Source: an uncultured Gemmatimonadales bacterium (GTDB lineage: Bacteria > Gemmatimonadota > Gemmatimonadetes > Gemmatimonadales > GWC2-71-9). Taken from it: a stretch of DNA of 64,000 nt. A program made the translations under genes and the position numbers. Below are positions 1 to 64,000 of this stretch, piece by piece. The notes beneath the pieces are model-generated. The model was not told the origin of the DNA. It worked only from the letters and a program-made list of their open reading frames with translations, and did no database searches. The DNA lies in assembly GCA_963821385.1 (NCBI GenBank), contig CAWGDK010000005.1, positions 488,907 to 552,906 on the forward strand, given 5' to 3'. Each line of letters begins with the position of its first letter. Positions within the stretch are counted from its first letter, which is position 1.

Positions 1-400
1 TCGGCGTACTCCATCGCGAGGCAGTAGCGCATGGTCGGGCCGTCCACCTGCACGAAACGATCGTAGACGCGGAGCGCCCGGGACTCGCCGAAACAGGAGC
101 TGTGCGAAATACGCTTCGCGCAGCCAGCCCGTCATCCAGTGGCTGATCTTGACGCAGACGCGTGGCGGCAGCGCGCCCTGCGGATCCGGGGTGGCAAGAT
201 AGATCTCCCCGAATCCGCCCTTCCCGATCAGCCGGTCCAGTCGATAGGTGCGCCCGGTTTCGGAGGAGTACACCGACGCGCGAATCCGCGTGGCGAGCGG
301 TTTGGCGGCCGATCGGCCCAGGACAGTCCCGGGGCGATGGAGCCGGCGCGTCTCACGGCGAGTGGTCTTGCCCGAGGCGCGGGTGTGTTTGTTCGACATG
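1..400 (-). CDS. Ser/Thr protein kinase, N-terminal part (runs off the left edge); probable 1-nt frame disruption near nt 92-95
   Basis: My own translation from the ATG at 400 gives ...YRLDRLIGKGGFGEIYLA (Gly-rich loop) and VCVKI (VAIK-type Lys). Downstream of ~nt 95 the kinase-like sequence (RVYDRFVQVDGPTMRYCLAMEYA) continues in another frame, at an AAA/TTT run. Confidence 0.6.
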
Positions 401-424
401 GTTGTTGATCGAGAATATACCGGG

Positions 425-793
425 TCAGCTCTTGGTCCGAATCAGCGAACCGATCACCGCCCCCACCACGGCCGGCGGGACGGCGATGATCGCCACCGCG
501 CGCGCGACCTCGTCCGCGCCACACTGAGTGTCCGAGTCGCTGCAAAACACGGAAAGAAAGAGCCCGGTCGCCACCAGCCCAACCGAGCCGCCAATCAGCA
601 AGCCGGTCACGGTGTGGGAATGCGTCTCCGCCGTCGCGGTGTCCTGAGGAACAGTCGCAATACGAACCACACTCTGCGTCCGCAGTGTGGGACTCCAGGC
701 GGTCAGCTGAGGAGCGAGGGACTGGCCCGGCAGGAACTGGGGCGTTCCCAGCAGCAGGACCGCCACGAGCACGCCGGCGCGCGTTCTCAGCAC
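425..793 (-). CDS. small secreted/membrane protein with a Gly-rich C-terminal TM segment (hypothetical)
   Basis: ORF 425..793 (122 aa). It has an N-terminal signal-like segment (GVLVAVLLLGTPQ) and C-terminal hydrophobic glycine-zipper-like stretches (LLIGGSVGLVATGLF, VVGAVIGSLI). Confidence 0.45.
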   Translation of the reverse strand: MLRTRAGVLVAVLLLGTPQFLPGQSLAPQLTAWSPTLRTQSVVRIATVPQDTATAETHSHTVTGLLIGGSVGLVATGLFLSVFCSDSDTQCGADEVARAVAIIAVPPAVVGAVIGSLIRTKS

Positions 794-814
794 GCAGGCG
801 CCACCGTGGCGTTG

Positions 815-1531
815 TTAGGCGGCGCTACCATCAGGCGGATGCGTCGAGGAAGGCAGCGCCGCGGCCTCCGGCGGAGGGGCTATCTGTGCCGCAAGCGCGT
901 CCATCTGGCGCCCGCGCAGACGCGCCCACCGTGGTAGCCGAAGCGCGCCGCTCACAATCATGCCGACACCCGCCGCGAGGAGAACCGTGATACCCGAAAT
1001 GGCGTCGCCCAAATGGCCAACGATCGCGGTCGAAATGGCGACCGTCGCCGTCACCCCAAGGATCGCCAGCCCAGCGCCAATGGACGCGCGTGCGGCGCCG
1101 TGCAGCGTCCCAAAACGGAGCCGGTGACCGGTTGCGGTCGGTTCGAGGAGTACCTGCAGGTTTCCGTTCGTCCACTGCCGCAATGAGCCGTCCGAGCGCG
1201 TGGTGCCGCGGGCGTTGAAGACATCGCGCAACTGGACGACCAGCTGCTCCCACTCGTGATCGGTGAGCCGGCGATTGAGGTGCACCGTGCGCGCCACGCC
1301 GATCGGCAGTCCAAGGAACGTGCGCGCCGCCGCCCCTTGGCGCATGTCGAGCGCCTGGGCGGCTTGGGCAACCGCGGCCGGCTCGATGCCGACTTCACGG
1401 CCGATCGCTTGCAGATCGGTAACCGTCAGGCCCTCTTCGGAGGACACTTCCCGCTGGGGGCTTTGCGGCCCTTCCGTCGCGGCGCGGAAAATCGCCGCGA
1501 TTTCCTTGTCGTTGTATCGGCGCTCGGCCAT
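815..1531 (-). CDS. hypothetical membrane protein (soluble N-terminal domain plus 2 C-terminal TM helices)
   Basis: ORF 815..1606. The likely start is the internal ATG at 1531 (MAERRYNDKEIAAIF). TM-like stretches are IGAGLAILGVTATVAISTAIVG and ITVLLAAGVGMIVSGAL. No family recognised. Confidence 0.5.
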   Translation of the reverse strand: MAERRYNDKEIAAIFRAATEGPQSPQREVSSEEGLTVTDLQAIGREVGIEPAAVAQAAQALDMRQGAAARTFLGLPIGVARTVHLNRRLTDHEWEQLVVQLRDVFNARGTTRSDGSLRQWTNGNLQVLLEPTATGHRLRFGTLHGAARASIGAGLAILGVTATVAISTAIVGHLGDAISGITVLLAAGVGMIVSGALRLPRWARLRGRQMDALAAQIAPPPEAAALPSSTHPPDGSAA

Positions 1532-1602
1532 GTCAAAGTATCGCTGGAGCCGTGGCGCGAGGCAATTGCGTGGTGCGCGGAAGCTCATACTATGCTGCGA
1601 CA

Positions 1603-2614
1603 TCACGATGCGACCGCCGCCCGCGCTGCGTCACGCGGCGACCCACCCCAGTGCCGCTGCCACGTGCGCCGCAGCTGGAGCCCGGACCGGAAGCCCGCGA
1701 CCTCGGCGGCGCGCGTGACGGTGGCGCCGCACTCGATCGAGAGGCGCGCGCGCTCCAGGCGGATGAGCCGCAGGTAGTCGCAGCGGCGAGACGCCGGCGT
1801 GGTCGATGAACAGCCGCAGCAGGTGCCGCTCGGTGGCGTGCGCCGACCGCCGCCAGCGCGGCCATGTCCCAGTCGCGCTCCGGGCGGGTGACGATGGCGT
1901 CCTGCACCCGGTGCACCGCGGCGTGCAGGTGGCGGCGATGCACCAGGAACGGCGACAGCTCGGGGTCGCGTGGCGAGCGCCGCAGGTACACCACCATGTC
2001 CTCGGCGACGCTCGCCGCGAGCGCCTCGCCGCACTCCTCGGCGATCAGGTGCAGCGCGAGGTCGATGCCCGCGGTGATCCCGGCGCTCGAGGCGAGCGGC
2101 CCGTCGACCACGAACACGCGGTTGTCGATCACCTCGCGCCTGGGGCGCCAGGGTCCGCAGCGCCTGGAGCAGCTCGTGGTGCGTCGTGCAGCGACGCCCG
2201 GCGACCAGGCCCGCGCGCGCCGCGAGCAGCGTCCCCGAGCAGATCGCGAGCACGCGATGCGGCGTGTCCTCGGCGAGCACGGGCTCGCGCAGGCGCTTGA
2301 GCCACTGCGCGATCGCGGCGATCGGCCGGTGTGACCCGGCCGAGATGCGCGGCCGGCTGACCCACGAGCACGACCCAGGTCGGCGCGTCCAACCGGTGGG
2401 GCAATGGCTCGAGGCCGGCCAGCGCCAGCCCGACCGAGGTCGGCGGCGTGGCCACGGGACCGGCGAATCGCAGCCGGAAGCGCGGCGCCTGGCCGCGCCG
2501 CTCGCGATGCAGGTTCGCGAGGCGAAACGCCTCCGCGGGCCCCGCGATGTCGAGCAGCAGCGATTGCGGCGCGATGACGAACAGGCAGTCGATCAGGGTG
2601 GCGCGTGCGATCAT
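1603..2614 (-). pseudogene. GlxA-type AraC-family transcriptional regulator (DJ-1/PfpI domain + HTH_AraC), about 3 frame disruptions
   Basis: Pieces lie in three frames. The N-terminus is MIARATLIDCLFVIAPQSLLLDIAGPAEAF (inside ORF 2129..3208). The middle is RVLAICSGTLLAARAGLVAGRRCTTHHE (ORF 1603..2280) and SSAGITAGIDLALHLIAEECG (ORF 1590..2132). The C-terminal HTH is DYLRLIRLERARLSIECGATVTRAAEVAGFRS (ORF 1603..2280). Confidence 0.75.
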
Positions 2615-2755
2615 TTCAGGACATGACCTCCCGTCCGAAGCATACGGCGCACGCACCAGGACCGCCACGCCAGCGGTCGCGCATGTCCGGAATTGATCCA
2701 AACCTGTCGGCCCCGGGCGCCGACAGGCGAGGGCACCCACCGTAGCTTCGCGCGC

Positions 2756-4793
2756 ATGGTCAACCATCGACTGGCGTCCGCCTGCAGTGCCCTGGCCCTG
2801 CTCCTCCTGTGCAGCGCGGTTGGCTCGGCGCGGGCGCAAGGCGTGGAGCCGGGCGTCGACACCAGCGTCGCGGCCGGCGACGACTTCTTCGCCTTCGCCA
2901 ATGGCAGCGTGGCTCAGGAGCACGGTGATTCCGGAAGGCCGCTCGCGCTGGGGCGCCCGCAACCAGATCGACGAACTAGCACGCCGCCAGGTCGCGACCC
3001 TGCTCGACGACGCCGTGACGGCGCCCCCGGGGACGGCCGCGCGCAAGGTCGTCGACTTCCGCGCCGCCTGGCTGAATGAGGCCGCGATCGAAGCCCGCGG
3101 GATTGCCGCGCTCCGGCCGGTCCTCGACAGCATCGATCGCGTGCGCGACAAGGCGTCGCTGACTCGCCTGCTGGGCCGCTGGATCGGTGCCGACGTCGAC
3201 CCGCTCAACTACGGGCGTCTACCAGTCGTCGCGACTCATTGGGCTGTCGGTCGAGCCCGGCATCAACGGCGAGCGGACCTACCCCGTGTTCCTGCTGCAG
3301 GGTGGACTCGGCCTCCCCGACCGTGACTACTACGTCGGCGACGAGCCTCCCAAGCAGGCACTGCGGACCAAGTACCAGGCCCATCTCGGGCGCATGCTGG
3401 CCCTCGCCGGATTCGATCGCGCCGACACGCGTGCCGCGGCGGTCATGGCGACTCGAGACCTCCCTCGCCCGGAGCCAGGCGACGCGTGCGATCTCGGCCA
3501 ACGACCACAACGCGGATCATCGGTGGACCCGTGCCGACTTTGCCCGCGAGGCGCCGGGCATGGACTGGCCGGCGTTTCTCGACGCGGCGGGGCTGGGCCG
3601 TCAGGACACGATCGCCGTATGGCAACCGGGCGCCATGACGGGCGTGGCAGCGCTGGTGTCATCGCTGCCGCTCGAGACCTGGAAAGACTACCTGCGCGCG
3701 CATCTGCTGGACGAAGAGGCCGACGTGCTGCCGCGCGCCTTCGCCGAAGAAGCCCTCGCCATGCGCGGCGCGCTGTCGGCGCAACCACCCGTCCCGCGCG
3801 CCCAGCGGGCGCTCGAGGCGACGCAGCTGGGCATGGGCAACGCCATCGGGCGGATGTACGCCGAGCGATACTTCTCCGCCCGCACAGAAAGCGCGCGTGC
3901 AGGGCATCGTGGCCAGTGTCGCGGTGGCGTTCCGGCGGCACGTGGAAGCCGCGACGTGGCTCGAGCCCGCGACGCGGGCGATGGCGCTGGCGAAGCTGCG
4001 CTCGCTCTATGTCGGCGTCGGCTACCCGGAGCACTGGGAGGACGATGCCGACCTGGTCGTCGATCCAGCGGACGCGCTGGGCAATCATCGCCGCGTGTTG
4101 GAGCGCCGCCACCGCCAGGCCCTGGTACGGCTGGGCCGGCCCGTCGACCTCAGGCAGTGGTGGATCGCCCCGCAGGCAGCGGGCGCGGTGCTCGTCTTCC
4201 AGCAGAACGTCTACGACTTTGCGGCCGGCCTGCTGCAGCCGACAAAGTTCGATTCGACTGCGTCCGACGCCGCAAACTACGGCGCGATCGGCGCGATCAT
4301 CGGTCACGACATCAGCCATTACGTCGACGTGCTGGGCGCCGACTATGACACCGTCTTCGCGGAGCGTCACTGGTGGACCACGGAAGACATGACCCGTTTC
4401 GAGGCCGTGGCCGAGCCGCTGGTGCGGCAGTTCTCCGGGTATCGCCCGTTTCCGGACCTCGCCGTGGACGGCCGTCTGACGAGGACCGAGAACGTCGCCG
4501 ACCTGGCGGGCCTGACGGCGGCGTTCGAGGCGTACCGCCTGAGCCTGGGCGACGGAACGCGCGACACCGCGAAGGTCCGGCAACAGGACCGGCAGTTCTT
4601 CATCGCGTGGGCGCGCAGTTGGCGCGTGATGATCAGCGAACCTGCCATGCGGACCCAGCTCGCGACGGATCACGCGCCGGAGCCCTACCGGGTGAACACG
4701 GTGCGGAACCTGGATGCGTGGTACGACGCGTTCGACGTGCGGCCGGGACAGCGCCTCTATCTCGAGCCCGCGGCGCGGGTGCGGGTGTGGTAG
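2756..4793 (+). pseudogene. M13-family (neprilysin/PepO-like) metallopeptidase, secreted, about 4 frame disruptions and atypical active-site motifs
   Basis: The protein is reconstructed from ORFs 2693..3079, 2787..3326, 3187..4392, 3239..4348 and 3897..4793. Supporting motifs are a signal peptide, GDDFFAFANGS, GLPDRDYY, NYGAIGAIIGHDISH (HExxH position), ENVADLAGL and the C-terminal ...RVW. Confidence 0.85.
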
Positions 4794-4824
4794 GGCGCGG
4801 CTGACCTACGCGGTACTGACCCGT

Positions 4825-5199
4825 TTAGTCCCAGTCTTGCCCGAGCACCAGCACCACCCCGTTCGGGTCGCGAATGGAAAAGTCGCGCACGTGATAGGGA
4901 CGCGTCCCGATCGGTACGTCGATGGCGACCCCCCGTTTGGTGACGTCTTCGTACAGCGCGTTCACGTCCCTGACCCAGAAAAAGACGCGAACACCCTTCG
5001 GCGCGTGTTCGCCTTTGGCAAGATGAAGTGCGGCGTTGTCCCGCCAGACGACCGTGTACTCCGGCGTTTCGGTTCCCGGGTCGGACTTGAACCCCAGTAT
5101 GCTCCGGTAGAAGGCGGCCGTAGCAGGAACATCCGGGACCTGGAGCACGGGAGAGCCCTGGTAGAACTGCTCTGGATTACTGGTAGGCATATCTGGCAT
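4825..5199 (-). CDS. VOC-family (glyoxalase/bleomycin-resistance fold) protein
   Basis: ORF 4825..5271 with the probable start MPDMPT at 5199. Motifs: VLQVPDVPATAAFYRSILGF...HLAKGE...YHVRDFSIRDPNGVVLVLGQ. Confidence 0.8.
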   Translation of the reverse strand: MPDMPTSNPEQFYQGSPVLQVPDVPATAAFYRSILGFKSDPGTETPEYTVVWRDNAALHLAKGEHAPKGVRVFFWVRDVNALYEDVTKRGVAIDVPIGTRPYHVRDFSIRDPNGVVLVLGQDWD

Positions 5200-5278
5200 G
5201 GCGCGCTCACTCCCTAGAGTCTCGGCACTTCTACGCGACCTTCCATTCGAAAGCTGACGGCGTCGAGTCAACGGTCAA

Positions 5279-5465
5279 GTCAGCCCACGATTTTCGGACG
5301 ATCACGAACCGTCATGATCGTGGCGAGCATGGTCGCCACCAAGGTCTCCGCGCCGTCGCCGAGCATTGACGCGTCCGCCTGGCACACCGTGATCGTCCGC
5401 CCGGCCCGCACGACGCGGCCGCGGGCGATCAACCTTTGGTTCAACCATTCGTGATCGGCAGCGGC
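5279..5465 (-). pseudogene. C-terminal remnant of a PaaI/hotdog-fold thioesterase
   Basis: My own translation gives ...LIARGRVVRAGRTITVCQADASMLGDGAETLVATMLATIMTVRDRPKIVG*. There is no N-terminal half and no start. It is squeezed between two genes. Confidence 0.4.
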
Positions 5466-5466
5466 G

Positions 5467-5973
5467 TCAGGGATTTGTTTGTGTTATCAGCTGCCCGCAC
5501 ATGCCCCCGATTATCTGCCAAGTGTTGCCAGTCTTCCGCCACGTGTGGGTGAACTTGAAGACCCGATCCCGGTTCTCAACCCGACCGTCCGGGTACTCGT
5601 ACAGCATCGGTGTCTGATAGAACACCACAACGATGTCCCCAAAGTCGGCCGCGCCTTCCCGCGTCAAGGAATAGCTGAATCTCGCCTGCTTGTCGCGGAT
5701 ATCACGGACCCAGTCCCCGATAATCGCTTTGGTGGCCGGGTGCGAGGCCCAGCACGGCCAACCTCGGAACCCTTCGTCCCAAAGTGTGCGATATCCATCG
5801 ACATCCCCTGCCTGAACGAACCGCCAGTATTGTTCCTCCTGCGCCCACACAGCCTCCACACCCGGGCTTCCTCCCGTGGTAGCGGACGACTGCTGTGCTC
5901 GGCTGGACCGAGCCGCGGCGATACTCAGCAGGAGAGCAATCGCTGCCTGGTGCACCCAACGCCGATCGGTCAC
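5467..5973 (-). CDS. secreted NTF2-like (SnoaL/DUF4440-type) protein
   Basis: ORF 5467..5973 (168 aa). It has a signal peptide ending SSRAQQ. Motifs: EEQYWRFVQAGDVDGYRTLWDEGF ... FTHTWRKTGNTWQIIGG. Confidence 0.6.
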   Translation of the reverse strand: MTDRRWVHQAAIALLLSIAAARSSRAQQSSATTGGSPGVEAVWAQEEQYWRFVQAGDVDGYRTLWDEGFRGWPCWASHPATKAIIGDWVRDIRDKQARFSYSLTREGAADFGDIVVVFYQTPMLYEYPDGRVENRDRVFKFTHTWRKTGNTWQIIGGMCGQLITQTNP

Positions 5974-6034
5974 GGTGTCCTCATCCTGGTAGGTGTCAGC
6001 CGCCGCAGGCCGACAGGTTCATGCCTGGTTAACG

Positions 6035-6740
6035 TCAGCGGCGGCGCAACGCGGCCGCGATCGCCGCTTCAGCCAGTGGTGCCATCACGCGGTACCCGGC
6101 CTCGTTCGGGTGCACGCCGTCCTGGGACAGCTCCGGCCTGAGCCCCATTTGCGCATCGGCCATCGCCGAGTGGAAGTCGACGTAGACAACGTCGTGCGCA
6201 GCCGCATACCGCCTTATCCAGGCGTTGAGCGCCACGATCTTCGGCGCGGGCTCCAATCCCCGCTTCCATGGATAGTCGGAGACCGGTAACACGGACGCCA
6301 GCACGACGCGAATGCCGTTCGCCTGCGCGAGCTCGACCATCGACACGAGGTTGTCCTCGATCATCTCGAGCGTCGCGGGGCCCGTGTTCCCCGCGATATC
6401 GTTGGTGCCGGCCAGGATGACGACCGCCGCCGGGTGGAGCGCGATCACATCCTGCCGGAAGCGCACCAGCATCTGCGGCGTGGTCTGGCCGCTGATGCCG
6501 CGCCCCACATAGGGTTTTCCAGGAAACGATGTGGCGAAGAGCGGGGCCCAGTAGGCGGTGATGGAGTTGCCGTAGAACACCACCCGTTGCTCGCCGGGAC
6601 GCGGGGCGCCGAGCGCGGCGTTCGAGTCGCGATAGCGGGCGAGGGAGGCCCAGTCGTCCGCGCTCGTCTGGGCCTGGAGTCGCGTCAGCAGAGACGCGGT
6701 GACCAAGCCCAGGACGGCAAGGCGGGAGGCTACGGAGACT
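6035..6740 (-). CDS. SGNH/GDSL-family hydrolase (lipase/acylhydrolase), secreted; start codon unclear
   Basis: C-terminal 230 aa of ORF 6035..7153. Motifs: VVFYGNSIT (block I), GISGQTT (block II), ILAGTNDI (block III), DGVHPN (block V). The part of the ORF upstream of ~6740 overlaps the RCC1 gene in another frame and is not credible. Confidence 0.8.
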
Positions 6741-8874
6741 CCGTGACCCGAACCGGCGCGCCGCGGTCGATCAGCGTGCCATCGCCGAGCTGCCCACTGG
6801 AGTTGCTCCCCCAACAGTAGATCGACCCGTCGGGCGTCACGCCGCAGGTGTGCGAGCCCCCGGCGCTCAAGGCGACAAAGGTGAGCCCACCGCTCACCGG
6901 CGCCGCGACGGCATTCGCTCCCCCGATGGCGCCATTCCCGAGCTGGCCGTTCGAATTCGACCCCCAGCAATAGGCGGCTCCCGCCGCCGTGAGACCGCAG
7001 GTGTGCTCGCCCCCGGCCACGAGCGACACCAGCGTCACCGCGACCGACGCCCGGATCGGATACCCATGTCCATTGAACCCGTACGCCGGCTGGCCCAGCT
7101 GGCCGCTCGAGTTCGATCCCCAGCACAGCACGCCCACGGCGTCGAACGCGCACGTGTGACCACGTCCCGCGGCGAGCCCTGACAGCGGAATCCCTTCACC
7201 AATCGCGTTCCCAGAGGTGTCCGCATAGCCGACCGGCAGCTTGAAGCCATCGGGGTGACTGTAAATCGGATTCCAGGACGAAGCCTCCAGAGGCCCGTAG
7301 CCCAGCTCTCCTCCGAAATTCATCCCCATGCAGATGACCCGGAAGTTGAGATAGAGAACCGATGGCCTGGCGCAGACATGCTCGCCACCGGCCGCGGCTT
7401 CGACGAAATCCGTGGTCTGGTCGGCGAACGGGCTCGGGGGGAGCGGTACGGCTGCCGCGGCCGTCGAGTCGAACGTGACGCCGTCGGTGCTGTTATTGGC
7501 GCTGTGGGTTCCCCAGCAGCGCATGCGCCGGACGCGGCTGATAAAACCGAACCGCGCACGGGCGAGGATGCATGTGTAGGTGCCGCCGACGAGCAGCTGC
7601 TCGATACGCAGCTGCGCGGTGTCCAGATTGCCGTCCGAGACGACCGTCACCGGAACCTCGGACGCATCGAACCCCCCGCAGCCTGTCGACCCACCCGTAC
7701 ATGGGGCGTCGCCCAGCGCGCCGTGTATCCGCGAACCCCAACAGAACAGGTTGACCTGCGCTTCTTCCCCGCAGGTGTGCGCATCACCGGCCGCGAGCTC
7801 GTTGAACCGGTGAGATGTCGCGACCGCGAGCGGGCGGGATGAGAGCGGGAGCGCGGCTGTCGTGAGCCCGGCGCCGAGCTCCCCCGCATTGTTGCTGCCC
7901 CAGCAATACCCGGTGCCATCGAGCGCCGCGATCGCGCAGGTGTGGTCCAACCCGGCGCTCACGGTGCGCCACCTCTGCACCACCACGAGCGGCGCGCGAT
8001 GCTCGGCGACCTCGAACGGCGCGGCCCCTACCGTGGCCACGATTTCGCCGCCGCCCCGGCTCTTGGCCAGAACGAGACCATTGGAGTCGACGGTGAACGC
8101 CGCCACGTTCGTGGAGCTCCAGTGCACCGTAAGCCCCGTCTTGGTCCGGCCCAGCGCGTCCTGCACCGTCACGCCGAACGAGGCCGTGTCGTTGAGCGAG
8201 ATCAACGGCGCCCACACCGGTTGTTCGATGACCCGGAGCGGCAACACCCGGACCGGCAGCTGGAACGTCGAGTGGCCGAGCTGGTTCTGGACCGTCACGA
8301 TCACCTGCGCCGTGCCGCTGATGCGGGCGGTAATCTCGGCCCGCGTGGAATCCGTTGCCAGGGACGTCACACCGAGCACCGACGGATCGCTCGAGCTCCA
8401 GGTGACTGCACCGGTCAAGAAGCTCGGATCGACGTGCAGCACCAGGCCGATCGTGTCGACATCGCCGACGGACAGCAACGAGTCGGCGCCGCGCGGCCGG
8501 ACGACCACCGGTGCCGTCAGCTCGACCGGCGCGAAGCCGGTTTGGGCAACACGCACGGAGATAGTGGCCGTTCCGGAGCGGCGGCTGTCGACCGTGGCGT
8601 GCAGCGGGCTCGTGCTCGTCACCGTCACGACCGAGGAATCGGAGGACCCCCACTCGAGGTTCAGGCCCGTGAGGTTTTGCTGCTGTGGATCCGTCACGGT
8701 CACCGCGAGCGTCGCGATCTCGGCGACATCCAGCGAATCCGGCCAGGCGGCGCCCTTCGCGAGCGTCACCGTGATCGACCCGGTGGGCTCGAGCTCGTTG
8801 GTGCAGGTGGCGGCGAGCGAACCGAGGAGCAGGATCGCGGCCGCGAGACGAAGCCTCGACAGGTTAGAACGCAT
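6730..8874 (-). CDS. lipoprotein with ~3 bacterial Ig-like (BIG2) domains and an RCC1-repeat beta-propeller
   Basis: ORF 6730..8901. The likely start is MRSNLSRL at 8874, with lipobox LGSLAATC. BIG2-like segments include SSDSSVVTVTS..GTATISVRV. There are repeated CWGSNxxGxLG RCC1 signatures (CWGSNNAGELG, CWGSNSSGQLG x2, CWGSNSNGQLG). Confidence 0.85.
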   Translation of the reverse strand: MRSNLSRLRLAAAILLLGSLAATCTNELEPTGSITVTLAKGAAWPDSLDVAEIATLAVTVTDPQQQNLTGLNLEWGSSDSSVVTVTSTSPLHATVDSRRSGTATISVRVAQTGFAPVELTAPVVVRPRGADSLLSVGDVDTIGLVLHVDPSFLTGAVTWSSSDPSVLGVTSLATDSTRAEITARISGTAQVIVTVQNQLGHSTFQLPVRVLPLRVIEQPVWAPLISLNDTASFGVTVQDALGRTKTGLTVHWSSTNVAAFTVDSNGLVLAKSRGGGEIVATVGAAPFEVAEHRAPLVVVQRWRTVSAGLDHTCAIAALDGTGYCWGSNNAGELGAGLTTAALPLSSRPLAVATSHRFNELAAGDAHTCGEEAQVNLFCWGSRIHGALGDAPCTGGSTGCGGFDASEVPVTVVSDGNLDTAQLRIEQLLVGGTYTCILARARFGFISRVRRMRCWGTHSANNSTDGVTFDSTAAAAVPLPPSPFADQTTDFVEAAAGGEHVCARPSVLYLNFRVICMGMNFGGELGYGPLEASSWNPIYSHPDGFKLPVGYADTSGNAIGEGIPLSGLAAGRGHTCAFDAVGVLCWGSNSSGQLGQPAYGFNGHGYPIRASVAVTLVSLVAGGEHTCGLTAAGAAYCWGSNSNGQLGNGAIGGANAVAAPVSGGLTFVALSAGGSHTCGVTPDGSIYCWGSNSSGQLGDGTLIDRGAPVRVTESP

Positions 8875-10033
8875 ACGTGAGCCCCGCGCCGGCGAACGCA
8901 TTGGGAATCGAGCGCAGCTGTGCCTCGGTGCGGAACCCCCAGTGCCCCAGGACGCCTGTGAGGGCGATGTGCGGTGCGATCAGGAATTGCAGATCCGCCC
9001 CGACGCCAACCCCGATCACGTCGTTGGTCAGCGTCTGCCAGACCGGGACTTGCACCGAGTCGGTTCCGGACTGCACGTAGTAGCTCCCGGCCTGGAAGCG
9101 GCCCTTCACCCGGGCGACGCCGGCCTCCACGAACGGCGCGATCGCGAATCGCCCGGACCGGACCGCGACACTCGTTCCCACCATGCCGCCGGTTACCTGG
9201 AGATCTTCAGGCGCGAGCCGCAGCGCCGACAGGTGCCAGCCGATCCGCTCCTGGCCCCGGAGCAGCAGCGCGAATCGCCCACTCGGCAAGCGACCGGATT
9301 GCGTCAGCGCGCCCGTGCTCGGCGCCAAGCCGACCAGACTGAAGCGCGTGTGATACCCGGCACGAGGGATGCTCGTCGGACTCAGTTGGACCGGAATGCT
9401 CCACTTCCGCAGCCGGTCGGCCACTTCGCTCATGCCAACCGCGATGCCGTCCTGGCTGTTCTTTTCGGTCACCACTCCCACCACTTCCCACTCCCGGTTG
9501 AACAGCGCGCCCCCCGAGCTCCCCGGACTCACGAAGAACGACTCGAAGCGCACGCGGCGCGCGCTCGCGCTGATCACGCGGTCACCGCTCACCGGAGGAT
9601 CCCAGCACACCCGGTCGGGGCACCCCACCGGGATGACCAGCGCCCCGGCCTCGAGGGCCGCGGGATCTCCCTCACGATTGAAGGCGAATTGGATGGTAGC
9701 GCGCGCATCGCGCGGCAGGCTCAGCACCGCCAGGTCGAGGTCGCGGTCGAGCTGATCCAGATGCGCCTCGACGGTGTCGTTACGCGCGAACTGGAACACC
9801 ACGCGGATCTTGCCACCCTGTTGGGCACTGCGGACCACGTGACCCGCGGTCACGATGATGATGCGAGTGGACGCCGCGACCACGATCCCGGCGCCGACCT
9901 CCTCATCTTCGCCTCCGCTGGCCAGCACCTGGACCACCAGGTTGGCCGCCTCCACTGGCATGCGCGATACGCGTTGGGCTGCCAGCGGAGCGGCGGTGAG
10001 ACCCAAGATCGTTGCACCGACAACGACTCTCAT
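8864..10033 (-). CDS. trypsin-like (S1/S1C-type) serine protease fused to a C-terminal predicted outer-membrane beta-barrel
   Basis: ORF 8864..10051. The ATG at 10033 forms an ATGA overlap with the kinase stop. Motifs: signal peptide, VTAGHVV (His), DLAVLSL (Asp), SPGSSGGALF (Ser). The C-terminal ~170 aa show alternating hydrophobic beta-strand patterns and end ...GAGLTYAF. Confidence 0.7.
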   Translation of the reverse strand: MRVVVGATILGLTAAPLAAQRVSRMPVEAANLVVQVLASGGEDEEVGAGIVVAASTRIIIVTAGHVVRSAQQGGKIRVVFQFARNDTVEAHLDQLDRDLDLAVLSLPRDARATIQFAFNREGDPAALEAGALVIPVGCPDRVCWDPPVSGDRVISASARRVRFESFFVSPGSSGGALFNREWEVVGVVTEKNSQDGIAVGMSEVADRLRKWSIPVQLSPTSIPRAGYHTRFSLVGLAPSTGALTQSGRLPSGRFALLLRGQERIGWHLSALRLAPEDLQVTGGMVGTSVAVRSGRFAIAPFVEAGVARVKGRFQAGSYYVQSGTDSVQVPVWQTLTNDVIGVGVGADLQFLIAPHIALTGVLGHWGFRTEAQLRSIPNAFAGAGLTYAF

Positions 10034-11979
10034 CGTGTGCCCTTCTTCCAATAGAGTCCGACCAGCATGAATAGCGCGAGGTACAGGAGTCCGGCACCTA
10101 CCGCGGCCACGGGATGATTCGACCAGAAGACCTGGAGCACGGTCGGGACTGTGCCGAGCGATGCGGGGAGAGAATCGACGCTGCCCTCGAGCGTGAGGGC
10201 CACGGACTGGGAATCGACCGCGACGTCCCGAACCGAGCCACGGAAACCGGGAAGGCGCAGGGCCTCCCCTTTCTTCAGTATGTGGGAAGGCCGGCCGGCA
10301 AGGGCGAAGCTGCCGCTGTCGATGGTCGAGACCACCTGGTCTGAGACCTGTTCCTCGTCCCGGTAGCGATTGACGTCCTCGAAGCTCACGCCGACGATGT
10401 CGAGCGGCACCAAGGGATGCGCGGCCGACGTTTCCACGAAGCCGAGCTCGAAATCGAGTGGTCCGTGCGTCGCGGCGAGCTGAATCTGGGCGATCGAGAA
10501 CGGGATCGTGTCCACCGGCTGGTCCTGGACGCTGACCGCGATCCTGCCGCTCACGGACACCGGGATGGACGGCATCGAGTCACCGATGGTCAGCTGCACC
10601 ACACCGACCGCCCCGGTTGGCTTCAGGGCGATCAGACTGCGGGCGGGGAGCTGTATTGGGTCGATGCTGATGCTGCCGCTATCCGGTCGGATCGCCTTCA
10701 GGTACAACGTCGGCGTGGCCACCGTGCGCGCCGGGATCTTGTCATGAGCTGGAAGCGAGACTTCGTCGAGCCCCGAGATCCCGAGCGATGCGAGATTCAG
10801 CGGTCGGTCCCACGGCGCCGCCTGAGTCCCCAGTCGGAGCCACACGCCTTGCGCCCGGAGCTCGGCACGAATCGGCGTGCTCGCGACCGGCGCCGAGCCT
10901 TTCCAAAACACGACCGCGCCCACGGCCAGGAGAAAGGCACCAAACATCGCGGCCAGAACCGTCGGGATTCCCGGCATGGACAACCGCCGGGGGATCGCGG
11001 CCCCTCCCCGCCCTTCGAGGGCGTCGATGAAGTCTTCGACGCGCTGAAAGCGCTCGGCGGGCTTTTTCGCCATCGCGCGACGCAGGGCCGCGGAGAGTGT
11101 CGCGGGAATTTCCGGCCGCAGCGTCCGTGGTTCGGGCACCGGCGTCGTCAGGTGCTGGTTCAGCACGGCGAAGATCGAATCGCCGCTGAACGGCAATTGT
11201 CCGGTGAACAACTGATAGGCGAGCACGCCCAGGGAGTAGATGTCCGAGCGCGAATCCAGGTTCGGATCCGAGACCGCCTGCTCGGGGCTCATGTAGAGCG
11301 GCGTCCCCATCACCATCCCGGTGGCGGTGAGGCCCACCCCGCCAGGCGTCTGCCCGGTTTTCGCGATGCCGAAATCCATCAGCAGCGGATGTCGCTTCGG
11401 CCCTTCGAGCATGATGTTGTCGGGCTTGATGTCGCGATGGACGAGCCCTACCGCGTGCGCGGCGGCGAGCGCGTCCCCGACGGCGCGCAGGATGACCGCG
11501 GCCTCGTCCAGGCTGAGTGTGCCGTGCTCGCGGAGATACTCGGTGAGCGTCTTCCCGGAGACGAACGGCATCACGAGGAAAATCAGCTCATCCTGCTCGC
11601 CGATCGAATAGATCGGAACGATGTTGGCGTGGCGCAGGGCCGCGAGGGCCTGGGCTTCCCGCTCGAACCGCTCCACGAACCCTTCGCTCGATACGAGCTC
11701 ACGGCGCAGCAGTTTGACGGCGACGTCGCGGCGCAGGCGCACGTCGCGGGCGCGGTACACCACGCCGAACCCTCCTTCGCCGAGCTTCGGGCCCAGCTCA
11801 AACCCCGCTCCGAGCGCGGCCTGGAGCCGGTCGCGGAGCGCGTCCTTCGCGGCCGTCACAGTGGGTTTCGGCTCGACCATGAGCGACGTGGGCAGGTCGG
11901 CTCCGCAGTGCGGGCAGTGAACCGAGTCCGCGGGGATCTCGCGGCTGCAGTTCGGGCAGGCCCGACTCACTTGGGGCAC
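10030..11979 (-). CDS. Hanks-type Ser/Thr protein kinase with N-terminal zinc ribbon, one TM helix and a ~280-aa extracytoplasmic domain
   Basis: ORF 10030..11979 (649 aa). Motifs: CPNCSREIPADSVHCPHCG, GEGGFGVVYRA, VAVKLL, HRDIKPDNIML, DFGIAK, SPEQ, and TM segment VLAAMFGAFLLAVGAVVFW. Confidence 0.9.
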   Translation of the reverse strand: MPQVSRACPNCSREIPADSVHCPHCGADLPTSLMVEPKPTVTAAKDALRDRLQAALGAGFELGPKLGEGGFGVVYRARDVRLRRDVAVKLLRRELVSSEGFVERFEREAQALAALRHANIVPIYSIGEQDELIFLVMPFVSGKTLTEYLREHGTLSLDEAAVILRAVGDALAAAHAVGLVHRDIKPDNIMLEGPKRHPLLMDFGIAKTGQTPGGVGLTATGMVMGTPLYMSPEQAVSDPNLDSRSDIYSLGVLAYQLFTGQLPFSGDSIFAVLNQHLTTPVPEPRTLRPEIPATLSAALRRAMAKKPAERFQRVEDFIDALEGRGGAAIPRRLSMPGIPTVLAAMFGAFLLAVGAVVFWKGSAPVASTPIRAELRAQGVWLRLGTQAAPWDRPLNLASLGISGLDEVSLPAHDKIPARTVATPTLYLKAIRPDSGSISIDPIQLPARSLIALKPTGAVGVVQLTIGDSMPSIPVSVSGRIAVSVQDQPVDTIPFSIAQIQLAATHGPLDFELGFVETSAAHPLVPLDIVGVSFEDVNRYRDEEQVSDQVVSTIDSGSFALAGRPSHILKKGEALRLPGFRGSVRDVAVDSQSVALTLEGSVDSLPASLGTVPTVLQVFWSNHPVAAVGAGLLYLALFMLVGLYWKKGTR

Positions 11980-12771
11980 GGCGTCGACGTTGGGATCAGC
12001 AGCAGGTACTCGCGCGCGAAGTTTCCACGGGGGCTCAAGGTGGCGGAGACTTTCAGCGAGTACAGTCCCGGCGCGGCGAGGTCCGCGCGCTTCAGGGAGA
12101 TGAGGATCGGGCTGCCGGCGGGATAAAAGCCACGGGCCAGCGGCTCGTCCTGCTTGATCACTCGGGTCTCGGCGCCGGTAGAGTCGAGCTGCGCCAGGCT
12201 CACCAGAACTTCGATCAGCCGGGTTTCAGTGGAGAACGCCACCTGGAGCGGGCCGCAGGACGTGGGCGCGCCCTTCTGGGTCACCGCGAGCGGCACATAG
12301 GCGACCCGTCGCCGTCCGGCGAGCGTGAGCCGGGTCCATCCCAAGCACGCCGAGGTCGCTGCGGGCGAGGCGTTCAGAGCTGAGGATGCGGTTGGGCCAG
12401 CGGTACATCGAGTCGCGCGGCGCGGCGCGCGTATCCATGCGGTAATAGCGTCCGGCCTTGATCGTCTCGGCGCGGAGCTGGATGCCGGAGTCAGGTTTCG
12501 CGGCCCAGCGGATGATGAGGGGATCGTCCGCGTTGAGATCGTATTTCTCGAACGTCTCCGTGAAGGACGAGAGGAACATCGTAGTACCAGCCACCTGACG
12601 GGCGTACACGCCTTCGCAGCGATCGCCCCGCGGCTGATAGCCGTTCACCGGGGCGGCGAGCTGCAACAAGTTGGAATCACACGGGAGCTTGGCCGGTGGG
12701 CTCTGCGCCAGGGCGCGGGACGCTGCCACTACAAGCCAGACCCCGATGGGCGCTGCGCGTCGGGGGATCAT
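11967..12771 (-). pseudogene. secreted hypothetical protein (first gene of the kinase operon), one frame disruption near 12335-12345
   Basis: ORFs 12226..12771 (signal peptide VWLVVAASRALAQ) and 11967..12344 join at ...SDLGVLGM/GWTRLTL. The stop overlaps the kinase start by 13 nt. No family recognised. Confidence 0.5.
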
Positions 12772-12829
12772 GCCGCGTGTTCCTTCTTTATATGTGTGAG
12801 GCGGTGAAGCTGGGGGATTATTCTGCGCG

Positions 12830-13462
12830 TCAAACCGGTGCTGCGCTAGGGGTCGGAGCTACACGGTGATTTGGGGATCGGTGTTGTGAAATTGCCGCAG
12901 CATCGCAACAGCTAGTTTCAGGTTGCCTCTGCACCCGGTAGTGCAGTTGGACCACACCATCTTCGAAACGTTCGACGGAGTGGAGATCCAGGGGCGCGTG
13001 GCGATGACGCCGCGCGATCAATGGGATGCCGTCCCCAATGAACACGGGGACCACGCTGACGACGAACTCGTCGATCGCCTGCGCGTCCAGAAACGAGGCG
13101 ATGATCTCGCCACCACCCATCAACCAGATATCCTTGCCAGGCTGCTCCCGCAGCCGGCTCACGTATGGGCCGATGGCATCGTGCACGAACTGCACGCCGG
13201 ACGGGGCGTCCGCCGGCCTCGGATGACGGGAGAACACGATGGTCGGATTCCCTGAGTCGAACTTCGCCCCCAAGCGGAGGCTCGCCTCGTAGGTCTTCCG
13301 GCCCAGCACCTTCGTGTCCACCGTCTTCATGAAGGCGTTCATGCCGTAAAAACCCTTCGGGGCCGGGCGGGACGTCAGCCATGCGAGATCGCCGTCAGGA
13401 CGCGCGATGTAGCCGTCGGCGCTGGTGCCGATGTGGACGATGACTCTGCGACGCTTCGTCAT
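12830..13462 (-). CDS. dihydrofolate-reductase-like protein (RibD C-terminal domain family)
   Basis: Last 210 aa of ORF 12830..14221, starting MTKRRRVIVHIGTSADGYIARPDGDLAWL. Further motifs: VLGRKTYE, GKDIWLMGGGEIIASFL, IDEFVVSVVPVFIGDGIPL. The ATG forms an ATGA overlap with the upstream kinase stop. Confidence 0.75.
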   Translation of the reverse strand: MTKRRRVIVHIGTSADGYIARPDGDLAWLTSRPAPKGFYGMNAFMKTVDTKVLGRKTYEASLRLGAKFDSGNPTIVFSRHPRPADAPSGVQFVHDAIGPYVSRLREQPGKDIWLMGGGEIIASFLDAQAIDEFVVSVVPVFIGDGIPLIARRHRHAPLDLHSVERFEDGVVQLHYRVQRQPETSCCDAAAISQHRSPNHRVAPTPSAAPV

Positions 13463-15399
13463 GCGGGCGTCGGCGTTCGCGCCGCGCCGAGCCGGCGACC
13501 GGCGAGGCCCTCGACTTCCTGCTGCGCCTCCGCGAGTCGATTCACGTCCTCGCCAATGAGGCGCGCGGCGTCCATCAGCGTCGTGAGCGGCGCGAGATCG
13601 GCGGCGCCCGCGTGCAGGCGGAGCAGGTCGAGACGGATGCCCTCGAGCGCGGCGACGCTCTCGGCGAGGTGCGCCGCCGCCGCTTTCGCGCCGCGCAGTC
13701 GAGCACCTCGGCGCCGCCCGACTCGGACGGCGCGAGCGCGGCGACCACCTCGATCTCCGCGCGCGCCTCGGCGGCGCGGGCCTCGAGCGCCGCGACGATC
13801 GCCGGCAGCTCGGCCAAGCTGCTCCCGGTACTCCTTCGGCAGCGCCGCGAACAGCTCCGCCGCGGCGACGCCGAGCGCTGCCTCGGTCGCGCGAAACGCG
13901 GACGCCCCCGCGAGCTGCGAGCGTTCCGGCGCGCCGAGCCGTCGGGCGAGCCACTCGCCCACGTCGGCTGTTCCAGAGGCGCTCGCGGATCCCCGTCTGC
14001 CACCACTTGCGGAGCTCGGCGGGAATGAACTGCACGTCGAGCGCGTTGCTCACCGCTCCGAGCACCATGGTGCTGAGCACCGGTGCGAGGATCAACACGA
14101 TGTCGCCGCGGTTCTCGTGGATGACATCCAGCAGGACCAGCAACGAGGGTGACCGCGAGCCAGGTCGCCGAGCCGACCGTGGCGACTCGCAGGATCCGGT
14201 GCGCGGTGGGCTCATCCTCATCGCGAACGACCGCCTCGGTCTCGGCCCGCTCGCGCCGCGCGATCTCGAGCGCCGCCCGCAGGTCGGCGAGGGTGTGTCC
14301 GGCGCGGAACTGCCGGCGCGCCTGGTTGAGGTGGAAACCGACGATCGGTACGAGCGGCAACGAGGCGATCGCGGCGAGGAGCACGATGTCTGCCGGCCCG
14401 TCGGGCCGCTTGCCGGTCAGCCAGCCGGCGAGGTTGCCCAGGGTCAGAGTACCGAACACTCCGGACCACGCCATGTACGGGACGAGGAGCGGATTCCGCG
14501 CGCCGAGCCAGGCGCGCAGCGTGGGCGGCAGCGCGGGCCGCGCGTCAGGCGCCGGGGCGAGCGCCTCCGCCAGCGCCTCGCCGTCGGCGAATCGGCCGGC
14601 GGGATCGCGCGCGAGGCACCGGTCGATCGCCGCGCCGAGCGCGGGCGGCAGCCCGGGCGCGGCGCGCATCACGCTCGGCGGCGCCTCGGTCGCCTGGCGC
14701 ACGAGCAGCGCGGGCAGGTTGGCCGACTCGAATGGCAGACGGCCGCTCACCGCGAGATAGCCGACCACGCCGAGCGCGTAGATGTCGCTGCGTCCGTCGA
14801 CGGCTCGCTCGCGGCCTGCTCGGGACTCATGAAGTGCGCGGTCCCCATGATCTTCCCCGGGTCGGTCGCGGACGCGGCGATCGCCGCCGCCGTGCGCGAT
14901 GCCGAAGTCGGTCACCAGCGCGCGGCCCGTGCCCGCCTCGAGCAGGATGTTGTCCGGCTTCACGTCGCGGTGCACGATGCCGCGTCCGTGCGCGTAGGCG
15001 AGCGCCCACGCCACCTCGCGCAGCACGCGCGTCGCGTCGGCCGGCGGGAGCGGACCGCGCGTGCGGAGTCGCTCGCCGAGCGTCTCGCCCTCCACGTAGC
15101 TCATGACGAAGAAGACGAAGCCGCCCGCTTCGCCGACGCGATGGATCGGGACGATGTGCGGGTGCGAGAGGCCGGCCGCCGTGCGGGCCTCGCGCACGAA
15201 CCGCTCGCGCGCCGCGGCGGTGCGGGCGAGGTGGGTCGGGCAGGACCTTGATGGCGACGTCGCGATCGAGCTGCACGTCGCGCGCGAGGTAGACCACCCC
15301 CATGCCGCCACGGCCGAGCTCGCGCTGGAGCGAGTACTCACCGGCCAGGGCGGCCTGCAGGTCGAGGAACTCGGCGGAGGGATGCGTCACACTATTCAC
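13459..15399 (-). pseudogene. Hanks-type Ser/Thr protein kinase with a membrane-anchored C-terminal region, at least 5 frame disruptions
   Basis: Pieces are in ORFs 14827..15681 (YSLQRELGRGGMGVVYLARDVQLDRDVAIKVL), 13575..15341 (HPHIVPIHRV, HRDVKPDNILL, TDFGIA, DGRSDIYALG), 12830..14221 and 13459..13962 (C-terminal coiled region). The activation-loop segment is out of frame. Confidence 0.8.
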
Positions 15400-15805
15400 C
15401 GACACCGGGTCCGAGCGGCTTGCCGATCTCCCAATGATGCCCGAAGGGGTCGACCACTCGGCCCATGAGCCATCCATACGCTTCGTGCACCGGCCACACT
15501 TCTCGTGCTCCGGCAGCCAGCGCCTGAGCCTGATAGGCCTTGGGGTCTTCCACCACCAGGACGAAGCGAGCGGTTGCGCCGCCCAGGGTCTCCGGGCTGA
15601 AGTTCTGATGCGGTGGCGACTCATCCGCGACCCAGAACTTCGCGCCCTGGACGGCCAGTTGCGCCACGACCGAGCCGCCATCCTCGATCTTGAACAATTC
15701 GATTGCCCCGAACGCCGCCTTGTAGAACGCCACGGCGTCGGCGCCGCGACGCACCGACAGCATCGGCGCTAGACCGCGAACGGCATTGTCAGGAGCTCGT
15801 GGCAT
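15392..15805 (-). CDS. VOC-family protein (PhnB-like glyoxalase fold)
   Basis: ORF 15392..15805 (137 aa). Motifs: DAVAFYKAAFGA ... FVLVVEDP ... GRVVDPFGHHWEIG. Confidence 0.75.
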   Translation of the reverse strand: MPRAPDNAVRGLAPMLSVRRGADAVAFYKAAFGAIELFKIEDGGSVVAQLAVQGAKFWVADESPPHQNFSPETLGGATARFVLVVEDPKAYQAQALAAGAREVWPVHEAYGWLMGRVVDPFGHHWEIGKPLGPGVGE

Positions 15806-15812
15806 ACGACAC

Positions 15813-16211
15813 TCAACCTATTCTCTGAGGACGCGAGCGGACGACGAGCCCTGTTCCGAGTGCGCTACAGAGGCCGAACGCGACCGCGACGATGGCGATG
15901 CCCGAACGGGCGGTTGCGCCCAGCAGGATGGCTGCCGCGGCCGCACACGCGGCGGCCGCGATCGTCGCCATTCCGATCCGTGCGCGGCTCGGGATCGTTG
16001 CTGAGCCTGACCGGAGCAAGACGCCGGCGGCACAGAGTGTGGACACGGCTGCCATCCACAAATATCGCGTGTCGTGCCCCGTGGCGAGCAGCCGGATGCT
16101 GGCGAAAGCAAACGGCACCGCGGGCGCGCCCTGAGTAGCGCCCAAGACAGGGCTTTGCCACAGAAGCAAGGCCGCAAGCCCTACCACAGTGCCGAACATC
16201 TCCGCTCTCAC
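15813..16211 (-). CDS. hypothetical integral membrane protein (4 predicted TM helices)
   Basis: ORF 15813..16211 (132 aa), hydrophobic throughout. It lies immediately upstream of the VOC/kinase/DHFR-like genes on the same strand. Confidence 0.45.
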   Translation of the reverse strand: MRAEMFGTVVGLAALLLWQSPVLGATQGAPAVPFAFASIRLLATGHDTRYLWMAAVSTLCAAGVLLRSGSATIPSRARIGMATIAAAACAAAAAILLGATARSGIAIVAVAFGLCSALGTGLVVRSRPQRIG

Positions 16212-16453
16212 CGTAAGGAGAAATCAACAGGTATCTGAGCAAGAACCCGCACAGGAGGTGCTCGTTGGTGGCGGCGCCTTTGCCGGGAGCGGTGGGGCCG
16301 GGCTAGGCCCTCCCGGTTTGTGGGCGCAGTGTAAGGCGCCGAGTGCAACGAGCAGGAGTCCGGGTCGGCGTGAGGTCACGGTCAATACCTGTTTGGCAGA
16401 CCTAACGAATTGCGCACGACGCGGCGACCAGCGCCACATATCCAGGCATGAGG

Positions 16454-16747
16454 TCAGCGAAGTCGCATGGTTCCGGTCACCTCGACGACCACGCGGTAGC
16501 CCTCCAGGCGAAGTGGGATTCTGGCTTTGCTGTAAGGGTAGGAGTCGGCCACAAAAACCTTGATGCAACGCTCGCCCTCGCACAACCCGATGGCGGTTCC
16601 CACGACGCCCGGCAGCGCCAGCAGGGAGTCGGTGTGCGCGGCGAGCACTTCGTCGATGCTCCTGGCGGGCACGGTGTCACTCCTCCCCTTCCCGGAACAG
16701 GCGGCGCATGCGACAGCAAGCAACAGCGTCGCCAGCCTGCGTCGCAT
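16454..16747 (-). CDS. small lipoprotein paralogous to the N-terminal pro-region of the adjacent S1 protease
   Basis: ORF 16454..16747 (97 aa) with lipobox LLAVACAAC. Its HTDSLLALPGVVGTAIG...IKVFV...IPLRLEGYRVVVEVTG aligns with HTDALLAIAGVVGTAVT...MLVLV...IPVARLVTG of ORF 16747..19803. It forms a TGATG overlap with the protease stop. Confidence 0.6.
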   Translation of the reverse strand: MRRRLATLLLAVACAACSGKGRSDTVPARSIDEVLAAHTDSLLALPGVVGTAIGLCEGERCIKVFVADSYPYSKARIPLRLEGYRVVVEVTGTMRLR

Positions 16748-19700
16748 CAGGGACGCTTCACGATAATCGAAAACCCATTACTGCTCCCATCCGGATCGTG
16801 ATTGGCGGACGCGTTGTACACGTAGCCTGAGCGCGTCAGGCTCGTCACCGCGAATGAGACCATCGCGGTCGATAACGGGATGGCCGACAGCACGACGTTA
16901 CACGTTCCATTGCTGCCCGTGGTGCACTGGACCGTAGAGCCCGATCCGTTCCAGTTGCCACGCACGACCGCCCCGCTGCGCAGGCTGTGCTTCCAGTCGT
17001 GCGCCGTGATCGTCACCGTCGCCCGCCAGGTGCTCGAGCGACTCGCCGAGGCATTGAGATTCCCCACGTGAATACTGGGCGCGCTCACCGTAATACCGAT
17101 CGCGAGCGCGTTGTTGCTCGGGTCGTTGTCGGCCAGCTTCTGCGTCGCGATCAGGATGTGCCCGCCGGTCGTCGCCCCGGTGGTGTTCCAGTTGAACGTG
17201 ACCGTGGCGACGGCCCCCACGCCGAGTCCCGTGATCGACTGGGTGCCGACCACCACGCCGCCCGCCGACCCGTCGGTCAACACGACGTCAAAGCTCGACG
17301 CGACGGCCTGTCCGCCCACGTTTCGCACCGTGACCTGGACGGGGGCGATGCCACCCTGGACGACCTGCGCCGGCGCCGAAATGTCGGTCAGGGCGAGATC
17401 GGTCATGGGCGCCGCAATGGTGACCGTCGTCGAGGCCTGATTATTGGCGGGATTGCTGTCGACCAGATTGTGGCTCGCCACGATCGTATGACCGCCCAAC
17501 GCGGCATTGGTCGTGTTCCAGCTGAAGCTCAAGCTCGTGGCGGCACCCGCGCCGATCCCGGCGACCGTTTGCGTGCCGAGTGTCACCCCGGCGGTCTGGT
17601 CCGTCAGCGCGACGGCGAAGCTCGAGCCGACACCCTGCCCGCCCACGTTCTGGACCGTGACGCCGATCGTAGCCGCGCTCCCCTGGGGCACGGACGACGG
17701 GGCGTTCACGCTCACCGCGACATCGGCCGTGGGTGCCACGGGCCCGGGCTTCACGATGATGCCGATCCCCAGGGCGTTGTTGGCCGAGTTGTCGTCGGCC
17801 AGCTTCTGCGTCGCGAACAGGATGTGCCCAACGGTGTCCGCGCCGGCGGTGTTCCAGGGAAAATCGAGCATGGTCGAGACGCCGACCGCGAGCCCGGGGA
17901 CCGACTGCGTGCCGAGTATCACGCCCCCGGCCGTCCCGTCGGTGAGGACGACGTTGAAGGTCGACGTGACATCGACCTCTCCCACGTTTTTCACAGTGAC
18001 GACCACGTGCGCGGTGTCGCCCTGATTCACCCGGGCGGGCGCCGTGATGTCGAACAGCGCGATGTCGGTGGGTTTTGGATTCACACTGACGGCCGTCGAG
18101 CGCTGGTTGTTGGCGGCGTTGTCGTCGGTCAGGTCGTGGCTCGCCGTGAGCGTATGCGACCCCGTGGCGGCGCCCGTCGTGTTCCAGGTGAAGCTGAGCG
18201 TGGTGGCGGCGCCCACGGCGAGCCCAGCGACCGTTTGCGTACCGAGGGTGACGCCGGCCGTAGCATCCCGGAGGGTGACGACGAAGTTGCCCGTCACGGT
18301 CTGGTTGCCGACGTTGCCCACCGACACGGAGACCGTGGCCGTGTGCCCCACGATCACCGGACCGGATGAGCTCATGGCGGTCACCGCGACGTCGGTGACC
18401 GGGGGGTTCACGGGGATCGTCGTCGAGCGCTGGTCGTTGGTGGCCCGGTCGTCGGTCAGACTGTGGGTCACCACCAGGAGGTGGTCACCGCTCGTGGCCG
18501 GCGTCCACGGATAGGTCAGCGTGAGCCCCAAGCCGGCGGCGAGGCTCGCCACGTGCTGCGTGGCGACCGTCAGCTGTGCCGTCGAATCGCGCAGCGTGAC
18601 GTCGAAGGGTGACGTCACGTCCTGGTTGCCGACGTTCTTCACCAGGACGGTGACGCTGGTGGTGCTGCCCTGCACTACCGCGCTGGGCCCGCTGATGCCG
18701 GTGACGGCGACGTCGGTCAGGGGGCCGGGTGGCGGTGGGGCAAAACCATCGATCGCGACGCCGAAGCGAAGCAGGACGAGATCGATCCGGTTGGCGATGG
18801 TCACCGAGGAGCTGCCGGCGAAGAGCAGCGCCACCGGCTGCAGATTCCCGTCGTCGGTCACGATGAGGGAGCCTGAGTCCCCGCCACCGGAAAACGGTCC
18901 CGGCGCAATGATGATCTGGTCGACGTAGCGGGCGATCTTGGTACAATCGATCCCAATCACCTCGTAGCACACCGAGACCGTCGCATTGACGCCGGTGATC
19001 TGCCCGTGCGTCAGGTGGGTGGTGCGGCCGTACTTCTGCACGTTGAGGCCGAGCAGTGCGTTGCGGTCATCGAACAGGCCGTCGCCGTTCGCATCGCCGT
19101 AGATGGTCGCGTTCGGCAGGCCGTAGCCGTCGTCCGCGGGCGTGGCGTTGTCCAGCACGCTCACGTCGGACAGCGCAATCGCGGCATCGATGGTGTTGTT
19201 GGCGGTGCTCGTGAACGTGATGGTCTGGAAGTCGGTGAGGGTGCCGATCTGGTCGGCGGCGGTGCCGCCGTCGAACGGCCCCGGCTGATACTCGGGGTCG
19301 CCGATGGTGGCGCCGTTGGAGTTCGCCAGGACGTGATTGTTGGAGAGGATGTACACTCGTCCGAGCGCGTCCCGCGCGCGCGCGCCGATCGTGCCGGCGG
19401 TGATCGCGGGATGGCCCACCGAGAAGCCCGTGGGCGCCGGCCGCTGGCGTTTGGTGGGATCGCTGAACGCCATGATCCGACCGGTGACCAGGCGTGCCAC
19501 CGGGATGTCATCGAGCGTCTGCGGCACGCCGGCGACGTCCGGGCGTTCCACGAGGACCAGCATCCCGGCGCGTCCATCCGGGAGCCGCGTGACCGCCGTC
19601 CCCACGACACCGGCGATGGCGAGCAGGGCGTCGGTGTGTCGCTGCTGGGCCGCCATGGCGAGCCCAAAATCCGGAGTGCTGAGTGGTGGCGGCGTCTGAG

Positions 19701-19803
19701 GGCCGGCGGGGGGACCACCGTCGGCGCACGAGTTCCAAACGCCCAAGGCGGCGCCGATCAGAACGACGATGGCAGCGCGCTGCAACGAACGGATGGCGAC
19801 CAT
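16747..19803 (-). CDS. secreted chymotrypsin-fold (S1) serine protease with pro-region, five CARDB repeats and a C-terminal beta-sandwich-like domain
   Basis: ORF 16747..19803 (1018 aa). Motifs: signal peptide, LSNNHVL (His), IDAAIAL (Asp), GGGDSGSLIV (Ser). Five ~110-aa repeats of the form TDVAVT..VxVxNVGNQxV...DDxxxNNxxS are typical of CARDB. Confidence 0.85.
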   Translation of the reverse strand: MVAIRSLQRAAIVVLIGAALGVWNSCADGGPPAGPQTPPPLSTPDFGLAMAAQQRHTDALLAIAGVVGTAVTRLPDGRAGMLVLVERPDVAGVPQTLDDIPVARLVTGRIMAFSDPTKRQRPAPTGFSVGHPAITAGTIGARARDALGRVYILSNNHVLANSNGATIGDPEYQPGPFDGGTAADQIGTLTDFQTITFTSTANNTIDAAIALSDVSVLDNATPADDGYGLPNATIYGDANGDGLFDDRNALLGLNVQKYGRTTHLTHGQITGVNATVSVCYEVIGIDCTKIARYVDQIIIAPGPFSGGGDSGSLIVTDDGNLQPVALLFAGSSSVTIANRIDLVLLRFGVAIDGFAPPPPGPLTDVAVTGISGPSAVVQGSTTSVTVLVKNVGNQDVTSPFDVTLRDSTAQLTVATQHVASLAAGLGLTLTYPWTPATSGDHLLVVTHSLTDDRATNDQRSTTIPVNPPVTDVAVTAMSSSGPVIVGHTATVSVSVGNVGNQTVTGNFVVTLRDATAGVTLGTQTVAGLAVGAATTLSFTWNTTGAATGSHTLTASHDLTDDNAANNQRSTAVSVNPKPTDIALFDITAPARVNQGDTAHVVVTVKNVGEVDVTSTFNVVLTDGTAGGVILGTQSVPGLAVGVSTMLDFPWNTAGADTVGHILFATQKLADDNSANNALGIGIIVKPGPVAPTADVAVSVNAPSSVPQGSAATIGVTVQNVGGQGVGSSFAVALTDQTAGVTLGTQTVAGIGAGAATSLSFSWNTTNAALGGHTIVASHNLVDSNPANNQASTTVTIAAPMTDLALTDISAPAQVVQGGIAPVQVTVRNVGGQAVASSFDVVLTDGSAGGVVVGTQSITGLGVGAVATVTFNWNTTGATTGGHILIATQKLADNDPSNNALAIGITVSAPSIHVGNLNASASRSSTWRATVTITAHDWKHSLRSGAVVRGNWNGSGSTVQCTTGSNGTCNVVLSAIPLSTAMVSFAVTSLTRSGYVYNASANHDPDGSSNGFSIIVKRP
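17090..18730. repeat. tandem ~330-bp coding repeats (5 CARDB units; units 2/4 and 3/5 are most similar, implying a two-unit duplication)
   Basis: Seen in the protein repeats of ORF 16747..19803. Long shadow ORFs on the opposite strand (16987..18369, 17507..18025 and others) are a by-product. Confidence 0.7.
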
Positions 19804-19886
19804 GGCGACCCCCGCGTGATAATGAGCCTGCCGGACCGACTCGGCAAGTTCAACAACGGGCGATCACCCCGGTGTGATGTGCGTTA

Positions 19887-20204
<318 letters not shown>

Positions 20205-20399
20205 TCAGGCAGGCCGAATCGCGACATTCCTGGCGAGGGTCTTGATCCGGTCTCCGTTTCGCTGCACCACGGTGATGGTGACTTGACCCGTCTTGCTGGT
20301 CTTGATGTCCCTCACGACGCCCGATTTGCCGGCATGTGTCCCGCCGATGACCTGGCAGTGGGCGCCGTCTCTCAGCTTGCCTGGTGCCTTTGACTTCAT
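20205..20399 (-). CDS. small KOW-motif protein (64 aa)
   Basis: C-terminal 64 aa of ORF 20205..20591, from the ATG at 20399: MKSKAPGKLRDGAHCQVIGGTHAGKSGVVRDIKTSKTGQVTITVVQ. Confidence 0.5.
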   Translation of the reverse strand: MKSKAPGKLRDGAHCQVIGGTHAGKSGVVRDIKTSKTGQVTITVVQRNGDRIKTLARNVAIRPA

Positions 20400-20431
20400 G
20401 CGTGTCGCTCCACCATTCGTTTGGAGGCTGG

Positions 20432-21019
20432 TCATCCCGATAGCGCGGACTGAAGCTTGGCAAAGTACCACAGCCAGCCCAGGATTTGTGTCGCGACCGA
20501 GATGGCTTGCAGCCATGGCGTTCTGATGAAAATGGCCGCGATTCCCGTGGCGACCGTCATGGGAATGATGACGAGATTCTGGGCTGGCCATTGCACGGCA
20601 CTTCCCCCTTGCCCCAGGCCGGCGTTCGTTATGATGGTCACCACGGAGAGGATGGTATAGGCGACAAGGTACTTGCGGCCTTCTTCGGCGTGGAATGCCC
20701 GCAGGTCAATCTCGCCTCGCTCAGGGATGCGCGGCGACACCAAACGCGCATTCAGGTAGATCCCGGCCGCGACCGAGAAGTAGAACGCAATCGAACCGAC
20801 GCTCCAGACTTCTACGGTATGCAAATCCCACAAGCCGATCCACCACGCGCAGGTGAACAGCAGGACGGCGCACATCCAGCCCGCATTGAACCACGACAGG
20901 CGGACTCGCTTCGACGCGATGATGATTTCACCTGCCACGGAAAGGATGTGGGTGATCGCTGCGGCATAGACGAAGGACAACAGCAGCAGGACGAACTCAT
21001 ACGCGTGCATTCGCGGCAA
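20432..21019 (-). CDS. hypothetical integral membrane protein (about 6 TM helices)
   Basis: ORF 20432..21019 (195 aa), strongly hydrophobic, sitting in locally lower GC than its surroundings. No family recognised. Confidence 0.55.
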   Translation of the reverse strand: MPRMHAYEFVLLLLSFVYAAAITHILSVAGEIIIASKRVRLSWFNAGWMCAVLLFTCAWWIGLWDLHTVEVWSVGSIAFYFSVAAGIYLNARLVSPRIPERGEIDLRAFHAEEGRKYLVAYTILSVVTIITNAGLGQGGSAVQWPAQNLVIIPMTVATGIAAIFIRTPWLQAISVATQILGWLWYFAKLQSALSG

Positions 21020-21153
21020 CCTCCTCGCCTGCGGTCGTCAGGCACGTTTCACGACGTGCGCGTAGAGATGATGGTGTGGACATCGCCCAAATCTTGTCAA
21101 GACGCGTGTTGCTTGCTCGCCGACCGCCGCGGCTACATGATCCGCTCCACCGA

Positions 21154-22395
21154 ATGGAAACATCCCACGCCATTGTCCAGCGCCGCACCCTGCGGCTGCT
21201 GTTCGCGACCCAGATCGTCAGCGGAATGGGCGTGTCGATCGGGTCTTCGGTCGGTGCACTGCTGGCCGCCGACCTGGCCGGCGTCGGGCTGTCGGGTCTC
21301 GCGCAAAGCGCCGTCGTCATTGGCGCCGCCCTGGCGGCCATCCCGGCAACGGCGATCGTGCATCAGCACGGACGCCGCCCCAGCCTGGCGGCCGCGTATG
21401 GCGTCGCGGCCGTTGGTGCGCTGCTCGTCGTCGTCGCGGCCGCGCGCGGCGCACTGCCGCTTCTCTTCCTCGGCTTTTTCCTGTTCGGTGGGGCGTCGGC
21501 GGCCAATCTCCAGGCCCGCTACGCCGCCGTGGATCTGGCGCCACCGTTGCTGCGCGGACGGCACCTCGCGATCATCGTGTGGGCCACGACGATCGGCGCG
21601 GTGGCGGGACCGCATCTCGCCGCTCCGGCCGGCGCCGCGCTGTCGCGGTTCGGCATCCCGACGCTCGCGGCGCCGTTCTTCTTCTCCGCCCTCCTTTTCA
21701 TTCTTGCGGCGCTCGCCCTCCTGGCCCTGCTGCGTCCGGACCCCGCGCTGCTGGCCGGAACGGCGGGGGGAACCGGGAGCGCACAACGGCGCCTGCGCGA
21801 CGGGCTGCGCGCCATCGCCGCGAGCAGACCGGCCGTCCTGGGCGTCACGGCCATGGCCGTCGGGCACATGGTGATGGTCGGGATCATGGCGATGACGCCG
21901 GTCCACATTCGCGGCGCGGGACATGACGCGGCCCATACGCTGCGCATCGTCGGCGTGGTGATCAGCGTGCACATCGCGGGGATGTACGCCTTCGCGCCAC
22001 TCATCGGCTGGCTGACGGATCGACTCGGCCGCCGGCCCATCATCGTCGCGAGCATCGTGTTGCTGCTCGCCGCGTGTGCGGTGGCCGGCAGCGCCGGCTA
22101 CGACAGCGCGCGTCTGGGCGGCGCGCTCATGCTGGTGGGCCTGGGCTGGTCGTGCACCATGGTGGCGGGCTCCACCCTGCTGAGCGAATCGGTGCCGCTC
22201 GAGCTGCGCGCGTCCGCCCAGGGGTTGTCCGACCTGACGATGGGATTGGCGGGCGCCTCCGCTGGCGCCCTCTCAGGACTGGTGGTGCATGCCTGGGGAT
22301 ATCCGGTGCTGGCCCTCGCCGCCGCGATCGCGACCGTGCCGTTGATCGTACTGGTATTCGCGATCCGCCCCGAGGGACGGCGAGGCCCTGGCTAG
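21154..22395 (+). CDS. MFS transporter
   Basis: ORF 21076..22395 with the likely start METSHAIV at 21154. It has 12 hydrophobic segments. The typical MFS loop GWLTDRLGRRP lies in the second half of the protein (loop 8-9 position). Confidence 0.85.
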   Translation: METSHAIVQRRTLRLLFATQIVSGMGVSIGSSVGALLAADLAGVGLSGLAQSAVVIGAALAAIPATAIVHQHGRRPSLAAAYGVAAVGALLVVVAAARGALPLLFLGFFLFGGASAANLQARYAAVDLAPPLLRGRHLAIIVWATTIGAVAGPHLAAPAGAALSRFGIPTLAAPFFFSALLFILAALALLALLRPDPALLAGTAGGTGSAQRRLRDGLRAIAASRPAVLGVTAMAVGHMVMVGIMAMTPVHIRGAGHDAAHTLRIVGVVISVHIAGMYAFAPLIGWLTDRLGRRPIIVASIVLLLAACAVAGSAGYDSARLGGALMLVGLGWSCTMVAGSTLLSESVPLELRASAQGLSDLTMGLAGASAGALSGLVVHAWGYPVLALAAAIATVPLIVLVFAIRPEGRRGPG

Positions 22396-22397
22396 AG

Positions 22398-25160
22398 TTA
22401 CTCGGGCTGCGGCCTTCCGAGGGTCGCCTGCAACTGCCGCAACACTTCGCCGAGCCGGGCGAGCTCCGTACCGTACCGCGCCCAGTCGCCGGCGCGCTGC
22501 GCCGCGACGGCGCTCTGGTACAACTGGACCGCTTGGCGCGTGAGATCTGCGGCGCGACCGTCGCCGCCGACGACGGGAGATGGCTGGCCCGCCACCGCGG
22601 CGGCGGGGGGAGCCGCCGCACCGGAGAACAACCGCGCCAACCCGGCCTCGAGCGTCTCCTCCATCACGACCTGGTTTTGGTAGGCGACGACGACGCGCTT
22701 CAGCTCGGGAATGCCCCCGCCCTCGGCCCGCAGATAGATCGGCTGCACATAGATGAGCGACGCCTCGATGGGGATGACCAGCAAATTGCCGCGGATCACT
22801 TCGGAGCCGCGCTGGTCCCAGAGCGAGACCTGGCGGGAGATCTCGGGATCCTGGCTGATCCGGTTGACGATCTGCGCCGGCCCGTACACGAGGCTCTGTT
22901 TGGGGAAGCGATACACGACCAACTGGCCGTAGTGCTCCCCGTCGTTGCGCGCCACCATCCACGAGGCCAGGTTGTCCTTGCCGCTCGGCGTGAACGGTGC
23001 CATGAAGATGAATTCCGCTTGCCGCTCCTCGGGCAGCCGCAGCACGATGTGGCGCAGGAAGGGATCCCGCTGTTCACCCGAGCGCGACAGCACCGGCCGC
23101 TGCCACTGGTCCTCACGGTGGTAGAAGATGTCCGGCTCCGCCATGTGGTACGTCGCGTACATATCGGTCTGCATCCGGAACAGATCCTCGGGATAGCGCA
23201 GGTGCGCGCGCAGGTCCGCCGGCATCGCGTCGAGCGGCTGGAAGATGCCGGGGAACACCTGTGCCAGGGTGTGCGCCAGCGGATCGGCCGGGTCGGCCAG
23301 GTAGGCCGTGACGGTGCCCTCGTAGGCGTCGATCACCACCTTCACGCTGTTGCGGACGTAGTTCGTGCCGTCGGCGACCGACTCCGCGTACGGGTAGCGG
23401 CTGGTCGCGGTATAGCCATCGAGGATCCAGCGGAGCCGGCCCGAATCCCCGACCACGAGATAGGGGTCGCCGTCGAACGCCAGGAACGGCAGCACCGTGC
23501 GCGCCCGCTCCCGGATGTTCCGGATGTACAGCGCGCGACTGTCATTGGTGATGTCGCTCGACAGCAGCACGTTCAGGGAGCCGAAATACGTCGCCAGCAC
23601 CAGCCGGCGCAGCCACGAGCCGACCCGGACGCCGCCGGTGCCTCCGTAGGAAGCGTAGATGTTGTCGTCGCCCGAGGGGTAGTCGAACTCCTTCTGGCGG
23701 GTATGGGCGAACACCCAGGAATCGGTGAGCTCGCCGTAGTAGATCTCCGGACGCGTCACCCGCAATGACACGGTCGACACCGGCGGCAGATTCTTGATGA
23801 ACAGGACCGGCAGCCCCTCCGGGGTCACCTGGTTCACCGGGCCAAGGGTCAGTCCCATGCCGTGCGTGAAGGTGAGCCGCTCGTTGATGAACGTTCGCGT
23901 CGGCAGCGAGCCCGAGTTCAGCTCGCGCGGTGAGAGCAGCACCTGGCGGTACTTCCCGTCGATCCAGTAGCGGTCGTCATCCACCGAGACGAAGTCGTAG
24001 TAGGTGCGGATCTCCTGCAGCTGCCCGAACGTCTGCAGCAGCGGCTCGCGATCCCACAACCGGACGTTCTCGATCGTCGCCTGGTTCGCGGCGATATCCC
24101 GCTGGGTGAGCCCGGTCTCGCCGGTGAGGTCGCGCGTCACCACCTTGTCCAATCCCCAGGCCAGCCGCGTCGCGGCGATATGGGAGGCGAGCTGCGGCGT
24201 TTCCTTCGCTAACTCGTTCGGCGCCACGGCCAGCTTCTGGACGATCGCGGGGTACACGACGACGCCCAGCAGCGACACGCCCAGGTAGATCACGAACGAG
24301 AGCAGAGTGGCCGAGGCCAGGCGGTGGGTGCGGGTTCCCCACAGCACCAGCGCACCACCGGCGACCGCCGCCAGCCCGGCGAGCCGCAGGCCGATGAGCC
24401 TGGCGTGGAGATCCGCGAAACTCGCTCCCACCAGCGGCCCCGTCGTCGAGTACAGTAATCCCGGGAGCCGGACGAAGTACACGCGCAACGCCGCCAGCAG
24501 GAACAGGAGCGCGATCAATCCCGCGAGGTGCCACTGGGCCGACGGCTCCACCGTCACGTGGCGTCGTAACGCGACGACGTCTTGGCGAAACACGTACAGC
24601 ATGAGGGTCGCGAGCAGCGCGACCGTCGTGAGCACCGTGAGTAAGGTGATGGCGCTCGCCACGACCGGCACGGTGAACACGTAGTAGCCGACGTCGCGGC
24701 CAAAGACCGGATCCGTTACGCCGAACGGCGTCCGGTGCAGAAACTGGAGCAGGCCCAGCCACCCACCCGAGGCCGCCAGGCCAAACAGCAGCGCCAGGCC
24801 GAGTGCGGCCGGCAGGGCCAGACGGCGCAGCAGCCGCGTCACATCCAGCGTGCCGGCCCCCTCGGTGAACCTGAGGACCATGGGCTCTGGAACGACGCCG
24901 CGCTGGGCGAACCGCAGGTTGGCATAAAGGAAGGCGAACGCCGCGACGCCGACCCCCACACCGAGGAGCGCCTTCGCCACGAGCTGGGTCACGAACACGC
25001 GTTCGTAGCCCAGGGCCTGGAACCAGGGCCATTCCGCCGCGAGCCTGACGAGACTGGGCAGGAACAGCAGGAGGAAGACGACCACGCTGACCAACAGCAG
25101 CAGGCGGCGACGGCGCGGCCGAGCAGGTTGTAGGCGGAGTGTTGTCGGGTGAGAAGTCAT
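22398..25160 (-). CDS. UPF0182-family large membrane protein
   Basis: ORF 22398..25205 with the likely start MTSHPTT at 25160. There are ~7 N-terminal TM helices beginning ...LAAEWPWFQALGYERVF, then a ~650-aa soluble region. The size and architecture match UPF0182 (COG1615) as I recall it. Confidence 0.75.
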   Translation of the reverse strand: MTSHPTTLRLQPARPRRRRLLLLVSVVVFLLLFLPSLVRLAAEWPWFQALGYERVFVTQLVAKALLGVGVGVAAFAFLYANLRFAQRGVVPEPMVLRFTEGAGTLDVTRLLRRLALPAALGLALLFGLAASGGWLGLLQFLHRTPFGVTDPVFGRDVGYYVFTVPVVASAITLLTVLTTVALLATLMLYVFRQDVVALRRHVTVEPSAQWHLAGLIALLFLLAALRVYFVRLPGLLYSTTGPLVGASFADLHARLIGLRLAGLAAVAGGALVLWGTRTHRLASATLLSFVIYLGVSLLGVVVYPAIVQKLAVAPNELAKETPQLASHIAATRLAWGLDKVVTRDLTGETGLTQRDIAANQATIENVRLWDREPLLQTFGQLQEIRTYYDFVSVDDDRYWIDGKYRQVLLSPRELNSGSLPTRTFINERLTFTHGMGLTLGPVNQVTPEGLPVLFIKNLPPVSTVSLRVTRPEIYYGELTDSWVFAHTRQKEFDYPSGDDNIYASYGGTGGVRVGSWLRRLVLATYFGSLNVLLSSDITNDSRALYIRNIRERARTVLPFLAFDGDPYLVVGDSGRLRWILDGYTATSRYPYAESVADGTNYVRNSVKVVIDAYEGTVTAYLADPADPLAHTLAQVFPGIFQPLDAMPADLRAHLRYPEDLFRMQTDMYATYHMAEPDIFYHREDQWQRPVLSRSGEQRDPFLRHIVLRLPEERQAEFIFMAPFTPSGKDNLASWMVARNDGEHYGQLVVYRFPKQSLVYGPAQIVNRISQDPEISRQVSLWDQRGSEVIRGNLLVIPIEASLIYVQPIYLRAEGGGIPELKRVVVAYQNQVVMEETLEAGLARLFSGAAAPPAAAVAGQPSPVVGGDGRAADLTRQAVQLYQSAVAAQRAGDWARYGTELARLGEVLRQLQATLGRPQPE

Positions 25161-25251
25161 GCGAGCAAACCTAACCCAGGCACGGGGCGGCGCACGTCTA
25201 AACACCTCTTCACGGGCGCTTCATGAACCTCGACCCCGGTGAACCATTGCT

Positions 25252-26873
25252 TTGTCGGAGATGAAAGACCTCACCCGGCCTGCAGACCTCGAGTCCAAGC
25301 GGGGCACCGGCCCGACCCGCAGCCAGCGGCCGGAGTACGTAGACCTCCTGCCGCCCTGCAATGCCGCGTGTCCGGCGGGCGAGAACATCCAGGCGTGGCT
25401 GGCCCTCGCCCAGGCGGGCCGCGACCGGGAGGCGTGGCTCAAGATCCTCGACGACAATCCCCTGCCGGCGGTGCACGGCCGCGTCTGTTACCACCCGTGC
25501 GAAACCTCGTGTAATCGCACGCAGCTCGACGAATCCGTGAGCATCCATTCGGTGGAGCGGTTCCTCGGGGATCGCGCGCTCGCCGAAGGGTGGACGCCGG
25601 AGGTCGGTGCGCCGAGCGGCAAGCACGTCTTGATCGTCGGCGCGGGCCCGAGCGGGCTGTCGGCGGCCTATCACCTCGCCCGCTTCGGTCACACCGTGGA
25701 GATCCGCGACGCCGGCGCGCAAGCGGGCGGCATGATGCACTTCGGCATCCCCGCCTATCGACTGCCGCGCGACGTGCTCGATGCCGAGGTGGAGCGCATT
25801 CGCCGGTCTGGGCGTCACGATCACCCTCGACCATCGGGTGGAGGATCTCGAGCGCGAGTGGACCGACGGGGGCGTTCGACGCGGTGTTCGTCGCCGTGGG
25901 CGCGCACCTCTCCAAACGGGTGGACATTCCCGCGCAGCGACGCGGTGCGGATGGTCGACGCGTTGAGCTACCTGCGCGACGTGGAAGCCGGCGGACGCCA
26001 CCCAGGCTCGGTCGCCGGGTGGCGATCTACGGCGGCGGCAACACCGCGATGGACGCGGCGCGCACCGCGCTCAGGCTCGGGCACGAACCGCTCATCGTCT
26101 ACCGCCGCGACTACGCGCACATGCCCGCCCTGCCTTTCGAGGCCGATGAGGCGCTCGAAGAGGGCGTGAAGATCCACTGGCTGCGGAGCATCGCCTCGAT
26201 CGACGGCAGCACGCTGCACGGTCGAGGTCATGGCGATCGGTGCGGACGGGCAAGGCCGCGCGGGACCGGAGAAGTTCGAAACCCTCGAGGCCGACGCCGT
26301 GATCCTGGCCCTCGGCCAGGAGACCGACACCGCGCTTCCTGCGGGCGTGGACGGCGTCGGCGTTCGGCGCTGACGGCACGGTGGCCGTGGACGCGCGGCA
26401 TGATGACGGGCCGGCCCGGCCTCTTCGCCGGTGGCGACATGGTGCCCGCGGAGCGCTCCGTCACCGTGCGCGGTCGGTCACGGCAAGAAGGCGGCGCGGC
26501 ACATCGACGCCTGGCTCGCGCGGCAGCCGTATCACAAGGCGCCGCCACGCGGCCGCTGGCCACGCTTCGAGAAGCTGCACCTCTGGTTCACGCGGGACGT
26601 CGCACAGCGGGCGCAGGCGCGCGCGCCCCTCGCGGCGCCGTCTGCACGGCTTCGGCGAGGTCGTCGCAGGGACTGACGCGAGCCCGAGGCGCGGTTCGAG
26701 GCCGAGCGCTGCCTCTCGTGCGGCAACTGCTTCGAATGCGACGCCTGCCTCGGCGCCTGTCCGGAGGACCGCGGTCATCAAGCTGGGAACCGGCGCTCCG
26801 CTACCGGTTCGACTTCGATCGCTGCACCGGCTGCGCGATCTGCTTCGAGCAGTGCCCCTGCCACGCGATTTAG
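25252..26873 (+). pseudogene. GltD-like NAD(P)H flavin oxidoreductase with C-terminal 2x[4Fe-4S] ferredoxin domain; at least 6 frame disruptions
   Basis: Pieces are in ORFs 25252..26169 (CNAACPAGENIQ, CYHPCETSCNR, VLIVGAGPSGLSAAY), 25781..25966, 25590..26873 (VAIYGGGNTAMDAART, GLFAGGDM, FDRCTGCAICFEQCPCHAI), 26431..26676 and 26381..27226. Confidence 0.8.
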
Positions 26874-30478
<3,605 letters not shown>

Positions 30479-30486
30479 AGGGAATC

Positions 30487-31479
30487 GTGCCCGACCTGAG
30501 GACCAGCTATCTGGGTCTGCCGCTCGCGCATCCGGTCGTGGCATCGGCCTCGCCGCTTGGCAAAACGCTCGACGGCGTGCGGTCGCTGGAAGACGGCGGG
30601 GCGGCGGCCATCGTGCTGCCCTCACTGTTCGAAGAGCAGCTGATACGCGACAACGAGTCGTTCGCGCGCTACAGCGCCGTGGGTTCGGAGAGCTTTGCGG
30701 AGTCGCTGTCCTACTTTCCCGCCGTCCCGGGCGCCGCCCTCGGGCCCGACGAATACTTGAGGCTGGTCGCGGACGCCCGCGCAGCGGTGGCCGTGCCGGT
30801 GATCGCCAGTCTGAACGGGGCCAGCGAGCGCGGATGGGTCGACTTTGCCACGCTCCTGGAAGCGGCGGGGGCGCACGCGATCGAGTTGAACATCTTCTAC
30901 CTGCCGGTGGGCGCCGCGGCCACCGGGCGGGCGGTGGAGGATCGCTATGTCCAGGTCGTGCAGGCGGTGCGCAACGCCATCCACATCCCCCTGGCCGTGA
31001 AGCTCAGCCCCTACTTCAGCGCTTTCGGAGAGATGGCGGCCCGCCTGGTGACCGCCGGGGCCAACGGTCTGGTTCTCTTCAACCGGTTCTACCAGCCCGA
31101 CTTCGATCTCGAGCGACTCGAGGTCGTGCCGAACCTCGAGCTCAGCTCGCCGATCGAGATCCGGCTGCCGCTGCTCTGGATCGCGGTGCTGCGCGGGCGC
31201 CTCCAGGCGTCCATCGCCGCCACGAGCGGAGTCCACGCGCCCGCCGAAGTGGTGAAATACCTGCTCGCGGGCGCGGATGCGGTGATGACGACGTCCGCGC
31301 TCCTGCGCCATGGGCCGATGCACCTGCGAACCCTGGTGGACGGGCTGGTCGCCTGGATGGAGAGCCACCGGTACGAGTCCGTGGCCCAGATGCGCGGGGC
31401 CATGAGCCAGCAGAACGTCAGCGATCCCGAAGCGTTCGAGCGGGCGAACTACGTGAGGATCCTGCAGAGCTGGCGGTAG
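30487..31479 (+). CDS. dihydroorotate-dehydrogenase-like (class 1 DHOD/DPD PreA-like TIM-barrel) flavoprotein
   Basis: Last 330 aa of ORF 29401..31479, from the GTG at 30487. Motifs: YLGLPLAHPVVASASPL, IELNIF, PLAVKLSPYF, NGLVLFNRFYQPD, GVHAPAEVVKYLLAGADAVM. Confidence 0.8.
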   Translation: MPDLRTSYLGLPLAHPVVASASPLGKTLDGVRSLEDGGAAAIVLPSLFEEQLIRDNESFARYSAVGSESFAESLSYFPAVPGAALGPDEYLRLVADARAAVAVPVIASLNGASERGWVDFATLLEAAGAHAIELNIFYLPVGAAATGRAVEDRYVQVVQAVRNAIHIPLAVKLSPYFSAFGEMAARLVTAGANGLVLFNRFYQPDFDLERLEVVPNLELSSPIEIRLPLLWIAVLRGRLQASIAATSGVHAPAEVVKYLLAGADAVMTTSALLRHGPMHLRTLVDGLVAWMESHRYESVAQMRGAMSQQNVSDPEAFERANYVRILQSWR

Positions 31480-31517
31480 GGTGGTCCGAGAGGAAGGATC
31501 GGTGCATCGCGAGGCAA

Positions 31518-31567
31518 AGCAGGCCCTTCGCTACGCGCGCGTGCCGCGCGCTTCGCTCAGGATGACA
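31518..31567. repeat. single arm of the GTCATCCTGAGCG / CGAAGGACCTGC repeat family
   Basis: The sequence is agcaggcccttcgctacgcgcgcgtgccgcgcgcttcgctcaggatgaca. It matches the arms at 33339, 35207 and 37258 (same orientation) and at 35146, 35384 and 37124 (inverted). Confidence 0.7.
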
Positions 31568-31598
31568 CGCGCGTCTGGTCACACAAAAAAATAAAGGG

Positions 31599-31617
31599 GG
31601 GTTAGTCGCCCTAACCC
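31599..31617. terminator. short hairpin between convergent genes (possible bidirectional terminator)
   Basis: The hairpin is gggttag-tcgcc-ctaaccc, preceded by aaaaaaataaa. It overlaps the stop of the ADH gene. Confidence 0.3.
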
Positions 31618-32652
31618 AGGACTGCGACCGTCACGCCGACCCCGGGGAACGCATCCATCGCGGCGAGCTCAGCACCGACCTGCGAGAGGTCAATCGTTTT
31701 TCCCAACAGTTTTTCAGGATGGAGCCGTCCCTTGGTGATCAACTCCAGCATCCCAACGTATTCCCTCGCCTGCAGCCCGTGCGTCCCCCGGATTTCTAGC
31801 TCCCGCGCGATCACCTGACTCATCGGCACGGGCGGCTCGCTCTCACGGCCGAGGAGCAGCCCGACCTGGATGTGCCGGCCCCGCTTCCTGAGTGAGAGGA
31901 TCGAATTGCGGCAGGTGGCGGGGCTGCCGAGGGCATCGATCGAGACGTGGGCGCCGCCTCCCGTCAGCTCCCGGATCGCGCCCGGCACATCCGCTGTCGC
32001 CTTCGCATCGATCACGATTTCGGCGCCACAGGCGCGGGCCAGCGCGAGTTTGTCCGCGGCGATGTCGACGCCGATCACGCGCGCATCGAGCGCGCGCGCG
32101 ATCATGATGGCCGAGAGGCCCACGCCGCCGCAGCCGTGCACGGCCACCCATTCGCCGGGCTGCGTGCGGCCCTGCCCCACCACGGCGCGGTACGCCGTCG
32201 CGAAGCGGCACCCCAACAGCGCGGCGGTCGTGAAGGTCATGGCATCGGGGAGGCGCACCAGGTTCACGTCGGCGTACGGGAGGGCGACGAACTCCGCGAA
32301 GCGTGCCCCAGCCGGTGAAGCCCGGCTGGTAGTAGCGATCGCAGATCTGCTCGTCGCCCGCGCAGCAGCGCTCGCACGTGCCACATCCCATCGAGAACGG
32401 GACGGTGATCCGGTCGCCCTGTTTCCATTTGCGTACGTCTTTGCCCGTCTCGATCACGGTGCCGGCGAATTCGTGTCCCGGGACGTGCGGGACTTTCACG
32501 TCGGCATCGTGGCCTTTCCATCCGTGCCAGTCGGATCGGCACAGGCCCGAGGCTCCCACTTTGACGACGACGCCATCGGGCGGCGGCGTGGGATCAGGGA
32601 CGTCGACCAGACGCAGCGGACCTTCGAAGGCGTCGTAGCGAACGGCTTTCAT
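31611..32652 (-). pseudogene. zinc-dependent alcohol dehydrogenase (MDR family), one frame disruption near 32300
   Basis: ORF 31843..32652 ([36 protein letters not shown]) joins ORF 31611..32384 (FAEFVALPY..., [15 protein letters not shown]). Confidence 0.85.
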
Positions 32653-33284
32653 TTGCCTTGCTCGCGGTGTTCATGGACGGCGCGCCAGCAATACCAGGCG
32701 GCCACCGTCCGGTACGGCCGAAACCGTTCGCCCAGGGCCTCCAGCCGCTTGGGAGTCGGGATCTTGCGCAGACCGTAGGCGAGCGAATAGCCCAGCCGCA
32801 CACCGTAATCGCCCACCGGCCACACGTCCAAGCGGCGCAACTGAAAGATCAGAAACATCTCCGCCGTCCAGCGGCCGATGCCCCGCACCAGGGAAAGGCG
32901 CGTGATGATGTCCTCGTCCGAGCGCCGGCCGATGCCCCACAGTGGGACCGTCCCATCCGTCACCTTGGCGGCCAGATCGCGGAGCGAGGCCACCTTGCTG
33001 CGCGACAGCCCCACGGTGCGGAGCCGCCGCGGGTGCGTGGCCAGGACCGCTTCCGGAACCGGCTTCCCGTCGAACAGCGCGCAAAAACGCCCGTGGATCG
33101 CGGCCGCCGCGGCACCGGCGAGCTGCTGGTAATGGATGCTCTCCGCCAGGGCGAAAAAGTGGCTGCGGCCCGTTTGCGGCAGATGAAAGGGACCGGTCCG
33201 CTTCATGAGACCGGCCATTACGCGATCACGGCGGGCGATGGCCGCAGCCGCCGTCGAGAATGTGGTCTTCCGGTCTCGCGCCAT
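32649..33284 (-). CDS. HhH-GPD DNA glycosylase (DNA-3-methyladenine glycosylase II / AlkA-like)
   Basis: ORF 32649..33284 (211 aa). Motifs: GLSRSKVASLRDLA, LSLVRGIGRWTAEMFLIF, DVWPVGDYGVR. The start overlaps the ADH gene's end by 4 nt. Confidence 0.8.
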   Translation of the reverse strand: MARDRKTTFSTAAAAIARRDRVMAGLMKRTGPFHLPQTGRSHFFALAESIHYQQLAGAAAAAIHGRFCALFDGKPVPEAVLATHPRRLRTVGLSRSKVASLRDLAAKVTDGTVPLWGIGRRSDEDIITRLSLVRGIGRWTAEMFLIFQLRRLDVWPVGDYGVRLGYSLAYGLRKIPTPKRLEALGERFRPYRTVAAWYCWRAVHEHREQGK

Positions 33285-33338
33285 TCTCCCAGTTTAGCAT
33301 CTTCTAGAGGGCCAACGAACGACCTCTAGCCTCCCAAA

Positions 33339-33885
33339 AGCAGGTCCTTCGCTGCGCGCGCCTGCGGCGCGCTCCGCTCAGGATGACAAGCGCTCGCTCG
33401 GGCGAGTAGAGAAAAAAAAGAGAAGAAGGAAGCGGAGGATTTGTGCTCTTGTCTGCAAGGAAATGATCACAGTGGCAAACGCAACACCGCGTATCCGTGT
33501 GGCGCATGCGCACCTTCTACGTGTACATCCTGGCGAGTCGGTCCCGGGTGTTGTATGTCGGTGTCACCAATGACCTCGCGCGACGGGTGAATGAGCACAA
33601 GCAGGGCTTAGTCCTTGGGTTCACAACCAGGTATCGCGTCACCCGACTGGTTTACTTCTCGGAGTTCGCGGACATTCGGGACGCGATTGCGCGCGAGAAA
33701 GAGATCAAGGGTTGGGTGAGGTCGCGGAAGACCCGGCTGATCGAAGGCAGGAACCCCACCTGGGAAGATCTCTCCTTTCTCTTTTCCTAACCAACGCCGA
33801 AGCGCTGTCGCTCGCTCGGGTGAGCAGAAAAGAAGATAGACAGGAAGTGGAAGACCTTTCCCCGTTTCCTCCTTCTTTCTCAATG
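33339..33885 (+). mobile_element. putative autonomous copy of a GIY-YIG-encoding palindromic element
   Basis: The layout is: core arm, gctcgctcggg, polypurine tract, GIY-YIG ORF, polypyrimidine tract, gccgaagcg. The left flank is cgctcaggatgacaagcgctcgctcgggcgagtagagaaaaaaaagagaagaagg...ctgcaaggaaatgat. The right flank is ctcctttctcttttcctaaccaacgccgaagcg. The flanks are inverted copies of each other. An ORF-less version lies at 35207-35455. Confidence 0.45.
33506..33790 (+). CDS. GIY-YIG nuclease family protein (UPF0213-like, ~94 aa)
   Basis: ORF 33497..33790. Motifs: FYVYILASRSRVLYVGVTNDLARRVNEHK ... EKEIKGW. Confidence 0.85.
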   Translation: MRTFYVYILASRSRVLYVGVTNDLARRVNEHKQGLVLGFTTRYRVTRLVYFSEFADIRDAIAREKEIKGWVRSRKTRLIEGRNPTWEDLSFLFS

Positions 33886-33906
33886 ACGCGAGCCAGGGAC
33901 CTGTTA

Positions 33907-35073
33907 TTAGCGACTCCTGATGGGGACGCTCCATTGGAAGGTGCCCCACTCCATGACGAGCCGTCCAGCCGGTTCGATGCGAATGGTGAACTGCTCGGCG
34001 TTTCCAGGCAGGGAATCCACCGTCATGGGCCGGCGCGCGACGTCCTTGTCGGCGTGGTATTCCGTGCCCCACTGGCCGGACTGGCCGTTGATGACGAGTG
34101 AGACCCCGCCCCGGGTCGGGAGCGTCCACAGCGTGTACGTCCCCGGAGGCAGCGAAACGCCGGCGATCTCGATCGGCGCCCTTGTGGTCAGCTGCGTCGC
34201 GGCGTTGGCGCCGGTGCGCCAAACTTGGCCATAGGGGATCAGCCCGCCCACCAGCGTTCTCCCGCGCCGCGCTGGGCGGCTATAGTCGACGATCACGTCG
34301 GCGGTCCCCACTGTGGCGCGGACGGTGTCGCGCGGGCTGAGGGACGTGGCGACGCCCGTGCGTTGCTCATCGGCCGCGAAGCGCGCCGCCAAGGCGTCGA
34401 TATCCGGTACGTCGGTGATGCGCCGGACTTCCTGCTTGTACGTCGTTCCCGCACCTGAGTAGGAGGCCAGCCGGCCGAGCGTGTCCAGGCGCGCGGTGCC
34501 CGTCCCCGCCAGCCCGGTGCTGCTGATCGCGTAGGAGCCGTCCGGGTTGCGCGCGATGTCCGCGTACCCCACGTGGCCTTCGTCCCAGCCTTCGAAGAAA
34601 TACTGACCGATGCGGGCGCGCGTGCTATCCTGCTGCCGCCGCGCCGCGTCGAGCAGCAGCTCCCAGGTCGCGTACACGTACGCATTCCACGGCACGGTTT
34701 CGGCGTAGCGCTTGCGGTACGCGAACGGCCGCGTGCCCGCCGACGGCCCGCGGGTGAACACCAGGACCGTGTCGATGAACGTGGCGGTATGGTGGAGATG
34801 CCGCCCGTCGGGAGGCCCGTTCGGGATGTCGGTGTCCATCGACCAGTGCGTGATGACCCCGTTCGGCCCCAGTTCGGCCTCCCAGTGGCGGCGGGTCACC
34901 GTCGGGGAGCGGCCGATCGCGTCGCCGATGATGCGATGGCCGCGCCGGGTGACACGTTCCACCGACGTCGTATCGTTGCCGAGGACGGCCACGAATCCGT
35001 AGGTCTCAGGTCTTGCGCAGGCGCCGAGCGCCAGCAGCAGGGCCAGCCGTGCCGGAACAGAGGGCATGGACAT
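33907..35073 (-). CDS. lipoprotein with C-terminal DUF2911 domain
   Basis: ORF 33907..35073 (388 aa) with lipobox LLLALGAC. The C-terminus reads VDYSRPARRGRTLVGGLIPYGQVWRTGANAATQL...GTYTLWTLP...GQWGTEY, which matches DUF2911 as I recall it. Confidence 0.7.
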   Translation of the reverse strand: MSMPSVPARLALLLALGACARPETYGFVAVLGNDTTSVERVTRRGHRIIGDAIGRSPTVTRRHWEAELGPNGVITHWSMDTDIPNGPPDGRHLHHTATFIDTVLVFTRGPSAGTRPFAYRKRYAETVPWNAYVYATWELLLDAARRQQDSTRARIGQYFFEGWDEGHVGYADIARNPDGSYAISSTGLAGTGTARLDTLGRLASYSGAGTTYKQEVRRITDVPDIDALAARFAADEQRTGVATSLSPRDTVRATVGTADVIVDYSRPARRGRTLVGGLIPYGQVWRTGANAATQLTTRAPIEIAGVSLPPGTYTLWTLPTRGGVSLVINGQSGQWGTEYHADKDVARRPMTVDSLPGNAEQFTIRIEPAGRLVMEWGTFQWSVPIRSR

Positions 35074-35106
35074 CAGAACCTCGACGATTGGTGGTGTCGC
35101 GTCATA

Positions 35107-35460
35107 CGAACAGATCCTTCTTCTCTTTTTTTTCTAACGAACGCCGAAGCGTTGTCATCCTGAGCGTAGCGCGCGGAACGCGCGCGGAGCGAAGGACCTG
35201 CTTTCGTCGAACAGCAGATCCTTCGCGCCTGCGGCGCTCAGGATGACAAGCGCGCTCGCTCGGGTGAGCAGAGAAAAAAAAGATAAGGAGGAAGTGGAAG
35301 ACTTGTGCCCTTGTTCTGCAAGGAAATGATGATGGTGCCACCCTTCTTCCATTTCCTTTCTTCTTAACTCCCCGCCAAGGATGTCATCCCTTCGCTACGC
35401 TCAGGGCAGGCTCTGAGCGCAGCGCGCGGAACGCGCGCGGAGCGAAGGACCTGCTGTTCG
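35107..35460. repeat. nested cluster of the palindromic repeat family, including an ORF-less (MITE-like) copy at ~35207-35455
   Basis: A polypyrimidine tract (35120-35135) is followed by gtcatcctgagcgtagcgcgcggaacgcgcgcggagcgaaggacctgct (35146-35200) and its inverted partner (35207-35247). Next come gctcgctcgggtgagcagagaaaaaaaagataaggaggaagtggaagac...ctgcaaggaaatgat, a second polypyrimidine tract, and another core arm (35384-35455). Confidence 0.75.
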
Positions 35461-35548
35461 TGAGGAAGGTGTCAGGAGCCGTTCTCTCCTCTAGTGGTGT
35501 TACCGCGCACGGGTGAGGTTCGGACTAACCCTCTTATCGGAGACGACC

Positions 35549-37084
35549 ATGAGGTCTCTCTACCACGTGTCCCCGCGTACTGCCCTCGCAGGCGTAGCGG
35601 TGGTACTCGCGTCCGCTGGGTGGTCTGCCCGCGCCGCCGCACAGGACGGGCGTGCCGCCCTCGATCCCATCACCAGTGCCGTCATCAACCATCCTATCAC
35701 CACGTCCTCCACCGCCGCGCGAGCCCACTTCCTCATGGGCGTGCGCGAGGCCGATCTCGGCCGTTTCCTCGAGGCGAACGTTCACTTCCAGGCGGCGGTC
35801 GCGGCCGATCCGAACTTCGCCTTCGGCTATCTGAACGTCGCCAACACCGCGAACTCGCTCGCCGAGTTCAAGGCGAACCTCGCCCTCGCCGAACAGCACG
35901 CGGCCGGCGCCTCGGACGCCGAGCAGATCCAAATCCAGATGGCGCGCAAGGGCTTCGACAACGACATCGCGGGCCAACTGGCGCTCGCCCAGCAGTTCGT
36001 CGCGAAGTATCCCGCCAGTCCACGCGCCTGGCTGGCGCTCGCCGGGGCGCAAGCGGGGTTGAATCGCAACCCAGAAGCCCGGGCCTCGCTGACCAAGGCC
36101 TTGGAGCTGGCGCCCCGCATGTACGTCGCCCACGCGACGCTGGGCAACAATTACATCTTCGGGGAGCCGCGCGACTTCGCCAAAGCGCTCGAGCAGATGC
36201 AGGCGGGCGTGGCGCTGGCGCCGAACGAGCCCAATGCGCACATGTTTGTGGGCGACGCGTACCGCGCGCAGCGCAATCTCGAAAAGGCGCGTGACGAGTA
36301 CAGCCGAGGTCTCGCGCTCGACCCGCACAACGGGATCCTGCTGGTGAAGCTCGGGCACGCGAACACGTTCCTGGGCAACTACGCCGCGGCGCGGGCGAAC
36401 TACGATTCCGCCGAGGCGGTCGCGCCGCCGGCGCAGCGGGCGGGCTTCGCCCCGTTCCACGCCTACGTCAGCGTCTATGCCGGCGACCCCGCGGCGGCGA
36501 TCGACGAGCTCAATCGACTGGTCGGCGCCGTCGACGGCATGGGGGTCACCGATCCCACCGCCTCCAAGGTGAACGCGCTCACGAATGTCGTCGTGATCGC
36601 GATCCATACGGGCAACCGGGCCGCGGCGGAGCAGGCCCTCACGCAGCTCAAGCCGTTGCTGATGCAGCAGGCCGACCAGGCCGGCAACCCGGCATTCCGG
36701 CGCGGCCAGGAGGCGCAGGTCGCGTACTTACAAGGGTGGTTGGCGGCGAAGAGCGGCGACTACGCGGCCGCGCGGGAGCACGCCGATCACATCAACGCGC
36801 TGTTGGCACCCGACGCGAACCCGCGCAAGCTCGAGCCGATGCACCAGCTGATGGGATTCATCGCGCTATATCAGCGGCAGTACGGCCAGGCCGCCGACCA
36901 CTTCCGGCAGGGCAATCCGTTCGATCCGTACGTGAAGTATCAGCTCGCGCTCGCGACGGAGGGCGCGGGTGATGCCGCCCAGGCCCGGAAGCTGTTCCGC
37001 GAAGTCGCCGACTACAACTTCAACGCGCTCGGCTTCGCGCTGGTGCGAAGGGACGCCCAGCAGAAGGCCGGCGCGGGAACGTAG
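35549..37084 (+). CDS. secreted TPR-repeat protein
   Basis: ORF 35513..37084 with the likely start MRSLYHV at 35549. It has a signal peptide ending ARAAAQ and multiple 34-aa TPR-like units (e.g. AHMFVGDAYRAQRNLEKARDEYSRGLALDPHN). Confidence 0.8.
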   Translation: MRSLYHVSPRTALAGVAVVLASAGWSARAAAQDGRAALDPITSAVINHPITTSSTAARAHFLMGVREADLGRFLEANVHFQAAVAADPNFAFGYLNVANTANSLAEFKANLALAEQHAAGASDAEQIQIQMARKGFDNDIAGQLALAQQFVAKYPASPRAWLALAGAQAGLNRNPEARASLTKALELAPRMYVAHATLGNNYIFGEPRDFAKALEQMQAGVALAPNEPNAHMFVGDAYRAQRNLEKARDEYSRGLALDPHNGILLVKLGHANTFLGNYAAARANYDSAEAVAPPAQRAGFAPFHAYVSVYAGDPAAAIDELNRLVGAVDGMGVTDPTASKVNALTNVVVIAIHTGNRAAAEQALTQLKPLLMQQADQAGNPAFRRGQEAQVAYLQGWLAAKSGDYAAAREHADHINALLAPDANPRKLEPMHQLMGFIALYQRQYGQAADHFRQGNPFDPYVKYQLALATEGAGDAAQARKLFREVADYNFNALGFALVRRDAQQKAGAGT

Positions 37085-37355
37085 GCGTTCTTTCTCCTCT
37101 ATTTTTCCCATACGGACGCCGGAGCGTTGTCATCCTGAGCGCAGCGCGCGGAACGCGCGCGGAGCGAAGGACCTGCTGTTGAACGCCCTCGTGGACGGCG
37201 CGCGGAGAACTCAGGCCTTCGCTGCGCTCAGGGCAATTCCTTCGCTACGCGCGCACTAGAAGCAGGTCCTTCGCTTCGCGCGCTTGCGCGCGCTCCGCTC
37301 AGGATGACAGGCCGCTCGCTCTCTCGAGAGAAAAGAAAGGGAAGCGAAGAACCTC
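37085..37355. repeat. cluster of the palindromic repeat family (long inverted repeat)
   Basis: The left arm is ...cggacgccggagcgttgtcatcctgagcgcagcgcgcggaacgcgcgcggagcgaaggacctgct (37124-37176). A partial copy lies at 37205-37255. The inverted arm is agcaggtccttcgcttcgcgcgcttgcgcgcgctccgctcaggatgaca (37258-37308), followed by ccgctcgctctctcgagagaaaagaaaggg. Confidence 0.75.
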
Positions 37356-37379
37356 AAGGCAGACTTCGATCAGCTGGAA

Positions 37380-37510
37380 GCCTTCGCCGGGACCGGATTC
37401 GCTCCCTTCACCAAGAGCCACAGCATGATCGCCAGTTCCCCGAACAGCGCGGGTTGCGCGTAGTTGAATATGGTGCTCGTGCTGCTGCACGAACAACAGG
37501 GTCAGCGGGC
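37380..37510 (-). pseudogene. possible C-terminal remnant of a DUF4386-like membrane protein
   Basis: My own translation gives ...STIFNYAQPALFGELAIMLWLLVKGANPVPAKASS*. It is bounded upstream by an in-frame stop and is only ~43 codons long. Confidence 0.3.
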
Positions 37511-37521
37511 GATGGCGCCCG

Positions 37522-40158
37522 CTATCGATTGGCCTCGTCCACGGCCTGCTTCATCCGGTCCACCCAGTGCGGCGCGACGCGGAGGTAGGCGGCTGGCTTG
37601 TCGATGGCACCCCGCAGGTAGATGACACCACCGCCGGGCGCGAGCGCGAACGAGGGTCCGTTGGTGTCTCGAAACTGCGGCGCGTCGGCCCACCGGCCCC
37701 GATTGCGGAGCGGCGGATTCGCCGTGGGATCGACGGTCACCCGCTCGAGCCGGGTCCGAGGTCCGTCCGTGATCGGCACACCCAACTCGCGCGCCGAGAG
37801 CCACTGAATGTCCTCCAGATTGCCGGCCGCCGCCTGGAACCGGCGCCCGTCGCGCGGGAGAGGCTCGATCCAGGCCTCCGTATAGGCGGCGTTGGTGTAC
37901 GCGATCCAGCGCCCGTCGGCGGAAGGAAAGGCGAACCCGGTGTTCGAAAACAGCGAGTCGACGGTGACCGGCCGGCGGTCGAGTCGCAGCACGTCTGCGG
38001 CGTTCGGCTCCCAGCGGATCCCGAAGACCCGGTCGTCAGGCATCCAGCGCAACGCCTCGAAGTGCGGGAGGTACAGCAGGAACTCCGGAGGGCCGGAGCG
38101 GTCCGGTGAGCCCACGAGGATCGAATCGTTGGCGCCGAACAGCAGCCGGTCGCCCGCCGGGCTCCATATCGCATGGGTGATGACCGGCCGCCGGATCCAG
38201 GTCTGGTATCGACCGGACGCCAGGTCGTAGATCCTGAGCTCCATCCCTTCGAGCCCCTCGACCACCGCAGCGAGGCGACGGCCGTCGGGGCTGTACTCGA
38301 AGGTGAGGAAGGCCTCTCTGCCGAGGTGGCAGCGTGTCGATTCCCGCCTCGCTGAGGTGAACCAGGTGCCCGACCGACCGGTTGTCCCCCTGGGCGTACA
38401 CCAGGGTACCGGACGGCGGCGATGGCATAACTCGCCGTCCCCGGTGAAATTGGCGAGGCCGAGTCCACTCGCCATCCGCACGGCCCGACCCACCCGACCG
38501 GTCTCGAGGTCCACCGGCGCCGCGAGCAGATCACCGCCGATGGAGACGTAGGTCAGATAGCGCCCGTCGACGACCCGGAACGACGAACCGAACACCCGAT
38601 TGCTGTCCTCCGCACGCCAGAACCGCTGCTCGAACGCGGTGTCCCCGACCGCGATCCGGTAGCCCCATTTGGCCCCTCCCCCGCCACAGAGCAGGCCGTC
38701 TCCTCCCGGAGTCAGCGCCTGGCCCTCGCAGTATCCGGATCGGGACCGACGAGACCGGTCCCGCGCTCGGGATCGATCCAGCGGGCCACTGGCCGCCGCT
38801 GTCGATGGCGAGGATCCGGCCTCCGGAGGGCCAGAGCAGCCTCCGCAGGACTCGACGCCGCGACCGATCGTGGTCGCGGTGCCGCCTTCGACGGGGATGA
38901 CCTCGACGGTCCACCCGCCGTCCGTCAGGCGGAAGAACGCGATGCCGGTTGCCGTCGGGCGAGATCGACCGGCTGGGATCCGTCATCGGTGCCGGGGATC
39001 CGCCGCACGGTGGCATCGAGCAGTGAGCGATACCAGAGCTCGCTCCGGCCCTGCCGCACCGTCTCGTACACGACGAAGTCGCCGCCGGGCGAGACGGCGA
39101 ACCCGACGTCCTGGGCGACCGTCATCATGCCGGCCGAGTCGGGGAGGCCGACGTCGTACTCCACGGGAACACCCGCGCGCTCGGACCGGGCGAGCATCGA
39201 CGCCAGCAGGGCGCCGACGGCGATCCCCGCCGCGCCCGTGGCGGCGATCCGGAGATCACGCCACCAGGGGCGCCTGGAGCCCTGGGCCGCCGTTGTTCCG
39301 GTTGAGGTCGCCGCGACAAACGCCGGATTCGCGAGCGCGTCGGCGAACGCCTTCGCGCGCGTCGAACCGGTCGGCCGGGAGCTTCTCCAGCGCCTTCGCC
39401 AGCGCCGCCGCCACGTTCGGCGGCACGCTCTTCCGCAGGCTCGTCACCGGCGCCGCCGGCTCGGCGATGATCTTCATGATGATCTGCTGCGCCGAGCCAC
39501 CCGTGTGCGGCGGCTGCCCGGCCAGCATCTCGTACAGCACGCTCGCCAGCGAGTAGATGTCGCTGCGCGCCGTGATCTCCTTGTCCGCCGTCGCCTGCTC
39601 CGGGACATGTAGTGCGGCGTGCCCAGACAGAGCCCGGTCTCGGTCATGCGTCCGCCAGCCGCGGCGGACACGGCGAGCGCGATGCCGAAGTCCATCACCA
39701 TCGGCCGGCCATCGTGCAGCAGGATGTTCTCCGGCTTGATGTCGCGGTGGATCACGCCGTGGCGATGGGCGTAGTCGAGCGCGTCGGCGACCTCGGTGGT
39801 GATCCGTACCGCTTCGTCGATGCGCGAACTGGGTCTCGCGAGTGAGCTTCTCGCGGATCGTCTCGCCCTCGATGTAGGGCATGACGTAGTAGAGGAACCC
39901 GCCGGCCTCGCCGGAGTCGAACAGCGGCAGGATGTGCGGATGGCTGAGCGCCGCGGTGGTCTTGATCTCCTGGACGAACCGCTCGGCGCCGAGCACGGCG
40001 GCGAGCTCGGGCTTCAAGACCTTGATGGCGACCTTGCGGTCGTGCTTCAGGTCCTGGGCGAGGTAGACGGTGGCCATGCCGCCCCGGCCGAGCTCGCGCT
40101 CGAGGCGGTAGCGGTCGGACAACGCGGCGGCTAGACGCTCCATTCCATCGATCATCAT
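37522..40158 (-). pseudogene. Hanks-type Ser/Thr kinase fused (via a TM segment) to a TolB/PD40-like beta-propeller; at least 8 frame disruptions
   Basis: The kinase part is in ORF 39256..40158 (LGRGGMATVYLAQD, VAIKVL) and ORF 39474..39755 ([24 protein letters not shown]). The TM segment is IAATGAAGIAVGALLAS (my own translation). Propeller pieces are in ORFs 38925..39197, 38531..39016 and 37522..38595 (SPDGNR, YSPDGRRLA, WSPAGDRLLF, FPSADGRWIAY). Confidence 0.8.
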
Positions 40159-40160
40159 GA

Positions 40161-40511
40161 CTAGAACCCCCTGAGCGCGTCAGCCTCCGTGGCGAACACG
40201 GCGAGAATGGTCGAGAACCCGGAAATGTCGAACACCTCCCGGACCGTCTCGTTCAAGCCAAAGAGGCGCAGCGCCCCTCCCCCCGCCCCCGCCCGTCCCC
40301 CCAGCCGCTTGACCGTGCCGAGCAACACCCGCAACCCGGCACTGCTGATGTAGTCGAGCGCCGTCAGGTCCACCACGACCTTCCGCGCGCCACCCGAGAG
40401 AATCGCGTCGAGCGCCTGCTGCGCCTGGGGCGAGGTGTTGCTGTCGAGACTGCCGACAACGGCGACGAGCGTAACGTCATGGTGCGCGCGCGTGGTGATC
40501 TCCATGGCCAT
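40161..40511 (-). CDS. STAS-domain anti-sigma-factor antagonist (SpoIIAA/RsbV-like)
   Basis: ORF 40161..40511 (116 aa). Motifs: VVDLTALDYISSAGLRVLLGTVKR ... LRLFGLNETVREVFDISGF. Confidence 0.85.
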   Translation of the reverse strand: MAMEITTRAHHDVTLVAVVGSLDSNTSPQAQQALDAILSGGARKVVVDLTALDYISSAGLRVLLGTVKRLGGRAGAGGGALRLFGLNETVREVFDISGFSTILAVFATEADALRGF

Positions 40512-41021
40512 CTACTCCTTCAGGCGCTTGACCAGCACGACGACGTTGTGACCGCCGCGGCGGTGATAGTGGACCTCGTCCATCAGCTGCCGCACCAGGT
40601 GAATCCCCAGACCACCGATCGGCCGCTCCTCGACGGAGCCCGCGGTGTCGGGGACCGCCGTGTCGAGGGGATTGAACGGCTGGCCGTCGTCCGTCAGGGT
40701 GACCGTCAGCCGATCCGGCAGTAGCTCGACGGCGATCGTCACCGCGCCGTCTTCGCCCTGCCGCCCCGCAAATCCGTGCACGATCGTGTTCTGCAGCAGC
40801 TCGTCGAGGGCGACGTTCAGGCTGCGCCGGACCGCGGCCGGCATGGCGTGCGCCTCCGCGAACGCGGTGAACGCCGCGTTGACCCGGGCGATTTCGCCCG
40901 GGTCGCTCGCCATCGTCCATCGGACGCCCAGCCGCGTCGGCCCGGCATTGCCGAGGGGGGAGCCGCGGTGCAGGTTCTCTTCCAACCTTTGACCCCTCTG
41001 AGTTGTACTTGAAAGAAACAC
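40512..41021 (-). CDS. anti-sigma regulatory factor / Ser-protein kinase (RsbW/SpoIIAB-like, GHKL ATPase); start uncertain (41021 GTG, 40985 TTG or 40917 ATG)
   Basis: ORF 40512..41021. Motifs: LDELLQNTIVHGF (N-box), LTDDGQPFNP (G1-like), GGLGIHLVRQLMDEV (G2-like). The stop abuts the STAS start. Confidence 0.8.
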   Translation of the reverse strand: MFLSSTTQRGQRLEENLHRGSPLGNAGPTRLGVRWTMASDPGEIARVNAAFTAFAEAHAMPAAVRRSLNVALDELLQNTIVHGFAGRQGEDGAVTIAVELLPDRLTVTLTDDGQPFNPLDTAVPDTAGSVEERPIGGLGIHLVRQLMDEVHYHRRGGHNVVVLVKRLKE

Positions 41022-41569
41022 CTCCGGCGACGGACGAACAGGACCGGGACCTGGTCCGGCAGTTCCTGGACGGTCACCGGGACGCGGGCGAGAGCCTCGT
41101 CGATCGGTACCAGAAACGGCTGTACAACCTCGCGCTCCGGATGACGCACGACGTGCAGGACGCCGAGGACGTCACGCAGACGGTGTTTCTCAATGCGTTT
41201 CTGAAACTCCGGACCTACGACCCGAGGTACAAATTCTTCAGCTGGATCTACCGCATGACGGTGAACGAGTCGCTCAACCTGCTCAAGCGACGCAAGCCGG
41301 CGGTGACGCTGGAGGATGGACCGGAAATCCCGGCCGCGGCCGCCTCTTCCGATCGCTCGACGGAGGCCGAGGACCGTGTGGGGAAGGCGCTGATGGGCCT
41401 GGAGCCGAACGATCGGGCCGTGGTGGTGCTCAAGCACTTTCTGTTTTTCTCCTACGAGGAGATCGCTGGCGTGCTGGAGATTCCGGTGAAGACCGTCAAG
41501 TCGCGCCTCTTCACGGCGCGGGAGCGGCTGCGGCTCGTGCTCACTGAACAGGTGCGGGGCCCATGCTGA
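41003..41569 (+). CDS. ECF-type sigma-70 family RNA polymerase sigma factor (start codon uncertain, no ATG; TTG at 41003/41009)
   Basis: ORF 41003..41569. Region 2 reads LVDRYQKRLYNLALRMTHDVQDAEDVTQTVFLNAF...FFSWIYRMTVNESLN. Region 4 reads VVVLKHFLFFSYEEIAGVLEIPVKTVKSRLFTARERL. Confidence 0.85.
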   Translation: MYLKETPPATDEQDRDLVRQFLDGHRDAGESLVDRYQKRLYNLALRMTHDVQDAEDVTQTVFLNAFLKLRTYDPRYKFFSWIYRMTVNESLNLLKRRKPAVTLEDGPEIPAAAASSDRSTEAEDRVGKALMGLEPNDRAVVVLKHFLFFSYEEIAGVLEIPVKTVKSRLFTARERLRLVLTEQVRGPC

Positions 41570-42765
41570 ACACGGAACAGATCGAGCTCATCCAGCAGGA
41601 GATCGACGGCGCCAACACGCCGGAACAGCGAGCCGCGTTCCGGTCGCTGGTGGAGCGGAATCCGGAGGCCCGGGCACTGGCGGACGAGTTGCGCTCCGTG
41701 GTACTGGCCTTCGATCGTACGGGGACGCGCGAACCGCCTCCTCGTCTGAAACACGCGATCCTTGCGACACTGCCTCCACCGGGGCACGCGCGAGCGACGT
41801 GGTGGGGCATACTGAGTGATCCCGTGCAGACGATTCAGGATGTTTGGCAGCGCAGCATACTTCCAGGAGGCCACATGACGAGGAAAGCGATCATCATCGG
41901 AGGCTCAGCAGCAGCGGCGGCGGTCGTGATCTTCGTCGCCGGCTTACTGACCGGTTTCCCACCGGTCTTCAACAAGGCGGGCACGATCGGCGGGATCGGC
42001 GGCGTCGAGCAGGCGTCGCGCTATCGGGGGCGCGCCATGACCGAAGCCGACGTGACGCTCCAGAATCCCGAGATCCAGGTGCTGTTTCAGAACGATCAGA
42101 TCCTGCGCCTGGTGCGGAGCGATGTGTTCCGGGAAGTGATGCAGAATGCGGCGTTCCGGAACTTGCAGGCCAACGCGGCCTATCGCGAGCTCATGGCCAA
42201 CGCCGGCTACCAGCAGATCCAGGCCAGCGCCGCCTATCAGCAGATCCAGGCCAACCCGGCCTATCGCGAGCTCATGGCCAGCGCCGGCTACCAGCAGATC
42301 CACGCCAGCGCGGAGTACCAGCAGCTCCAGGCCAACGCCGTGTTCCGCGACCTGCAGGCGCAGGGAGCGTTCGGGCACGTGCAGTCCGCGGACGTCGCGC
42401 AGCGGCTCCAGGCCAACGCGGCGTACCGGGAGATCCAGGCCAACGCCGCGTATCTGCGGCTCCAGGCCAACCCGGCGTTCCGCGAGCTCCAGGCCAACGC
42501 CGTGTTCCAACAGCTGGCGGCGAACCCGGCGTACCAGCAGCTCCAGGCCAACGCCGCCTACCAGCAGCTCCAGGCCAACACGGCGTTCCGCGGGGTCCAG
42601 GCGAACGCGGTGTTTATGCGGCTCCAGGCCAGCGACGCGTTCCGCACGGTGCAAGCCAGCGGCGCGTTCTACCAGCTCCAGGCGGCCGAAGCGTTCCGCG
42701 CCCTGTCCCTGAACGCGGCGCTGTCCCAGACGTTCATGCGTGAGGCGATGCGCGACGCGAACTGA
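41563..42765 (+). CDS. single-pass anti-sigma-factor-like protein whose extracytoplasmic domain is 25 tandem nonapeptide repeats
   Basis: ORF 41563..42765 (400 aa). It overlaps the sigma stop by 7 nt. The N-terminal ~60 aa are helical and anti-sigma-like. The TM segment is AIIIGGSAAAAAVVIFVAGLL. The repeats follow the pattern QANAAYxxL. Confidence 0.65.
   Translation: MLNTEQIELIQQEIDGANTPEQRAAFRSLVERNPEARALADELRSVVLAFDRTGTREPPPRLKHAILATLPPPGHARATWWGILSDPVQTIQDVWQRSILPGGHMTRKAIIIGGSAAAAAVVIFVAGLLTGFPPVFNKAGTIGGIGGVEQASRYRGRAMTEADVTLQNPEIQVLFQNDQILRLVRSDVFREVMQNAAFRNLQANAAYRELMANAGYQQIQASAAYQQIQANPAYRELMASAGYQQIHASAEYQQLQANAVFRDLQAQGAFGHVQSADVAQRLQANAAYREIQANAAYLRLQANPAFRELQANAVFQQLAANPAYQQLQANAAYQQLQANTAFRGVQANAVFMRLQASDAFRTVQASGAFYQLQAAEAFRALSLNAALSQTFMREAMRDAN
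42058..42732 (+). repeat. 27-bp (9-codon) tandem coding repeat, ~25 units, with an embedded 81-bp higher-order duplication (~42179-42340)
   Basis: The units read LQNPEIQVL FQNDQILRL VRSDVFREV MQNAAFRNL QANAAYREL MANAGYQQI QASAAYQQI QANPAYREL ... QAAEAFRAL SLNAALSQT. The region is stop-free in several frames on both strands (ORFs 41844..42743, 42146..42712, 41944..42654). Confidence 0.85.
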
Positions 42766-42870
42766 CGCCCTCTCGTAGCGATCGTAGACCCGTGCGGTGA
42801 TCCTGGCTCGCTCTAACGGGAGCCGGGATCACCGCATAGCTTTGCTCCGCACCACCCTTCCCCTCGGACA

Positions 42871-45825
42871 ATGCCGCGACTGCGATACCTGGCCTTCCTC
42901 GTGTCCCTGGGGATGAGCGTGCCCGCCGCTCTCGCGGCGCAGTTTCAGACGCTCCAAACCGGCGACATGCGCCTGGTGTTGACCTCTCCGCTGCAGTCCT
43001 ATCTGGTGCCCCAGGTGGTCGGCAGCTTCGAGAACGCGCTGCAGTTTCACCGCCGCCTGTTCGACTACTCGCCGCGGGGCAAGATCGACCTGCTGCTGCA
43101 CGACCTGTGGCACTACGGCAACGCGGGCGCGAGCCCGCTGCCGCAGAACCACGTCACCGTCGGGATCGAGCCGTACGGCCACGACTACGAATCCGCGCCG
43201 GCCCAGGAACGGATGACCTCCTCGCTCAACCACGAGCTGGCCCACATCGTGACGACCGACAAGGCCACGGCGTCCGACCGGTTCTTCCGGTCGCTGTTCT
43301 TCGGCAAGGTCACGCCCACCGCGGACGCCCCGCTGTCGATGCTGTACGGCTACCTGACCGTGCCGCGCTGGTATGCGCCGCGCTGGTACCTGGAGGGGAT
43401 CGCCGTCTATCTCGAGACGTGGATGAACGGCGGGCGTGGGACGCGCGATCGGCCCCTACGACGAGATGGTGTTTCGCACCCTCGTCCGTGACAGCGGCCG
43501 CGTCTACGACGTCGTCGGGCTCGAATCCGAAGGGACGACGATCGACTTCCAGGTCGGGAGCAACTCCTATCTCTACGGGACGCGGTTCGTCAGCTATCTG
43601 GCGCTGCGCTACGGCGACGACAGCCTGCTGGCGTGGTTCAACCGCAGCGCGGGGAGCCGGCGCTACTTCTCATCGCAGTTTCGCCACGTGTTCGGCCGCT
43701 CGCTCGAGGACGAATGGTCGCGCTGGATCGCGTGGGAGCGTGCGTGGCAGGACACCAATCTCGCGAGCGATTCGGCGGCACCCGACCACCGCCTCCCGCC
43801 CGCTCTCGGATCGGACGCTGGGTGCCGTCTCCCGGGCGTACTACGACTCGGCGAGCCACAGCCTGGTCCTGGCCGTTCGCTATCCGGGACAGGTCGGCCA
43901 TCTGGTCACGCATCGACCTCGCATCCGGCAGGCTCAAGAACCTGCGGGAGGTGCACGGGAGCGTCCGGACCTGTCGGTCACCTCGCTGGCGTTCGATCCG
44001 GCGTCCCGGACGCTGTTCTATACGACCAACAACGCCAATTGGCGCCACCTCGTCTCGCTGAACCTGGCGACCGGCCACTCCGCGACGCTCATTCGCGACG
44101 CGCGGATCGGCGATCTCGCGTTCAACGCGCGGGACAGCTCGCTGTGGGGCGTCCGCCATGACAACGGGTTCTCGACGCTGGTCCGCATTCCGCCCCCGTA
44201 CCACGAGTGGCACCAGGTCCGCACCCTGCCCTACGGACGGGACCTGTTCGACCTCGACATCGCGCCGGACGGATCGACCCTCATCGGTTCGATGTCGGAT
44301 CTCAGCGGCAGCGAGCGGCTGGTCAGGATGGACCTCGCGGCGCTTCCGGCGGACTCCGCCACGCTCGAAGACCTGTTCGACTTCGGGAATTGGTCGCCGT
44401 CGAACTTCGTGTTCTCGCCGGACGGGCGGTTCCTCTACGGCTCCTCCTACTACTCGGGCGTATCCAACATCTTCCGCTACGACTTCACCACGAGCGAGAT
44501 GGAGCCCCTGAGCAACGCGGAGACGGGCTTCTTCAAGCCGGTCCCCCTGGCTGGGCGGCCGGACTCCCTCGTCGTCTTCCGCTATTCGGCCCGAGGATTC
44601 GTGCCCTCGCTGATCGCGAACCAGGTGGTGGACTCGGTCAGCGCGATTCGCTTCCTGGGCAACGAGATTGCCGCGAGCCGGCCCGAGGTGCAGTCGTGGA
44701 TGGTGCCGCCCATCGTCGCCGACTCCACCACGCCCTCGAGCGGCGCCTATCGCCCGCTGCGGACAGATCAAGCTGGACAACGCGTACCCGATCGTGGAGG
44801 GATACCAGGATGCGGACGGCGGCTCCACGGTGGCGGGCGGGCTGCGCCTGAACTTCTCCGATCGCGTCGGGACGACGGCGCTCGACCTGAGCGCGTCCTA
44901 CTCGGGCGGGGCCCTGGCGAAGTCGGAGCGTCTCCACCTGCGCGCGAATTTCCACTACTGGAACTGGCGCGTCGCCGCGGCCCTCAATCCCGCCGACTTC
45001 TACGATCTCGTCGGGCCCACGAAGACGAGTCGCAAAGGCTACTCGCTGACGCTCGAGCGTCAGGGCATGCTCCTGTTCGACGAGCCGAGGCGGCTGACGT
45101 ACTCGCTCCAGGTGGCGGGCTACGGCGACCTGGCGACCCTGCCCGAGTTCCAGGGCGTGCTGGCTCCATTCGACAAGCTGCTGTCGTTCTCCGGCGACCT
45201 CGCCTACACCTCGCTGCGACGCTCACTCGGCGCCGTGGACGACGAGCTGGGGACGACGTGGGGCGTCGGCCTGCGCGGCAACGCCGTGAGCGGGACCGTG
45301 TTTCCCCGCGTGAGCCTCGAGGCGGCGAAAGGGTTCTTGCTCCCACTGGACCACTCGTCGCTGTGGTTCAGGGCCTCAGGCGGCGCGGCGCTGTCCGGCA
45401 ACCGGACCAACCCGTTCGCCAACTTCTTTTTCGGCGGGTTCGGCAACAACTGGGTGGACCACCGGGACATCCAGCAATTCCGGAACGTCGCGAGCTTCCC
45501 GGGTCTCGACATCAACAGCGTCGCGGGCGCCGACTACGCCCGGGCCCAGGTGGAGTGGGTATCGCCGCCGCTGCGGTTTCGCCGCGCCGGGATCCCCAGC
45601 TGCTACCTGCGCTGGGCCAACGTGTCGCTGTTCACGACGGGGCTCATGACCAACGTCCGGGACGCGTCGCTGCGACGCACGCTGCTGAGCGCGGGTGCGC
45701 AGCTCGACATCCGCTTGATCACGCTCTCCCATCTCGAGTCCACGCTGTCGACGGGGTTCGCCGTGGCCGGGGAACGGGGTGGCCCGCCTCATTCCACGTT
45801 CATGTTCTCGTTCAAGATCATGTGA
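42871..45825 (+). pseudogene. secreted multidomain protein: N-terminal HExxH metallopeptidase-like domain, PD40/TolB-like propeller, and a C-terminal predicted outer-membrane beta-barrel; about 5 frame disruptions
   Basis: ORFs 42871..43491 (signal peptide, SSLNHELAHIV), 43436..44161, 43107..46736 (middle part: LAFDPASRTLFYTT, DIAPDGSTLIG, FSPDGRFLYGSSY) and 44668..45825 (amphipathic beta-strand pattern, FGGFGNNW, ending TFMFSFKIM). Confidence 0.7.
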
Positions 45826-46833
45826 CGGCCGTCGTCGCGATTGCCGTCAGTGTCCTGCCGGTCTTCCTGTTCCTCGGCGCACTGGTCCTGATCGACAGCT
45901 ACAAACTCGTCGCGTTCCGGGCGATCCTGCTGTCGCTCACGGCCGGCCTGGTCGCCGGGCTCGCGAGCTACGCGGTGAACGTCAGCCTCCGGCCCGCGCT
46001 CGCCCTGGACCTGGCACCCTATTCCCGCTACGTCGCGCCCGTCGTGGAAGAGTCGTTCAAGGCCGCTTTCGTCGTCTTCCTGCTGCAGCGCAACCGGGTG
46101 GGGTTCGTCGTGGACGCCGCCATCCACGGATTCGCCATCGGCACCGGGTTCGCGGTGCTCGAGAATCTCTACTACGTCGAGGCGGCGGCGGGTGCCACGC
46201 TGTGGACCTGGATCGTGCGCGGGTTCGGCACCGCCGTCATGCACGGGGGCGCCACGGCCATCCTGGCGATGATCGCCAAGACGCTGCAGACCCGGGCCGG
46301 GACCTTCCGGCTCTCCCTCGTCCTGCCGGGTCTTGGGCTGGCCGTGGTGCTGCACTCGCTGTACAACCACGTCCTGGTGCAGCCGATCCTGGCGACGGCG
46401 CTCCTCGTCCTGGTGTTTCCCTGGCTCAGCATCGTGGTGTTCCAGCCGAGCGAACGGGAAACGAGCGCCTGGCTGGGGGCGGGATTCGACACCGACCAGG
46501 AGCTGCTGCAAGGCCGTGCACGCGGGGCGGATCTCGGCGACCCCGATGGGCAGCTATCTCAAGACCCTGCGCAGCCGCTTCGCCGCGGAGGTGATCGTGG
46601 ACATGATGTGCCTGCTGCGCCTGCGTGCCGAGCTCGCGATCCGCGCCAAGGGGGTCCTGATGTTGCGCGAGGCGGGGTTCGAGGCCGCGCCCGATCCAGC
46701 GGTGAAGGACAAGTTCCGAGAGCTGCGCTACCTTGAGAAAAGCATCGGGCGGACGGGGATGGTCGCCATCCACCCGTTCCTGCACACCAGCACGCGGGAC
46801 CTCTGGCAGCTCAACCTGCTCAACGAAACGTGA
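45822..46833 (+). pseudogene. prsW: PrsW-family intramembrane metalloprotease, one frame disruption near 46510
   Basis: The GTG at 45822 overlaps the upstream stop by 4 nt. Sequence comes from ORF 43107..46736 (VAPVVEESFKA, AIHGFAIGTGFAVLENL, TAVMHGGATA, HSLYNH) and then ORF 46333..46833 (C-terminal cytoplasmic tail). Confidence 0.8.
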
Positions 46834-46840
46834 TGCGCTA

Positions 46841-47185
46841 ATGGAAGCCTCGGTGGAACAGCGCGGTGGGGTATGCACCGTGCATATCGCCGGCAGCGTG
46901 GACGGACTCACCGCCGACAGTCTCCAGCAGGTCCTGGCGCGCGAGCTGGACGCGGGACACGCCAAGCTGATCGCCGACTTCGGTGCGGTGGACTACACCA
47001 GCAGTGCCGGTCTGCGCGTGCTGCTGGGCACGGTGAAGCGCGCCCGATCGGGCGGCGGGGACCTGCGGCTCGCGGGCCCCAACCCCGACGTCCGGAAGGT
47101 GCTCGAGCTGAGCGGGTTCACCGGCATCCTGAAAGTGTTCGAGACGGTGGACGACGCCGTCGCCAGTTTCGGCGGCCCGGGATGA
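46841..47185 (+). CDS. STAS-domain anti-sigma-factor antagonist (second copy)
   Basis: Within ORF 46733..47185, from the ATG at 46841. Motifs: IADFGAVDYTSSAGLRVLLGTVKRARSGGGDLRLAGPNPDVRKVLELSGF. Confidence 0.85.
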   Translation: MEASVEQRGGVCTVHIAGSVDGLTADSLQQVLARELDAGHAKLIADFGAVDYTSSAGLRVLLGTVKRARSGGGDLRLAGPNPDVRKVLELSGFTGILKVFETVDDAVASFGGPG

Positions 47186-48373
47186 GCGGCGCGCCGGCCC
47201 GGGTGCTGGTCGTGGAGGCGGCGGACGCGCCGGACCGCCTCAGCGGGCACGTGCAGCGCGAAGGGTACGGCGTGGACACGGCTGCCCAGACTGATGAGGC
47301 GCTCGCGAAGCTCCGGGCGGAGCGGTTCGACCTCGTGTTGCTGGACGCGGGCCGGGACGGCACGGGCTTGCTCGAGGCGCTGCGGAGCGACGCCGAGCTC
47401 GCGCCGGTTCCGGTGGTCGTCGTGTCGGCGGTGGAGGACGTCGACGTCGTCGCGCGCTGCCTCGAGCTGGGCGCCGACGACTATCTCCCGCGCCCCTTCC
47501 ATCCGGCGATGCTGCGGACGCGCCTGGGCGCCGCCTGGATCGCCGACGCGCTGCGGGCCGCCGAGAGTCTCACGCGCGAGATGGCCGTCGCCCGGAACAT
47601 CCAGCGGGATTTTCTTCCCGAGACACTCCCGATGGCGATGGGCGTGCAGCTCGATGCCGCGCTGCATCCGGCGCGCGAGGTGTCGGGCGACTTTTACGAC
47701 GCCTTCGTGCTGGCGCCCGGGAGTACCATCGTCCTGGTCATGGGAGACGTGTGCGACAAGGGTTTTGGCGCGGCGCTGTTCATGGCGCTGTTTCGCAGCC
47801 TCATCCGCGCGTCGGCCGACCCCGTCGGGGGCGGCGCGATCCAGATGATCGGCGGCCGTCGCACGCTCGTGCGCCAGTCGCTGGAATCCGCCTCGCCGGC
47901 CGACCTCTTGACGCGCGTCGCGGGATTCACCAACGACTACATCGCCAGACTGCACGGGCGTACCAACATGTTCGCGACGGTCTTCCTGGCGGCCCTCACG
48001 CCGCAGACCGGGCAGTTCGACTACCTGAACGCCGGTCACGAGCCGGCCATCGTGATGGGACGGGACGGCGCCACGCTGGAGCTGATGCCCACGGGCCCCG
48101 CGCTCGGACTCTTCCCCGAGGCGACGTTCCAGACGGGCGAGGGAACGCTCGGGCCCGGCGAGGCCCTGGTCGCGTTCACCGACGGACTGGTGGAGGCGCG
48201 GAACCCGGCCGGTGAGGCGTTCGGCACCGAGCGTCTTCAGGTCGCGCTGCGGGCGCACAACAGCTCGGCCGCCAATCTCGTCCGGGGCGTCATCGAGGCG
48301 CTCGCAGGGCTTCACCGGGCAGGCCGAGCCCCACGACGATGTGACGCTGCTCGTCGCGCGTTCGGTCGGGTGA
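47182..48373 (+). pseudogene. response-regulator receiver domain fused to a PP2C (SpoIIE-type) Ser phosphatase; frame disruption near 48300 restores the canonical C-terminus
   Basis: Within ORF 46873..48570, from the ATG at 47182 (ATGA overlap with the STAS stop). Receiver motifs: RVLVVEAAD..FDLVLLD..VVVVSA. PP2C motifs: SGDFYD, VMGDVCDKGFGAALFMA, DYLNAGHEP, FTDGLVEA. The alternate frame gives GQAEPHDDVTLLVARSVG* ending at 48373. Confidence 0.85.
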
Positions 48374-48383
48374 CCCTCGGCGC

Positions 48384-48530
48384 CACCAAGCCGACGGCGG
48401 CTGGCGCCGGTCCCGCGTCCACCAGCCGCTTGTGGACCGGCTCGACCCGGAAGTTCAGTCCTTCGAGCGTTCGCGAGCCGAGCAGGACGAGGTCTCCCGG
48501 TTCGCCGAACACCACATCATCTCCGGTTCG
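48384..48530 (-). pseudogene. diverged C-terminal fragment of a retropepsin-like aspartic protease
   Basis: ORF 48312..48752 contains DDVVFGEPGDLVLLGSRTLEGLNFRVEPVHKRLVDAGPAPAA. Compare DLVVFAETGDMTLLGAHSLEGLNLKIDPVRKELIPAGPVIAA in the gene at 58275..58652. Confidence 0.45.
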
Positions 48531-48626
48531 TCTTTCACGTTCTTTTCGGGCACCGTGTGTCCAGAATTGATGGTGGCGTTCGGGGCTCCGAGCGCCATGC
48601 TGGGACATGCCTTCGGATTCCGACGG

Positions 48627-48775
48627 AACAGAGGCTAGGCCGCGACGGCGGCGATCACTGGACCGGCGGGAATCAATTCCTTCCGGATGGGACGGGAAAT
48701 CCAGGTGTACTCGCTGCCCGTATCTACGAGGACGTCTGGCAGCGCCCGCCACGGAGACTCTTGGGCCTTCGCCGA
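48627..48775 (-). pseudogene. 5'-truncated, internally deleted copy of the retropepsin-like gene at 58275..58652
   Basis: 48622-48687 matches 58262-58327 (3 mismatches). 48688-48769 is identical to 58532-58613. The translation is AQESPWRALPDVLVDTGSEYTWISRPI/RKELIPAGPVIAAVAA*. Confidence 0.65.
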
Positions 48776-48791
48776 GCGGCGGCGCCCGCGC

Positions 48792-49202
48792 CTACACCTT
48801 CTGTACTCGGAAGTTCACGGTACCGCTGTAGTTCGTGAACACGACCTTGACGGTCCAGGTGCCGTGCACCCCTTTGCTCATCCCAAACGTCCCGTTCGCG
48901 CTGAGCGATTGGGAGTACAGCTGTGTGCCGTTGTTGTCGGAGATCGTGAGCGTGGCCGAACCCGCGGTGACGGTGGTCGCCTGATTCACGGTCGCACTGT
49001 CTCCGGAGTTCGACCATGAGTACGTATAGGTCCAAGTCACGTTCGTTACGCCCGTGGCCTGAAATTGGAAATTGTCCGGCACATTGCTGATCTGTGGCTG
49101 AAACGGGGCCAAGGGGCCGGTGCTGTTGCTGCAACCCGCTGCCAGTGCGATCGCCGCGAGCGCGGCGATGCCGGCGGCACATCTCGATCGATGAATCAAC
49201 AT
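48792..49202 (-). CDS. small lipoprotein, beta-rich (hypothetical)
   Basis: ORF 48792..49202 (136 aa) with lipobox IALAAGCS. It is Thr/Ser/Asn-rich with a beta-sandwich-like pattern. Confidence 0.55.
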   Translation of the reverse strand: MLIHRSRCAAGIAALAAIALAAGCSNSTGPLAPFQPQISNVPDNFQFQATGVTNVTWTYTYSWSNSGDSATVNQATTVTAGSATLTISDNNGTQLYSQSLSANGTFGMSKGVHGTWTVKVVFTNYSGTVNFRVQKV

Positions 49203-49515
49203 GACGTCAGGCTCCGAAGAAGAAAATGGTCAACTCAGGGCTTGGGCAAGTCAGGTGCCGTCGCTTGGCTGATCGGCAACCCCGCAATTCGTAGCACGTT
49301 GCGACGAAGCACGTGACTCACCTCACAGAGCTGGCCGCGCCAGTATCAGCCACGTCTGGCTCATTTCGTGTCAGCGCGGCACCCAAACAACCTGCGGTGC
49401 TCCGCGTGACGCGACGGTGAGAGGTAGATGAAGGATCCGGGAGTCCGCTGCGGTCCTATCGAGCTATCCTTTCGGCAACGCTGCGCGGAGCGAATGCCGC
49501 GGCGAGCTCCCTCGC

Positions 49516-50369
49516 TCATGGACGGGTGGTCCGCCTGGCGCGCGCAATTGGGACCACCAGCAGCGATGCCGGCAGGCGGTTCAACAGCCATTCGGTCGTA
49601 CTGCCGATCAGCAGGCGGTCCACAAACCCCTTACCCTGCGAGCCGACGACGACCACGTCCGCTTTCCACCGCGCGGCCTCGGCCGCGATCGCGACCGCCG
49701 CCGATCCCTGGCGCACGACCATATCGGGCTCCGCGGCCCCGGAGACGGTCGACGCCAGTCGGTGAAACGTCTCGACCGACTTCCGAAGGAAGCCCTGCTT
49801 GTCAGGTGCTCGCGGGACCACGGTGGGATACCGGATCGGCTCCACCACGTGCAGCACGCGGAGGCGAGCACCCACCAGGTTCGCCAATGCGGACGCAGCC
49901 TGTAGCGTCGCACTCGCAGCGGACGACAGATCCACTGCGACCAGGACCCGACCGATGCGACTGGACCTCCTGTCGGTCACCAGGACCGGTACGTCGAGGG
50001 TCCGCACGAGGTAGTGGGCGGTGCTGCCGCTCAACGCGCGGGCGATCGTGCCGCGGCGCTTCGCTCCGAGCACGACCAGACCCGCGCCGTGGCGTGCGAC
50101 CGCTTCGGCCACCACTCGCGCCGCCCGGCCGTAGCGGACGTCGAGCCCCCGCAGCACGGCCGGAGGGACGACCCGGTTCAGCCGTGCGGCCATCTGCTTC
50201 CGGGCATCCGGTGCATCCGCCTCGCCAGCCACACGTCCGGCACTGCGTGCACGAGCTGGCACTTCGTCCGCGCCGCCTCGGCGATCTTCCACGCTACAGC
50301 CGCCGCACGGAGCGATTGGGGTGAGGCGTCCACGCCCACGACGATCGATTTCCCGAAGACTCTGTTCAT
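49516..50369 (-). pseudogene. tandem universal stress protein (2 UspA domains), one frame disruption near 50200-50230
   Basis: ORF 50178..50369 (SIVVGVDASPQSLRAAAVA) joins ORF 49516..50292 (GLVVLGAKRRG...VPVLV; RVLVAVDLS...ADVVVVGSQGKG...GSTTEWLL..ASLLVV). The start overlaps the ATPase stop (ATGA). Confidence 0.8.
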
Positions 50370-52989
50370 AGTCGCTTCACCGCCTTTTCGATTTCCACGG
50401 CCACGAACACTACAGAGGAAAGCCCCAACGAGAGGGCCAGCTCAGCCAAAGTGAGCGGCTGTGTCTTGAACACGGCGTTGAACGCCGGCAGATACAGGGT
50501 CGCCATCTGGAGCACGAACGTGAGCGCCACCGCCCCCAGCAACGGCCTGTTCGACCACAACCCTTGCCGAAACAGCGACTCACGCTCCGAACGGATAGCG
50601 AGGACGTGTGCCATCTGCGACAGGGCCAGCACGGTGAAGGTCATGCTCTGCCAGTGCGCCGAGCCGGTTTGGTACGCCCAGGCCAGGGTACCCAGCGTCA
50701 CGCTGCCCATGAGGAGGCCGACCCAGATGGCGTGTTGCCACAGGCCATGCGCGAACAGGCTCTCCCGGGGCGGCCGCGGCGGGCGTTGCATCACGCCGGG
50801 CTCCGCCGGCTCAGCCGCGAGCGCGAGGCCCGGGAGCCCGTCAGTGACCAGGTTGATCCACAGGATGTGGATGGGGAGCAGAGGAATCGGCAGCCCCAGA
50901 AACGGGGCGAGGAACAGTGGCCAGATCTCGCCGGCCGCCGTCGTCAACGTGTACTTCACGAACTTGCGGACGTTGTCGTAGATGCGGCGGCCCTCGCGCA
51001 CCGCGCCCACAATAGTGGTGAAATTGTCGTCCAAGAGGACCATGTGGGCGGCCTCGCGCGCCACGTCGGTGCCGCCGCGACCCATAGCGACGCCGATGTC
51101 CGCGCGGCGAAGCGCCGGGGCGTCGTTCACGCCATCCCCGGTCATCGCCACGAACTCGCCCCGGTCCTGGAGTGCCTTCACGATCTTGATCTTCTGCTCC
51201 GGAGCGACGCGGGCGTAGACCCGGATGTCGGCGACGCGGCGTTCGAACTCCTCGAGGGAGAGTCGCGCAAGTTCCCGGCCCGTCATGATCCCCTCCGTCC
51301 CGTGCGCGATGCCGAGCGCGTGCGCGATGGCGCCCGCCGTCGCCGGATGGTCTCCGGTGATCATGACCACGTGAATCCCGGCCGACTGGCACAGCGCGAC
51401 CGCGTCCCGCGCCTCGGGACGCGGAGGGTCGAGCAGCCCCACCAGGCCCAGGAACGTCTGGTCAGCTTCGATCGCGCTCGGCTCGAGGGCGGCTGGCAGC
51501 TCCTGAAGACCTCGATAGGCGATGGCGAGCACCCGCAGGCCGTTGCGCGCCATCGCCTCGGCCGCCGCCAGGATAGCAGGCCGGTCGAGCGAAACGGTTC
51601 CGGTTTGGGTCAACCGATCTCCGCAGCCGTCGAGCACCTGCTCGGGAGCCCCCTTGGTGAACGCGACGATCCGGTCGGCATGCCGGTGCAGCGTAGTCAT
51701 CCGGGCGCGCTCGGAGGAAAACGGGATCTCCCCCACACGTGGTGATCGAGCTTCGAGGTCCGCCTTCTCCCGTCCCGCACGCGCGGCCGCGAGGAGCAGG
51801 GCGACTTCGGTCGGATCCCCCTCCACGTCGCCGTTCATTTTCCGGACGGCGTCGTTGCTGAGCGCGAGCCCCTCGAGCAGCAGGGACCACGGTTCCTCAT
51901 GGTCCGTCACGGGCGGCTCGCGCACGAGCTTGTCGCCGACGTGGAAGGCTTCCACTTGCATGCGGTTCTGGGTGAGCGTGCCGGTCTTGTCCGAGCAGAT
52001 GTACGTCACCGACCCCAGAGTTTCGACCGCCGGGAGGCGGCGAATGAGCGCGTTCCGTCTCAACATCTTCCGCGCTCCCAGGGCGAGGGAGATCGTCACC
52101 ACCGCCGGGAGCGCCTCGGGGATGCCCGCGACGGCCATGCTCAGCGCGGTCAGGAACATGAGCCCCGGCTCCTCCCCGCGCAGCAGGCCGGCGCCGAAGA
52201 TGACGGCACAGAGGACGATGACGGCCACCGACAGCCGCTGGCCGAGCCGGATGAGCCGCTTCTGGAGCGGTGTCTTGACCTCCTCCTCGTCGCGCAGCAG
52301 GGTCGCGATGCGCCCCAATTCCGTCTGCATGCCGGTCGCCGCGACGACGCCGGCGCCGCGACCGTAGGTCACGAGGGTCCCCTTGTACGCCATGTTCCGC
52401 CGGTCGCCCAGCGGAAGATCTGGCTCCGTCAGGGTGGTCGTGATCTTCTCAACCGGGTGAGACTCACCGGTGAGGGCGGCCTCCTCAACCTTGAGGTGGG
52501 CGGTTTCGACGAGCCGCAGATCAGCCGGCACCAGGCTACCGGCTTCGAGCAACACCACATCTCCCGGGACCAGATCCGAGGCCGGCAGGGTCCGCGTGTC
52601 GCCGCCGCGCCGGACCCGCGCGTGCGGTGCCGCGAGCGCCTGGAGGGCCGCCATGGCGCGCTCGGCGCGATACTCCTGCACGAAGCCGAGCACGGCGTTG
52701 AGAACGACGATGGCGACGATGGCCACGATGTCCTGGGGCTCGCCGAGGAAGCCCGCCAGCACGGCCGCCGCGAGCAGGACGAGCACCATGAAGTCGGTGA
52801 ACTGGGCCAGGAGCATTCGCAGGGGGCCGCGACGGCGGGCCGCCACGATGGCGTTCGGTCCGTGCACGGCCAACCGGCGCACCGCTTCGTCGGGCTCCAG
52901 GCCCACCGCGAGACGGCACGACCGAGCAGCCGACATGCGTCCTCAGGAGAGCGGGCGTGCCAGGAAGCGGGCGCGACAGCCTGTGGCAT
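50366..52989 (-). pseudogene. P-type cation-transporting ATPase (P2-type, Ca2+/Mg2+-like); one frame disruption near 52905-52925 separates the first ~25 codons
   Basis: ORF 50366..52936 (856 aa). Motifs: [51 protein letters not shown]. The upstream N-terminus [23 protein letters not shown] is in ORF 52429..53061, preceded by ggagg 5 nt before the ATG at 52989. Confidence 0.9.
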
Positions 52990-53255
52990 TGGAACCTCCA
53001 TAACGGCGGATTCGCATGCCGATCCCCCCGCCGGCACCGACCGGACTGTAGCGGAGAGCATTCTGGGGCGTTGTGAAGTTCAGATGAAGCCGACCTCAAC
53101 CAGGCTGTGGGAGGTTGGATCGTGAGGGGGTGTCGAGGCGCGGCAGGCGACGTCCACCACCGCGCCTCGTTTGGCGTAGGCCACCCCTCATGGCCCTCGC
53201 GCACGATCAGGGCCGGGGTCGAGTCCGTCATTGGCGACGGCTTATCGTGATGTGG

Positions 53256-53785
53256 GTTCCGAGACGGAAGCGCCGGGCTCCGAGATTGTAACGACGGGTT
53301 CCGAAATGGGAGCACTGGATCCCTTTATGAAGGCGCTGAGCTCCGAGATTGTAGCGACGGGTCCCGAGATGGAAGCACTGGGTCCCTTTATGAAGGCGCT
53401 GAGCTCCGAGATTGTAGCGACGGGTTCCGAGATGGAAGCACTGGGTCCCTTTATGAAGGCGCTGAGCTCCGAGATTGTAGCGACTGGTTCCGAGATGGAA
53501 GCACTGGGTCCCTTTATGAAGGCCCTGAGCTGCGAGATTGTTGCGTGAGGTTCCGAGAAGGTGGCGCAGCGGCTCCGAGATTGTAGCGTTGGGCTCCGAG
53601 ATTGTGACGTCGGGTTTCGAGACGGAACCGCCCGGTTCCGAGATGGAAGCGCCGGGTCCCGAGATTGTCCCGTCGGGCTCCGAGACGGAAGCGCCCAGTT
53701 CCGAGATGGAAGCGCCGGGCCCCGAGACTGTACCGTCGGGTTCCGAGACGGAAGCGCATGGTTCCGAGATGAAAGGATCCACAGG
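53256..53785. repeat. minisatellite-like tandem array with a basic 21-bp unit
   Basis: The left half is organised as ~4.5 copies of a 63-bp super-unit; ctccgagattgta recurs at 53278, 53341, 53404, 53467 and 53530. The right half (53576-53785) is nine 21-bp units of the form gggYtccgagaYggaagcgcc. All six frames are largely open (ORFs 53231..53548, 53538..54314, 53561..53899, 53228..53842, 53242..53949, 53514..53819). Confidence 0.9.
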
Positions 53786-53810
53786 CACCGGCGAAGGAAG
53801 GGCGGACGAA

Positions 53811-54314
53811 ATGACACAACCGGCGTGGTTACGCGGTCCCATGGCGGGCGTTCCGGCGCTCCTGCAACCCGTCGCTCACGCGTTGATCGACGCGGATGAG
53901 GACGTGCAGCGATGCATCCCTTCCCTCTCGGCAGCGCAGGTTGCCGCACGTCCGAGTGGCGTGGCTTCCGTCGCTTATCACGTGACGCACGCGATCGGAA
54001 GCCTGGACAGGCTCTTGACCTATGCCCGTGGCGAAGGCCTCAATGACGGACAACTCGCCGTGCTCGCGGGCGAGAAGACGTTCGATCCCGGGGGAACGAC
54101 TGGGCGGCAACTCGCCGCGCAATTCGCCGCCGCGATCGGCCGCGCGCAGGCACAGCTCCGCGCGACGGCGGAGTCGGAGCTGCACGTGACGCGGCTGGTC
54201 GGCCGTGCGCGGCTTCCGGCCAGTACGCTGGGACTGCTGTTCCACGCCGCCGAGCATACCGCCCGCCACGTGGGCCAGGTCGTGACCACGGCGAAGCTGG
54301 TGTCAGCCCTCTAG
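53811..54314 (+). CDS. DinB-family (DinB_2-like) metal-dependent protein; possible N-terminal extension into the repeat array (in-frame back to 53538)
   Basis: ORF 53538..54314. The core starts at the ATG at 53811 (MTQPAWLRGPMAGVPALLQPVAHAL) and ends ...LLFHAAEHTARHVGQVVT. Confidence 0.8.
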   Translation: MTQPAWLRGPMAGVPALLQPVAHALIDADEDVQRCIPSLSAAQVAARPSGVASVAYHVTHAIGSLDRLLTYARGEGLNDGQLAVLAGEKTFDPGGTTGRQLAAQFAAAIGRAQAQLRATAESELHVTRLVGRARLPASTLGLLFHAAEHTARHVGQVVTTAKLVSAL

Positions 54315-54409
54315 GCGAGGTGAGCGCCGTGTGCTTTCAGCAGCTGACGCAGCACGGCCCGATGGCAGCGTGATTCAAAGGCTCCTCTTGCGCTCCGCGT
54401 CCGTTCGAT

Positions 54410-54427
54410 ATATGATGGTCATCATAT
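54410..54427. promoter_or_regulatory. 18-bp palindromic candidate TetR operator overlapping the tetR start codon
   Basis: The site is atatgatgGTCatcatat, with inverted half-sites ATATGATG / CATCATAT. A near-identical site lies at 55043. Confidence 0.5.
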
Positions 54428-55022
54428 GAACGCCACCACCTCGGGGCGGACCACCCCAACCCGCAAGGAAGTCACCCACGAACGGATCGTCGGAGCCGCC
54501 GCGCGCGCCATTCGGCGGAGCGGCTACGACGGCACGGGCGTCGCCGACATCATGGAAAAGGTCGGCCTGACCCACGGCGGCTTCTACGCCCATTTTGCCT
54601 CACGCGAAGCGATGCTGGCGGAAGCGGCCGACCGCGCAGGAGCGGAGAGCGTGGCCACACTGACGCGCGTCGCCACGGCCGCGCCGCCCCAGGAGGCGCT
54701 TCGGTCGATGATCCGCGCCTACCTCTCCAAAGACCACGTCGAGAACGCGGAGACCGGCTGTCCGGTGGCCGCCCTTGGCTCGGAGACGCCGCGCCAAGCC
54801 GCGAGGGTACGCCGAGCCGCGACGCGCCGCATCGAGGAAATGATCGATGTCGTCGCCCGGCATTCGCCCGACCAGGGCGAGCCACATGCGTACGAAAACG
54901 CGCTGGTGTCAGTGGCGACGATGGTCGGCGCTCTGGTGTTGGCCCGCGCTGTCGACAAGCCCAAGCTCTCCAAGGCCCTGCGCGAAGCGTCCGTGAAGCA
55001 CTTCGACGCCACCGGCACCTAG
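54426..55022 (+). CDS. TetR/AcrR-family transcriptional regulator
   Basis: ORF 54426..55022 (198 aa). The N-terminal HTH reads RIVGAAARAIRRSGYDGTGVADIMEKVGLTHGGFYAHFASREAML. Confidence 0.85.
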   Translation: MNATTSGRTTPTRKEVTHERIVGAAARAIRRSGYDGTGVADIMEKVGLTHGGFYAHFASREAMLAEAADRAGAESVATLTRVATAAPPQEALRSMIRAYLSKDHVENAETGCPVAALGSETPRQAARVRRAATRRIEEMIDVVARHSPDQGEPHAYENALVSVATMVGALVLARAVDKPKLSKALREASVKHFDATGT

Positions 55023-55042
55023 CGGTTTTTTTGTCCATCAGA

Positions 55043-55060
55043 ATATGATGTTCATCATAC
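55043..55060. promoter_or_regulatory. second copy of the palindromic candidate TetR operator, upstream of the hydrolase gene
   Basis: The site is atatgatgTTCatcatac, 15 nt upstream of the ATG at 55075. Confidence 0.5.
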
Positions 55061-55074
55061 AACCGGAGAGCACT

Positions 55075-55942
55075 ATGAGCTTACGACAACAGTCGCATGC
55101 AGGATCGAGCATCGCGTGGAGCAATGCGCCGACGAAGGCCGTCGATGTCGGCGGGACGAAATTCGTGTACAGGCAGCTTGGGCCTGACACCGGTGTGCCG
55201 GTGATCTTCCTCAACCACCTGGCAGCGGAACTCGACAGGTGGGATCCCCGCGTGGTCGATGGCATCGCGACGAGACGCCGCGTCATCGTCTTCGACAACC
55301 AGGGCATTGGCGCTTCGAAGGGGAAGACTCCAACGTCAGTAGAGGCGATGGCGCGGGACGCTGTGGCGTTCATCCAGGTGCTCGGTTTTGCTCAGGTCGA
55401 CCTGCTTGGCTTCTCCCTTGGCGGTTTCATCTCGCAGGTGATCGCGCAGGACCGACCCGCAACTGGTCCGGAAGATTATCCTCGCGGGCACCGGGCCAGC
55501 CGGAGGCACGGGCATCGACAAGGTGACGTCGGTGACCATGCGCGACATGGCGAAGGGCGCGCTGACGCTCAGGCACCCGGAGTTCTATCTCTTCTTCACC
55601 GGGACGCCCAACGGCCGCAGTGCGGCGCGCGAATTCCTGGGACGACTGAAGGAGCGCACCAAGAATCGCGACAAGGGGGTTTCGATCCCCGCGTTCCGCG
55701 CCCAATTGAAGGCCATACACGCGTGGGGGCGTCAGCGTCCTGCGGATCTGTCGCGCATTCATCACCCGGTTCTGGTGGCGAATGGTGAGCACGACAAGAT
55801 GGTGCCCAGCAGCAACTCGGTCGACCTGGCGCGCCGCCTTCCGAACGCCGAGCTCGTCCTGTATGAGGATGCCGGACATGGGGGCGTCTTCCAGTACCAC
55901 CAGGCGTTCGTGAAAAAGGCTTTGGAGTTCCTTGAAGCGTGA
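55075..55942 (+). pseudogene. alpha/beta-fold hydrolase, one frame disruption near 55455
   Basis: ORF 55045..55788 (VIFLNHLAA, nucleophile elbow LLGFSLGGFISQ) joins ORF 55523..55942 (PVLVANGEHDKMVP, DAGHGGVFQ). Confidence 0.85.
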
Positions 55943-56436
55943 GGCGACGAAGGTCCCCGGCGCCTATGGAAACGAGGTTAAGGCACCACGCCATACTTAT
56001 TCTGGCAATGATGCGTGGGAGCTTACGGGAAGCGTATCGCATATCTCGGCGTGGCCAGTGGTGTGCTCGATTTCTCCAAAGAATGGGAGCGTGATGCGTG
56101 CCCTGAAAGTCCTGCTGGCCTCATCAACGGGGCGTCTTCCTCTGGCGCGGGTCCCTCGGGATCGTCCAGCCGACCGACTTCTACCTCGAGCCCGACGCGC
56201 CCAAGCACGCGATGGATGCCGTCGGAGTCCTCGGGATCACCGACCTGGCGGTGGGTCTCATCCAGCTGGGCATGTGGCGCGTAGCCGACCGCCATCGCGC
56301 TGCCGCGCGAAGGGACTCCGCGTCGGAGGCCGCGAACTCGAAGAGTGCCTCGGTGATCACGACGCCCAGCCACATGCCGAGCGCGTATCAAATGGGCAAC
56401 GTGAAGCGGTTCCATTGGCTCGCTCGCCTTCCGTTT

Positions 56437-56961
56437 CATGGCTTCGTCGCGCGGCTCGGCGCTGCCGCGCGCAACATGTCAGCCAGCCGCTGGCACCGGG
56501 CGTCCCGCTGCGCGGAAAGGAGCTGTGACGGCGAGCGCTCCGCAGACCAGGGCGAGGCCGAGGTATTCCGACAGCTCGAACGGCCCGATGGCGTTCACGG
56601 TCCGGTCGTACGTCATGGCCGACGCCGAACGCGATCGTGTTGCCGACGAGCAGCGCCCACCACGCCCAGCCGTCGCCACGGCGGAAGGCGGTGACGGCGA
56701 TGGCGATCGCCATCAGCCCGAACGCCACGTTGAAGACGCCGTACACCCGGAAGAGCACCTCCATGAACCCGCGTCATCGGCGACGGCCGCGAGTTCCGAC
56801 CACGAGCCCCCGGTGAAGCCCTCGTAACCGGCAGGCAGGATGGGCGCGCCACCCGGTCCGAGCAGGTGCTCCGGCGCGCAGCGCCGCCATGGCGCCCCAC
56901 GCGAGGATCCCGCGTCGGCGACGACGATGAGAATCCAGGCAACACGGCGCAGTCGGTCCAT
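56437..56961 (-). pseudogene. hypothetical 4-TM membrane protein, 2-3 frame disruptions
   Basis: Pieces are in ORFs 56713..56961 (MDRLRRVAWILIVVADAG), 56357..56764 (MEVLFRVYGVFNVAFGLMAIAIAVTAF..WAWWALLVGNTIAFG) and 56479..56679 (GPFELSEYLGLALVCGALAV). The tail QLLSAQRDARCQRLADMLRAAAPSRATKP* comes from my own translation. Confidence 0.4.
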
Positions 56962-56970
56962 GACGTCACC

Positions 56971-57454
56971 TCACGCGGGCAGTCCGCCGGTGAGCTTGAG
57001 GATCCACCGCATGCACGTGTGTCCGAAGTCGACGCCGGCGCCGTACATCATCGGGCAGGCACCGGCGATCACGCTGATGTCGTGTTGCCGGCAGTACTCG
57101 ACGGCCTCCGGCGAGACACTCGATCCCTTTCCCGATGGATTGGTGCATCCACACGCGGCGGACCCCGGCATCGCTGCAGTCGTGCACGATCCGCTCCGTG
57201 GTCTCAGGTCGCGTGATGATCACCACGCCGTCGACCCCGCCCGGGATTGATTGCAGGTCGGGATAACAGCGATCGCCCTCGAAGGTCTGCATGTGCGGAT
57301 TCACCGGGAAGACGTCGTGCCCGGTCTTCTTCAACCGGCGATAGATCAGATTGCCGACCGGGTGGTGGCTGTTGTCGCGCGACACGCCCGCCACCGCGAT
57401 GCGCTTCTGCGCCAGAAAGTCGTGCACCTTGGTTTCGAGGGTCGTTGTCGTCAT
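56971..57454 (-). pseudogene. CoA-binding domain protein (YccU-like), one frame disruption near 57120
   Basis: ORF 56966..57454 (KRIAVAGVSRDNSHHPVGNLIYRRL..VFPVNPH..VDGVVIITRPE..VWMHQ) joins ORF 56971..57171 (EAVEYCRQHDISVIAGACPMMY). Confidence 0.75.
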
Positions 57455-57957
57455 CGCTTCCTCCAGGGCACGCAGCCCTGACTCGTACCGTCCGGCTCAG
57501 TGCTCGCCGTCGTCGCGCGTCGGCCTGCGCGCGCCGCGCAGATCGTCTCGACGTCCTGGGCCGAGAGCCGCGTTTCGGGACGCAGCAGCGTGTAGGGGCC
57601 GGGCATCTTGCCGCTCGACGCGTCGTCGCACGACACGACCAGCAGCGTCCGCTGCTGCTCCGGCGAATACGCGGCCCACTCCGAGAAGTTGACCGCCTTT
57701 CGCCCTTCCGTCACGCCGTACGCCATGAGCCAGGACACGGGCGCGATTTGCGTGTACCACGGCCACACGGTCGCGTTCGAGTGACAGTCGCGGCACGAGC
57801 GATCCAGGACGGCGACCAGTCCGCTCGCCGTCCCCACGTGCGCCTGAATCGTGCGGCTGGCATCAGTCGGCGGGTTCGCGCGCTCGGGACGAACGAGTTG
57901 AGCGGCGGCGAAGACGACGACGAAGACAACGGCGGCCTGCTTCAGTCGTCTGCTCAC
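57451..57957 (-). CDS. haem-binding-domain protein (CHSNxTxWPWY family), membrane-anchored
   Basis: ORF 57451..57957 (168 aa). Motifs: CRDCHSNATVWPWYTQIAPVSWLMAYGVTEGRKAVNFSEW. It forms an ATGA overlap with the downstream CoA-binding gene. Confidence 0.7.
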   Translation of the reverse strand: MSRRLKQAAVVFVVVFAAAQLVRPERANPPTDASRTIQAHVGTASGLVAVLDRSCRDCHSNATVWPWYTQIAPVSWLMAYGVTEGRKAVNFSEWAAYSPEQQRTLLVVSCDDASSGKMPGPYTLLRPETRLSAQDVETICAARAGRRATTASTEPDGTSQGCVPWRKR

Positions 57958-58274
57958 TGGTTCCTCCTGGGTCGGAATCCGGCCACGTCGGACGACTCAA
58001 ATGCCTGGGAAGTGCGGTGCGGTGGGTGAAAACGACGTGAAAACTGTCTGAAAAATCGAAGCCGGAGGCCATGAAAGAGCCCCACAGTCGAAGTCACTGG
58101 GAGGCTTGATCTTCACTCAGTCGGGACGGCGACCGGTAGGGAGTACTTTAGTGCGCGATTGACGGGGCGCGAGCACAGCGAGCGCCGGCCGCAAGCACGC
58201 CGACACGACACGGCCACGCTCTCGTCGTGCCCAAGAAGCAGATGGGCCGCTCGCGCGCCTGAACGGAGCAGAGG

Positions 58275-58652
58275 CTAGGCTGCGACGGCGGCGATCACCG
58301 GACCGGCGGGAATCAATTCCTTCCGGACGGGGTCGATTTTGAGGTTCAACCCCTCCAGCGAGTGCGCACCCAGCAGCGTCATATCCCCGGTTTCGGCGAA
58401 GACCACCAGGTCGGGGGCCTCCGAGCCGGCGGCTCTCACGAGGGCGTACCCAATGTCGCGGTCGATGCGCCGCCCGTCAGCGACGATGAACCCTTGGCGC
58501 CGTTGCGGTCGGACGCCGAGCGCCTCGAGGATGGGACGGGAAATCCAGGTGTACTCGCTGCCCGTATCTACGAGGACGTCTGGCAGCGCCCGCCACGGAG
58601 ACTCTTGGGCCTCCCAATTCCTCACTTCAATGGTCGTGCGAAAGAGCCCCAT
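58275..58652 (-). CDS. retropepsin-like (clan AA) aspartic protease, ~125 aa
   Basis: Within ORF 58275..58922, from the ATG at 58652: MGLFRTTIEV...LPDVLVDTGSEYTWISRPILEALG (DTG active site) ...GDMTLLGAHSLEGLNLKIDP. Confidence 0.75.
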   Translation of the reverse strand: MGLFRTTIEVRNWEAQESPWRALPDVLVDTGSEYTWISRPILEALGVRPQRRQGFIVADGRRIDRDIGYALVRAAGSEAPDLVVFAETGDMTLLGAHSLEGLNLKIDPVRKELIPAGPVIAAVAA

Positions 58653-59430
58653 GTCGTTCACAATGGCCTCCTCGGGTGCTGACTTCGACACCATTTCCTT
58701 GCGATGAGAGACAAATCTACGCCACCGGTGGCTGGGCGTGCTGGCGGCATCGTTGGAGGCGACCAAGGCCCCCGGAGGCGAATGAGAAGAGGCCCCCGCG
58801 ATCGCGGAGGCCTCGAGCCGGCCGGACAGGGCCGGCGTGCCCGTCAGGGCACGAGCGGAGCGAAGTCGCGCAGCGACCGAGCTCAACTGCGACTCGTTAG
58901 GGGTGTGCCCTACGGCGGACAAGCCGGCCGCGAGGCACTCTATCTGCTGCCCTGCGGCGATGTCGCGGCCGTCGTCTGGAATCAGGGCTGGGGGTCGTCA
59001 AGACGATCCTCACGCGAGACCACGCGATTGCGAACATGCAGTCCATGGGTGCGGTTCGCCGCAATCGAAGCGACCTGCGCGAACTGGCCGAGCAGCACTT
59101 CAACGCTGGCGTCAGCAGGAGGAGGAACGCGCTGCTGCGGGGGCGGGGATCGATCCCGGAGGGAAGGCAGGCGAGATCTACGGGGCCGCCTACGGCGCGT
59201 TGGTGAAGGCTCAGTGCTCGAAAATCGAGGCCTCGGAAACAGCAGGACGCCGAAGAACTCCGCTTTCATTCGCCACTCGTGGTCAGCGCGCGCGCGCCTA
59301 GTTATCCGCCATCCTCCCCTATTGTTCCGCAAAACGCCTCTCAATGGCGCAAAAACGCCCTAAGCGCGTCCGGGATACTGCACCTTAGGACACAACCGCA
59401 CGAGGTTGTCGCGGAACAACGCCCCTCGGA

Positions 59431-61000
59431 ATGGCAACCATGGCAACGTCTCTGACCATTTTCAAGATCAGGAGTGGAATTACGAACCATGATGAGATTG
59501 TTGTCAATCGTGACCGCCTCAGAGTGTTTCCAGTCTCGATAAACCGCAACCTGTTAGGCATTCTCTACGTCCAGAGGAACCCTCTCAAGCTACCTAGCTG
59601 GCTAGGGTTCTTCGAAGACATCGTGGATTTCGAAGGTATGGAACTCAGAACAACAGGTGCCAAAGCGGTGCTTGTCATCCAACGAGACGCGAACACTGTG
59701 TTCGCTCTGACGTTTGGATACGGTCGATGGATGATTCAGGACTCTGCGATTGAATCACGCTTTGGCTTGCATGTCACCCTGAACGCGATCGATCCTACCG
59801 GCATTAGATCGATTGACCACAAGAGACTCGAAGCGATTTCCCGGCAGACCCGAGAACAACTGAGTCAGGCCTCCGGACTTCAGTACTTTGGGATGGATGT
59901 GGAGCGGGATCTCTTGAGAGCAGTTACCGGAAAACCACGAGACGCGACGTTGGCCGATCGGCTCGCCGGGGGCGACCAACTCACGGTGATCGGCGACATC
60001 TCAATCCGTGGGCTCAATGCAGCCCTCAGTCGATTTCGCAGCATTGTCGAGGGAAACAGCGTATAGGAGAGATTTTGGTTTCGTCGACTTCATAGCAGAA
60101 GTAACCGATGTGGCGCTTCAAACCCAGCTTGATGCGACGTTGGTCGCGCGGATGCGTAGGCAGGCCCCGCTAGGGGTCTGGCTAGCACCCCCGAGAGATC
60201 TTGAGTCGGGACGAGGTTCGTGGTTTCAGGTACAAGGGCAACGCGAACGCTCCGATCCATGATGATCTGGACTTGGAAGAGTACATCAACGACGCGGGCC
60301 CTCGGCGACAAACAACAATTGAACGCCTTCGCCACGATCGTGTGCGTTTGGTCAGCGCAGTGGATGGAGCGGACCGACAGGAATGGAGTGTCTACCGATG
60401 TTTGGTGGGGGAGCTAACGGTCCGCGACGAAACGTACGTTCTGAACGAGGGGAAATGGTATCGAGTTGATCGCGATTTCCTCGCGGACGTAAACGCGGCG
60501 GTTGGGGCCTTGCCAGCAACCAATGCTCCCCTTCCCCCCTTCCGCCAGCGTTCAGAACGTAGCTACAACCGTCGAACCCAAGAACAATCGGGTGGCCGCT
60601 TCGCCCTACTGGATCGACAAATGATCGTTACTGTAGGGCGCGGTTTGTCGAAAGCTGTGACCTCTTTAGCCTCGAACGTCAGCTCATTCATGTGAAGCGC
60701 TATACCGGTTCGGGGACACTCAGCCATCTCTTCAACCAAGGTGTGGTTTCGGGTGAGCTCCTTGCATATGATCGAACCTTCAGACAGGGCTTCAATGACC
60801 TGTTGCCTGCAACCCATCGAATGGCCCAGCCTGCAGCGGCGATCGTTACTGGAGAGTACGAGGTGGCTTATGCGATCATAGCTCGTCGAGGCACACAGTT
60901 TGTACTGCCATTCTTTAGCAGAGTGACCCTTCGCTACGCCGCGCGCGTGCTTCGCCAGATTGGCTATGCCGTAACATTGACGGCAATTCCTACTCCGTAG
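59431..61000 (+). pseudogene. TIGR04141/DUF6119-like sporadically distributed protein (~520 aa) with a C-terminal PD-(D/E)xK-like motif; 3 frame disruptions (~60055, ~60200, ~60640)
   Basis: ORFs 59431..60066, 60008..60262, 60201..60695 and 60692..61000. My own translation across the last junction gives FVESCDLFSLERQLIHVKRYTGSGTLSHLFNQGVVSGELL. The family assignment is from memory of TIGR04141 sequence style. Local GC is about 50%. Confidence 0.6.
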
Positions 61001-61018
61001 ACTCGATGTCGAAGGATT

Positions 61019-62179
61019 CTACCCTTTGACGCGCTCGTCTAGCCGGCTCCGAAGCCAATTCTCCAACCGTCCCCTCACAGCCAAAGACATCGTACCGGTT
61101 CTCTCGGGATCAGCGAAGGCCGGAAGTCGATCCATATTTCTTCTCACCTCGTACCATCCAGCTTCGATTCCGACCATCAACTCGGCGTGATCGGAGGGAT
61201 CAGCCGTCCCGTCGAAAATGTACTTGAAGGACAAGTTGTCGAACGTCTTGAGATCCTTCGGGTCTCTTTCCGCGCGGAAGAAGGCGGAGGGAATGAGATG
61301 ATCCGTATGGAAGTAGCCCTGATAGTGATCGGACGAGTAGCCTCTGAAAGGCGACGTTTCCTTAGCGGCGATGACTGCCCCGTCTTTGATCTCTGACGAG
61401 CCACGTGGCTGGGCAGTGGACGAGGCCGCGAGGCTTTCGACCGTCCGGGCCTGGGAAGGCGTTGCCGATTGTGCGCATCGCGATCTCCAGATGGCCCACC
61501 TTTTCCTTGTCGCCGAGCATGTCCAGTCCCGCACGCGCGTAGGCAAAGTGCCCTAGCGCGTTCGAGGTGGTCATCACCCCGCCGGGTGTCCTGTGATCGT
61601 GCCACCAGCGTCCGTCGGCTTGTGTGCAGAAGACGTTCGGCAACGTTGAGAATTTCAGGATCCTCGGTCCGCGGCGAAGAAAGACGTATTCTCGCTGAGG
61701 GACAATGGTGTCGTCAGGAATCGGCTCGACTTCCATGTAGAGCTCAAGCAGTCGTCGACACACTTCTTTGAGCCCGTCGCCGGCTCCTTGTCCACCAGGC
61801 TCTTTGAGACAACCAGGATAACGAAGGATGAACTCAGGCCTTCAAGGGCGTACCTCTTCCAGACCTGCCGGTGATCCTGAATCGTGTCTCGTAGGTCATC
61901 ATCGCCCCTGCGCATCCGGAGGATTTCGTCCTCCTCCAGAAGACAGACGAAGACAAACTTGTTCTTGGCCGCGACACGACCGAACACGCACGGCTGATTG
62001 GCTTCGAGCCATCGTGTATACACGGCTCTCTTCTTGTGTTTGTTGTACTTGGAGCTGAAGAGAATCGCATGGACACTCTCGATGTCTTCGGAAAACGGAT
62101 GCTTTTTCCGAAAGGCGTCGCGTGGGCCGCGGTATCGGAGATCGAGGATCATCTCAGCAACGTGTGTGCGCACGCTCAA
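61019..62179 (-). pseudogene. hypothetical ~386-aa protein, last gene of the nuclease-SAVED operon; 2 frame disruptions (~61760, ~61450)
   Basis: ORFs 61655..62179, 61362..61763 and 61019..61546. The start is 4 nt after the SAVED gene's stop. The only weak resemblance is NQPCVFGRVAAKNK, reminiscent of the FPCxFA motif of YqcI/YcgG-family proteins. Confidence 0.55.
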
Positions 62180-62183
62180 CCTC

Positions 62184-63641
62184 TCAACCGGTGTTTATAG
62201 TGACGGATTCTTGATACCCACCTTCCGTCGTTCGCTCGTATGTCGTAATCAACCCCAGGGCATTGAGTTGCTGACCGAGAAAGAGGGCAAACGACCAGGG
62301 TCCATAGAGAACTAGGTGGACCCGTGACGCTGAGTACCGCTCCTTGCTATCTCGAATCACAAGTTTGGCTGATCGCGCGAGCGCCACCAGGTCACCTGCA
62401 CTGCCGATACTGGTTGGACCCGTCCCACCTTCAGGCTCCGCATAGACCAGCGCGGTCGCGTGGAGGGAAGACTTCAGTTGTTCCATTTCACTCAGTCCAT
62501 GACCAGTTATCGAGAGACCGATCACGATGTCCTTACCCGGCCCACCGCTTTTCTCTCGCGATCACGAACACTTTTTGAGATCCAGGAGCATCGGAACGCC
62601 ACAGATGCGTCTCACCACCAGTCGGCTGCTCGGCTCGAAGTCGAAAGCCAGCTACTTCTGGAAGCGCAAACCCGACAGCGATCGCCGCACTGAGTGGCAG
62701 CTTACCGCGCACGTCGACGTACTTCCCGTTCGACAGAGATCCCAAGCGCTCGCGCGCAGATCGTCATCTTGGCAATAGGTCACCAGCCCATACTTCCGGT
62801 GACGCAACAGCCGGTCTCTGGGTCAAAGAAGTTGGTCCAATCCAGCTCGACCGTCGGTGCAACATCGTACCCCTGGCGGGTCCATCCATGTATCACGAGG
62901 CGAACCTCAGGTGCCTCCGATGGCTGCGCCCATAGCCCGCGGCGATCGATGATTCCAACCAACACTTCTCGCGTGATGACCTTCGCATCGCCGCCTCGCT
63001 GGATCCTCCCGCTAATCTCGTCGAGAGCAGCTGCGCGCGCGTTTTCACCCATGCGGAGATCTAGGCGTCTGCCATGCGATCGTCTACGCGCTCATACAGC
63101 CGCTCTAAAGGGTAGTATCCGAGCTCAAGTCGAAGGTCGCGACAGAAAGCATCGAGTTCTATCGGTGTTGCACCCAACACCTCGCGCCAACGGCGACGAG
63201 CAGCGTCTACCGAACGCGTCGTGAAAAACTCATCCGTTAGACGCCCTTCGAGATCGCTGATATAGGCTCCCAAGTCCGGACTGGGCGCCGGGGAATAGTT
63301 GCTGACAAGCAAACTTCAACTGGAGCAGCACCGCGCAATAACTTCCAGCTGTCAAAGAGTTTCTTAAGGAGCAGACTCGTTCCAGCACTGATGGTGACGA
63401 GGGATTCGAAGCTGTACTGATCACGGTAGTCAGTATGCCACTTGACTTGCACATAGCGGGCAGGAGCCTGGGAGTCCTTCCGCGGATGAAAAGTGATGTC
63501 GTCAGTGGAGCCCGCCTTCGGGTGTTCGAGCACAGCAGATTCGTACGAACTCCCAGGATCCAGCAGGCGCAGAAGTTCAAACCAACTGTATAGATGCTGA
63601 TAGTCGTCCCCGCCGAGACGAGAGGCACTCTGCTCAGCCAT
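62184..63641 (-). pseudogene. Cap4-like effector: N-terminal DUF4297-type PD-(D/E)xK dsDNA nuclease + C-terminal SAVED sensor domain; at least 4 frame disruptions
   Basis: ORF 63237..63641 (RLGGDDYQHLYSWFELLRLL; STDDITF...YVQVKWH, i.e. D...QxK). ORFs 63061..63312, 62780..63052 and 62533..62745 (YVDVRGKLPLSAAIAVGFALPEVAGFRLRAEQ). ORF 62184..62525 (RVHLVLYGPWSFALFLGQQLNALGLITTYE). The two CARF-like lobes are typical of SAVED. Confidence 0.7.
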
Positions 63642-64000
63642 GACTGCGTACCGGTCTCCGTGTCTGCCTTGCCTTGGACGGCTGAGGCAACGGGCCAGAA
63701 TCTGTCAGTTCCAAAGGGTGCGAACGATTGCGAACCCATTCGTGCGCATCAATTACATAATTCCCGACATTTTCCCTGCGCACGATTACCAACAATGGAG
63801 CATGAACATCGCCGCTGCTCGCACTCTGCTTGAGTGTTCGTATGTCTAGGGGACTCGCGGCAGTATTCGCGGGATGGGATCTGCCAATCTGCCAGGTAAC
63901 CCACCCGGTAGTCAGATTCGCGGATGGCCTCGACCGCAAGGGCACGTTTCTCCGGCGGGCAGAACATAGCTCGAGTGGTTCCGCGCCTTGGAAGGAATCT
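63634..64000 (-). CDS. unknown protein, C-terminal part only (runs off the right edge), translationally coupled to the nuclease-SAVED gene; probably one frame disruption near 63850
   Basis: ORFs 63749..63967 (...EKRALAVEAIRESDYRVGYLADWQIPSREYCRESP) and 63634..63945 (...PLDIRTLKQSASSGDVHAPLLVIVRRENVGNYVIDAHEWVRNRSHPLE...). The stop overlaps the downstream ATG (ATGGCTGA). No family recognised. Confidence 0.4.
   Translation of the reverse strand, partial: DSFQGAEPLELCSARRRNVPLRSRPSANLTTGWVTWQIGRSHPANTAASPLDIRTLKQSASSGDVHAPLLVIVRRENVGNYVIDAHEWVRNRSHPLELTDSGPLPQPSKARQTRRPVRSHG

Follow-up and report, generated by a model that had tools for sequence, protein, structure and literature searches.

The locus

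The stretch of DNA analysed here, for short the window, is 64,000 nucleotides long and has a GC content of 66.9%, not the ~70% assumed in a preceding reading of the sequence alone. Five consecutive intergenic regions between 31.5 and 37.3 kb contain GTCATCCTGAGCG six times in exact form, together with eight sites resembling AGCGAAGGACCTGC. All copies of this repeat family are intergenic and form GC-rich hairpins. The first one, a solo core on the minus strand (31516..31567), is the long form of a hairpin resembling the Ssn-related motifs (SRM) discussed below; it lies between convergent DHO_dh-like and ADH genes.

The centre of the array is a gene-bearing unit. Its left-end core (33337..33389, minus strand) reads AAAGCAGGTCCTTCGC-GC hairpin-GCTCAGGATGACA and is identical in a close relative, L006. 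On the plus strand follow a small hairpin, GCTCGC-TCGG-GCGAGT (33392..33409), a purine-rich tract (33408..33440) and a 5' leader (33441..33505), in which no sigma-70 consensus promoter was found. The leader contains a conserved block, TCTGCAAGGAAATGATCACAGTGGCA (33452-33477), that recurs in ORF-less copies and in L001, L002 and L006. The gene itself (33506..33790, plus strand) encodes a 94-residue, single-domain GIY-YIG nuclease (Pfam PF01541, E 1.2e-15) and is the only GIY-YIG ORF of the window; its last ~20 nt mirror the purine tract in pyrimidines. The right end (33791..33809, plus strand) consists of the hairpin AACGCCGAAGCG and the first 3 nt, GTC, of a right core. There, at 33809, the core breaks off and the remainder is missing, whereas L006 has it intact (3302-3349). 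The sequence-only reading had the gene bracketed by inverted modules, which in the window is therefore true of the inner modules only.

Directly adjacent is a mini unit that is specific to the window and absent from L006 (33810..33906, plus strand). It comprises a small hairpin (33810-33827), a purine tract (33826-33856), a pyrimidine tract (33862-33885) and the core tail GGGACCTG (33893-33900), followed by TTATTAG. The next cluster starts with a right-end type module without a gene (35107..35204, plus strand), made of a pyrimidine tract (35107-35137), a hairpin and a plus-sense core (35152-35204). Behind it lies a copy of the gene unit that lacks the ORF (35208..35455, plus strand), as had been proposed. 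Its left part is built from a short-form, minus-sense core (35208-35249), the hairpin (35254-35271) and the purine tract (35270-35302), its right part from the leader block (35315-35340), the pyrimidine tract (35341-35372) and a right core (35380-35455) with a nested insert of 23 nt that is the same as at the right end of L001. The last cluster begins 3' of a TPR gene with a right-end type module (37086..37181, plus strand; pyrimidine tract, hairpin and plus-sense core at 37127-37181). Degenerate partial cores without assigned strand (37211..37254) and a left-end type module on the minus strand (37260..37355) follow, the latter with a minus-sense core (37260-37309), the palindrome CTCTCGAGAG and a purine tract (37327-37355). 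A gene fragment of 33 codons (37373..37471, minus strand; stop at 37370-37372) adjoins this cluster, and the region differs between the window and L006. The remnant gene suspected there is thus a C-terminal fragment, yet its match to DUF4386 (positions 191-210 of 210, E 0.018) is weak and below the Pfam cut-off.

The repeat family

Scanning the 64 kb window yielded the six exact GTCATCCTGAGCG sites between 31554 and 37308 and no exact copy of either site type outside 31.5-37.3 kb; the copies are confined to 6 kb. With up to two mismatches, GTCATCCTGAGCG matches at 10 places where shuffles lead one to expect 2.89, and none of 100 shuffles reached 10; AGCGAAGGACCTGC matches at 8 places, all within 31519-37275, the expectation being 0.85. 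A repeat search of the window recovered a core of ~52 nt in both orientations (complementarity 87-96%), four copies of the small hairpin GCTCGCTCGGGTGAGCAG, the purine tract and its mirror in pyrimidines, as well as a block, TCTGCAAGGAAATGAT, common to 33452 and 35315. The five clusters, too, lie between genes where they had been placed.

In folding, a check that had been proposed, 35100-35460 does far better than shuffled sequence, whichever strand is taken (z -7.2 and -8.7). The layout of the core is GTC-ATCCTGAGCG-variable inner hairpin-AGCGAAGGAY-CTG. Internal loops of the GA/GA type break up the stem around the inner hairpin of 6-36 nt. The pairs ATCCY/RGGAT of the stem covary (T-A 120, C-G 30, C-A 9, T-G 0); the stem is really base-paired. 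When cores were selected on their inner part only, GTC just 5' of the palindrome and C just 3' of it still proved conserved; they correspond to the bases that mutagenesis had shown to be critical in a known system (PMC11893778).

The nuclease

This known system is that of the Ssn nucleases, single-domain enzymes first reported from Neisseria (Chenal et al. 2025, PMC11893778). They bind a hairpin repeat as ssDNA and cleave close to it on the upstream side. GIY-YIG is the only Pfam domain of the window protein. It is 48% identical to a homolog of N. gonorrhoeae (E 3e-28), the flanks of which match the published NTS repeats exactly. Its nearest solved structures are the minimal UPF0213 domains 1zg2 and 1ywl, and the catalytic residues Y7, Y17, R27, H31 and E64 are 96-100% conserved in 81 relatives. 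Judged by its sequence, the product of 33506-33790 is a member of the Ssn family.

GIY-YIG domains are, of course, common in homing endonucleases (PMC1564403). A classical free-standing enzyme of this kind would break both strands of an uninterrupted repeat, and its gene would be copied in by recombinational repair; the near-identity of element and adjacent flank in otherwise diverged genomes (see below) is what co-conversion would give. We nevertheless consider such a role very improbable. With 94 residues and no DNA-binding domain, the protein is closest to minimal UPF0213/Slx1-like domains, not to I-TevI. The flanking repeats are both complete copies and not the split halves of one target, and the motif was found on only 3 IMG/VR contigs. 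SsnA, finally, has no dsDNA activity, and 'homing' cleavage of dsDNA was not found (PMC11893778). The earlier idea of a mobile or homing family is supported in part, by the tie between repeat and gene, the ORF-less copy, the excess of solo copies, the varied contexts and one insertion; that the elements move at present, or that the GIY-YIG enzyme moves them, would go beyond these findings.

Gene and repeat beyond the window

In 80 metagenome loci encoding relatives (54-87% identity), half-sites occur within 300 nt of the gene in 65; the matches within this distance number 191, against 1.45 in shuffles. Their density is 4.29/kb near the gene and 0.059/kb beyond 600 nt, a 73-fold local enrichment, and the association expected by the sequence-only reading is thereby borne out. 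Inverted cores bracket the gene in three other genomic contexts of window relatives. The same core was found in Acidobacteriota, and homologs in cultured Planktothrix, Spirosoma, Azospirillum, Photobacterium and Neisseria have GTCAT-hairpin repeats of their own on their flanks. Most copies, however, are solo, since among 120 motif-bearing genome blocks from many phyla the gene was present in one and absent from 119. That the repeat family is tied to the GIY-YIG gene family is supported by these observations.

Could the repeats simply be host elements, such as terminators, mRNA stabilisers or protein-binding sites, with the nuclease nearby by coincidence? They are intergenic GC-rich hairpins, and several copies are followed by short T runs. 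Yet a terminator scan placed no terminator-like site within the repeat copies and no more in the region than in shuffles, and no Rfam family matched. The 73-fold enrichment in 80 independent loci from several phyla, the conservation across phyla of sequence beyond structure, and the direct binding and cleavage published for the Ssn family likewise leave this already disfavoured explanation with hardly any credence.

Inverted-repeat architecture and ORF-less copies would also fit MITEs that derive from, and are moved by, an unrelated transposase elsewhere, the GIY-YIG gene being a captured passenger. We regard this as quite improbable: amid varying gene neighbourhoods, one and the same protein family is constantly paired with GTCAT-hairpin repeats, in Neisseria as in Cyanobacteria, Bacteroidota and Gemmatimonadota, no transposase genes were called in the listed loci, and no target-site duplications were seen.

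We favour, with a probability of roughly 85%, the view that gene and cores of the window are an Ssn nuclease and its cognate SRM-type repeats in a Gemmatimonadota lineage of soil bacteria. The nuclease of ~94 residues would recognise the hairpin repeat on one strand of ssDNA and cut a few bases upstream. The cores would be the cognate SRM of this lineage, set in a lineage-specific mosaic of small hairpin, purine tract and pyrimidine tract. Together with two inverted ends the gene forms an IS-like unit of ~520 bp; the neighbouring intergenic regions are filled by solo ends and by copies that lack the ORF, namely 35208-35455 and the mini unit 33810-33906. Presumably the window protein cuts the window repeats, and its nicking may help repeats and gene unit to spread. 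Cleavage by the family is specific for ssDNA and restricts incoming repeat-bearing ssDNA in Neisseria, where it limits natural transformation (PMC11893778). The published degenerate SRM search pattern matches neither the window nor its closer relatives, which means that by this operational definition the window repeat is not an SRM; going by its sequence, it represents a divergent class in which the key flanking bases are retained.

Insertion and possible mobility

The gene unit occupies varied contexts, including the inside of a suf operon and a site between defence genes. In A. lipoferum 4B, sufB and sufC are separated by doublet, gene and doublet (~540 nt); in four relatives the same site is a repeat-free spacer of 90-130 nt. 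This one documented pair of filled and empty sites, a comparison that had been called for, shows that a unit related to the window's inserts as a block. The replicons of A. lipoferum 4B carry 33 doublet copies, against at most 3 on other Azospirillum records.

The unit might even be a mobile element that is both autonomous and active, a transposon of a new type. The Ssn nuclease itself would then nick the hairpin ends on ssDNA and power copy-out as well as insertion, and it would act in trans on the ORF-less copies, its MITE-like, non-autonomous passengers. Such a reading would extend the favoured explanation without excluding it, and we consider it possible but rather doubtful. In its favour are the IS-like architecture with inverted ends of ~50-100 nt, the ORF-less derivatives in the window and in L088, the unrelated contexts, and the Azospirillum sites with the doublet burst in the gene-carrying strain. 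Element plus adjacent spacer, moreover, differ between window and L006 by 1 mismatch in 581 nt, with flanks diverging by 4-7%. Mosaic recombination alone could, however, account for this near-identity, since the ADH segment 32110-32610, with 7 mismatches in 500 nt, is little diverged as well. Neither precise termini nor a target-site duplication could be defined. For the species that carries P0077, the four contigs shown (six were read) come from different samples and have the gene at one and the same place, which indicates stability, not ongoing movement. Strand transfer is known for no GIY-YIG domain, and site-specific ssDNA cutting beside the hairpin is the sole biochemistry tested for the family and all that was shown for SsnA (PMC11893778).

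Comparison with known systems

The catalytic domain, and the selfish look of a small gene, are shared with the free-standing homing endonucleases of GIY-YIG type, I-TevI and the Seg proteins; those enzymes carry DNA-binding domains and cut dsDNA, whereas the window protein is a bare domain of a family that cuts only ssDNA. Members of IS200/IS605, with their PATE/MITE-like derivatives, are likewise tiny single-gene units with subterminal hairpins recognised on ssDNA and with ORF-less derivatives, but their ends are not inverted repeats and their enzyme is a Y1 HUH transposase. The neisserial intergenic mosaic elements (NIME; dRS3 and RS repeats) are similar mosaic arrays, in which a palindromic core alternates with other modules and brackets genes. 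Their module sequences are different, and the array of the window, with five intergenic regions in 6 kb, is a small one.

REP/BIME repeats and the REP-associated tyrosine transposases (RAYT) offer a further analogy: a single-copy nuclease gene between inverted copies of a short hairpin repeat, which is far commoner as solo copies and inverted, REPIN-like doublets and is recognised on ssDNA with a conserved 5' flank. The folds are unrelated (GIY-YIG versus HUH/Y1), Ssn-type repeats are conserved in sequence across phyla whereas REPs are species-specific, and transposition-type chemistry is known for no Ssn-type enzyme. This analogy, like the association of gene and repeat, has already been published (PMC11893778). 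The kind of system is known, and the idea from which we started is a rediscovery; none of the findings it had named as contrary to it turned up.

The reference remains the Ssn nucleases with NTS/SRM repeats, i.e., SsnA of Neisseria meningitidis (NMV_0044/NMB0047; CDD cd10448; PMC11893778). The ~94-residue single GIY-YIG domain with 48% identity to the neisserial homolog, the inverted hairpin repeats that flank the gene, start with GTCAT and have C right after the palindrome, the many solo intergenic copies clustered around genes, and the IS-like gene unit are common to both. The window repeat differs in escaping the published search pattern, in the GA/GA-type loops and variable inner hairpin (6-36 nt) of its stem, in ends extended by small hairpin and purine/pyrimidine tracts, and in its hosts, Gemmatimonadota and, with the same core, Acidobacteriota; the host phylum is unnamed in the main text of PMC11893778. 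The window system is known from sequence, and the ORF-less derivatives and the filled and empty site documented here go beyond the published one.

Genes and repeats between 31.4 and 37.6 kb

Seven genes lie in this part of the window, and copies of one repeat family occupy each intergenic region between them. From left to right they are a DHO_dh-like gene (+) ending at 31479, a zinc ADH in two frames (31611-32652, −), an HhH-GPD glycosylase (32649-33284, −), the gene of a 94-aa GIY-YIG protein (33506-33790, +), a DUF2911 gene (33907-35073, −), a TPR gene (35513-37084, +) and a gene without family assignment (37522-38595, −). The motif GTCATCCTGAGCG occurs in six exact copies and AGCGAAGGACCTGC in eight at up to two mismatches. 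All of them fall within 31519-37308, and both counts are well above those in shuffles. A repeat search of the window recovered a core of about 52 nt in both orientations, with 87-96% complementarity; there are eight such cores, all inside 6 kb, and the predicted hairpin has a folding energy of −23.3 kcal/mol. The repeat clusters that the sequence-only reading had seen between the genes at 31.5-37.3 kb are thus confirmed by motif counts against shuffles and by the repeat search. The "remnant gene" suspected beside one cluster is a 33-codon C-terminal fragment (−), and its match to DUF4386 is weak.

Further modules are repeated as well: a small hairpin, a purine tract and the pyrimidine tract that mirrors it, and a common block, TCTGCAAGGAAATGAT. 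The purine tracts, about 30 nt each, are found at 33408-33440, 33826-33856, 35270-35302 and 37327-37355, and pyrimidine mirrors are also present in the window. The tract is a constant module of ends of the Gemmatimonadota type and recurs in L001 and L002 (loci of related proteins in other contexts), L088 (an ORF-less unit) and the comparison locus L133.

Some details of the neighbouring genes deserve mention. The zinc ADH consists of two overlapping ORFs (31611-32384 and 31843-32652, both −); L006, a close relative of the window locus, has a single ORF of 346 aa. The split gene is either a pseudogene or the result of a long-read indel error. The HhH-GPD gene call is shorter in L006 (128 aa versus 211 aa in the window).

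Rfam, searched with E up to 1, yielded no genuine family. Its sole match, the plant miRNA precursor MIR8788 at 37134-37303, stays below threshold (30 bits versus 124 bits) and arises artefactually from two cores that together make a long inverted repeat. All sites reported by a promoter and terminator scan fall outside the repeats and the leader block.

The gene unit and its ORF-less copy

The intact gene unit measures about 520 bp, as defined by comparison with L006, where the protein is identical and the flanks are 93-96% identical. It opens with the left core at 33337-33389, composed of AAAGCAGGTCCTTCGC, a GC hairpin and GCTCAGGATGACA. Then follow the small hairpin, the purine tract, a leader of about 65 nt and the ORF, with the pyrimidine mirror formed by its final codons. 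The unit closes with a second hairpin and the inverted right core. In the window the right core breaks off after GTC at 33809, and next to it comes a mini unit peculiar to the window (33810-33906); in L006, L001 and L002 the ends are intact on both sides.

The stretch 35208-35455 had been proposed as a derivative of this unit without its ORF, and so it is: the left 130 nt and the right end are those of the gene unit, and the ORF is missing. Its right end carries a nested insert of 23 nt, which is also found in L001. A comparable ORF-less fusion occurs in L088, from another Gemmatimonadota genome.

The GIY-YIG protein

Residues 7-78 of the 94-aa protein match the Pfam GIY-YIG domain; neither Pfam nor the AF2 model discloses a second or auxiliary domain. 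The model has a beta-beta-alpha-beta-alpha core and finds its best PDB matches in 1zg2, Slx1 and the N-terminal domain of UvrC, the nearest solved structures being minimal UPF0213 domains, followed by the other two. NCBIfam and PADLOC contain no family that matches the protein. By BLASTP it is 48% identical over 87 aa (E 3e-28) to a homolog of Neisseria gonorrhoeae that is flanked by exact copies of NTS, the hairpin repeat of the neisserial nuclease SsnA; tblastn in PLSDB gave E 2e-18. Homology to SsnA of N. meningitidis is called at E < 1e-10 by Chenal et al. 2025 (PMC11893778); the match to the gonococcal homolog lies below that value, and by sequence the window protein belongs to the Ssn family. 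Among 81 unique relatives Y7 is conserved in 96%, Y17 in 99%, R27 in 100%, H31 in 99%, E64 in 100% and N83 in 98%. The window protein has all six residues.

A viral origin was considered and rejected: only three IMG/VR contigs contain the motif, and the phage homologs are distant (35-38% identity). The contigs in L007-L009 have one core motif copy each.

Association of repeat and gene

Relatives with 87% and 79% identity reside in unrelated contexts (PepX/glyoxalase and ankyrin/serA). They are nonetheless bracketed by inverted cores and a matching leader block. The association was assessed in 80 metagenome loci encoding relatives of 54-87% identity, with a GC content of 0.39-0.70 and human gut contigs included; a half-site was counted at up to one mismatch within 300 nt of the gene. 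It was present in 65 of the 80 loci, and on both sides in 21. The density of half-sites was 4.29/kb near the gene versus 0.059/kb beyond 600 nt, and 191 matches compare with 1.45 in shuffles. The suspected tie between repeat and GIY-YIG gene is therefore real. In more distant relatives the polarity of the core is reversed and the cores directly abut the ORF.

The association was also viewed from the side of the repeats. A motif scan of species-representative genomes returned at least 120 motif-bearing blocks of 8 kb. Among the blocks listed are Acidobacteriota, Gemmatimonadota, Armatimonadota, Planctomycetota, Chloroflexota, Bacteroidota, Patescibacteria, Proteobacteria and others, and several MAGs supply four to five blocks each. 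Only one of the 120 listed blocks has a GIY-YIG ORF and 119 lack the gene; most copies are therefore solo. They are often inverted doublets, or tandem arrays of the 5' half-site.

Such arrays, built solely from that half-site, were seen in the comparison loci L044 (2612-2880), L053 (4550-4660), L069 (7383-7575) and L214 (1198-1260 and 1839-1900). Their unit is GTCATCCTGAGCG plus a spacer of 8-13 nt, with a period of 21-29 nt and up to eight units, and the two arms of a doublet frequently carry them in mirror image. They would be consistent with cycles of cleavage and repair immediately 5' of the hairpin. A second, unrelated repeat family, CCCCCTCTCCCGAAGGGAGAGGGGGACAGGGGGTGAGGAC, adjoins repeats of the Ssn type in L006 (4760-4800), L001 (5680-5760), L048 and L133 (3510-3540); the window contains none of it.

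The stem and the class of the repeat

The core stem is base-paired. At paired positions of ATCCY/RGGAT, T-A was counted 120 times, C-G 30 times, C-A nine times and T-G never, and TC/GA variants occur too. We set aside a structure at the RNA level, as T-G is absent at the covarying pair and SsnA fails to bind RNA (PMC11893778).

The hairpin repeats of Ssn nucleases, known as SRM, have been searched for with the pattern HGTCWYN(0-2)YYVSBRHN(0-5)WNVSBRGN(0-2)RNCYNB, which is operational and was built from 29 genomes. It picks up repeats in the loci from Neisseria (eight), Photobacterium (six) and Azospirillum (four), and none in the window, L001, L002, L006, L133, L147, L155, L190, L214 and L217. 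According to the mutagenesis by Chenal et al. (PMC11893778), cleavage depends critically on the three bases immediately 5' of the palindrome, and binding on the C directly after it. Cores chosen on their inner part only have an upstream consensus TGTCAT (63-80%) and, downstream, A-Y-C-T with C in 75%. The upstream GTC and the C after the palindrome, precisely the positions critical in that mutagenesis, are thus kept in cores of the window type. The published pattern leaves the window repeat unmatched, yet the key flanking bases are kept; by its sequence it is therefore a divergent class of SRM, with a longer stem and internal loops around a variable inner hairpin.

Cultured relatives

A DNA search of PLSDB with the window gene unit gave no match. 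Protein homologs in PLSDB are flanked by GTCAT-hairpin repeats of their own: GTCATTCTGAGTGAAACGAAGAATCTC in Planktothrix, GTCATCCCGAGGAACGAGGGATCT in Spirosoma, GTCATYCCCGCGMAGGCGGGRATCC in Azospirillum and Photobacterium, and CGTCATTCCCGCGCAGGCGGGAATCC in N. gonorrhoeae, the last being the neisserial dRS3/NTS. On plasmid p1 of Planktothrix agardhii (L214, 17347-20619) the ssnA homolog and its arrays belong to a defence island, with a type IIL MmeI restriction-modification gene on one side and the DISARM gene drmA on the other.

Mobility

Insertion of a related unit is documented in Azospirillum. In A. lipoferum 4B a doublet-gene-doublet block of about 540 nt is inserted between sufB and sufC; in A. 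ramasamyi, A. oryzae, strain B510 and A. brasilense the sufB-sufC spacer is 90-130 nt long and free of repeats. This is a presence/absence polymorphism at an orthologous site, occupied in 4B and vacant in the four others. The replicons of 4B harbour 33 doublet copies, other Azospirillum records at most three. Within the suf operon (L216, AZO_p3, 254018-257278) both sufB and sufC are intact. None of the units in L006, L001 and L002 has a recognisable target-site duplication, and none could be made out at the Azospirillum insertion with its diverged spacer.

In the window, unit and adjacent spacer (33229-33809) differ from L006 at one position in 581, versus 4-7% in the flanking genes. The low divergence may bear on mobility; it is suggestive only, because part of the ADH is also little diverged. 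The segments 33810-33907 and 35087-37504 are not in L006. The latter, compared with L006 4534-4928, comprises the TPR gene and both flanking repeat clusters, a repeat-gene-repeat block that differs between the relatives. Synteny with L006 also breaks left of the ADH, where L006 641-789 matches window 48378-48526, 17 kb off, which indicates a rearrangement beside the solo core at 31516-31567. Within one species the gene position is identical in the four contigs shown, which stem from different samples. For the window's own locus, a search for an empty site among the neighbours of DUF2911 homologs (75-86% identity) gave no clean comparison, as synteny is not conserved there.

We may tentatively propose, with a probability of about 0.3, that an Ssn gene with its hairpin ends could constitute an autonomous mobile element in which a GIY-YIG ssDNA nuclease replaces the transposase. 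In the same proposal 35208-35455 and L088 would be non-autonomous derivatives, and GTCATCCTGAGCG...GCGAAGGAYCTG an uncatalogued SRM family that has dispersed among Acidobacteriota, Gemmatimonadota and further soil phyla.

Comparison with known systems

It was not until 2025 that the Ssn family was characterised, and then chiefly in Neisseria. The N. meningitidis protein, SsnA, has 94 aa and a single GIY-YIG domain (CDD cd10448). It binds the NTS hairpin as ssDNA only, and only one of its strands, cuts just upstream, is inactive on dsDNA and RNA, and modulates natural transformation (Chenal et al. 2025, PMC11893778). Its homologs number in the thousands, are distributed across phyla and are flanked by at least one SRM in 71% and on both sides in 42%; the gene is present in 81% of the genomes that have over 200 SRMs. 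Chenal et al. likened NTS-ssnA-NTS to an insertion sequence and compared it with REP/RAYT (PMC11893778). The REP/RAYT-like logic suggested for the window thus agrees with a system and an analogy already in print. The same holds for the association, the ORF-less derivative and the solo copies: all match the system published in 2025. On the window motif string, or on its links to REP/MITE/RAYT and YhbQ/UPF0213/COG2827, our literature search retrieved nothing.

What is new is a Gemmatimonadota/Acidobacteriota repeat class missed by the SRM pattern, extended mosaic ends, ORF-less derivatives and a filled/empty site. The window locus adds a Gemmatimonadota lineage and a repeat class that keeps the bases important for binding and cleavage. 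Further additions are versions of the unit that lack the gene, a clean pair of filled and empty sites in the cultured genus Azospirillum, and a burst of repeats in the gene-carrying strain. This is material for asking whether Ssn nucleases spread their own repeats. It also supplies new candidate pairs of enzyme and site for the uses in ssDNA cutting that have been suggested for these nucleases.

The ends of the Gemmatimonadota type differ from the published NTS/SRM, which have no purine tract among their parts. GIY-YIG homing endonucleases combine the nuclease with a DNA-binding domain and cleave dsDNA, whereas the window protein has no extra domain. The likeness to REP/RAYT is that a nuclease gene is flanked by inverted hairpin repeats, which abound as solo copies and doublets; the difference is the enzyme, GIY-YIG instead of an HUH/Y1 tyrosine transposase-like protein.

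Follow-up and report, generated by a model that had tools for sequence, protein, structure and literature searches.

A SigW/RsiW/PrsW-type ECF sigma factor locus with an attached RsbW/STAS/PP2C partner switch in a Gemmatimonadales bacterium: a likely copy of a widely conserved module

The window analyzed here is a 64-kb stretch of DNA from an uncultured Gemmatimonadales bacterium, in which the 37522-48373 region carries nine genes divergently arranged around an ECF sigma factor gene. The domains, gene order, strands, and junctions described for this region in an earlier note were all found to be correct when examined by Pfam and by coordinates. The features are:

37522..40158, minus strand: Hanks-type Ser/Thr kinase (Pkinase at 39256-40158, E = 2e-21, Pfam)
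40161..40511, minus strand: STAS1, an anti-sigma-factor antagonist (PF01740, E = 9e-19)
40512..40985, minus strand: RsbW-like HATPase_c_2 serine kinase (PF13581, E = 9.6e-26; ORF 40512-41021)
40982..41007, plus strand: ECF-type promoter-like motif, CCAACCTTT-N13-TGTA
41009..41569, plus strand: SigW-like ECF sigma factor (Pfam region 2, E = 7e-16; region 4, E = 7e-13)
41563..42765, plus strand: membrane anti-sigma factor with an RsiW-like class-I domain (7-nt overlap with the sigma gene)
42786..42838, plus strand: stem-loop of 18 bp in the anti-sigma/HExxH intergenic region (-48 kcal/mol, z = -5.4)
42871..45825, plus strand: HExxH/TolB-like propeller/barrel protein (983 aa after frame correction)
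45822..46833, plus strand: PrsW-family intramembrane protease (PF13367, E = 4.5e-20; 4-nt overlap with the HExxH gene)
46841..47185, plus strand: STAS2, a second antagonist paralogue (PF01740, E = 3.7e-23)
47182..48373, plus strand: receiver-PP2C phosphatase of the SpoIIE family (SpoIIE, E = 3e-36; Response_reg, E = 1.6e-14; ATGA overlap)

On the minus strand the RsbW stop abuts the STAS1 start, and STAS1 is separated from the kinase gene by 2 nt. The sigma gene probably starts at the TTG at 41009, not at 41003. The RsbW-like start codon is uncertain, as the ORF extends to 41021 and the TTG at 40985 overlaps the -35 element of the sigma promoter; when the upstream DNA was read by eye, an N-terminal peptide (NxHRGxPLxNAGP) appeared to be conserved in relatives. 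A minus-strand ORF at 40477-40920 does not share the RsbW frame and had no Pfam match.

Four of the nine genes (those for the HExxH protein, PrsW, PP2C, and the Hanks kinase) were found to be discontinuous as raw ORFs due to single-base frame jumps, which the earlier note had missed. The jumps were located by mapping intact homologues onto the window in shifting frames and fall at ~43431, ~43770, and ~44761 in the HExxH gene (encoded in a single frame in relatives), at ~46508 in the PrsW gene, and at ~48303 in the PP2C gene. The Hanks kinase gene is the most frame-damaged of the locus, with at least four to six jumps, including those at ~39821 and ~39606 (by comparison with kinases of locus L004) and others between 38400 and 39260 (by three-frame translation). 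Removing a single base per site at the five plus-strand jumps restored ORFs of 983, 336, and 396 aa for the HExxH protein, PrsW, and PP2C, respectively; this correction moves the PrsW end from 46736 to 46833, and only with it does PP2C reach its end at 48373, with a C-terminus (...PHDDVTLLVARSVG, then the stop) matching that of relatives. With at least nine disruptions inside 11 kb across four of nine genes, the cluster might be read as decaying in its source genome through real frameshift mutations, a reading to which we give very little credence. The same kind of breakage is seen in window genes that have no relation to the cluster, such as an M13 peptidase (2697-4793), which is spread across four frames whose Pfam coordinates run on consecutively, and a zinc alcohol dehydrogenase (31611-32670), which occupies two frames. 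The jumps are thus probably assembly indels. Also counter to decay, all five plus-strand events are +1 jumps, with an extra G beside other Gs apparent by eye at four of them, GC3 remains high in every shifted frame, and a related long-read-style MAG locus (L007) has similar breaks.

The sigma/anti-sigma/PrsW triad, which the earlier note read as regulated proteolysis of an anti-sigma factor by PrsW, is homologous to SigW/RsiW/PrsW. The best NCBIfam matches of the sigma factor are the SigW models NF007223 (6e-33) and TIGR02948 (1e-30), both under their cut-offs, and its PDB matches include AlgU (8e-24) and SigW (5e-22). The anti-sigma factor consists of an RsiW-like class-I domain that lacks a zinc motif, one transmembrane segment, and a periplasmic part of ~20 repeats of 9 aa (QANAAYxxL) encoded by a DNA repeat of 27 nt × 19.7 copies at 42151-42683; a profile of 30 orthologous N-termini found RsiW (5wuq_C) as the best PDB match (E = 1e-10). 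PrsW has intact EExxK and HxxxN catalytic motifs, with residues E76, E77, K80, H141, H178, and N182 at least 95% conserved among 48 orthologues, though its NCBIfam match falls under the equivalog cut-off. It also has an additional cytoplasmic C-terminal domain of ~115 aa, which is conserved across phyla and returned no PDB match. The HExxH protein belongs to a large family without annotation, with a gluzincin-like domain, a TolB-like propeller, and a predicted C-terminal barrel. H121, E122, H125, and E175 are invariant. A homologue with 86% identity was modeled with AF2 (pLDDT 87, pTM 0.87), and TolB was the top Foldseek match of the model (4e-10). The protein is classed as secreted; its peptidase and barrel assignments are predictions, based on this model and on sub-threshold Pfam matches (Omp85_2 in 5/9, PD40 in 4/9, and Peptidase_MA_2 in 2/9).

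A motif of the form CCAAC-N17-TGTA, the only match in the 64 kb (0.02 expected), ends 1 nt upstream of the probable sigma start codon and was found at the same position, abutting the sigma start, in 72 of 78 loci across phyla; it is a candidate for a conserved sigma-type promoter. The stem-loop downstream of the anti-sigma gene is also found in relatives, where base changes preserve the stem, and in Ignavibacteria/Chlorobi a canonical terminator occupies the equivalent position. The hairpin may act as an intra-operon attenuator or terminator and, because it sits after the anti-sigma gene, HExxH-PrsW would represent pre-existing machinery.

As had been noted, the sigma gene of the triad is also flanked by a full RsbW/STAS/PP2C set, with kinase, STAS, and PP2C each above the Pfam family cut-off. 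The RsbW-like kinase is best matched in NCBIfam by RsbW and SpoIIAB, under their cut-offs, while STAS1 and STAS2 score 83 and 82 bits, respectively, against TIGR00377 (cut-off 53). The phosphorylatable Ser of STAS1 lies within DYISSAGL, a motif invariant across loci, and STAS2 has the same SSAGL motif. GAF-PP2C-RsbW fusions among the loci tie phosphatase and kinase to one substrate.

The gene combination was found to be conserved across phyla, and the possibility raised earlier that synteny would be lacking is decisively dismissed. Seven genes form a core that is present in Gemmatimonadota, Ignavibacteria/Chlorobi, Bacteroidota, Calditrichota, KSB1, Acidobacteriota, and Beta/Gammaproteobacteria, usually colinear in the order (GAF-)PP2C, RsbW, STAS, ECF, anti-sigma, HExxH protein, and PrsW. 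Synteny was retained in Gemmatimonadales for STAS (11/11), RsbW (11/11), HExxH (10/10), PrsW (9/9), and PP2C (7/7), and in other phyla for STAS (60/66), RsbW (54/66), HExxH (43/47), and PrsW (38/39). This recurrence in dozens of genomes exceeds chance, and the genes stay clustered even in loci with a rearranged gene order (L023, L046). The parts of the module are separable, as indicated by L029, which has ECF, anti-sigma, a repeat protein, and HExxH and lacks the partner switch and PrsW; five other loci keep the switch, ECF, and PrsW and lack HExxH. The placement of kinase and phosphatase in opposite operons holds for the window but is specific to Gemmatimonadales, as the genes are elsewhere colinear, and the phosphatase, receiver-linked in the window, is usually a GAF-PP2C outside this order. 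Both STAS paralogues are indeed present in the window; however, STAS2 is confined to a subclade: L082 and L112 have it, L084/87/94/95/96/106 have it together with a second RsbW, and L001-L012 lack it.

The nine genes had been presented as a unit, but the Hanks kinase is syntenic in none of the relatives. It has a kinase domain, one transmembrane segment, and a PD40/TolB-like extracytoplasmic part (PD40 match at E = 0.011 only); another such Ser/Thr kinase is encoded in the window at 13575-15386. PknD of Mycobacterium tuberculosis, a β-propeller Hanks kinase, phosphorylates the STAS protein Rv0516c, and the adjacent kinase and STAS1 genes resemble this pairing. By analogy, the kinase could phosphorylate STAS1 as an integral third input to a functional nine-gene set, which we consider unlikely. 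Its start 2 nt past the STAS1 stop suggests co-transcription, and L004 (with three copies), L067, and L085 also have propeller-type Ser/Thr kinases near the cluster. Yet, unlike the PknD case, the gene is heavily frame-damaged and no relative has the kinase next to STAS1; it is absent from L116 and L117 (85-86% identity), and among 63 loci with sufficient flank it was within 4 kb of the cluster in one (1/7 Gemmatimonadales and 0/56 others), where it does not abut STAS1. The recurrence of such kinases nearby, as in L004 and in the window itself, fits chance adjacency. The Hanks kinase is a lineage-specific add-on to the RsbW-STAS1 operon, and may be an extra input.

Bacillus subtilis σW/RsiW/PrsW, to our knowledge the only well-studied PrsW system, shares with these loci the SigW-model match, the RsiW-like anti-sigma domain, and a PrsW with EExxK and HxxxN motifs, and the AAC-N17-TGTA element resembles the σW consensus, TGAAAC-N16-CGTA. 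The present loci differ in that (i) the hosts are diderm phyla; (ii) prsW is inside the operon and encodes the extra cytoplasmic domain; (iii) the anti-sigma factor has an ectodomain of 9-aa repeats and no zinc motif; (iv) the HExxH-propeller-barrel protein and partner switch are attached; and (v) scores fall under equivalog cut-offs. In B. subtilis, PrsW, then RasP and ClpXP, form a cascade of regulated intramembrane proteolysis (PMC4105308). The switch components, a HATPase_c_2 kinase, a STAS protein with a conserved serine, and a SpoIIE-family PP2C, are those of RsbU/V/W-σB and SpoIIE/AA/AB-σF, and the receiver-PP2C architecture is that of B. cereus RsbY. As in the sigB and sigF operons, the kinase and STAS genes of these loci lie immediately upstream of a sigma gene, but the sigma is an ECF factor with its own class-I anti-sigma, and the kinase gene precedes the STAS gene, not the other way round. 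In FecA/FecR/FecI and σE/RseA/DegS, too, an ECF/membrane anti-sigma pair is encoded or coupled with a component of the outer membrane or periplasm, and the signal is relayed through anti-sigma proteolysis; the present loci lack a TonB-dependent transducer and a DegS-type PDZ protease and instead have the unannotated metalloprotease-propeller-barrel fusion as candidate outer-membrane partner. The Bordetella btr locus likewise contains an ECF sigma gene (BtrS) and a PP2C/kinase/STAS set (BtrU/BtrW/BtrV), yet has no PrsW, membrane RsiW-like anti-sigma, or HExxH protein (PMC7498569). The earlier note overstated btr as a precedent for partner-switch control of an ECF sigma, since BtrU/W/V affect secretion by a mechanism that is unknown and BtrS is antagonized by secreted BtrA (PMC7498569).

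Overall, the locus seems likely to be one copy of a widely conserved envelope-signaling module with a SigW/RsiW/PrsW-type ECF system at its base and a cytoplasmic RsbW/STAS/PP2C switch attached. On the periplasmic side, an envelope cue would quite probably lead PrsW to cleave the anti-sigma factor at site 1, with the HExxH protein acting as sensor or trimming protease; intramembrane and cytoplasmic proteolysis would follow, and the freed sigma would autoinduce its own operon. On the cytoplasmic side, PP2C would dephosphorylate STAS-P, and the dephosphorylated STAS would capture the RsbW-like kinase and release its other partner. Placement of STAS2 and PP2C inside the sigma-dependent operon suggests feedback in the window lineage. 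In colinear loci the sigma promoter comes after the genes of the partner switch, a placement that fits a pre-existing regulator and not a regulon member.

The other partner of the RsbW-like kinase may, tentatively, be the sigma factor itself, with RsbW as a second anti-sigma. Distance correlations were 0.79 for ECF-anti-sigma, 0.61 for RsbW-STAS, and 0.29 for RsbW-ECF, with RsbW distances near saturation, which weakens the test; direct RsbW-sigma co-evolution was thus not seen. It is possible, though rather doubtful, that the partner is instead the proteolytic machinery, with RsbW-like/STAS binding the PrsW C-terminal domain or the anti-sigma cytoplasmic domain to license or block the site-1 cut. 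PrsW in these loci always has the conserved cytoplasmic domain, the five loci without HExxH retain the switch, ECF, and PrsW, and the only switch-less locus also lacks PrsW, though this co-loss comes from a single locus. Partial distance correlations were 0.37 for STAS-PrsW C-domain, 0.19 for STAS-ECF, and -0.04 for RsbW-ECF, values that are weak and confounded by phylogeny. Counter to such gating, the kinase and STAS genes directly before the sigma gene mirror the sigB and sigF operons, and we know of no earlier case of an intramembrane protease controlled by an RsbW-type protein. We regard as improbable that the switch merely travels with the ECF operon and acts on another sigma factor or an enzyme. 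Non-sigma outputs are frequent for RsbW-type switches, such as Bordetella BtrUWV (PMC7498569) and SiaABCD (cited in PMC9239204), and the low RsbW-ECF correlation is consistent with one here; however, the genes have stayed adjacent in seven or more phyla and through several rearrangements, and the switch has no conserved neighbor that could be another target.

In agreement with the earlier note's impression, we found no paper in the searchable literature library that describes the combined arrangement: one ECF sigma factor standing beside both a membrane-proteolysis switch and a phospho-switch, in a seven-gene core that extends across many phyla.

The domains, gene order and strands that the earlier note had named for the cluster at 37522-48373 were all matched by Pfam searches, and the junctions it described (overlaps of 7 nt, 4 nt and ATGA, together with abutting stops and starts) were present in the sequence.

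Features of the cluster
start at 40158, minus strand: Hanks kinase (Pfam)
40161-40511, minus strand: STAS1 (Pfam)
ORF 40512-41021, minus strand: RsbW-like kinase, HATPase_c_2 (PF13581, E = 9.6e-26)
41003/41009-41569, plus strand: ECF sigma factor (Pfam)
41563-42765, plus strand: anti-sigma factor, a 400-aa membrane protein
42871-45825, plus strand: HExxH protein
45822-46833 (corrected end), plus strand: PrsW (PF13367)
46841-47185 (corrected), plus strand: STAS2 (TIGR00377)
47182-48373 (end after correction), plus strand: receiver-PP2C phosphatase (SpoIIE, E = 3e-36)

This reading of the locus was correct except that frameshifts had been overlooked. GC3 frame plots revealed frame switches within genes, and the intact proteins of relatives aligned to the window in successive frames. 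The frame jumps were located in the genes of: (i) the HExxH protein (three, at about 43431, 43770, and 44761); (ii) PrsW (one, at about 46508); (iii) PP2C (one, at about 48303); and (iv) the Hanks kinase (at least two and probably six, at about 39821, 39606, and within 38400-39260). All five plus-strand jumps were +1, four of them with the appearance of an extra G beside other Gs, and deletion of one base per plus-strand site restored reading frames of 983, 336, and 396 aa, which aligned with relatives over their full length. A pseudogene reading of the cluster was rejected, as unrelated genes of the window were broken in the same manner: the Pfam profile coordinates of an M13 peptidase (2697-4793) ran on consecutively through four frames, and a zinc alcohol dehydrogenase (31611-32670) was divided between two. 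Because these genes carry the same kind of damage, the frame jumps of the cluster are read as assembly indels rather than cluster-specific decay. Single-base frame jumps broke many genes of the window, a pattern typical of uncorrected assembly indels; a second Hanks kinase (13575-15386) lacked the first ~40 profile positions. Two gene models were also discarded, namely ORF 40477-40920 as RsbW (wrong frame) and a PrsW end at 46736 (tail out of frame). Rfam and tRNA scans gave no match, and a scan for sigma-70 promoters and terminators performed at chance level. The G+C content of the window is ~68%; at 58000-64000 it falls from ~0.68 to 0.57, the ORFs lack the GC3 signature of the remaining window, and no Rfam or tRNA match was found, and this segment may be acquired DNA.

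One genome per species was scanned for relatives of the sigma factor; of the 195 detected, 80 loci were kept, onto which the window proteins were mapped by tblastn. The closest relatives were Gemmatimonadales MAGs, with sigma factor identities of 65-75%, and the other phyla comprised Ignavibacteria/Chlorobi, Bacteroidota/Rhodothermales, Calditrichota, KSB1, Zixibacteria, Acidobacteriota, and Beta/Gammaproteobacteria.

Cluster genes at loci of sigma factor relatives
STAS, upstream: Gemmatimonadales 11/11; other phyla 60/66
RsbW, upstream: Gemmatimonadales 11/11; other phyla 54/66
HExxH protein: Gemmatimonadales 10/10; other phyla 43/47
PrsW: Gemmatimonadales 9/9; other phyla 38/39
PP2C: Gemmatimonadales 7/7 (downstream); other phyla 34/63 (upstream; low sensitivity)
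Hanks kinase within 4 kb: Gemmatimonadales 1/7; other phyla 0/56

Outside Gemmatimonadales, the colinear order was PP2C, RsbW, STAS, ECF, anti-sigma, HExxH, and PrsW; at two of the related loci in other genomes (these carry the handles L001-L117), L023 and L046, the order was shuffled with the set still together. Given these counts, the objection that the genes might be neighbors in this genome only falls away for the seven-gene core, which was found to be conserved across phyla and is far more general than the earlier note had supposed. The unit of nine genes proposed there was thus reduced: the seven-gene core stood, STAS2 was supported in part, and the Hanks kinase was not supported, being within 4 kb at 1/7 Gemmatimonadales and 0/56 other loci. 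Its adjacency to STAS1 was found in no relative, including L116 and L117, two metagenomic contigs that encode an HExxH protein 85-86% identical to that of the window and lack the kinase. The putative extracytoplasmic propeller part of the kinase, whose gene is frame-damaged, gave a weak match to PD40 (E = 0.011) and shared 26-29% identity with the C-terminal parts of the kinases at locus L004. The core was also seen in partial form. At L029 (10010-15625), ECF, anti-sigma, a repeat protein, and the HExxH protein were present, with the partner switch and PrsW both absent, while five loci had the partner switch, ECF, and PrsW and no HExxH protein. The L029 locus is flanked by very large ORFs (1119-1329 aa).

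The sigma factor is SigW-like, to judge from profile comparisons, and not a SigW equivalog: among 18950 NCBIfam families, two SigW models ranked highest (6e-33 and 1e-30), but the scores of 114 and 107 bits fall short of their cut-offs (209 and 243), and the best solved relatives were AlgU and SigW. Directly 5′ of the sigma gene, the promoter-like motif CCAAC(C/T)TTT-N12-15-(C/G/T)GTA (in short form CCAAC-N17-TGTA) was detected at 72 of 78 loci; it resembles the sigmaW consensus, TGAAAC-N16-CGTA. The window contained a single match (40982-41007), compared with 0.02 expected. In nearly all phyla the sigma start codon was positioned 1-4 nt past the TGTA (L001-L080; window 40982-41011), a spacing that points to a sigma mRNA that is leaderless or nearly so; the probable start of sigma in the window shifts accordingly, to a TTG at 41009. 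The RsbW coding region of the window overlaps the motif on the opposite strand. At the colinear loci, the position of the partner-switch genes upstream of this element makes their separate transcription probable. In Gemmatimonadales, PP2C is 3′ of the element in the same gene string, as is STAS2 in the window. No second promoter of the sigma type was found before the HExxH gene.

A profile built from the anti-sigma N-termini of 30 orthologues matched RsiW (5wuq_C, E = 1e-10, 74 residues) over the whole cytoplasmic domain, which is followed by one TM segment. The zinc motif HxxxCxxC was absent from this domain, the aligned positions reading LaadpeAral with no conserved His or Cys. Beyond the membrane, a 27-nt tandem repeat of 19.7 copies (42151-42683) codes for ~20 units of 9 aa with the pattern QANAAYxxL. 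Two separate proteins are encoded in Calditrichota, KSB1, and some Gammaproteobacteria: an anti-sigma factor of ~260 aa (anti-sigma domain, TM, and a beta-rich ectodomain) and, after it, a TM and repeat protein preceded by a second copy of the promoter motif. Their counterparts in Gemmatimonadales, Ignavibacteria, and Betaproteobacteria are fused into one. Within the fused ORF of Betaproteobacteria, a second complete copy of the motif, encoding QLF...RVIG, was detected at ~10780-10870 (L021, L027, L034, L044, L051, L056, L071, L076, and L079); this copy could be left over from the fusion or could be an internal promoter that makes a protein without the anti-sigma domain. The periplasmic 9-aa repeats vary in sequence by phylum (QANAAYxxL, ADKDFQRIM, AQxPQAFxAL) with the period kept; the repeat regions of L067 and L068 are at 11408-12283 and 11397-12827. 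Between the anti-sigma and HExxH genes, a stem-loop of 16-18 bp with the loop CTAACG was identified (window 42786-42838, z = -5.4) and was also found in L002, L004, L012, L082, L094, L112, L116, and L117, with base changes that preserve the stem; at the same intergenic place, Ignavibacteria/Chlorobi have a canonical terminator with a G+C stem and T-run.

PrsW matched PF13367 at 72.5 bits (cut-off 23.5), and its catalytic-motif residues E76, E77, K80, H141, H178, and N182 were at least 95% conserved among 48 orthologues; against the NCBIfam PrsW equivalog model it scored 22 bits (cut-off 225). From this homology and the operon linkage (38/39 and 9/9 loci), PrsW is predicted to cleave the anti-sigma ectodomain at site 1, the step that in the established cascade is followed by further trimming, RasP, and Clp (PMC4105308). 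In every locus (orthologues L001-L079), PrsW was found to carry a conserved cytoplasmic C-terminal domain of ~115 aa (window 46509-46833) with the signature WLGxGFDxD...CxLRLxxELAxRAKG...DLWQL; a profile of this domain found no match in the PDB.

The HExxH protein belongs to a large family, with more than 5180 matching sequence clusters, nearly all of them unnamed or labeled "hypothetical protein" and nearly all without Pfam annotation. H121, E122, H125, and E175 were invariant in 88 sequences. The window protein (P0001) had no NCBIfam match, and sub-threshold Pfam matches in the family were to Omp85_2 (5/9 members), PD40 (4/9), and Peptidase_MA_2 (2/9, best 7e-4). For a homologue with 86% identity, AF2 gave a confident model (pLDDT 87.4, pTM 0.87) with an alpha/beta domain at the N-terminus (1-300), then a beta-propeller (310-585), and lastly ~16 long strands (625-985); by Foldseek the propeller resembled TolB (2w8b_B, 4e-10, probability 1.00). 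The family profile gave weak propeller matches only against the PDB, and the N-terminal HExxH domain modeled as a single sequence was unusable (pLDDT 43). A look-up of cluster members found no cultured host.

Among the partner-switch proteins, the N, G1, and G2 boxes were visible in the RsbW-like kinase, which scored below the cut-offs of the RsbW equivalog models; STAS1 and STAS2 were above the TIGR00377 cut-off and, like all orthologues, kept L(E/D)YISSAGL with its phosphorylatable serine; and the metal-binding motifs of PP2C were kept. The PP2C of the window has a receiver domain, and 8/9 loci sampled from other phyla had a GAF-PP2C. Three of these nine, from Beta/Gammaproteobacteria, had PP2C fused to an RsbW domain as GAF-PP2C-HATPase_c_2 (L027 7906-9699, L062 7779-9614, and L068 7471-9627). 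On the Gemmatimonadales contig L117 (614-1444), a 276-aa gene call covers HATPase_c_2 and STAS, possibly as an artefact of a frameshift. In the receiver of the window (47182-47540), VVEAAD and DYLPRP stand where DD and DYLxKP are usual. As these motifs deviate and the domain is absent from the PP2C of several relatives (L012, L082, and L112), the receiver may be an atypical or dispensable input. STAS2 was present in the closest relatives, L082 and L112, and absent from L001-L012; in a sister set it occurs with a second RsbW in the order PrsW-RsbW2-STAS2-PP2C.

The target of the RsbW-like kinase was examined by distance correlation (mirror-tree) across 25 complete loci, with and without control for HExxH distances.

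Distance correlations (value; value after controlling for HExxH distances)
ECF and anti-sigma domain: 0.79; 0.35
ECF and PrsW TM domain: 0.86; 0.55
RsbW and STAS: 0.61; 0.54
RsbW and ECF: 0.29; -0.04
STAS and PrsW C-domain: 0.74; 0.37

Across these 25 loci, in which RsbW distances are near saturation, direct RsbW-sigma co-evolution was not supported, and the correlations faintly favor a link to PrsW; because of the saturation, the result is judged weak and treated as a lead only. Also relevant to the target of the RsbW-like kinase are the cytoplasmic domain of PrsW, present at every locus, and the partial loci described above (L029 and the five that lack an HExxH protein).

Each part of the cluster is of a known kind, whether SigW/RsiW/PrsW, RsbU/V/W, or a PknD-like kinase. 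With SigW/RsiW/PrsW the cluster shares an RsiW-type class-I anti-sigma domain plus TM and a PrsW-family protease with catalytic motifs, but it differs in that the anti-sigma factor has no zinc motif and sigma is below the SigW equivalog cut-offs. The RsbU/V/W switch shares the HATPase_c_2 kinase, the single-domain STAS with its serine, and the SpoIIE-family PP2C with a sensory N-domain; however, the adjacent sigma is an ECF in the cluster and group-3 in the type systems. For a Hanks kinase-STAS module of the PknD/Rv0516c type, no conserved linkage of kinase and STAS genes was seen at the related loci. The earlier note had invoked Bordetella as a precedent for partner-switch control of an ECF factor, but the btr system does not show such control (PMC7498569). 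In ECF classification work, RsbW served as a negative control for ECF interaction (PMC7406223). The note had known of no description of the combination, and the literature that was searched likewise contained none; the main text of the ECF reclassification paper does not mention PrsW, STAS, or RsbW, though the context may be listed in its group descriptions.

One possibility, to which we give somewhat less than even weight, is that the cluster belongs to a class of ECF pathway with two inputs that is widespread in diderms and has yet to be described, in which a partner switch fed by a cytoplasmic GAF or receiver signal would directly gate either the ECF sigma or PrsW (via its cytoplasmic domain), while a new outer-membrane HExxH-TolB-barrel protease and the 9-aa-repeat ectodomain would deliver an envelope signal. 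If true, RsbW-type control of an ECF pathway would be demonstrated for the first time, whichever of the two wirings applies. The locus puts the SigW/RsiW/PrsW paradigm in diderms and supplies PrsW with a candidate regulatory domain; the HExxH-propeller-barrel family gains a context and a testable signaling role; and the strictly conserved promoter-like motif would offer an immediate read-out of pathway activity as well as a route to regulon members. ECF sigmas and RsbW-type switches have been treated as separate regulatory worlds, an assumption that the cluster challenges, and the joining of the two in one module, in at least seven phyla, points to a common but unstudied means of bringing envelope and cytoplasmic signals together on one transcriptional output.

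What the first reader, a model, noticed from the sequence alone, without database searches (positions are those of the whole stretch)
42058..42732. 25 tandem nonapeptide repeats (consensus QANAAYxxL) forming the whole extracytoplasmic domain of the anti-sigma factor
From residue ~166 to ~390 the protein is a strictly 9-residue periodic array (…QANAAYREL MANAGYQQI QASAAYQQI QANPAYREL…). Position 6 is aromatic (Y/F) and position 9 aliphatic (L/I/V). The pattern is not the RTX GGxGxDxUx nonapeptide or the pentapeptide repeat, nor any repeat family I recognise. At DNA level it is a 27-bp repeat with an 81-bp higher-order duplication. It is therefore prone to expansion or contraction, and it leaves several frames on both strands open. 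As the sensory or cleavable domain of an anti-sigma factor next to PrsW, it could be the protease substrate or a ligand-binding solenoid.
Basis: seen in the sequence. Interest (0 to 1): 0.65.

Follow-up and report, generated by a model that had tools for sequence, protein, structure and literature searches.

The report
Nonapeptide helix array on anti-sigma factor
The periplasmic part of this Gemmatimonadota anti-sigma factor is a real array of 25 nine-residue units, each predicted to form one short helix; it belongs to an undescribed bacterial repeat module that always sits with a PrsW protease and a large HExxH protein, and its unit resembles the "DP" motif of eukaryotic STI1/HOP co-chaperones.

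Summary
Residues 166-390 of the 400-aa ORF 41563-42765 (+) are 25 nonapeptides in perfect register (lag-9 identity 0.43 against 0.11±0.02 in shuffles). An independently assembled MAG that is 90% identical has the same 25 units, so the array is not an assembly artefact. The family holds more than 100 proteins, almost all from Gemmatimonadales MAGs and all unannotated. Array length is nearly always an exact multiple of 9 residues, with 6-33 units. The family consensus is [M/Q]-A-[S/N]-[D/E]-A-[F/Y]-R-x-L. AlphaFold2 (pLDDT about 90, pTM 0.81) predicts one 7-8-residue amphipathic helix per unit, capped by Asn/Ser at position 3. Foldseek finds no analogue in the PDB. The repeat is not RTX, not a pentapeptide repeat and not a nonad α/β coiled coil. 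Proline-containing relatives do hit Pfam STI1-HOP_DP (15 of 53), so the unit is not entirely without precedent. The gene sits in a conserved cassette: ECF σ, anti-σ, a ~985-aa HExxH/β-propeller protein, then PrsW. In some relatives the repeat protein is a separate gene. The most likely function is a regulatory ectodomain that gates PrsW-initiated proteolysis; this is inferred, not shown. The array is not the whole ectodomain, PrsW lies two genes away, and the 81-bp repeat is one local duplication.

The parts
41003..41569 (+). ECF sigma factor gene. The start codon is uncertain: TTG at 41003, while homologues align from 41009 or 41141.
   Evidence: Pfam Sigma70_r2 7e-16 and Sigma70_r4_2 7e-13. 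Best NCBIfam matches are SigW models, 114 bits, below the cutoff. 54-83% identical orthologues lie upstream of the repeat gene in the related loci.
41563..42765 (+). Anti-sigma factor gene, 400 aa. Its ATG overlaps the sigma gene's 3' end by 7 nt.
   Evidence: ORF; 109 homologues; 71 species-level loci.
41563..41778 (+). Cytoplasmic anti-sigma domain, residues 1-72, four predicted helices. It has no H-x3-C-x2-C zinc motif.
   Evidence: AF2 pLDDT 96-98, helices 4-14, 20-32, 34-52 and 60-69. Foldseek 5wuq_C RsiW, probability 0.99, TMt 0.69. NF052375 E=4.9e-5. The sequence is read.
41887..41958 (+). Single transmembrane segment, about residues 109-132 (AIIIGGSAAAAAVVIFVAGLLTGF). Met105-Thr-Arg-Lys just before it corresponds to the start of the stand-alone repeat proteins of split loci.
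   Evidence: Sequence. L034 stand-alone protein starts 'MTRKTMILGG...'. T106 and K108 are nearly invariant.
41959..42057 (+). Conserved non-repeat juxtamembrane segment, residues 133-165 (PPvfnkAGTIGGiGGVEQAsRYRGRaMTeADVT). It is a candidate recognition or cleavage region; this is an inference.
   Evidence: Invariant G140, G143, V148, A151, R153 and D163. Lowest dN/dS in the gene, 0.17. The motif is kept in distant and in ASD-less relatives.
42058..42732 (+). The nonapeptide array: 25 units of 27 bp, residues 166-390.
42058..42165 (+). Units 1-4 (LQNPEIQVL FQNDQILRL VRSDVFREV MQNAAFRNL). This is the conserved, non-variable head of the array.
   Evidence: Invariant or nearly invariant N168, P169, Q176, N177, V184, S186, F189, M193 and F198.
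42166..42327 (+). The 81-bp tandem duplication: units 5-7 (42166-42246) and units 8-10 (42247-42327).
   Evidence: 90% identical over 81 bp, 52 of 54 in the first 54 bp. Also present in L005.
42355..42408 (+). Units 12-13 (QAQGAFGHV QSADVAQRL). This atypical landmark pair is predicted as the only break in the helix array and splits it into two blocks.
   Evidence: AF2 shows no helix at 267-275 in either model, and pLDDT dips to 64-80. A similar 'QAQGAFR..QSAEAMR' pair occurs in about a third of homologues.
42733..42765 (+). C-terminal tail (FMREAMRDAN) and stop codon.
   Evidence: Conserved 'LSxxFMxEAMR' ending in the family.
42871..45825 (+). Conserved ~985-aa secreted protein with a signal peptide, an invariant HExxH...E, a β-propeller-like middle region and a weakly Omp85-like C-terminus. 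In the window the gene is broken by three frameshifts (~43432, ~43766, ~44761).
   Evidence: tblastn pieces in three frames. The gene is intact at 985 aa in L005. H121, E122, H125 and E175 are invariant and E182 is ≥90% conserved in 19 sequences (all ≥95% in 58 sequences). PDB profile hit to a β-propeller, E=3e-4. Omp85_2 E=0.015. Present in all loci with enough flank.
45822..46824 (+). PrsW-family intramembrane protease gene, overlapping the preceding gene by 4 nt. In the window it carries one frameshift (~46508).
   Evidence: PF13367 E=4.6e-20. tblastn in two frames. Intact at 339 aa in L005. EExxK and HxxxN motifs are visible in the translation. Conserved synteny.
40161..41021 (-). Divergently transcribed STAS protein (40161-40511) and HATPase_c_2 kinase (40512-41021), an RsbV/RsbW-like partner-switching pair that accompanies the cassette.
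   Evidence: Pfam. The same pair lies next to the sigma gene in L001, L002, L003, L078 and L079.
46873..48570 (+). Response-regulator receiver plus SpoIIE/PP2C phosphatase gene, directly after PrsW.
   Evidence: Pfam SpoIIE 3e-36 and Response_reg 1.6e-14. Found at the same position in L001 and L002.

Best explanation
The 675-bp array encodes 25 in-register nonapeptides. Each unit most likely forms one short (7-8 residue) amphipathic α-helix. Asn/Ser at unit position 3 acts as the N-cap. Positions 5, 6, 9 and 1' (Ala, Phe/Tyr, Leu, Met/Gln) form the hydrophobic face. The helices pack into an elongated α-solenoid of two blocks, which makes up about 84% of the periplasmic part of a single-pass, zinc-less, RsiW-like anti-sigma factor.

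The array is the proline-poor Gemmatimonadales version of a wider, undescribed bacterial ectodomain: a conserved juxtamembrane 'GTIG..RY....DV.L' segment followed by a variable number of nonapeptides. In other lineages the unit reads [L/M]-A-[S/D/N]-P-x-[F/V/L]-x-x-A and resembles the first two helices of the eukaryotic STI1/HOP DP 'helical hand'.

This ectodomain is a module that always travels with a ~985-aa secreted HExxH/β-propeller protein and a PrsW intramembrane protease, next to an ECF sigma factor. In some relatives it is a separate membrane protein beside a conventional anti-sigma factor. In the window's clade it is fused to the anti-sigma domain.

The mechanism I commit to is as follows. 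The array is the regulatory ectodomain that keeps the anti-sigma factor resistant to site-1 cleavage by the co-encoded PrsW. A signal then exposes the conserved juxtamembrane segment. That signal could be occupancy of its hydrophobic surface, loss of contact with the 985-aa partner, or trimming by the partner's metallopeptidase domain. Regulated intramembrane proteolysis follows and the sigma factor is released.

Shown: the array, its periodicity, the family, the copy-number range, the conserved cassette, and the fused and split architectures. Predicted: one helix per unit and a rigid solenoid. Inferred: everything about signalling.
For: Array and periodicity.

Real, not an artefact: L005 has the same 25 units.

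Family:
- 109 homologues; 71 species genomes, almost all Gemmatimonadales; only 201 representatives among 1.84 billion proteins at E≤1e-3.
- Array length is an exact multiple of 9 residues in 66 of 68 proteins and 45 of 58 loci, with 6-33 units.
- Position-specific consensus from 716 units: A5 81%, F/Y6 92%, R7 83%, S/N3 85%.

One helix per unit:
- Two AF2 models (pLDDT 81 and 89; pTM 0.81 for the ectodomain alone) put unit positions 4-9 in helix in 24 of 25 units, position 1 of the next unit in 22-23 of 25, and position 3 in coil in 24 of 25.
- Pro occupies position 4 (helix N1) in 4 window units and in most units of relatives.
- Mean hydrophobic moment is 0.47 for the 7-residue unit helices but falls to 0.14 for a continuous 18-residue helix.

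Purifying selection: dN/dS is 0.49 in the array against L005. Very divergent relatives keep the 9-residue spacing with individually diverged units.

STI1-like unit:
- PF17830 is the most frequent Pfam hit among divergent relatives (15 of 53, best E=1e-14). Four of the relatives scanned individually score above the 29.1-bit gathering score.
- hhalign of their unit profile against verified HOP/Sti1 DP sequences gives 94.5% probability, P=8e-8.
- One such relative (P0216) sits in the same four-gene cassette.

Cassette: sigma, anti-sigma, 985-aa protein and PrsW occur in every locus with enough flank.

Split architecture.

Precedent: PrsW is the site-1 protease of RsiW in B. subtilis (PMC3498285). 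STI1 domains are amphipathic helical hands that bind hydrophobic helices (PMC8010706).
Against: - No experiment bears on structure or function.
- AlphaFold2 is known to give confident regular models for periodic sequences, and I could not inspect coordinates. 'Solenoid' rests only on the secondary-structure string and pTM.
- The window's own array has no Pfam STI1 hit at E≤1, and hhalign gives only 16.6% probability (P=0.0015, 19 columns).
- The Pfam hits of relatives never include a single domain passing on its own and cover only profile positions ~3-30 of 55. The unit profile A6 was selected for Pro at position 4. The STI1 resemblance may therefore be convergence on an N-cap-Pro short-helix motif.
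- Copy number from 6 to 33 units is hard to reconcile with a precisely shaped binding domain.
- In the window itself the 985-aa and PrsW genes are frameshifted. If those frameshifts are real, the proposed pathway is broken in this genome.
- In split loci a different anti-sigma factor is present, so the repeat protein need not be the PrsW substrate.
Confidence: 0.5

Rival explanations
1. The array forms a homotrimeric α/β coiled-coil fibre built from 'nonads', like Thermosinus Tcar0761 with its 14 MATKDDIAN units. Three residues of each unit would form a β-layer and six stay helical, giving a rigid periplasmic stalk.
For: Consecutive 9-residue repeats are exactly the periodicity that produces α/β coiled coils (Hartmann et al. 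2016, PMC4786415). The family unit begins M-A-[S/N], which is reminiscent of M-A-T. A monomer AF2 run cannot test trimerisation.
Against: The β-layer consensus [aliphatic]-A-T-K-[polar]-[DE] has 0 matches in the array, strict or relaxed. If M-A-S is aligned with β1-β3, the core 'a' position falls on the 83%-conserved Arg, and β1 is Gln in most window units. No flanking heptad coiled-coil segments are present. AF2 places 7-8 residues per unit in helix, not 6. Foldseek against the PDB, which should include the coiled-coil structures reported in that paper, returned no match.
Confidence: 0.07
2. The array is a low-specificity spacer or low-complexity linker, either loosely structured or disordered. 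It only sets the distance or reach between the inner membrane and the 985-aa partner, or acts as an entropic brush. The nine-residue register would reflect the mutational mechanism (unit-wise slippage) rather than a fold.
For: Unit number ranges from 6 to 33. It differs even between proteins whose N-terminal halves are 99-100% identical (12 vs 6, 17 vs 13, 21 vs 17). The composition is Ala/Gln/Asn-rich (A 23%, Q 17%). dN/dS is higher in the array (0.49) than in the anti-sigma domain (0.21).
Against: Conservation is strongly position-specific for an aromatic, an aliphatic, an Arg and a capping residue over 716 units. Distant relatives with individually diverged units keep the spacing. AF2 confidence is high. 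The head units 1-4 and the last units are nearly invariant.
Confidence: 0.15
3. The array is itself the proteolytic substrate or timer. The HExxH domain of the 985-aa protein, or PrsW, degrades it unit by unit, and the number of units sets the threshold or delay before the sigma factor is released.
For: Two proteases are co-encoded in every cassette. In B. subtilis, RsiW needs site-1 cleavage and then site-2 cleavage (PMC3498285); the intermediate trimming of the remaining ectodomain is from my own knowledge of the RsiW literature, not read here. Variable unit number would tune such a timer.
Against: There is no evidence that the HExxH protein is an active peptidase: it has no Pfam or PDB peptidase match. 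A confidently folded helical solenoid is a poor processive substrate. This reading overlaps the best explanation rather than excluding it.
Confidence: 0.12
4. The array, or its length, is an assembly artefact or a mis-called frame in a GC-rich region.
For: The window contains several single-base insertions that break neighbouring genes. Four other long ORFs overlap the array.
Against: The same 25 units occur in an independent assembly at 90% identity, with no indel between window positions 41545 and 42774. The frame is conserved in more than 170 homologues together with the N-terminal domain. dN/dS is below 1.
Confidence: 0.01

Closest known systems
STI1/HOP DP domains (Pfam PF17830; Sti1 DP2 PDB 2LLW; also the client-binding regions of ubiquilins and Sgt2/SGTA)
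   Same: Both are built of short amphipathic helices, each started by a D/N/S(-P) cap. The first two DP helices are spaced exactly 9 residues apart: MADPEVQQI MSDPAMRLI, compared with the family unit MASDAFRQL and window units LQNPEIQVL FQNDQILRL. Proline-bearing relatives from the same cassette hit PF17830 (15 of 53). Their unit profile aligns to DP domains at 94.5% probability.
   Different: A DP domain is a compact ~55-residue, five-helix cytosolic eukaryotic domain. Here there are 6-33 tandem units in a bacterial periplasmic ectodomain. Hits cover only profile positions ~3-30, and no single domain passes. The window's own array is not significant. Homology versus convergence is unresolved, and client binding is untested.
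Bacillus subtilis σW-RsiW-PrsW regulated intramembrane proteolysis
   Same: Both have an ECF sigma factor whose best NCBIfam matches are SigW models. Both have a single-pass anti-sigma factor whose N-terminal domain superposes on RsiW (5wuq). Both have a PrsW-family protease. PrsW is the site-1 protease of RsiW (PMC3498285).
   Different: This anti-sigma domain lacks the zinc motif, and the ectodomain is unrelated to that of RsiW. From my own knowledge, prsW is not linked to sigW in B. subtilis, whereas here it is co-encoded in a four-gene cassette with an extra ~985-aa HExxH/β-propeller protein and a partner-switching set (STAS, HATPase_c_2, PP2C). No cleavage has been shown.
Nonad α/β coiled coils (Tcar0761, OMP100; Hartmann et al. 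2016)
   Same: Long runs of consecutive 9-residue repeats in a prokaryotic protein, with helical segments interrupted once per unit.
   Different: The β-layer sequence motif is absent and the hydrophobic register does not fit. There are no flanking heptads, and no structural match appeared in the Foldseek PDB search.
RTX nonapeptide (GGxGxDxUx) and pentapeptide repeats
   Same: Only the unit length, in the case of RTX.
   Different: There is no Gly/Asp calcium-binding pattern, and the prediction is all-helical rather than a β-roll or β-helix.

Membership tests
Class I (RsiW-like) anti-sigma factor | N-terminal anti-sigma domain fold | tested here: met
   AF2 pLDDT 96-98 for four helices. Foldseek best hit is RsiW 5wuq_C, probability 0.99, TMt 0.69; the E-value of 1.8 is not significant for the whole-chain query. 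NCBIfam NF052375 E=4.9e-5, 23 bits against a cutoff of 100.
Class I (RsiW-like) anti-sigma factor | Gene directly downstream of, and co-transcribed with, an ECF sigma gene | tested here: met
   The ATG at 41563 overlaps the sigma ORF end at 41569. The same arrangement is found in the related loci.
Class I (RsiW-like) anti-sigma factor | Zinc-binding H-x3-C-x2-C motif (ZAS subclass) | tested here: not met
   No Cys, and no His in the right place, in residues 1-72 (sequence). No zf-HC2 Pfam hit. It is a non-zinc anti-sigma domain.
Class I (RsiW-like) anti-sigma factor | Binds and inhibits its sigma factor | not testable with these tools
   Needs a two-hybrid, pull-down or reporter assay.
STI1/HOP DP domain (PF17830) | Match to the Pfam model at or above the gathering score | tested here: not met
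   The window protein has no hit at E≤1. Relatives P0144 (39.6), P0216 (33.6), P0208 (30.8) and P0163 (30.6 bits) exceed the 29.1-bit sequence cutoff, but with no single domain passing.
STI1/HOP DP domain (PF17830) | Compact five-helix ~55-residue domain | tested here: not met
   25 consecutive helices are predicted. Pfam matches in relatives cover only profile positions ~3-30 of 55. Foldseek does not retrieve 2LLW.
STI1/HOP DP domain (PF17830) | Helix-starting D/N-P motifs with amphipathic helices, 9-residue spacing of helices 1-2 | tested here: inconclusive
   The cap residue at position 3 is N or S in 22 of 25 window units, but Pro follows in only 4 of 25. hhalign of window-clade profile A2 against DP alignment A4: probability 16.6%, P=0.0015. 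hhalign of Pro-type relatives A6 against A4: 94.5%, P=8e-8, from a selection biased toward Pro.
STI1/HOP DP domain (PF17830) | Hydrophobic groove that binds hydrophobic client helices | not testable with these tools
Needs binding assays.
Nonad α/β coiled coil (β-layer fibres) | β-layer motif [aliphatic]-A-T-K-[polar]-[DE] in register a-b-c-β1-β2-β3-e-f-g | tested here: not met
   0 strict and 0 relaxed matches in the array. The register would place the conserved Arg at core position a.
Nonad α/β coiled coil (β-layer fibres) | Parallel homotrimer | not testable with these tools
RTX nonapeptide repeat | GGxGxDxUx calcium-binding consensus | tested here: not met
   Units read QANAAYxxL with no Gly-Gly or Asp pattern. 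The prediction is all-helical.
PrsW-dependent RIP system | PrsW-family protease encoded with the sigma/anti-sigma pair | tested here: met
   PF13367 E=4.6e-20 for 45798-46736. PrsW is present in every related locus with enough flank. EExxK and HxxxN motifs are present (translation). In the window the gene carries a frameshift.
PrsW-dependent RIP system | PrsW cleaves the ectodomain of this anti-sigma factor; a site-2 protease follows | not testable with these tools
   Needs in vivo or in vitro proteolysis assays. I did not search for a site-2 protease gene.

The most novel reading that the evidence does not exclude
The nonapeptide array is a new protein fold class: a solenoid with one short α-helix per 9-residue unit and no solved analogue. 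It would be the periplasmic, tandemly expanded bacterial counterpart of the eukaryotic STI1 'helical hand'. Its extended hydrophobic surface would bind hydrophobic or unfolded envelope polypeptides, or membrane-active compounds. Together with a dedicated HExxH/β-propeller protein and PrsW it would form a previously unrecognised envelope-stress sensing cassette that gates an ECF sigma factor. Unit number would tune capacity or threshold.
Probability: 0.2. Interest if true: 0.8.

Novelty: new variant of a known kind. Interest (0 to 1): 0.6.

Why it matters
What triggers PrsW-type site-1 cleavage of anti-sigma factors is still unclear, even for B. subtilis σW. This cassette hard-wires PrsW to a specific sigma/anti-sigma pair, a defined repeat ectodomain and a large HExxH/β-propeller partner. 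It occurs in at least 71 species-level genomes, in both fused and split forms. That gives a compact genetic system in which the signal-sensing step could be dissected.

Structurally, the array is predicted with high confidence to be a one-helix-per-nonapeptide solenoid with no PDB analogue. If that is confirmed, it would add a repeat class and a natural series of 6-33-unit variants for protein design.

The resemblance to STI1/HOP DP motifs raises the question of whether 'helical hand' client-binding modules exist in the bacterial periplasm.

The family is unannotated in Pfam and NCBIfam, and every source that names a member calls it a hypothetical protein or gives an evident misannotation.

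Tried and rejected
- Pfam and NCBIfam scans of the window protein gave no repeat family. The only hits were a sub-threshold anti-sigma match and chance-level hits (DUF6175, E=0.42).
- Sequence and profile searches of the PDB gave nothing for the array. Ribosomal protein S3, RGS16 and DhaS appeared at E>0.1 and were rejected as chance.
- Foldseek against the PDB with the full-length and the ectodomain-only models gave nothing for the array (best TM 0.15). Bestrophin and designed helical repeats at E>2 were rejected.
- The nonad α/β coiled-coil reading was considered seriously and rejected on motif and register.
- RTX and pentapeptide repeats were rejected on sequence.
- An array-wide 81-bp higher-order periodicity was rejected by lag analysis.
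- The precomputed Pfam labels on homologues (Plasmodium_HRP, LemA, BACK_BPM_SPOP, PF26214) and JGI names such as 'phage head maturation protease' and 'lactoylglutathione lyase' are compositional or annotation noise.
- Long eukaryote-like or collagen-like hits in the representative search (for example P0134, GLQGNQGFV repeats) are compositional matches.
- Literature searches for a nonapeptide repeat plus anti-sigma, PrsW plus ECF plus Gemmatimonadetes, and STI1 plus anti-sigma found nothing relevant. The main text of the ECF reclassification paper mentions neither PrsW nor Gemmatimonadetes, and no supplements were held.
- The 985-aa neighbour could not be assigned to a peptidase family.
Full report
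**1. The observation**

The ORF at 41563..42765 (+) encodes a 400-aa protein. When residues 166-390 (nt 42058-42732) are printed nine at a time, they fall into 25 units with no insertion or deletion: LQNPEIQVL, FQNDQILRL, VRSDVFREV, MQNAAFRNL, QANAAYREL, MANAGYQQI ... QAAEAFRAL, SLNAALSQT.

- Residue identity at lag 9 is 0.43, and 0.42 and 0.40 at lags 18 and 27. It is about 0.1 at other lags. Shuffles give 0.112±0.02, with a maximum of 0.185 in 2000.
- Tandem Repeats Finder reports a 27-bp period with 19.7 copies and 67% matches.
- The 81-bp period scores best in TRF, but unit-by-unit comparison shows no array-wide three-unit periodicity. Mean DNA identity is 0.648 at lag 3, against 0.61-0.67 at all other lags.
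- What does exist is one local duplication: units 5-7 against units 8-10, 90% identical over 81 bp and 52 of 54 over the first two units.
- The longest exact direct repeat is 26 bp.
- Four further ORFs of 87-299 aa overlap the array in other frames. These are shadow frames; only the 41563 frame is conserved.

**2. Is it real?**

A scan of species-representative genomes found L005, a contig from a different Gemmatimonadota MAG assembled with megahit. It is 89.8% identical to window 40432-47427. Its orthologue is also 400 aa, with the same 25 units in the same order, including the three-unit duplication. There is no indel between window positions 41545 and 42774. The array and its length are therefore reproducible.

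Against L005, dN/dS is 0.49 in the array, 0.21 in the N-terminal domain and 0.17 in the juxtamembrane segment.

**3. The protein**

- The upstream ORF (41003-41569) is an ECF sigma factor. It matches Sigma70_r2 and r4_2, and its best NCBIfam matches are SigW models below their cutoffs.
- Residues 1-72 of the repeat protein are predicted as four helices at pLDDT 96-98.
- The best Foldseek PDB match of the whole model is the anti-sigma domain of RsiW in the SigW complex (5wuq_C, probability 0.99, TMt 0.69; the E-value of 1.8 is not significant for the whole-chain query).
- NCBIfam 'antisigma' NF052375 gives E=4.9e-5, below its cutoff.
- There is no H-x3-C-x2-C zinc motif.
- A hydrophobic segment at about residues 109-132 is the only transmembrane candidate.
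- The ectodomain has three parts: a non-repeat juxtamembrane segment (133-165, the most conserved ectodomain stretch, with G140, G143, V148, A151, R153 and D163 invariant), the array (166-390) and a 10-residue tail. The array is thus about 84% of the ectodomain, not the whole.

**4. The family**

- The 5.8-billion-protein search returned 109 homologues. All come from metagenomes or MAGs. Every one that carries a name is called a hypothetical protein or has an obvious misannotation.
- The species-genome scan returned 71 loci. Almost all are Gemmatimonadales or Gemmatimonadaceae MAGs, with outliers binned as Acidobacteria, Calditrichia and Ramlibacter.
- An exhaustive HMMER search of 1.84 billion cluster representatives with the ectodomain found only 201 proteins at E≤1e-3.
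- Between two conserved anchors the array length is an exact multiple of nine residues in 66 of 68 proteins and 45 of 58 loci. Unit number ranges from 6 to 33.
- Over 716 internal units the consensus is [M41/Q37]-[A60/S20]-[S43/N42]-[D38/E34/A13]-A81-[F58/Y34]-R83-[Q/E/A]-[L69/V13] (subscripts are percentages). The window's QANAAYxxL is a local flavour.
- Units 1-4 and the last units are nearly invariant. The variable units lie between them.
- About a third of members, including the window (units 12-13), carry an atypical 'QAQGAFR..QSAEAMR' pair in mid-array.
- Proteins whose first ~155 residues are 99-100% identical can differ in unit number: 12 vs 6, 17 vs 13, 21 vs 17. This supports expansion and contraction. 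Many of these sequences come from short-read assemblies, however, so collapse of near-identical units cannot be excluded.

**5. Predicted structure**

- AlphaFold2 was run with a 38-sequence alignment (mean pLDDT 81; above 90 over most of the array) and again on the ectodomain alone (pLDDT 89, pTM 0.81). Both give the same picture of one 7-8-residue helix per unit.
- Unit positions 4-9 are helical in 24 of 25 units, position 1 of the next unit in 22-23 of 25, and position 3 (Asn/Ser) is non-helical in 24 of 25. The only larger break is at unit 12.
- The sequence fits this model. Position 3 is a classical N-cap residue. Position 4 is Pro in four window units and in most units of many relatives. 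Positions 5, 6, 9 and 1' form an i, i+1, i+4, i+5 hydrophobic face.
- Mean hydrophobic moment is 0.47 for the unit helices but falls to 0.14 if the chain is treated as a continuous 18-residue helix, because 9×100° = 180° flips the face every unit.
- The high pTM suggests that the helices pack into a rigid solenoid. I could not see the coordinates, so the superhelical geometry is unknown. AlphaFold2 can also be over-confident on periodic sequences.

**6. Comparison with known nine-residue repeats**

- RTX (GGxGxDxUx) and pentapeptide repeats are excluded by sequence and by the helical prediction.
- The nonad α/β coiled coil was the most serious structural rival. In it, consecutive nine-residue repeats such as 14×MATKDDIAN form a trimeric fibre with β-layers (PMC4786415). 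The β-layer consensus [aliphatic]-A-T-K-[polar]-[DE] has no match in the array. Any register that aligns M-A-S with β1-β3 puts the conserved Arg in the core. No heptad segments flank the array.

**7. The STI1/HOP DP lead**

- The divergent relatives found include many whose units carry proline, for example LADPGVRLA, LASPAFQSA and LSSPELRQA.
- Scanning 53 such relatives against Pfam made PF17830 (STI1/HOP DP domain) by far the commonest hit: 15 members at E≤0.01, best 1.1e-14.
- P0144, P0216, P0208 and P0163 exceed the 29.1-bit sequence cutoff. No single domain passes on its own, however, and the matches cover only profile positions ~3-30 of 55.
- Human HOP DP2 reads MADPEVQQI-MSDPAMRLI. I wrote this from memory and then verified it as 7kw7_E residues 487-543, together with Sti1 DP2 2llw_A. 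These are two nonapeptides with the same cap, hydrophobic and spacing pattern.
- A profile of three-unit segments from the proline-type relatives aligns to a small DP alignment at 94.5% hhalign probability (P=8e-8, 20 columns). That profile was selected for Pro at position 4, so it is biased.
- The window-clade profile reaches only 16.6% (P=0.0015), and the window protein has no PF17830 hit at E≤1.
- The window-clade and proline-type arrays are linked in three ways: by hhalign (95.3%, with an odd alignment print-out), by the shared juxtamembrane segment, and by cassette orthology. P0216 lies between an ECF sigma gene and a 989-aa gene followed by PrsW.
- STI1 domains are flexible five-helix 'helical hands' with helix-breaking prolines and a hydrophobic groove that binds hydrophobic helices (PMC8010706).
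- I therefore treat the STI1 DP motif as the closest known relative of the unit, but not as a family this array belongs to. Convergence on an N-cap-Pro short-helix motif is not excluded.

**8. Genomic context**

- In L001, L002 and L003 (35-50% identical proteins), and in every one of the 71 loci with enough flank, the order is ECF sigma, repeat protein, a ~985-1004-aa protein with no Pfam domain, then a PrsW-family protease that typically overlaps it by 4 nt.
- The repeat protein is the least conserved member: 28-62% identity, against 54-83% for sigma, 60-86% for the large protein and 60-84% for PrsW within Gemmatimonadota, excluding L005.
- The large protein has a signal peptide. H121-E122-x-x-H125 and E175 are invariant, and E182 is ≥90% conserved. 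Its middle region matches β-propellers (PDB profile E=3e-4; PD40 E=0.01). Its C-terminus gives a weak Omp85_2 hit. A metallopeptidase role is plausible but unproven.
- A divergently transcribed STAS/HATPase_c_2 pair and a receiver-PP2C gene after PrsW flank the cassette in the window and in relatives.
- In the window PrsW is therefore two genes downstream (45822-~46824), not adjacent.

**9. Fused and split forms**

- In loci L078-L081, and also in L034 (Gemmatimonadaceae) and L074 (Calditrichaceae), the sigma gene is followed by a 252-270-aa anti-sigma factor with the homologous N-terminal domain, a transmembrane segment and a different, non-repeat ectodomain.
- After that comes a separate protein consisting only of a transmembrane segment, the juxtamembrane motif and nonapeptide repeats. 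The ~997-aa gene and PrsW follow.
- The stand-alone protein of L034 starts MTRKTMILGG..., which corresponds to Met105-Thr-Arg-Lys of the window protein.
- The repeat ectodomain is therefore a module tied to the large protein and PrsW. In the window's clade it has been fused to the anti-sigma domain. By Rosetta-stone logic, this suggests that the repeat protein and the anti-sigma factor interact functionally in the split systems.

**10. Mechanism**

The following is inference. PrsW is the site-1 protease that cleaves the ectodomain of RsiW and starts σW activation (PMC3498285). The cassette hard-wires a PrsW to this sigma/anti-sigma pair. I therefore propose that the helix array is the regulatory ectodomain that controls access of PrsW to the anti-sigma factor, probably at the invariant and poorly ordered juxtamembrane segment (pLDDT below 50 at residues 131-149).

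The signal could act in three ways: through the array's hydrophobic surface, as in STI1-like client binding; through its contact with the 985-aa partner; or through that partner's putative peptidase activity. The wide copy-number range argues for a scalable or multivalent function rather than a precisely shaped pocket.

Rivals are a trimeric α/β coiled-coil stalk, a largely unstructured spacer, and a processive substrate or timer. Their weights are given above.

**11. Caveats specific to the window**

Relative to L005, the window carries single-base insertions at 43432, 43766, 44761 and 46508. These break the 985-aa and PrsW reading frames. The Ser/Thr kinase at 39256-40158 is also frameshifted. 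L005 has both cassette genes intact. The insertions look like sequence errors, but real pseudogenisation is not excluded. The anti-sigma gene itself has none.

**12. Verdict**

- The system is a new variant of a known kind: an RsiW/PrsW-type anti-sigma system.
- Its ectodomain is an unannotated nonapeptide helix repeat without a solved analogue. The closest sequence precedent is the STI1/HOP DP motif.

Noticed in passing
window 42871-45825 and 45822-46830; also 39256-40158 (-): The conserved 985-aa gene is split over three frames and PrsW over two. The cause is single-base insertions at 43432, 43766, 44761 and 46508 relative to the 90%-identical contig L005, where both genes are intact. Three further insertions at 43908, 43953 and 43969 cancel out. 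The Ser/Thr kinase gene also has two frameshifts. These are sequencing or assembly errors, or pseudogenes.
   Followed up: partly
window 40161-41021 (-) and 46873-48570 (+): A STAS protein, an HATPase_c_2 (RsbW-like) kinase and a receiver-SpoIIE/PP2C phosphatase flank the cassette here and in relatives (L001, L002, L078, L079). The same sigma factor may therefore also be under partner-switching control. How this connects to the membrane anti-sigma factor is unknown.
   Followed up: partly
window 42871-45825; L005 2429-5386: The ~985-aa cassette protein has no Pfam or NCBIfam family. It has an invariant HExxH plus downstream Glu, a β-propeller-like middle region and a weakly Omp85-like C-terminus. 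It may be an uncharacterised envelope metallopeptidase family.
   Followed up: partly
window 41875-41886 (Met105-Thr-Arg-Lys); L034 ~6860-7660; L074 ~6930-7784; L078-L081: The repeat ectodomain occurs as a stand-alone membrane protein next to a conventional anti-sigma factor in some genomes, and is fused to the anti-sigma domain in the window's clade. The internal Met105 of the window protein matches the start of the stand-alone form.
   Followed up: yes
window 42058-42732 against L005 1616-2290: Synonymous divergence in the array (dS 0.08) is four times lower than in the anti-sigma domain of the same gene (dS 0.32). Possible causes are codon bias, constraint at the DNA or RNA level, or gene conversion. 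This remains unexplained.
   Followed up: no
L070 6001-6880 (MAG binned as Acidobacteria); L075 (Calditrichia): The cassette orthologues outside Gemmatimonadota carry very different, near-perfect nonapeptide arrays: about 25 copies of ANPNFQSVL in L070 and LDNAxxRAA-type units in L075. This indicates independent recent expansions of lineage-specific units.
   Followed up: partly
homologues P0033/P0088, P0011/P0032, P0005/P0009: Proteins with 99-100% identical N-terminal halves differ by 4-6 units. This is either strain-level copy-number variation or collapse of near-identical units in short-read assemblies.
   Followed up: partly
window 10906-11829 (-) and 14586-15360 (-): Two further Ser/Thr protein kinase paralogues were detected by tblastn with a kinase from a related locus. 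The second also appears split over two frames.
   Followed up: no
relatives P0124, P0145, P0132, P0143: There are recurrent sub-threshold hits to NCBIfam NF047558 ('TPR end-of-group domain', up to 30.3 bits against a cutoff of 32) and to GerD and BACK helical domains. This may be another short-helix motif resemblance.
   Followed up: no

Follow-up and report, generated by a model that had tools for sequence, protein, structure and literature searches.

The locus

The window, the whole 64,000-nucleotide stretch of DNA from an uncultured Gemmatimonadales bacterium that was analysed, ends in three adjoining genes (Table 1): one for a nuclease effector of CBASS; directly behind it on the same strand an unnamed gene, here called T; and, on the other strand, a DUF6119 gene whose stop is 18 nt from that of T. 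An earlier note on this DNA, made from the letters and their open reading frames, had called the first of these a SAVED nuclease, and rightly so: Pfam recognizes SAVED (E 1.5e-26), and the PADLOC model PDLC02007 SAVED_PDDEXK matches at full length (E 1e-155). The 359 nt from the SAVED start to the end of the window have no similarity to the CBASS genes of the fetched loci; searches for promoters, terminators, repeats and tRNAs around the island gave nothing exceeding background.

Table 1. Coordinates of the features at and around gene T (positions in the window)
Feature	Coordinates	Strand	Remarks
DUF6119 (TIGR04141) gene	59431..61000	plus	convergent with T; 3 frameshifts; Pfam DUF6119 E 8e-123
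Gene T	61019..62173	minus	384 aa, unnamed family, predicted YqcI/YcgG-like haem-thiolate enzyme; alternative TTG start 62179
Frameshift 2 in T	61391..61395	minus	one base too many relative to homologues (GTCA[G]AG)
Frameshift 1 in T	61780..61784	minus	one base absent relative to homologues (GGAGCC^GGCG)
Q-P-C62-V-F-G codons	61984..62001 (approximate to codon)	minus	predicted haem-ligand cysteine loop
Ribosome-binding site GAGAGG	62180..62185	minus	read from sequence; overlaps the SAVED stop, 6 nt upstream of GTG 62173
PDDEXK-SAVED (Cap4-like) CBASS nuclease effector gene	62184..63641	minus	directly upstream of T; at least 4 frameshifts

T is a genuine conserved gene, interrupted here by two single-base indels that split it into three ORF pieces on the minus strand (61655-62179, 61362-61763 and 61019-61546). 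The indels were placed by DNA alignment to the closest intact homologue (L001, 8001-9155), the best-scoring repair position being chosen by a scan of +/-15 nt. Two frameshifts had been noticed before, at about 61760 and 61450; their number is right and their places roughly so, but the alignment puts them near 61782 and 61393. Repair of these two bases alone yields a protein of 384 aa with zero internal stops, 86% identical to the intact homologue P0001; deletion of the surplus base at the second site regains HCPATWLVKIKDGAVIAAKETSPF, which aligns with P0001. The repaired protein retains 64 of 64 residues that are invariant among 82 homologues, and 85 of 87 that are near-invariant; the motif NQPCVFGRVAAKNK is confirmed in it.

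The junction with the SAVED gene is tight. That gene stops at TGA (62186-62184), and TTG 62179 does begin 4 nt beyond, as the earlier note had it; the ATG start of the homologues, however, aligns with GTG 62173 and not with the TTG. As this GTG lies 6 nt past the GAGAGG, the true gap is probably 10 nt. A terminator scan found no terminator-like site between the two genes.

A conserved family without a name

Searched with the repaired protein (without the HCPAT segment), the databases hold 299 homologues at E<=1e-3, the best of them 80% identical and 384 aa long, so T is far more than a chance ORF. The close homologues, about 300 proteins of ~384 aa, come mostly from soil bacteria; the family has 471 representatives at 50% identity, and no database names it. 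With the same query, zero models match in Pfam (E<=1), PADLOC (E<=1) and NCBIfam: among the defence models of PADLOC-DB v2, 0 families match T, against 1e-155 for the adjoining SAVED gene. Intact P0001 has no Pfam match at E<=10, and PDB sequence searches with both T-family profiles gave nothing above noise. The earlier description of T as a conserved protein that fits no family is thus upheld; the family consists of unannotated, soluble proteins of ~384 aa.

Conservation within it is concentrated in a few places. C62 is the sole cysteine invariant in both the close (82) and the wide (93) alignments, and ~30 polar residues are invariant or nearly so across 25-35% identity (DGRWWHDHR.PGG, NS.GH, YHTD). 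Only one Pfam family, PF08892, is matched repeatedly by the distant relatives, by 10 of 93, the runner-up being matched by 2. Nine of those matches are sub-threshold (e.g. E 0.15 over the motif region); the remaining one is a true domain, fused to the relative P0242 (E 2.5e-47).

Predicted fold and the haem-thiolate enzymes

PF08892 is the family of the YqcI/YcgG enzymes (AglA, DcsA, GntA, ChmN, AmbT and Mhr24). The earlier note had seen in T a weak likeness to their FPCxFA motif, and had suggested a Foldseek search with a predicted structure; the lead proved a good one. The AlphaFold (AF2) model of T has a pLDDT of 93 and a pTM of 0.92, and its fold is the AglA-type alpha/beta 'sandwich'. Among 350,542 PDB chains its four best matches are all AglA entries, with probabilities of 0.99-1.00, at an E of only ~2e-3 and TM of 0.29-0.47. 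C62 sits in the model at the N-terminus of helix 63-70; a helix N-terminus is a typical place for a thiolate ligand. AglA, the prototype of this Cys-ligated haem family, is a haem-thiolate guanidine N-hydroxylase in which Cys44 is the axial haem ligand (PMC12866846). This cysteine is part of PPYPCYFG and falls opposite the FxC motif in a YqcI/YcgG profile; P-C-x-F-G is common to T (QPC62VFG) and AglA (YPC44YFG), and T thus has the FPC-type motif, with C62 as its predicted haem ligand. In hhalign, T's QPC is set on the same FxC, and a second common stretch, R...P...N-A-x-x-x-F, follows in the same order, in an alignment whose overall score is non-significant.

The likeness has clear limits. Profile-profile similarity between the T family and YqcI/YcgG is not significant (hhalign A3 vs A5, probability 1.2%, P 0.042; A1 vs A5, 0.2%), and the PF08892 model has no match to T at its gathering score. 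T is ~140 residues longer than AglA and, unlike YqcI/YcgG, has the invariant motifs DGRWWHDHRTPGG and YHTDH. The settings differ too: T lies in defence islands, YqcI/YcgG genes in natural-product clusters. No conserved reductase partner adjoins T in its neighbourhoods. Because of the predicted fold and the single invariant P-C-x-F-G cysteine, T nevertheless appears remotely related to the YqcI/YcgG haem-thiolate N-hydroxylases of the AglA, DcsA and GntA type.

Two other kinds of haem enzyme invite comparison. Nitric oxide synthase (NOS) chemistry also uses a Cys-ligated haem working on a guanidine nitrogen (arginine N-hydroxylation), and next after AglA in the Foldseek ranking come the oxygenase domains of NOS (E 0.02-0.1). 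Membership of T is unsupported, because the probabilities are 0.12-0.38 and TM is ~0.18; T also has no pterin or reductase module. The piperazate synthases KtzT and LnzB likewise carry out haem-dependent nitrogen chemistry, and the earlier note had labelled the YqcI/YcgG proteins 'KtzT-like'. The label is mistaken: these enzymes are split-barrel proteins with a histidine axial ligand (PMC12603108) and stand outside the Cys-ligated YqcI/YcgG family (PMC12866846). They are missing from the top 50 PDB fold matches of T, which gives no sign of a split barrel with a His ligand.

The fold also bears on the activities that had been proposed for T. A signal synthase is not indicated: Pfam, PADLOC and NCBIfam find no SMODS or NTase domain, and an NTase is missing from the fold matches as well. 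Nor does the fold give any indication of a signal-degrading or immunity role.

Genomic context of the homologues

It had been suggested that the neighbourhoods of homologues be examined for linkage to SAVED or other defence genes, and the link to CBASS and other defence genes is strong. In 65 informative, non-redundant loci, CBASS core genes within 5 genes of T are the commonest neighbours (23 loci, 35%), with Cap4-like PDDEXK-SAVED, SAVED, NucC, E2 and CD-NTase genes directly upstream in individual cases. T lies behind Cap4-like effectors in L085 and L078, SAVED in L025, NucC in L088 and L134 and E2 in L068 and L021; in L001 it is 4 nt behind a CD-NTase. Wherever a CBASS effector was identified beside T, it is a nuclease, of Cap4-like, NucC or SAVED-HNH type. 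Counted by kind, the genes near T include CD-NTase (16 loci), M78 (16), integrase (14), DUF6119 (11) and Gabija (5). The gene upstream is co-directional with T in 59 of 63 loci, often less than 100 nt away, and may also be a CapP-like M78 gene, DUF6119, the Septu-linked DUF3326, a helicase or an unknown. Non-CBASS operons that end in T include Septu with DUF3326, helicase or restriction-like operons, DUF6119, unknown cassettes and cassettes with CapH/CapP-type regulators. For the close subfamily, Pfam and PADLOC identify as neighbours CBASS, Septu, Gabija, restriction-like helicases, PADLOC candidates and CapH/CapP-type regulators. T is a gene of defence islands that moves horizontally, and nearly always it closes a defence operon, oriented like the genes before it. 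Its recurrence as the final gene of many anti-phage operons therefore makes it a candidate for a new defence-linked enzyme, although the pattern could reflect mere residence in defence islands.

One locus resembles the window closely. In L085 the gene order matches: a TRIP13-like gene, PDDEXK-SAVED, T, then a convergent DUF6119. The identities of the three shared genes are unequal: 85% for T and 66% for DUF6119, against 23% for the SAVED nuclease. Across loci, T and DUF6119 co-vary in identity (Mantel r 0.66, matched by 2 of 5000 permutations). In the window's clade T is inherited jointly with the convergent DUF6119, while the upstream CBASS effector is exchanged. DUF6119 directly adjoins T in 11 of the 65 loci, and partial copies occur in L002, L011 and L020; most T loci are without it. 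As an obligate partner DUF6119 was rejected, since 0 of 3 DUF6119 loci from elsewhere carry T. A distant subfamily of T has a convergent partner of ~520 aa that was considered as a further DUF6119; this was ruled out, as BLAST was empty and hhalign gave a probability of 0.3%. It shows a papain-like Q/C/H/D signature instead.

There is a likeness to the ancillary genes of CBASS (Cap2/Cap3, HORMA/TRIP13, CapH/CapP and, in type IV, QueC/TGT/OGG): T likewise is neither effector nor cyclase, lies inside CBASS operons, and often comes last. Like the type IV enzymes, T would be of the small-molecule or base-modifying type. None of these genes is homologous to T (PADLOC: no match), however, and T spans several CBASS types as well as many non-CBASS operons. 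Nor is it a regular companion of the CD-NTase: only 16 of 65 loci have one no more than 5 genes away, so that the link is enriched, not regular. A phage or anti-defence origin was dropped, because tblastn found no T copies in phages and BFVD held no viral structural neighbours. In the literature we found nothing relevant on DUF6119, nor on YcgG or haem combined with phage defence or CBASS.

Possible roles

The best explanation overall, held tentatively and at a little less than even confidence, is that T is an accessory haem enzyme of defence islands. It would hold haem b through Cys62 and oxidize a nitrogen in a small molecule, perhaps the guanidino or amino group of an amino acid, a peptide or a base. 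The E. coli plasmid branch of the family, in which a DMT exporter gene lies 2 nt downstream of the T-family member, fits such a small-molecule substrate. T would share a transcript with the defence genes that precede it, and work on its own, as an accessory enzyme or effector that different nuclease-based systems can take up; it would be neither a synthase, nor a degrader of cyclic-nucleotide signals, nor an antidote to the SAVED nuclease. The earlier note had taken T for a specific partner of the SAVED effector, but the upstream gene varies widely; because the loci vary in this way and the CBASS effector is swapped, T appears to be neither a dedicated SAVED partner nor a signal synthase.

How far this applies to the copy in the window is another matter. 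That the copy is a dead remnant, in a low-GC island (DUF6119, T and the SAVED nuclease) that is decaying and has no present function here, is a serious possibility that falls just short of even. At least nine frameshifts lie within 4.2 kb (59.4-63.6 kb; three in DUF6119, two in T, at least four in SAVED), while ORFs of 1018, 935, 856 and 723 aa are intact elsewhere in the window; the GC content of the island is 0.56-0.58, against ~0.68 elsewhere. Yet T retains every one of the 64 invariant residues, and once repaired it has no in-frame stop or large deletion; any decay must therefore be very recent. Outside the island, near 55.5 kb, a hydrolase gene is frameshifted too, and a consensus from long reads with poor polishing, or from mixed strains, would show just such damage by indels only. 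The copy is presumably freshly inactivated or mis-assembled; being frameshifted, it may do nothing here.

For the family as a whole, one could suppose that T serves CBASS specifically, as a new accessory 'Cap' protein acting on the cyclic-oligonucleotide signal or the nuclease effector by signal modification or degradation, by cyclase priming, or as an immunity factor. The gap of 4-10 nt behind the SAVED nuclease without a terminator, the equally tight gap behind the CD-NTase of L001, the position behind Cap4-like, SAVED, NucC and E2 genes in the loci listed above, the rank of CBASS core genes among the neighbours and the restriction of the identified effectors to nucleases all suit this proposal, but it is quite improbable: CBASS core genes are absent from the 5-gene neighbourhood of T in 65% of the informative loci; T also terminates Septu-DUF3326, helicase, DUF6119 and unknown cassettes; and both the CBASS type (type II-like with E2, type III with TRIP13) and the gene immediately upstream vary, so T has no fixed protein partner. 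The divergence of the SAVED gene from that of L085 beside a conserved T argues the same way, as does a fold unlike that of a nucleotide-binding protein, a phosphodiesterase or a known Cap protein, with no PADLOC match. A passenger role is rather unlikely, though less so: T would be a metabolic or secondary-metabolite enzyme of mobile elements, making for example an exported N-oxygenated competition compound, and would share integrative elements with defence islands. In E. coli, Salmonella and Klebsiella, 143 small mobilizable plasmids of ColE1 type carry a family member with a DMT/EamA transporter directly behind it; the distant branch pairs with a papain-like peptidase and not with known defence genes; in 9 of 63 loci the gene that follows T encodes an integrase; and all six characterised YqcI/YcgG enzymes act in natural-product pathways (PMC12866846). 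In the close subfamily, however, the great majority of neighbours that can be identified belong to defence, neither biosynthetic genes nor exporters were seen, and T forms the co-directional end of its operon and is not set apart as a separate unit. Least probable, indeed very unlikely, is a non-catalytic haem- or thiol-based sensor of redox state, gas or metabolite that tunes the operon it ends. The haem-protein-like fold with its weak similarity to NOS oxygenase domains, the absence of a conserved reductase partner and the proximity of CapH/CapP-type regulator pairs (16 of 65 loci) fit a sensor; the ~30 polar residues make a pattern more typical of an active site, T has no output, DNA-binding or partner-switching module, and the plasmid branch is paired with an exporter.

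The accessory haem enzyme can be cast in a bolder form, which we think has only a small chance of being right: T would found a new class of haem-thiolate enzyme for bacterial immunity, a portable effector or amplifier joined to CBASS, Septu and further nuclease-based operons at their 3' end, often under CapH/CapP-type control, which once induced would N-oxygenate a cellular small molecule and so block phage replication or enforce abortive infection. It might convert arginine or a guanidine into an N-hydroxy compound or an NO-type species, or else N-hydroxylate the amine of a nucleobase or nucleotide. That P0242 is fused to a GntA-like N-hydroxylase is a hint that the substrate of T might be an N-hydroxyguanidine, as it is for NOS in its second half-reaction.

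Should T bind haem and affect phage infection, oxidative nitrogen chemistry by a haem-thiolate enzyme would join a bacterial immune repertoire that so far consists mostly of nucleases, NADases, membrane disruptors and nucleotide-modifying enzymes, and a conserved family unnamed in databases would gain a function. Even without a role in defence, the newly defined AglA-type thiolate-haem fold would be extended to a ~384-aa architecture with invariant motifs of its own. There is a lesson for annotation as well: the tight SAVED-T junction in the window does not mean a dedicated partnership, as the CBASS effector is exchangeable, whereas T and DUF6119 travel together. One branch of the family resides on very common small E. 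coli plasmids.

The gene in the window

The gene under study, T, follows a PDDEXK-SAVED effector gene and is read in three pieces (see the table). Alignment of the DNA with the closest intact homologue (locus L001, 8001-9155) places a single absent base near 61782 and a single surplus base near 61393; mending just those two positions yields a stop-free protein of 384 aa, 86% identical to the close homologue P0001, that retains 64 of the 64 residues invariant among 82 homologues and 85 of the 87 near-invariant ones. A TTG start at 62179 does lie 4 nt past the SAVED stop codon (TGA, 62186-62184), as the earlier note had it; the starts of homologues fall instead at GTG 62173, 6 nt past a GAGAGG site that overlaps that stop codon. 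T is probably co-transcribed with the SAVED gene; a terminator-like hairpin was looked for and none lies between the two.

Coordinates of features in the window and of the plasmid pair
Feature	Position	Strand	Basis or remark
PDDEXK-SAVED effector (Cap4-like), upstream of T	from 62184	-	Pfam SAVED, E 1.5e-26; PADLOC SAVED_PDDEXK, E 1e-155, full length
T, piece 1	61655-62179	-	ORF listing and three-frame translation
T, piece 2	61362-61763	-	ORF listing and three-frame translation
T, piece 3	61019-61546	-	ORF listing and three-frame translation
DUF6119/TIGR04141 gene, downstream of T, convergent	59431-61000	+	DUF6119, E 8e-123; three frameshifts
ORF with DTGS motif	58275-58922	-	motif typical of retropepsin-like aspartyl proteases; high-GC side of island boundary
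Alpha/beta-hydrolase gene	55045-55942	+	two overlapping frames, frameshift near 55500
Repeated GSE(I/T/M)(V/E)-type peptide units (e.g. GSEIV, GSETEAP, SEMEAPGPE)	53231-53800	+	N-terminal part of ORFs 53231-53548 and 53538-54314; implies a tandem DNA repeat before the remaining ORF
T-family gene and transporter, plasmid	L150 (NZ_CP071524.1) 3063-4983		

The SAVED gene carries at least four frameshifts. The window ends 359 nt 5' of its start, and this short stretch has no similarity to the genes for CD-NTase, HORMA or TRIP13 in related loci; hence no CBASS cyclase is visible in the window. On the other side, the stop codons of T and the DUF6119 gene are 18 nt apart. GC content is 0.56-0.58 at 59-64 kb vs about 0.68 in the remaining window. 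This low-GC island holds at least nine frameshifts within 4.2 kb, whereas intact ORFs of 1018, 935, 856 and 723 aa occur outside it; therefore, the island is either freshly decaying or locally poor in consensus quality. That the copy of T is a dead remnant, a matter separate from its function, deserves slightly less than even weight: every invariant residue is still present, and a hydrolase gene near 55.5 kb, outside the island, is frameshifted as well.

The T family

T has no match in Pfam, PADLOC or NCBIfam. Among 5.8 billion proteins searched, 299 relatives were found, all unnamed and without a Pfam domain, the best being 75-80% identical and 384 aa long; an exhaustive profile search gave 471 cluster representatives (E<=1e-3), which marks a genuine yet rare family. 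It falls into two branches in a genome scan. The close branch (48-77% identity) is scattered over Acidobacteriota, Gemmatimonadaceae, Acetobacteraceae, Dormibacterota, Verrucomicrobia and Polyangiaceae, a distribution that points to horizontal transfer; the distant branch (27-33%) includes Bradyrhizobium and Salinarimonas. Only W55, C62, F64, F182, R195, P197, N205 and Y284 are invariant family-wide, with near-invariant blocks QPC.FG, DGRWWHDHR.PGG, NS.GH and YHTD.

Fold and cysteine motif

The AlphaFold2 model of T (82-sequence alignment) has pLDDT 93.1 and pTM 0.92. Compared with 350,542 PDB chains by Foldseek, its four best matches are all AglA entries (probability 0.99-1.00, E 2e-3 to 6e-3, TM 0.43-0.47 on the AglA length); NOS oxygenase domains come next, at low probability. 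The YqcI/YcgG haem enzymes hydroxylate guanidine nitrogens, and AglA is their structural prototype, with the Cys44 thiolate as ligand of its haem iron (PMC12866846). A YqcI/YcgG profile built for this analysis (A5) matches AglA (E 6e-5), the FxC motif of that family aligning with PPYPC44YFG. The P-C-x-F-G pattern is common to AglA (YPC44YFG) and T (QPC62VFG), and C62, the sole invariant cysteine of the T family, lies at the N-terminal end of helix 63-70. The predicted AglA-like fold and the thiolate-ligand motif are evidence for what T may work like. The earlier note had labelled the YqcI/YcgG proteins KtzT-like, which is wrong: KtzT and LnzB are His-ligated split-barrel proteins (PMC12603108), different in both fold and haem ligand.

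Membership of T in the Pfam YqcI/YcgG family (PF08892) was considered, and T fails the sequence tests for it. In hhalign, T's QPC pairs with the YqcI/YcgG FxC and RWWHDHRTP...SNALGHF with R..RRF.WP...FNAH.QF, in the same order, at a non-significant probability of 1.2% (P 0.04). PF08892 is the sole Pfam family matched repeatedly by wider relatives (10 of 93; the next family has 2); nine of these ten matches are sub-threshold, and that of the homologue P0248 spans the motif region. In the tenth, P0242 (622 aa), a T-like domain (23-324) is naturally fused to a genuine, GntA-like PF08892 domain (418-619, E 2.5e-47), which suggests sequential action of the two enzyme types.

Neighbourhoods of the close branch

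Genome and metagenome loci were pooled, near-identical copies removed, and neighbouring genes clustered, the clusters taking their names from Pfam and PADLOC. Of the 84 non-redundant close-branch loci that remained, the 65 with at least 3 kb of flank were counted. On annotated contigs the homologues are surrounded by defence genes and follow varied upstream partners, and the association with defence genes is strong. Within five genes of T, CBASS core genes occur in 23 of the 65 loci (35%), CD-NTase and CapP-like M78 peptidase in 16 each, integrase in 14, DUF6119 in 11, large DEAD/ResIII helicases with type IV restriction-like matches in 8, Septu-linked DUF3326 in 6 and Gabija in 5.

In 59 of 63 loci the gene 5' of T runs in the same direction as T, often with a gap below 100 nt; thus T is typically the last gene of its operon. 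That upstream gene may be a Cap4-like PDDEXK-SAVED (L085, L078), another SAVED (L025), NucC (L088, L134, L073), E2 (L068, L021), CD-NTase (L001, L072, L074), an HTH and M78 regulator pair (L111/L016, L135, L142), the PADLOC candidate PDC-S70, DUF3326 itself behind PtuA-PtuB, DUF6119, helicases, or one of two unknown families.

A protein of about 215 aa, with no Pfam or PADLOC match, is encoded directly 5' of T in L008 (7357-8004), L103, L091 and L026 and two genes 5' in L086; its gene overlaps the start of T by 4 nt in L008 and L103, and an integrase directly follows T in most of these five loci. Two different cyclases per operon (SMODS-type with DncV-like, or two SMODS) are found in L001 (4781-7996), L068 (2772-6043), L020 (8460-11117) and L085.

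SAVED or DUF6119 as partner

L085 has the layout of the window: two CD-NTases, a HORMA-sized gene (so labelled from size and position alone, bacHORMA_1 being Pfam-confirmed only in L025), a TRIP13-like AAA gene, PDDEXK-SAVED, T and convergent DUF6119. Between window and L085, T is 85% and DUF6119 66% identical, vs 23% for the SAVED nucleases, which match different PADLOC models. Where a locus has both genes (11 loci), the pairwise identities of T track those of DUF6119 (Mantel r 0.66; 2 of 5000 permutations attain this value), and DUF6119 adjoins T in all three orientations. Because of these identities, the correlation and the adjacency, T and DUF6119 are taken to move jointly in the window's clade, and the upstream CBASS module to be exchanged. 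The proposal that T is a dedicated partner of the SAVED effector is not borne out, given this exchange and the variety of upstream genes.

DUF6119 has no PADLOC model. An E-x-C-D...H-x-K block is invariant in the family, which occurs in defence islands (next to a pAgo in L151, to a deaminase in L152). The only suggestive PDB neighbours of its AlphaFold model (pLDDT 89) are the CdiA-CT toxin 4g6u (probability 0.69) and SfsA; since both have restriction-endonuclease-like folds, a nuclease domain in DUF6119 is plausible but weakly supported.

Proposed role

T is rated a divergent putative enzyme of the thiolate-haem fold whose genomic role is new. Our literature search gave no link between the T family, YqcI/YcgG-like proteins or DUF6119 and phage defence, and none of the defence database models covers T. 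The reading we favour, tentatively and at a little under even confidence, is that T would be an AglA-like haem-thiolate enzyme oxidising a nitrogen of some small molecule, expressed as the terminal gene of whichever defence operon carries it and serving as an accessory enzyme or effector that is portable. The gene and its family, the similarity of fold, the motif and the neighbourhood counts are shown, whereas that T binds haem, is a catalyst, shares a transcript with its operon and takes part in defence is inferred.

A passenger role, as metabolic cargo of mobile elements, has the neighbouring integrases on its side and the defence association to account for, and is unlikely. A CBASS-specific accessory acting on signal or effector would suit the CBASS-linked loci and leave the DUF3326 and helicase ones aside; we consider it distinctly unlikely. 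That T is a non-catalytic sensor is very improbable.

Distant and plasmid branches

In 19 genome loci of the distant branch (among them L031, L036, L039, L047-L049, L052-L055, L057, L058, L061 and L063) T is accompanied by a conserved gene that is convergent to it, encodes about 505-570 aa without Pfam or PADLOC match and often overlaps its end. The invariants of this partner (Q...SAC.T.ALW, H.V, HDD) resemble the Q/C/H/D set of papain-type enzymes; in L025 the gene overlapping the end of T (5978-7498) matches Peptidase_C1 (E 3.6e-11). The T-like gene and the convergent partner are an undescribed two-gene module.

A 350-aa family member (motif NQPCVFGK) is carried by 143 small mobilizable ColE1-type plasmids of Enterobacteriaceae, with a DMT/EamA transporter gene 2 nt after it. 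The peptidase-like and transporter pairings, with the P0242 fusion, fit an enzyme acting on a small molecule. These plasmids, of 3-5.6 kb, are very common in E. coli, Salmonella and Klebsiella, and the pair is their sole non-backbone cargo.
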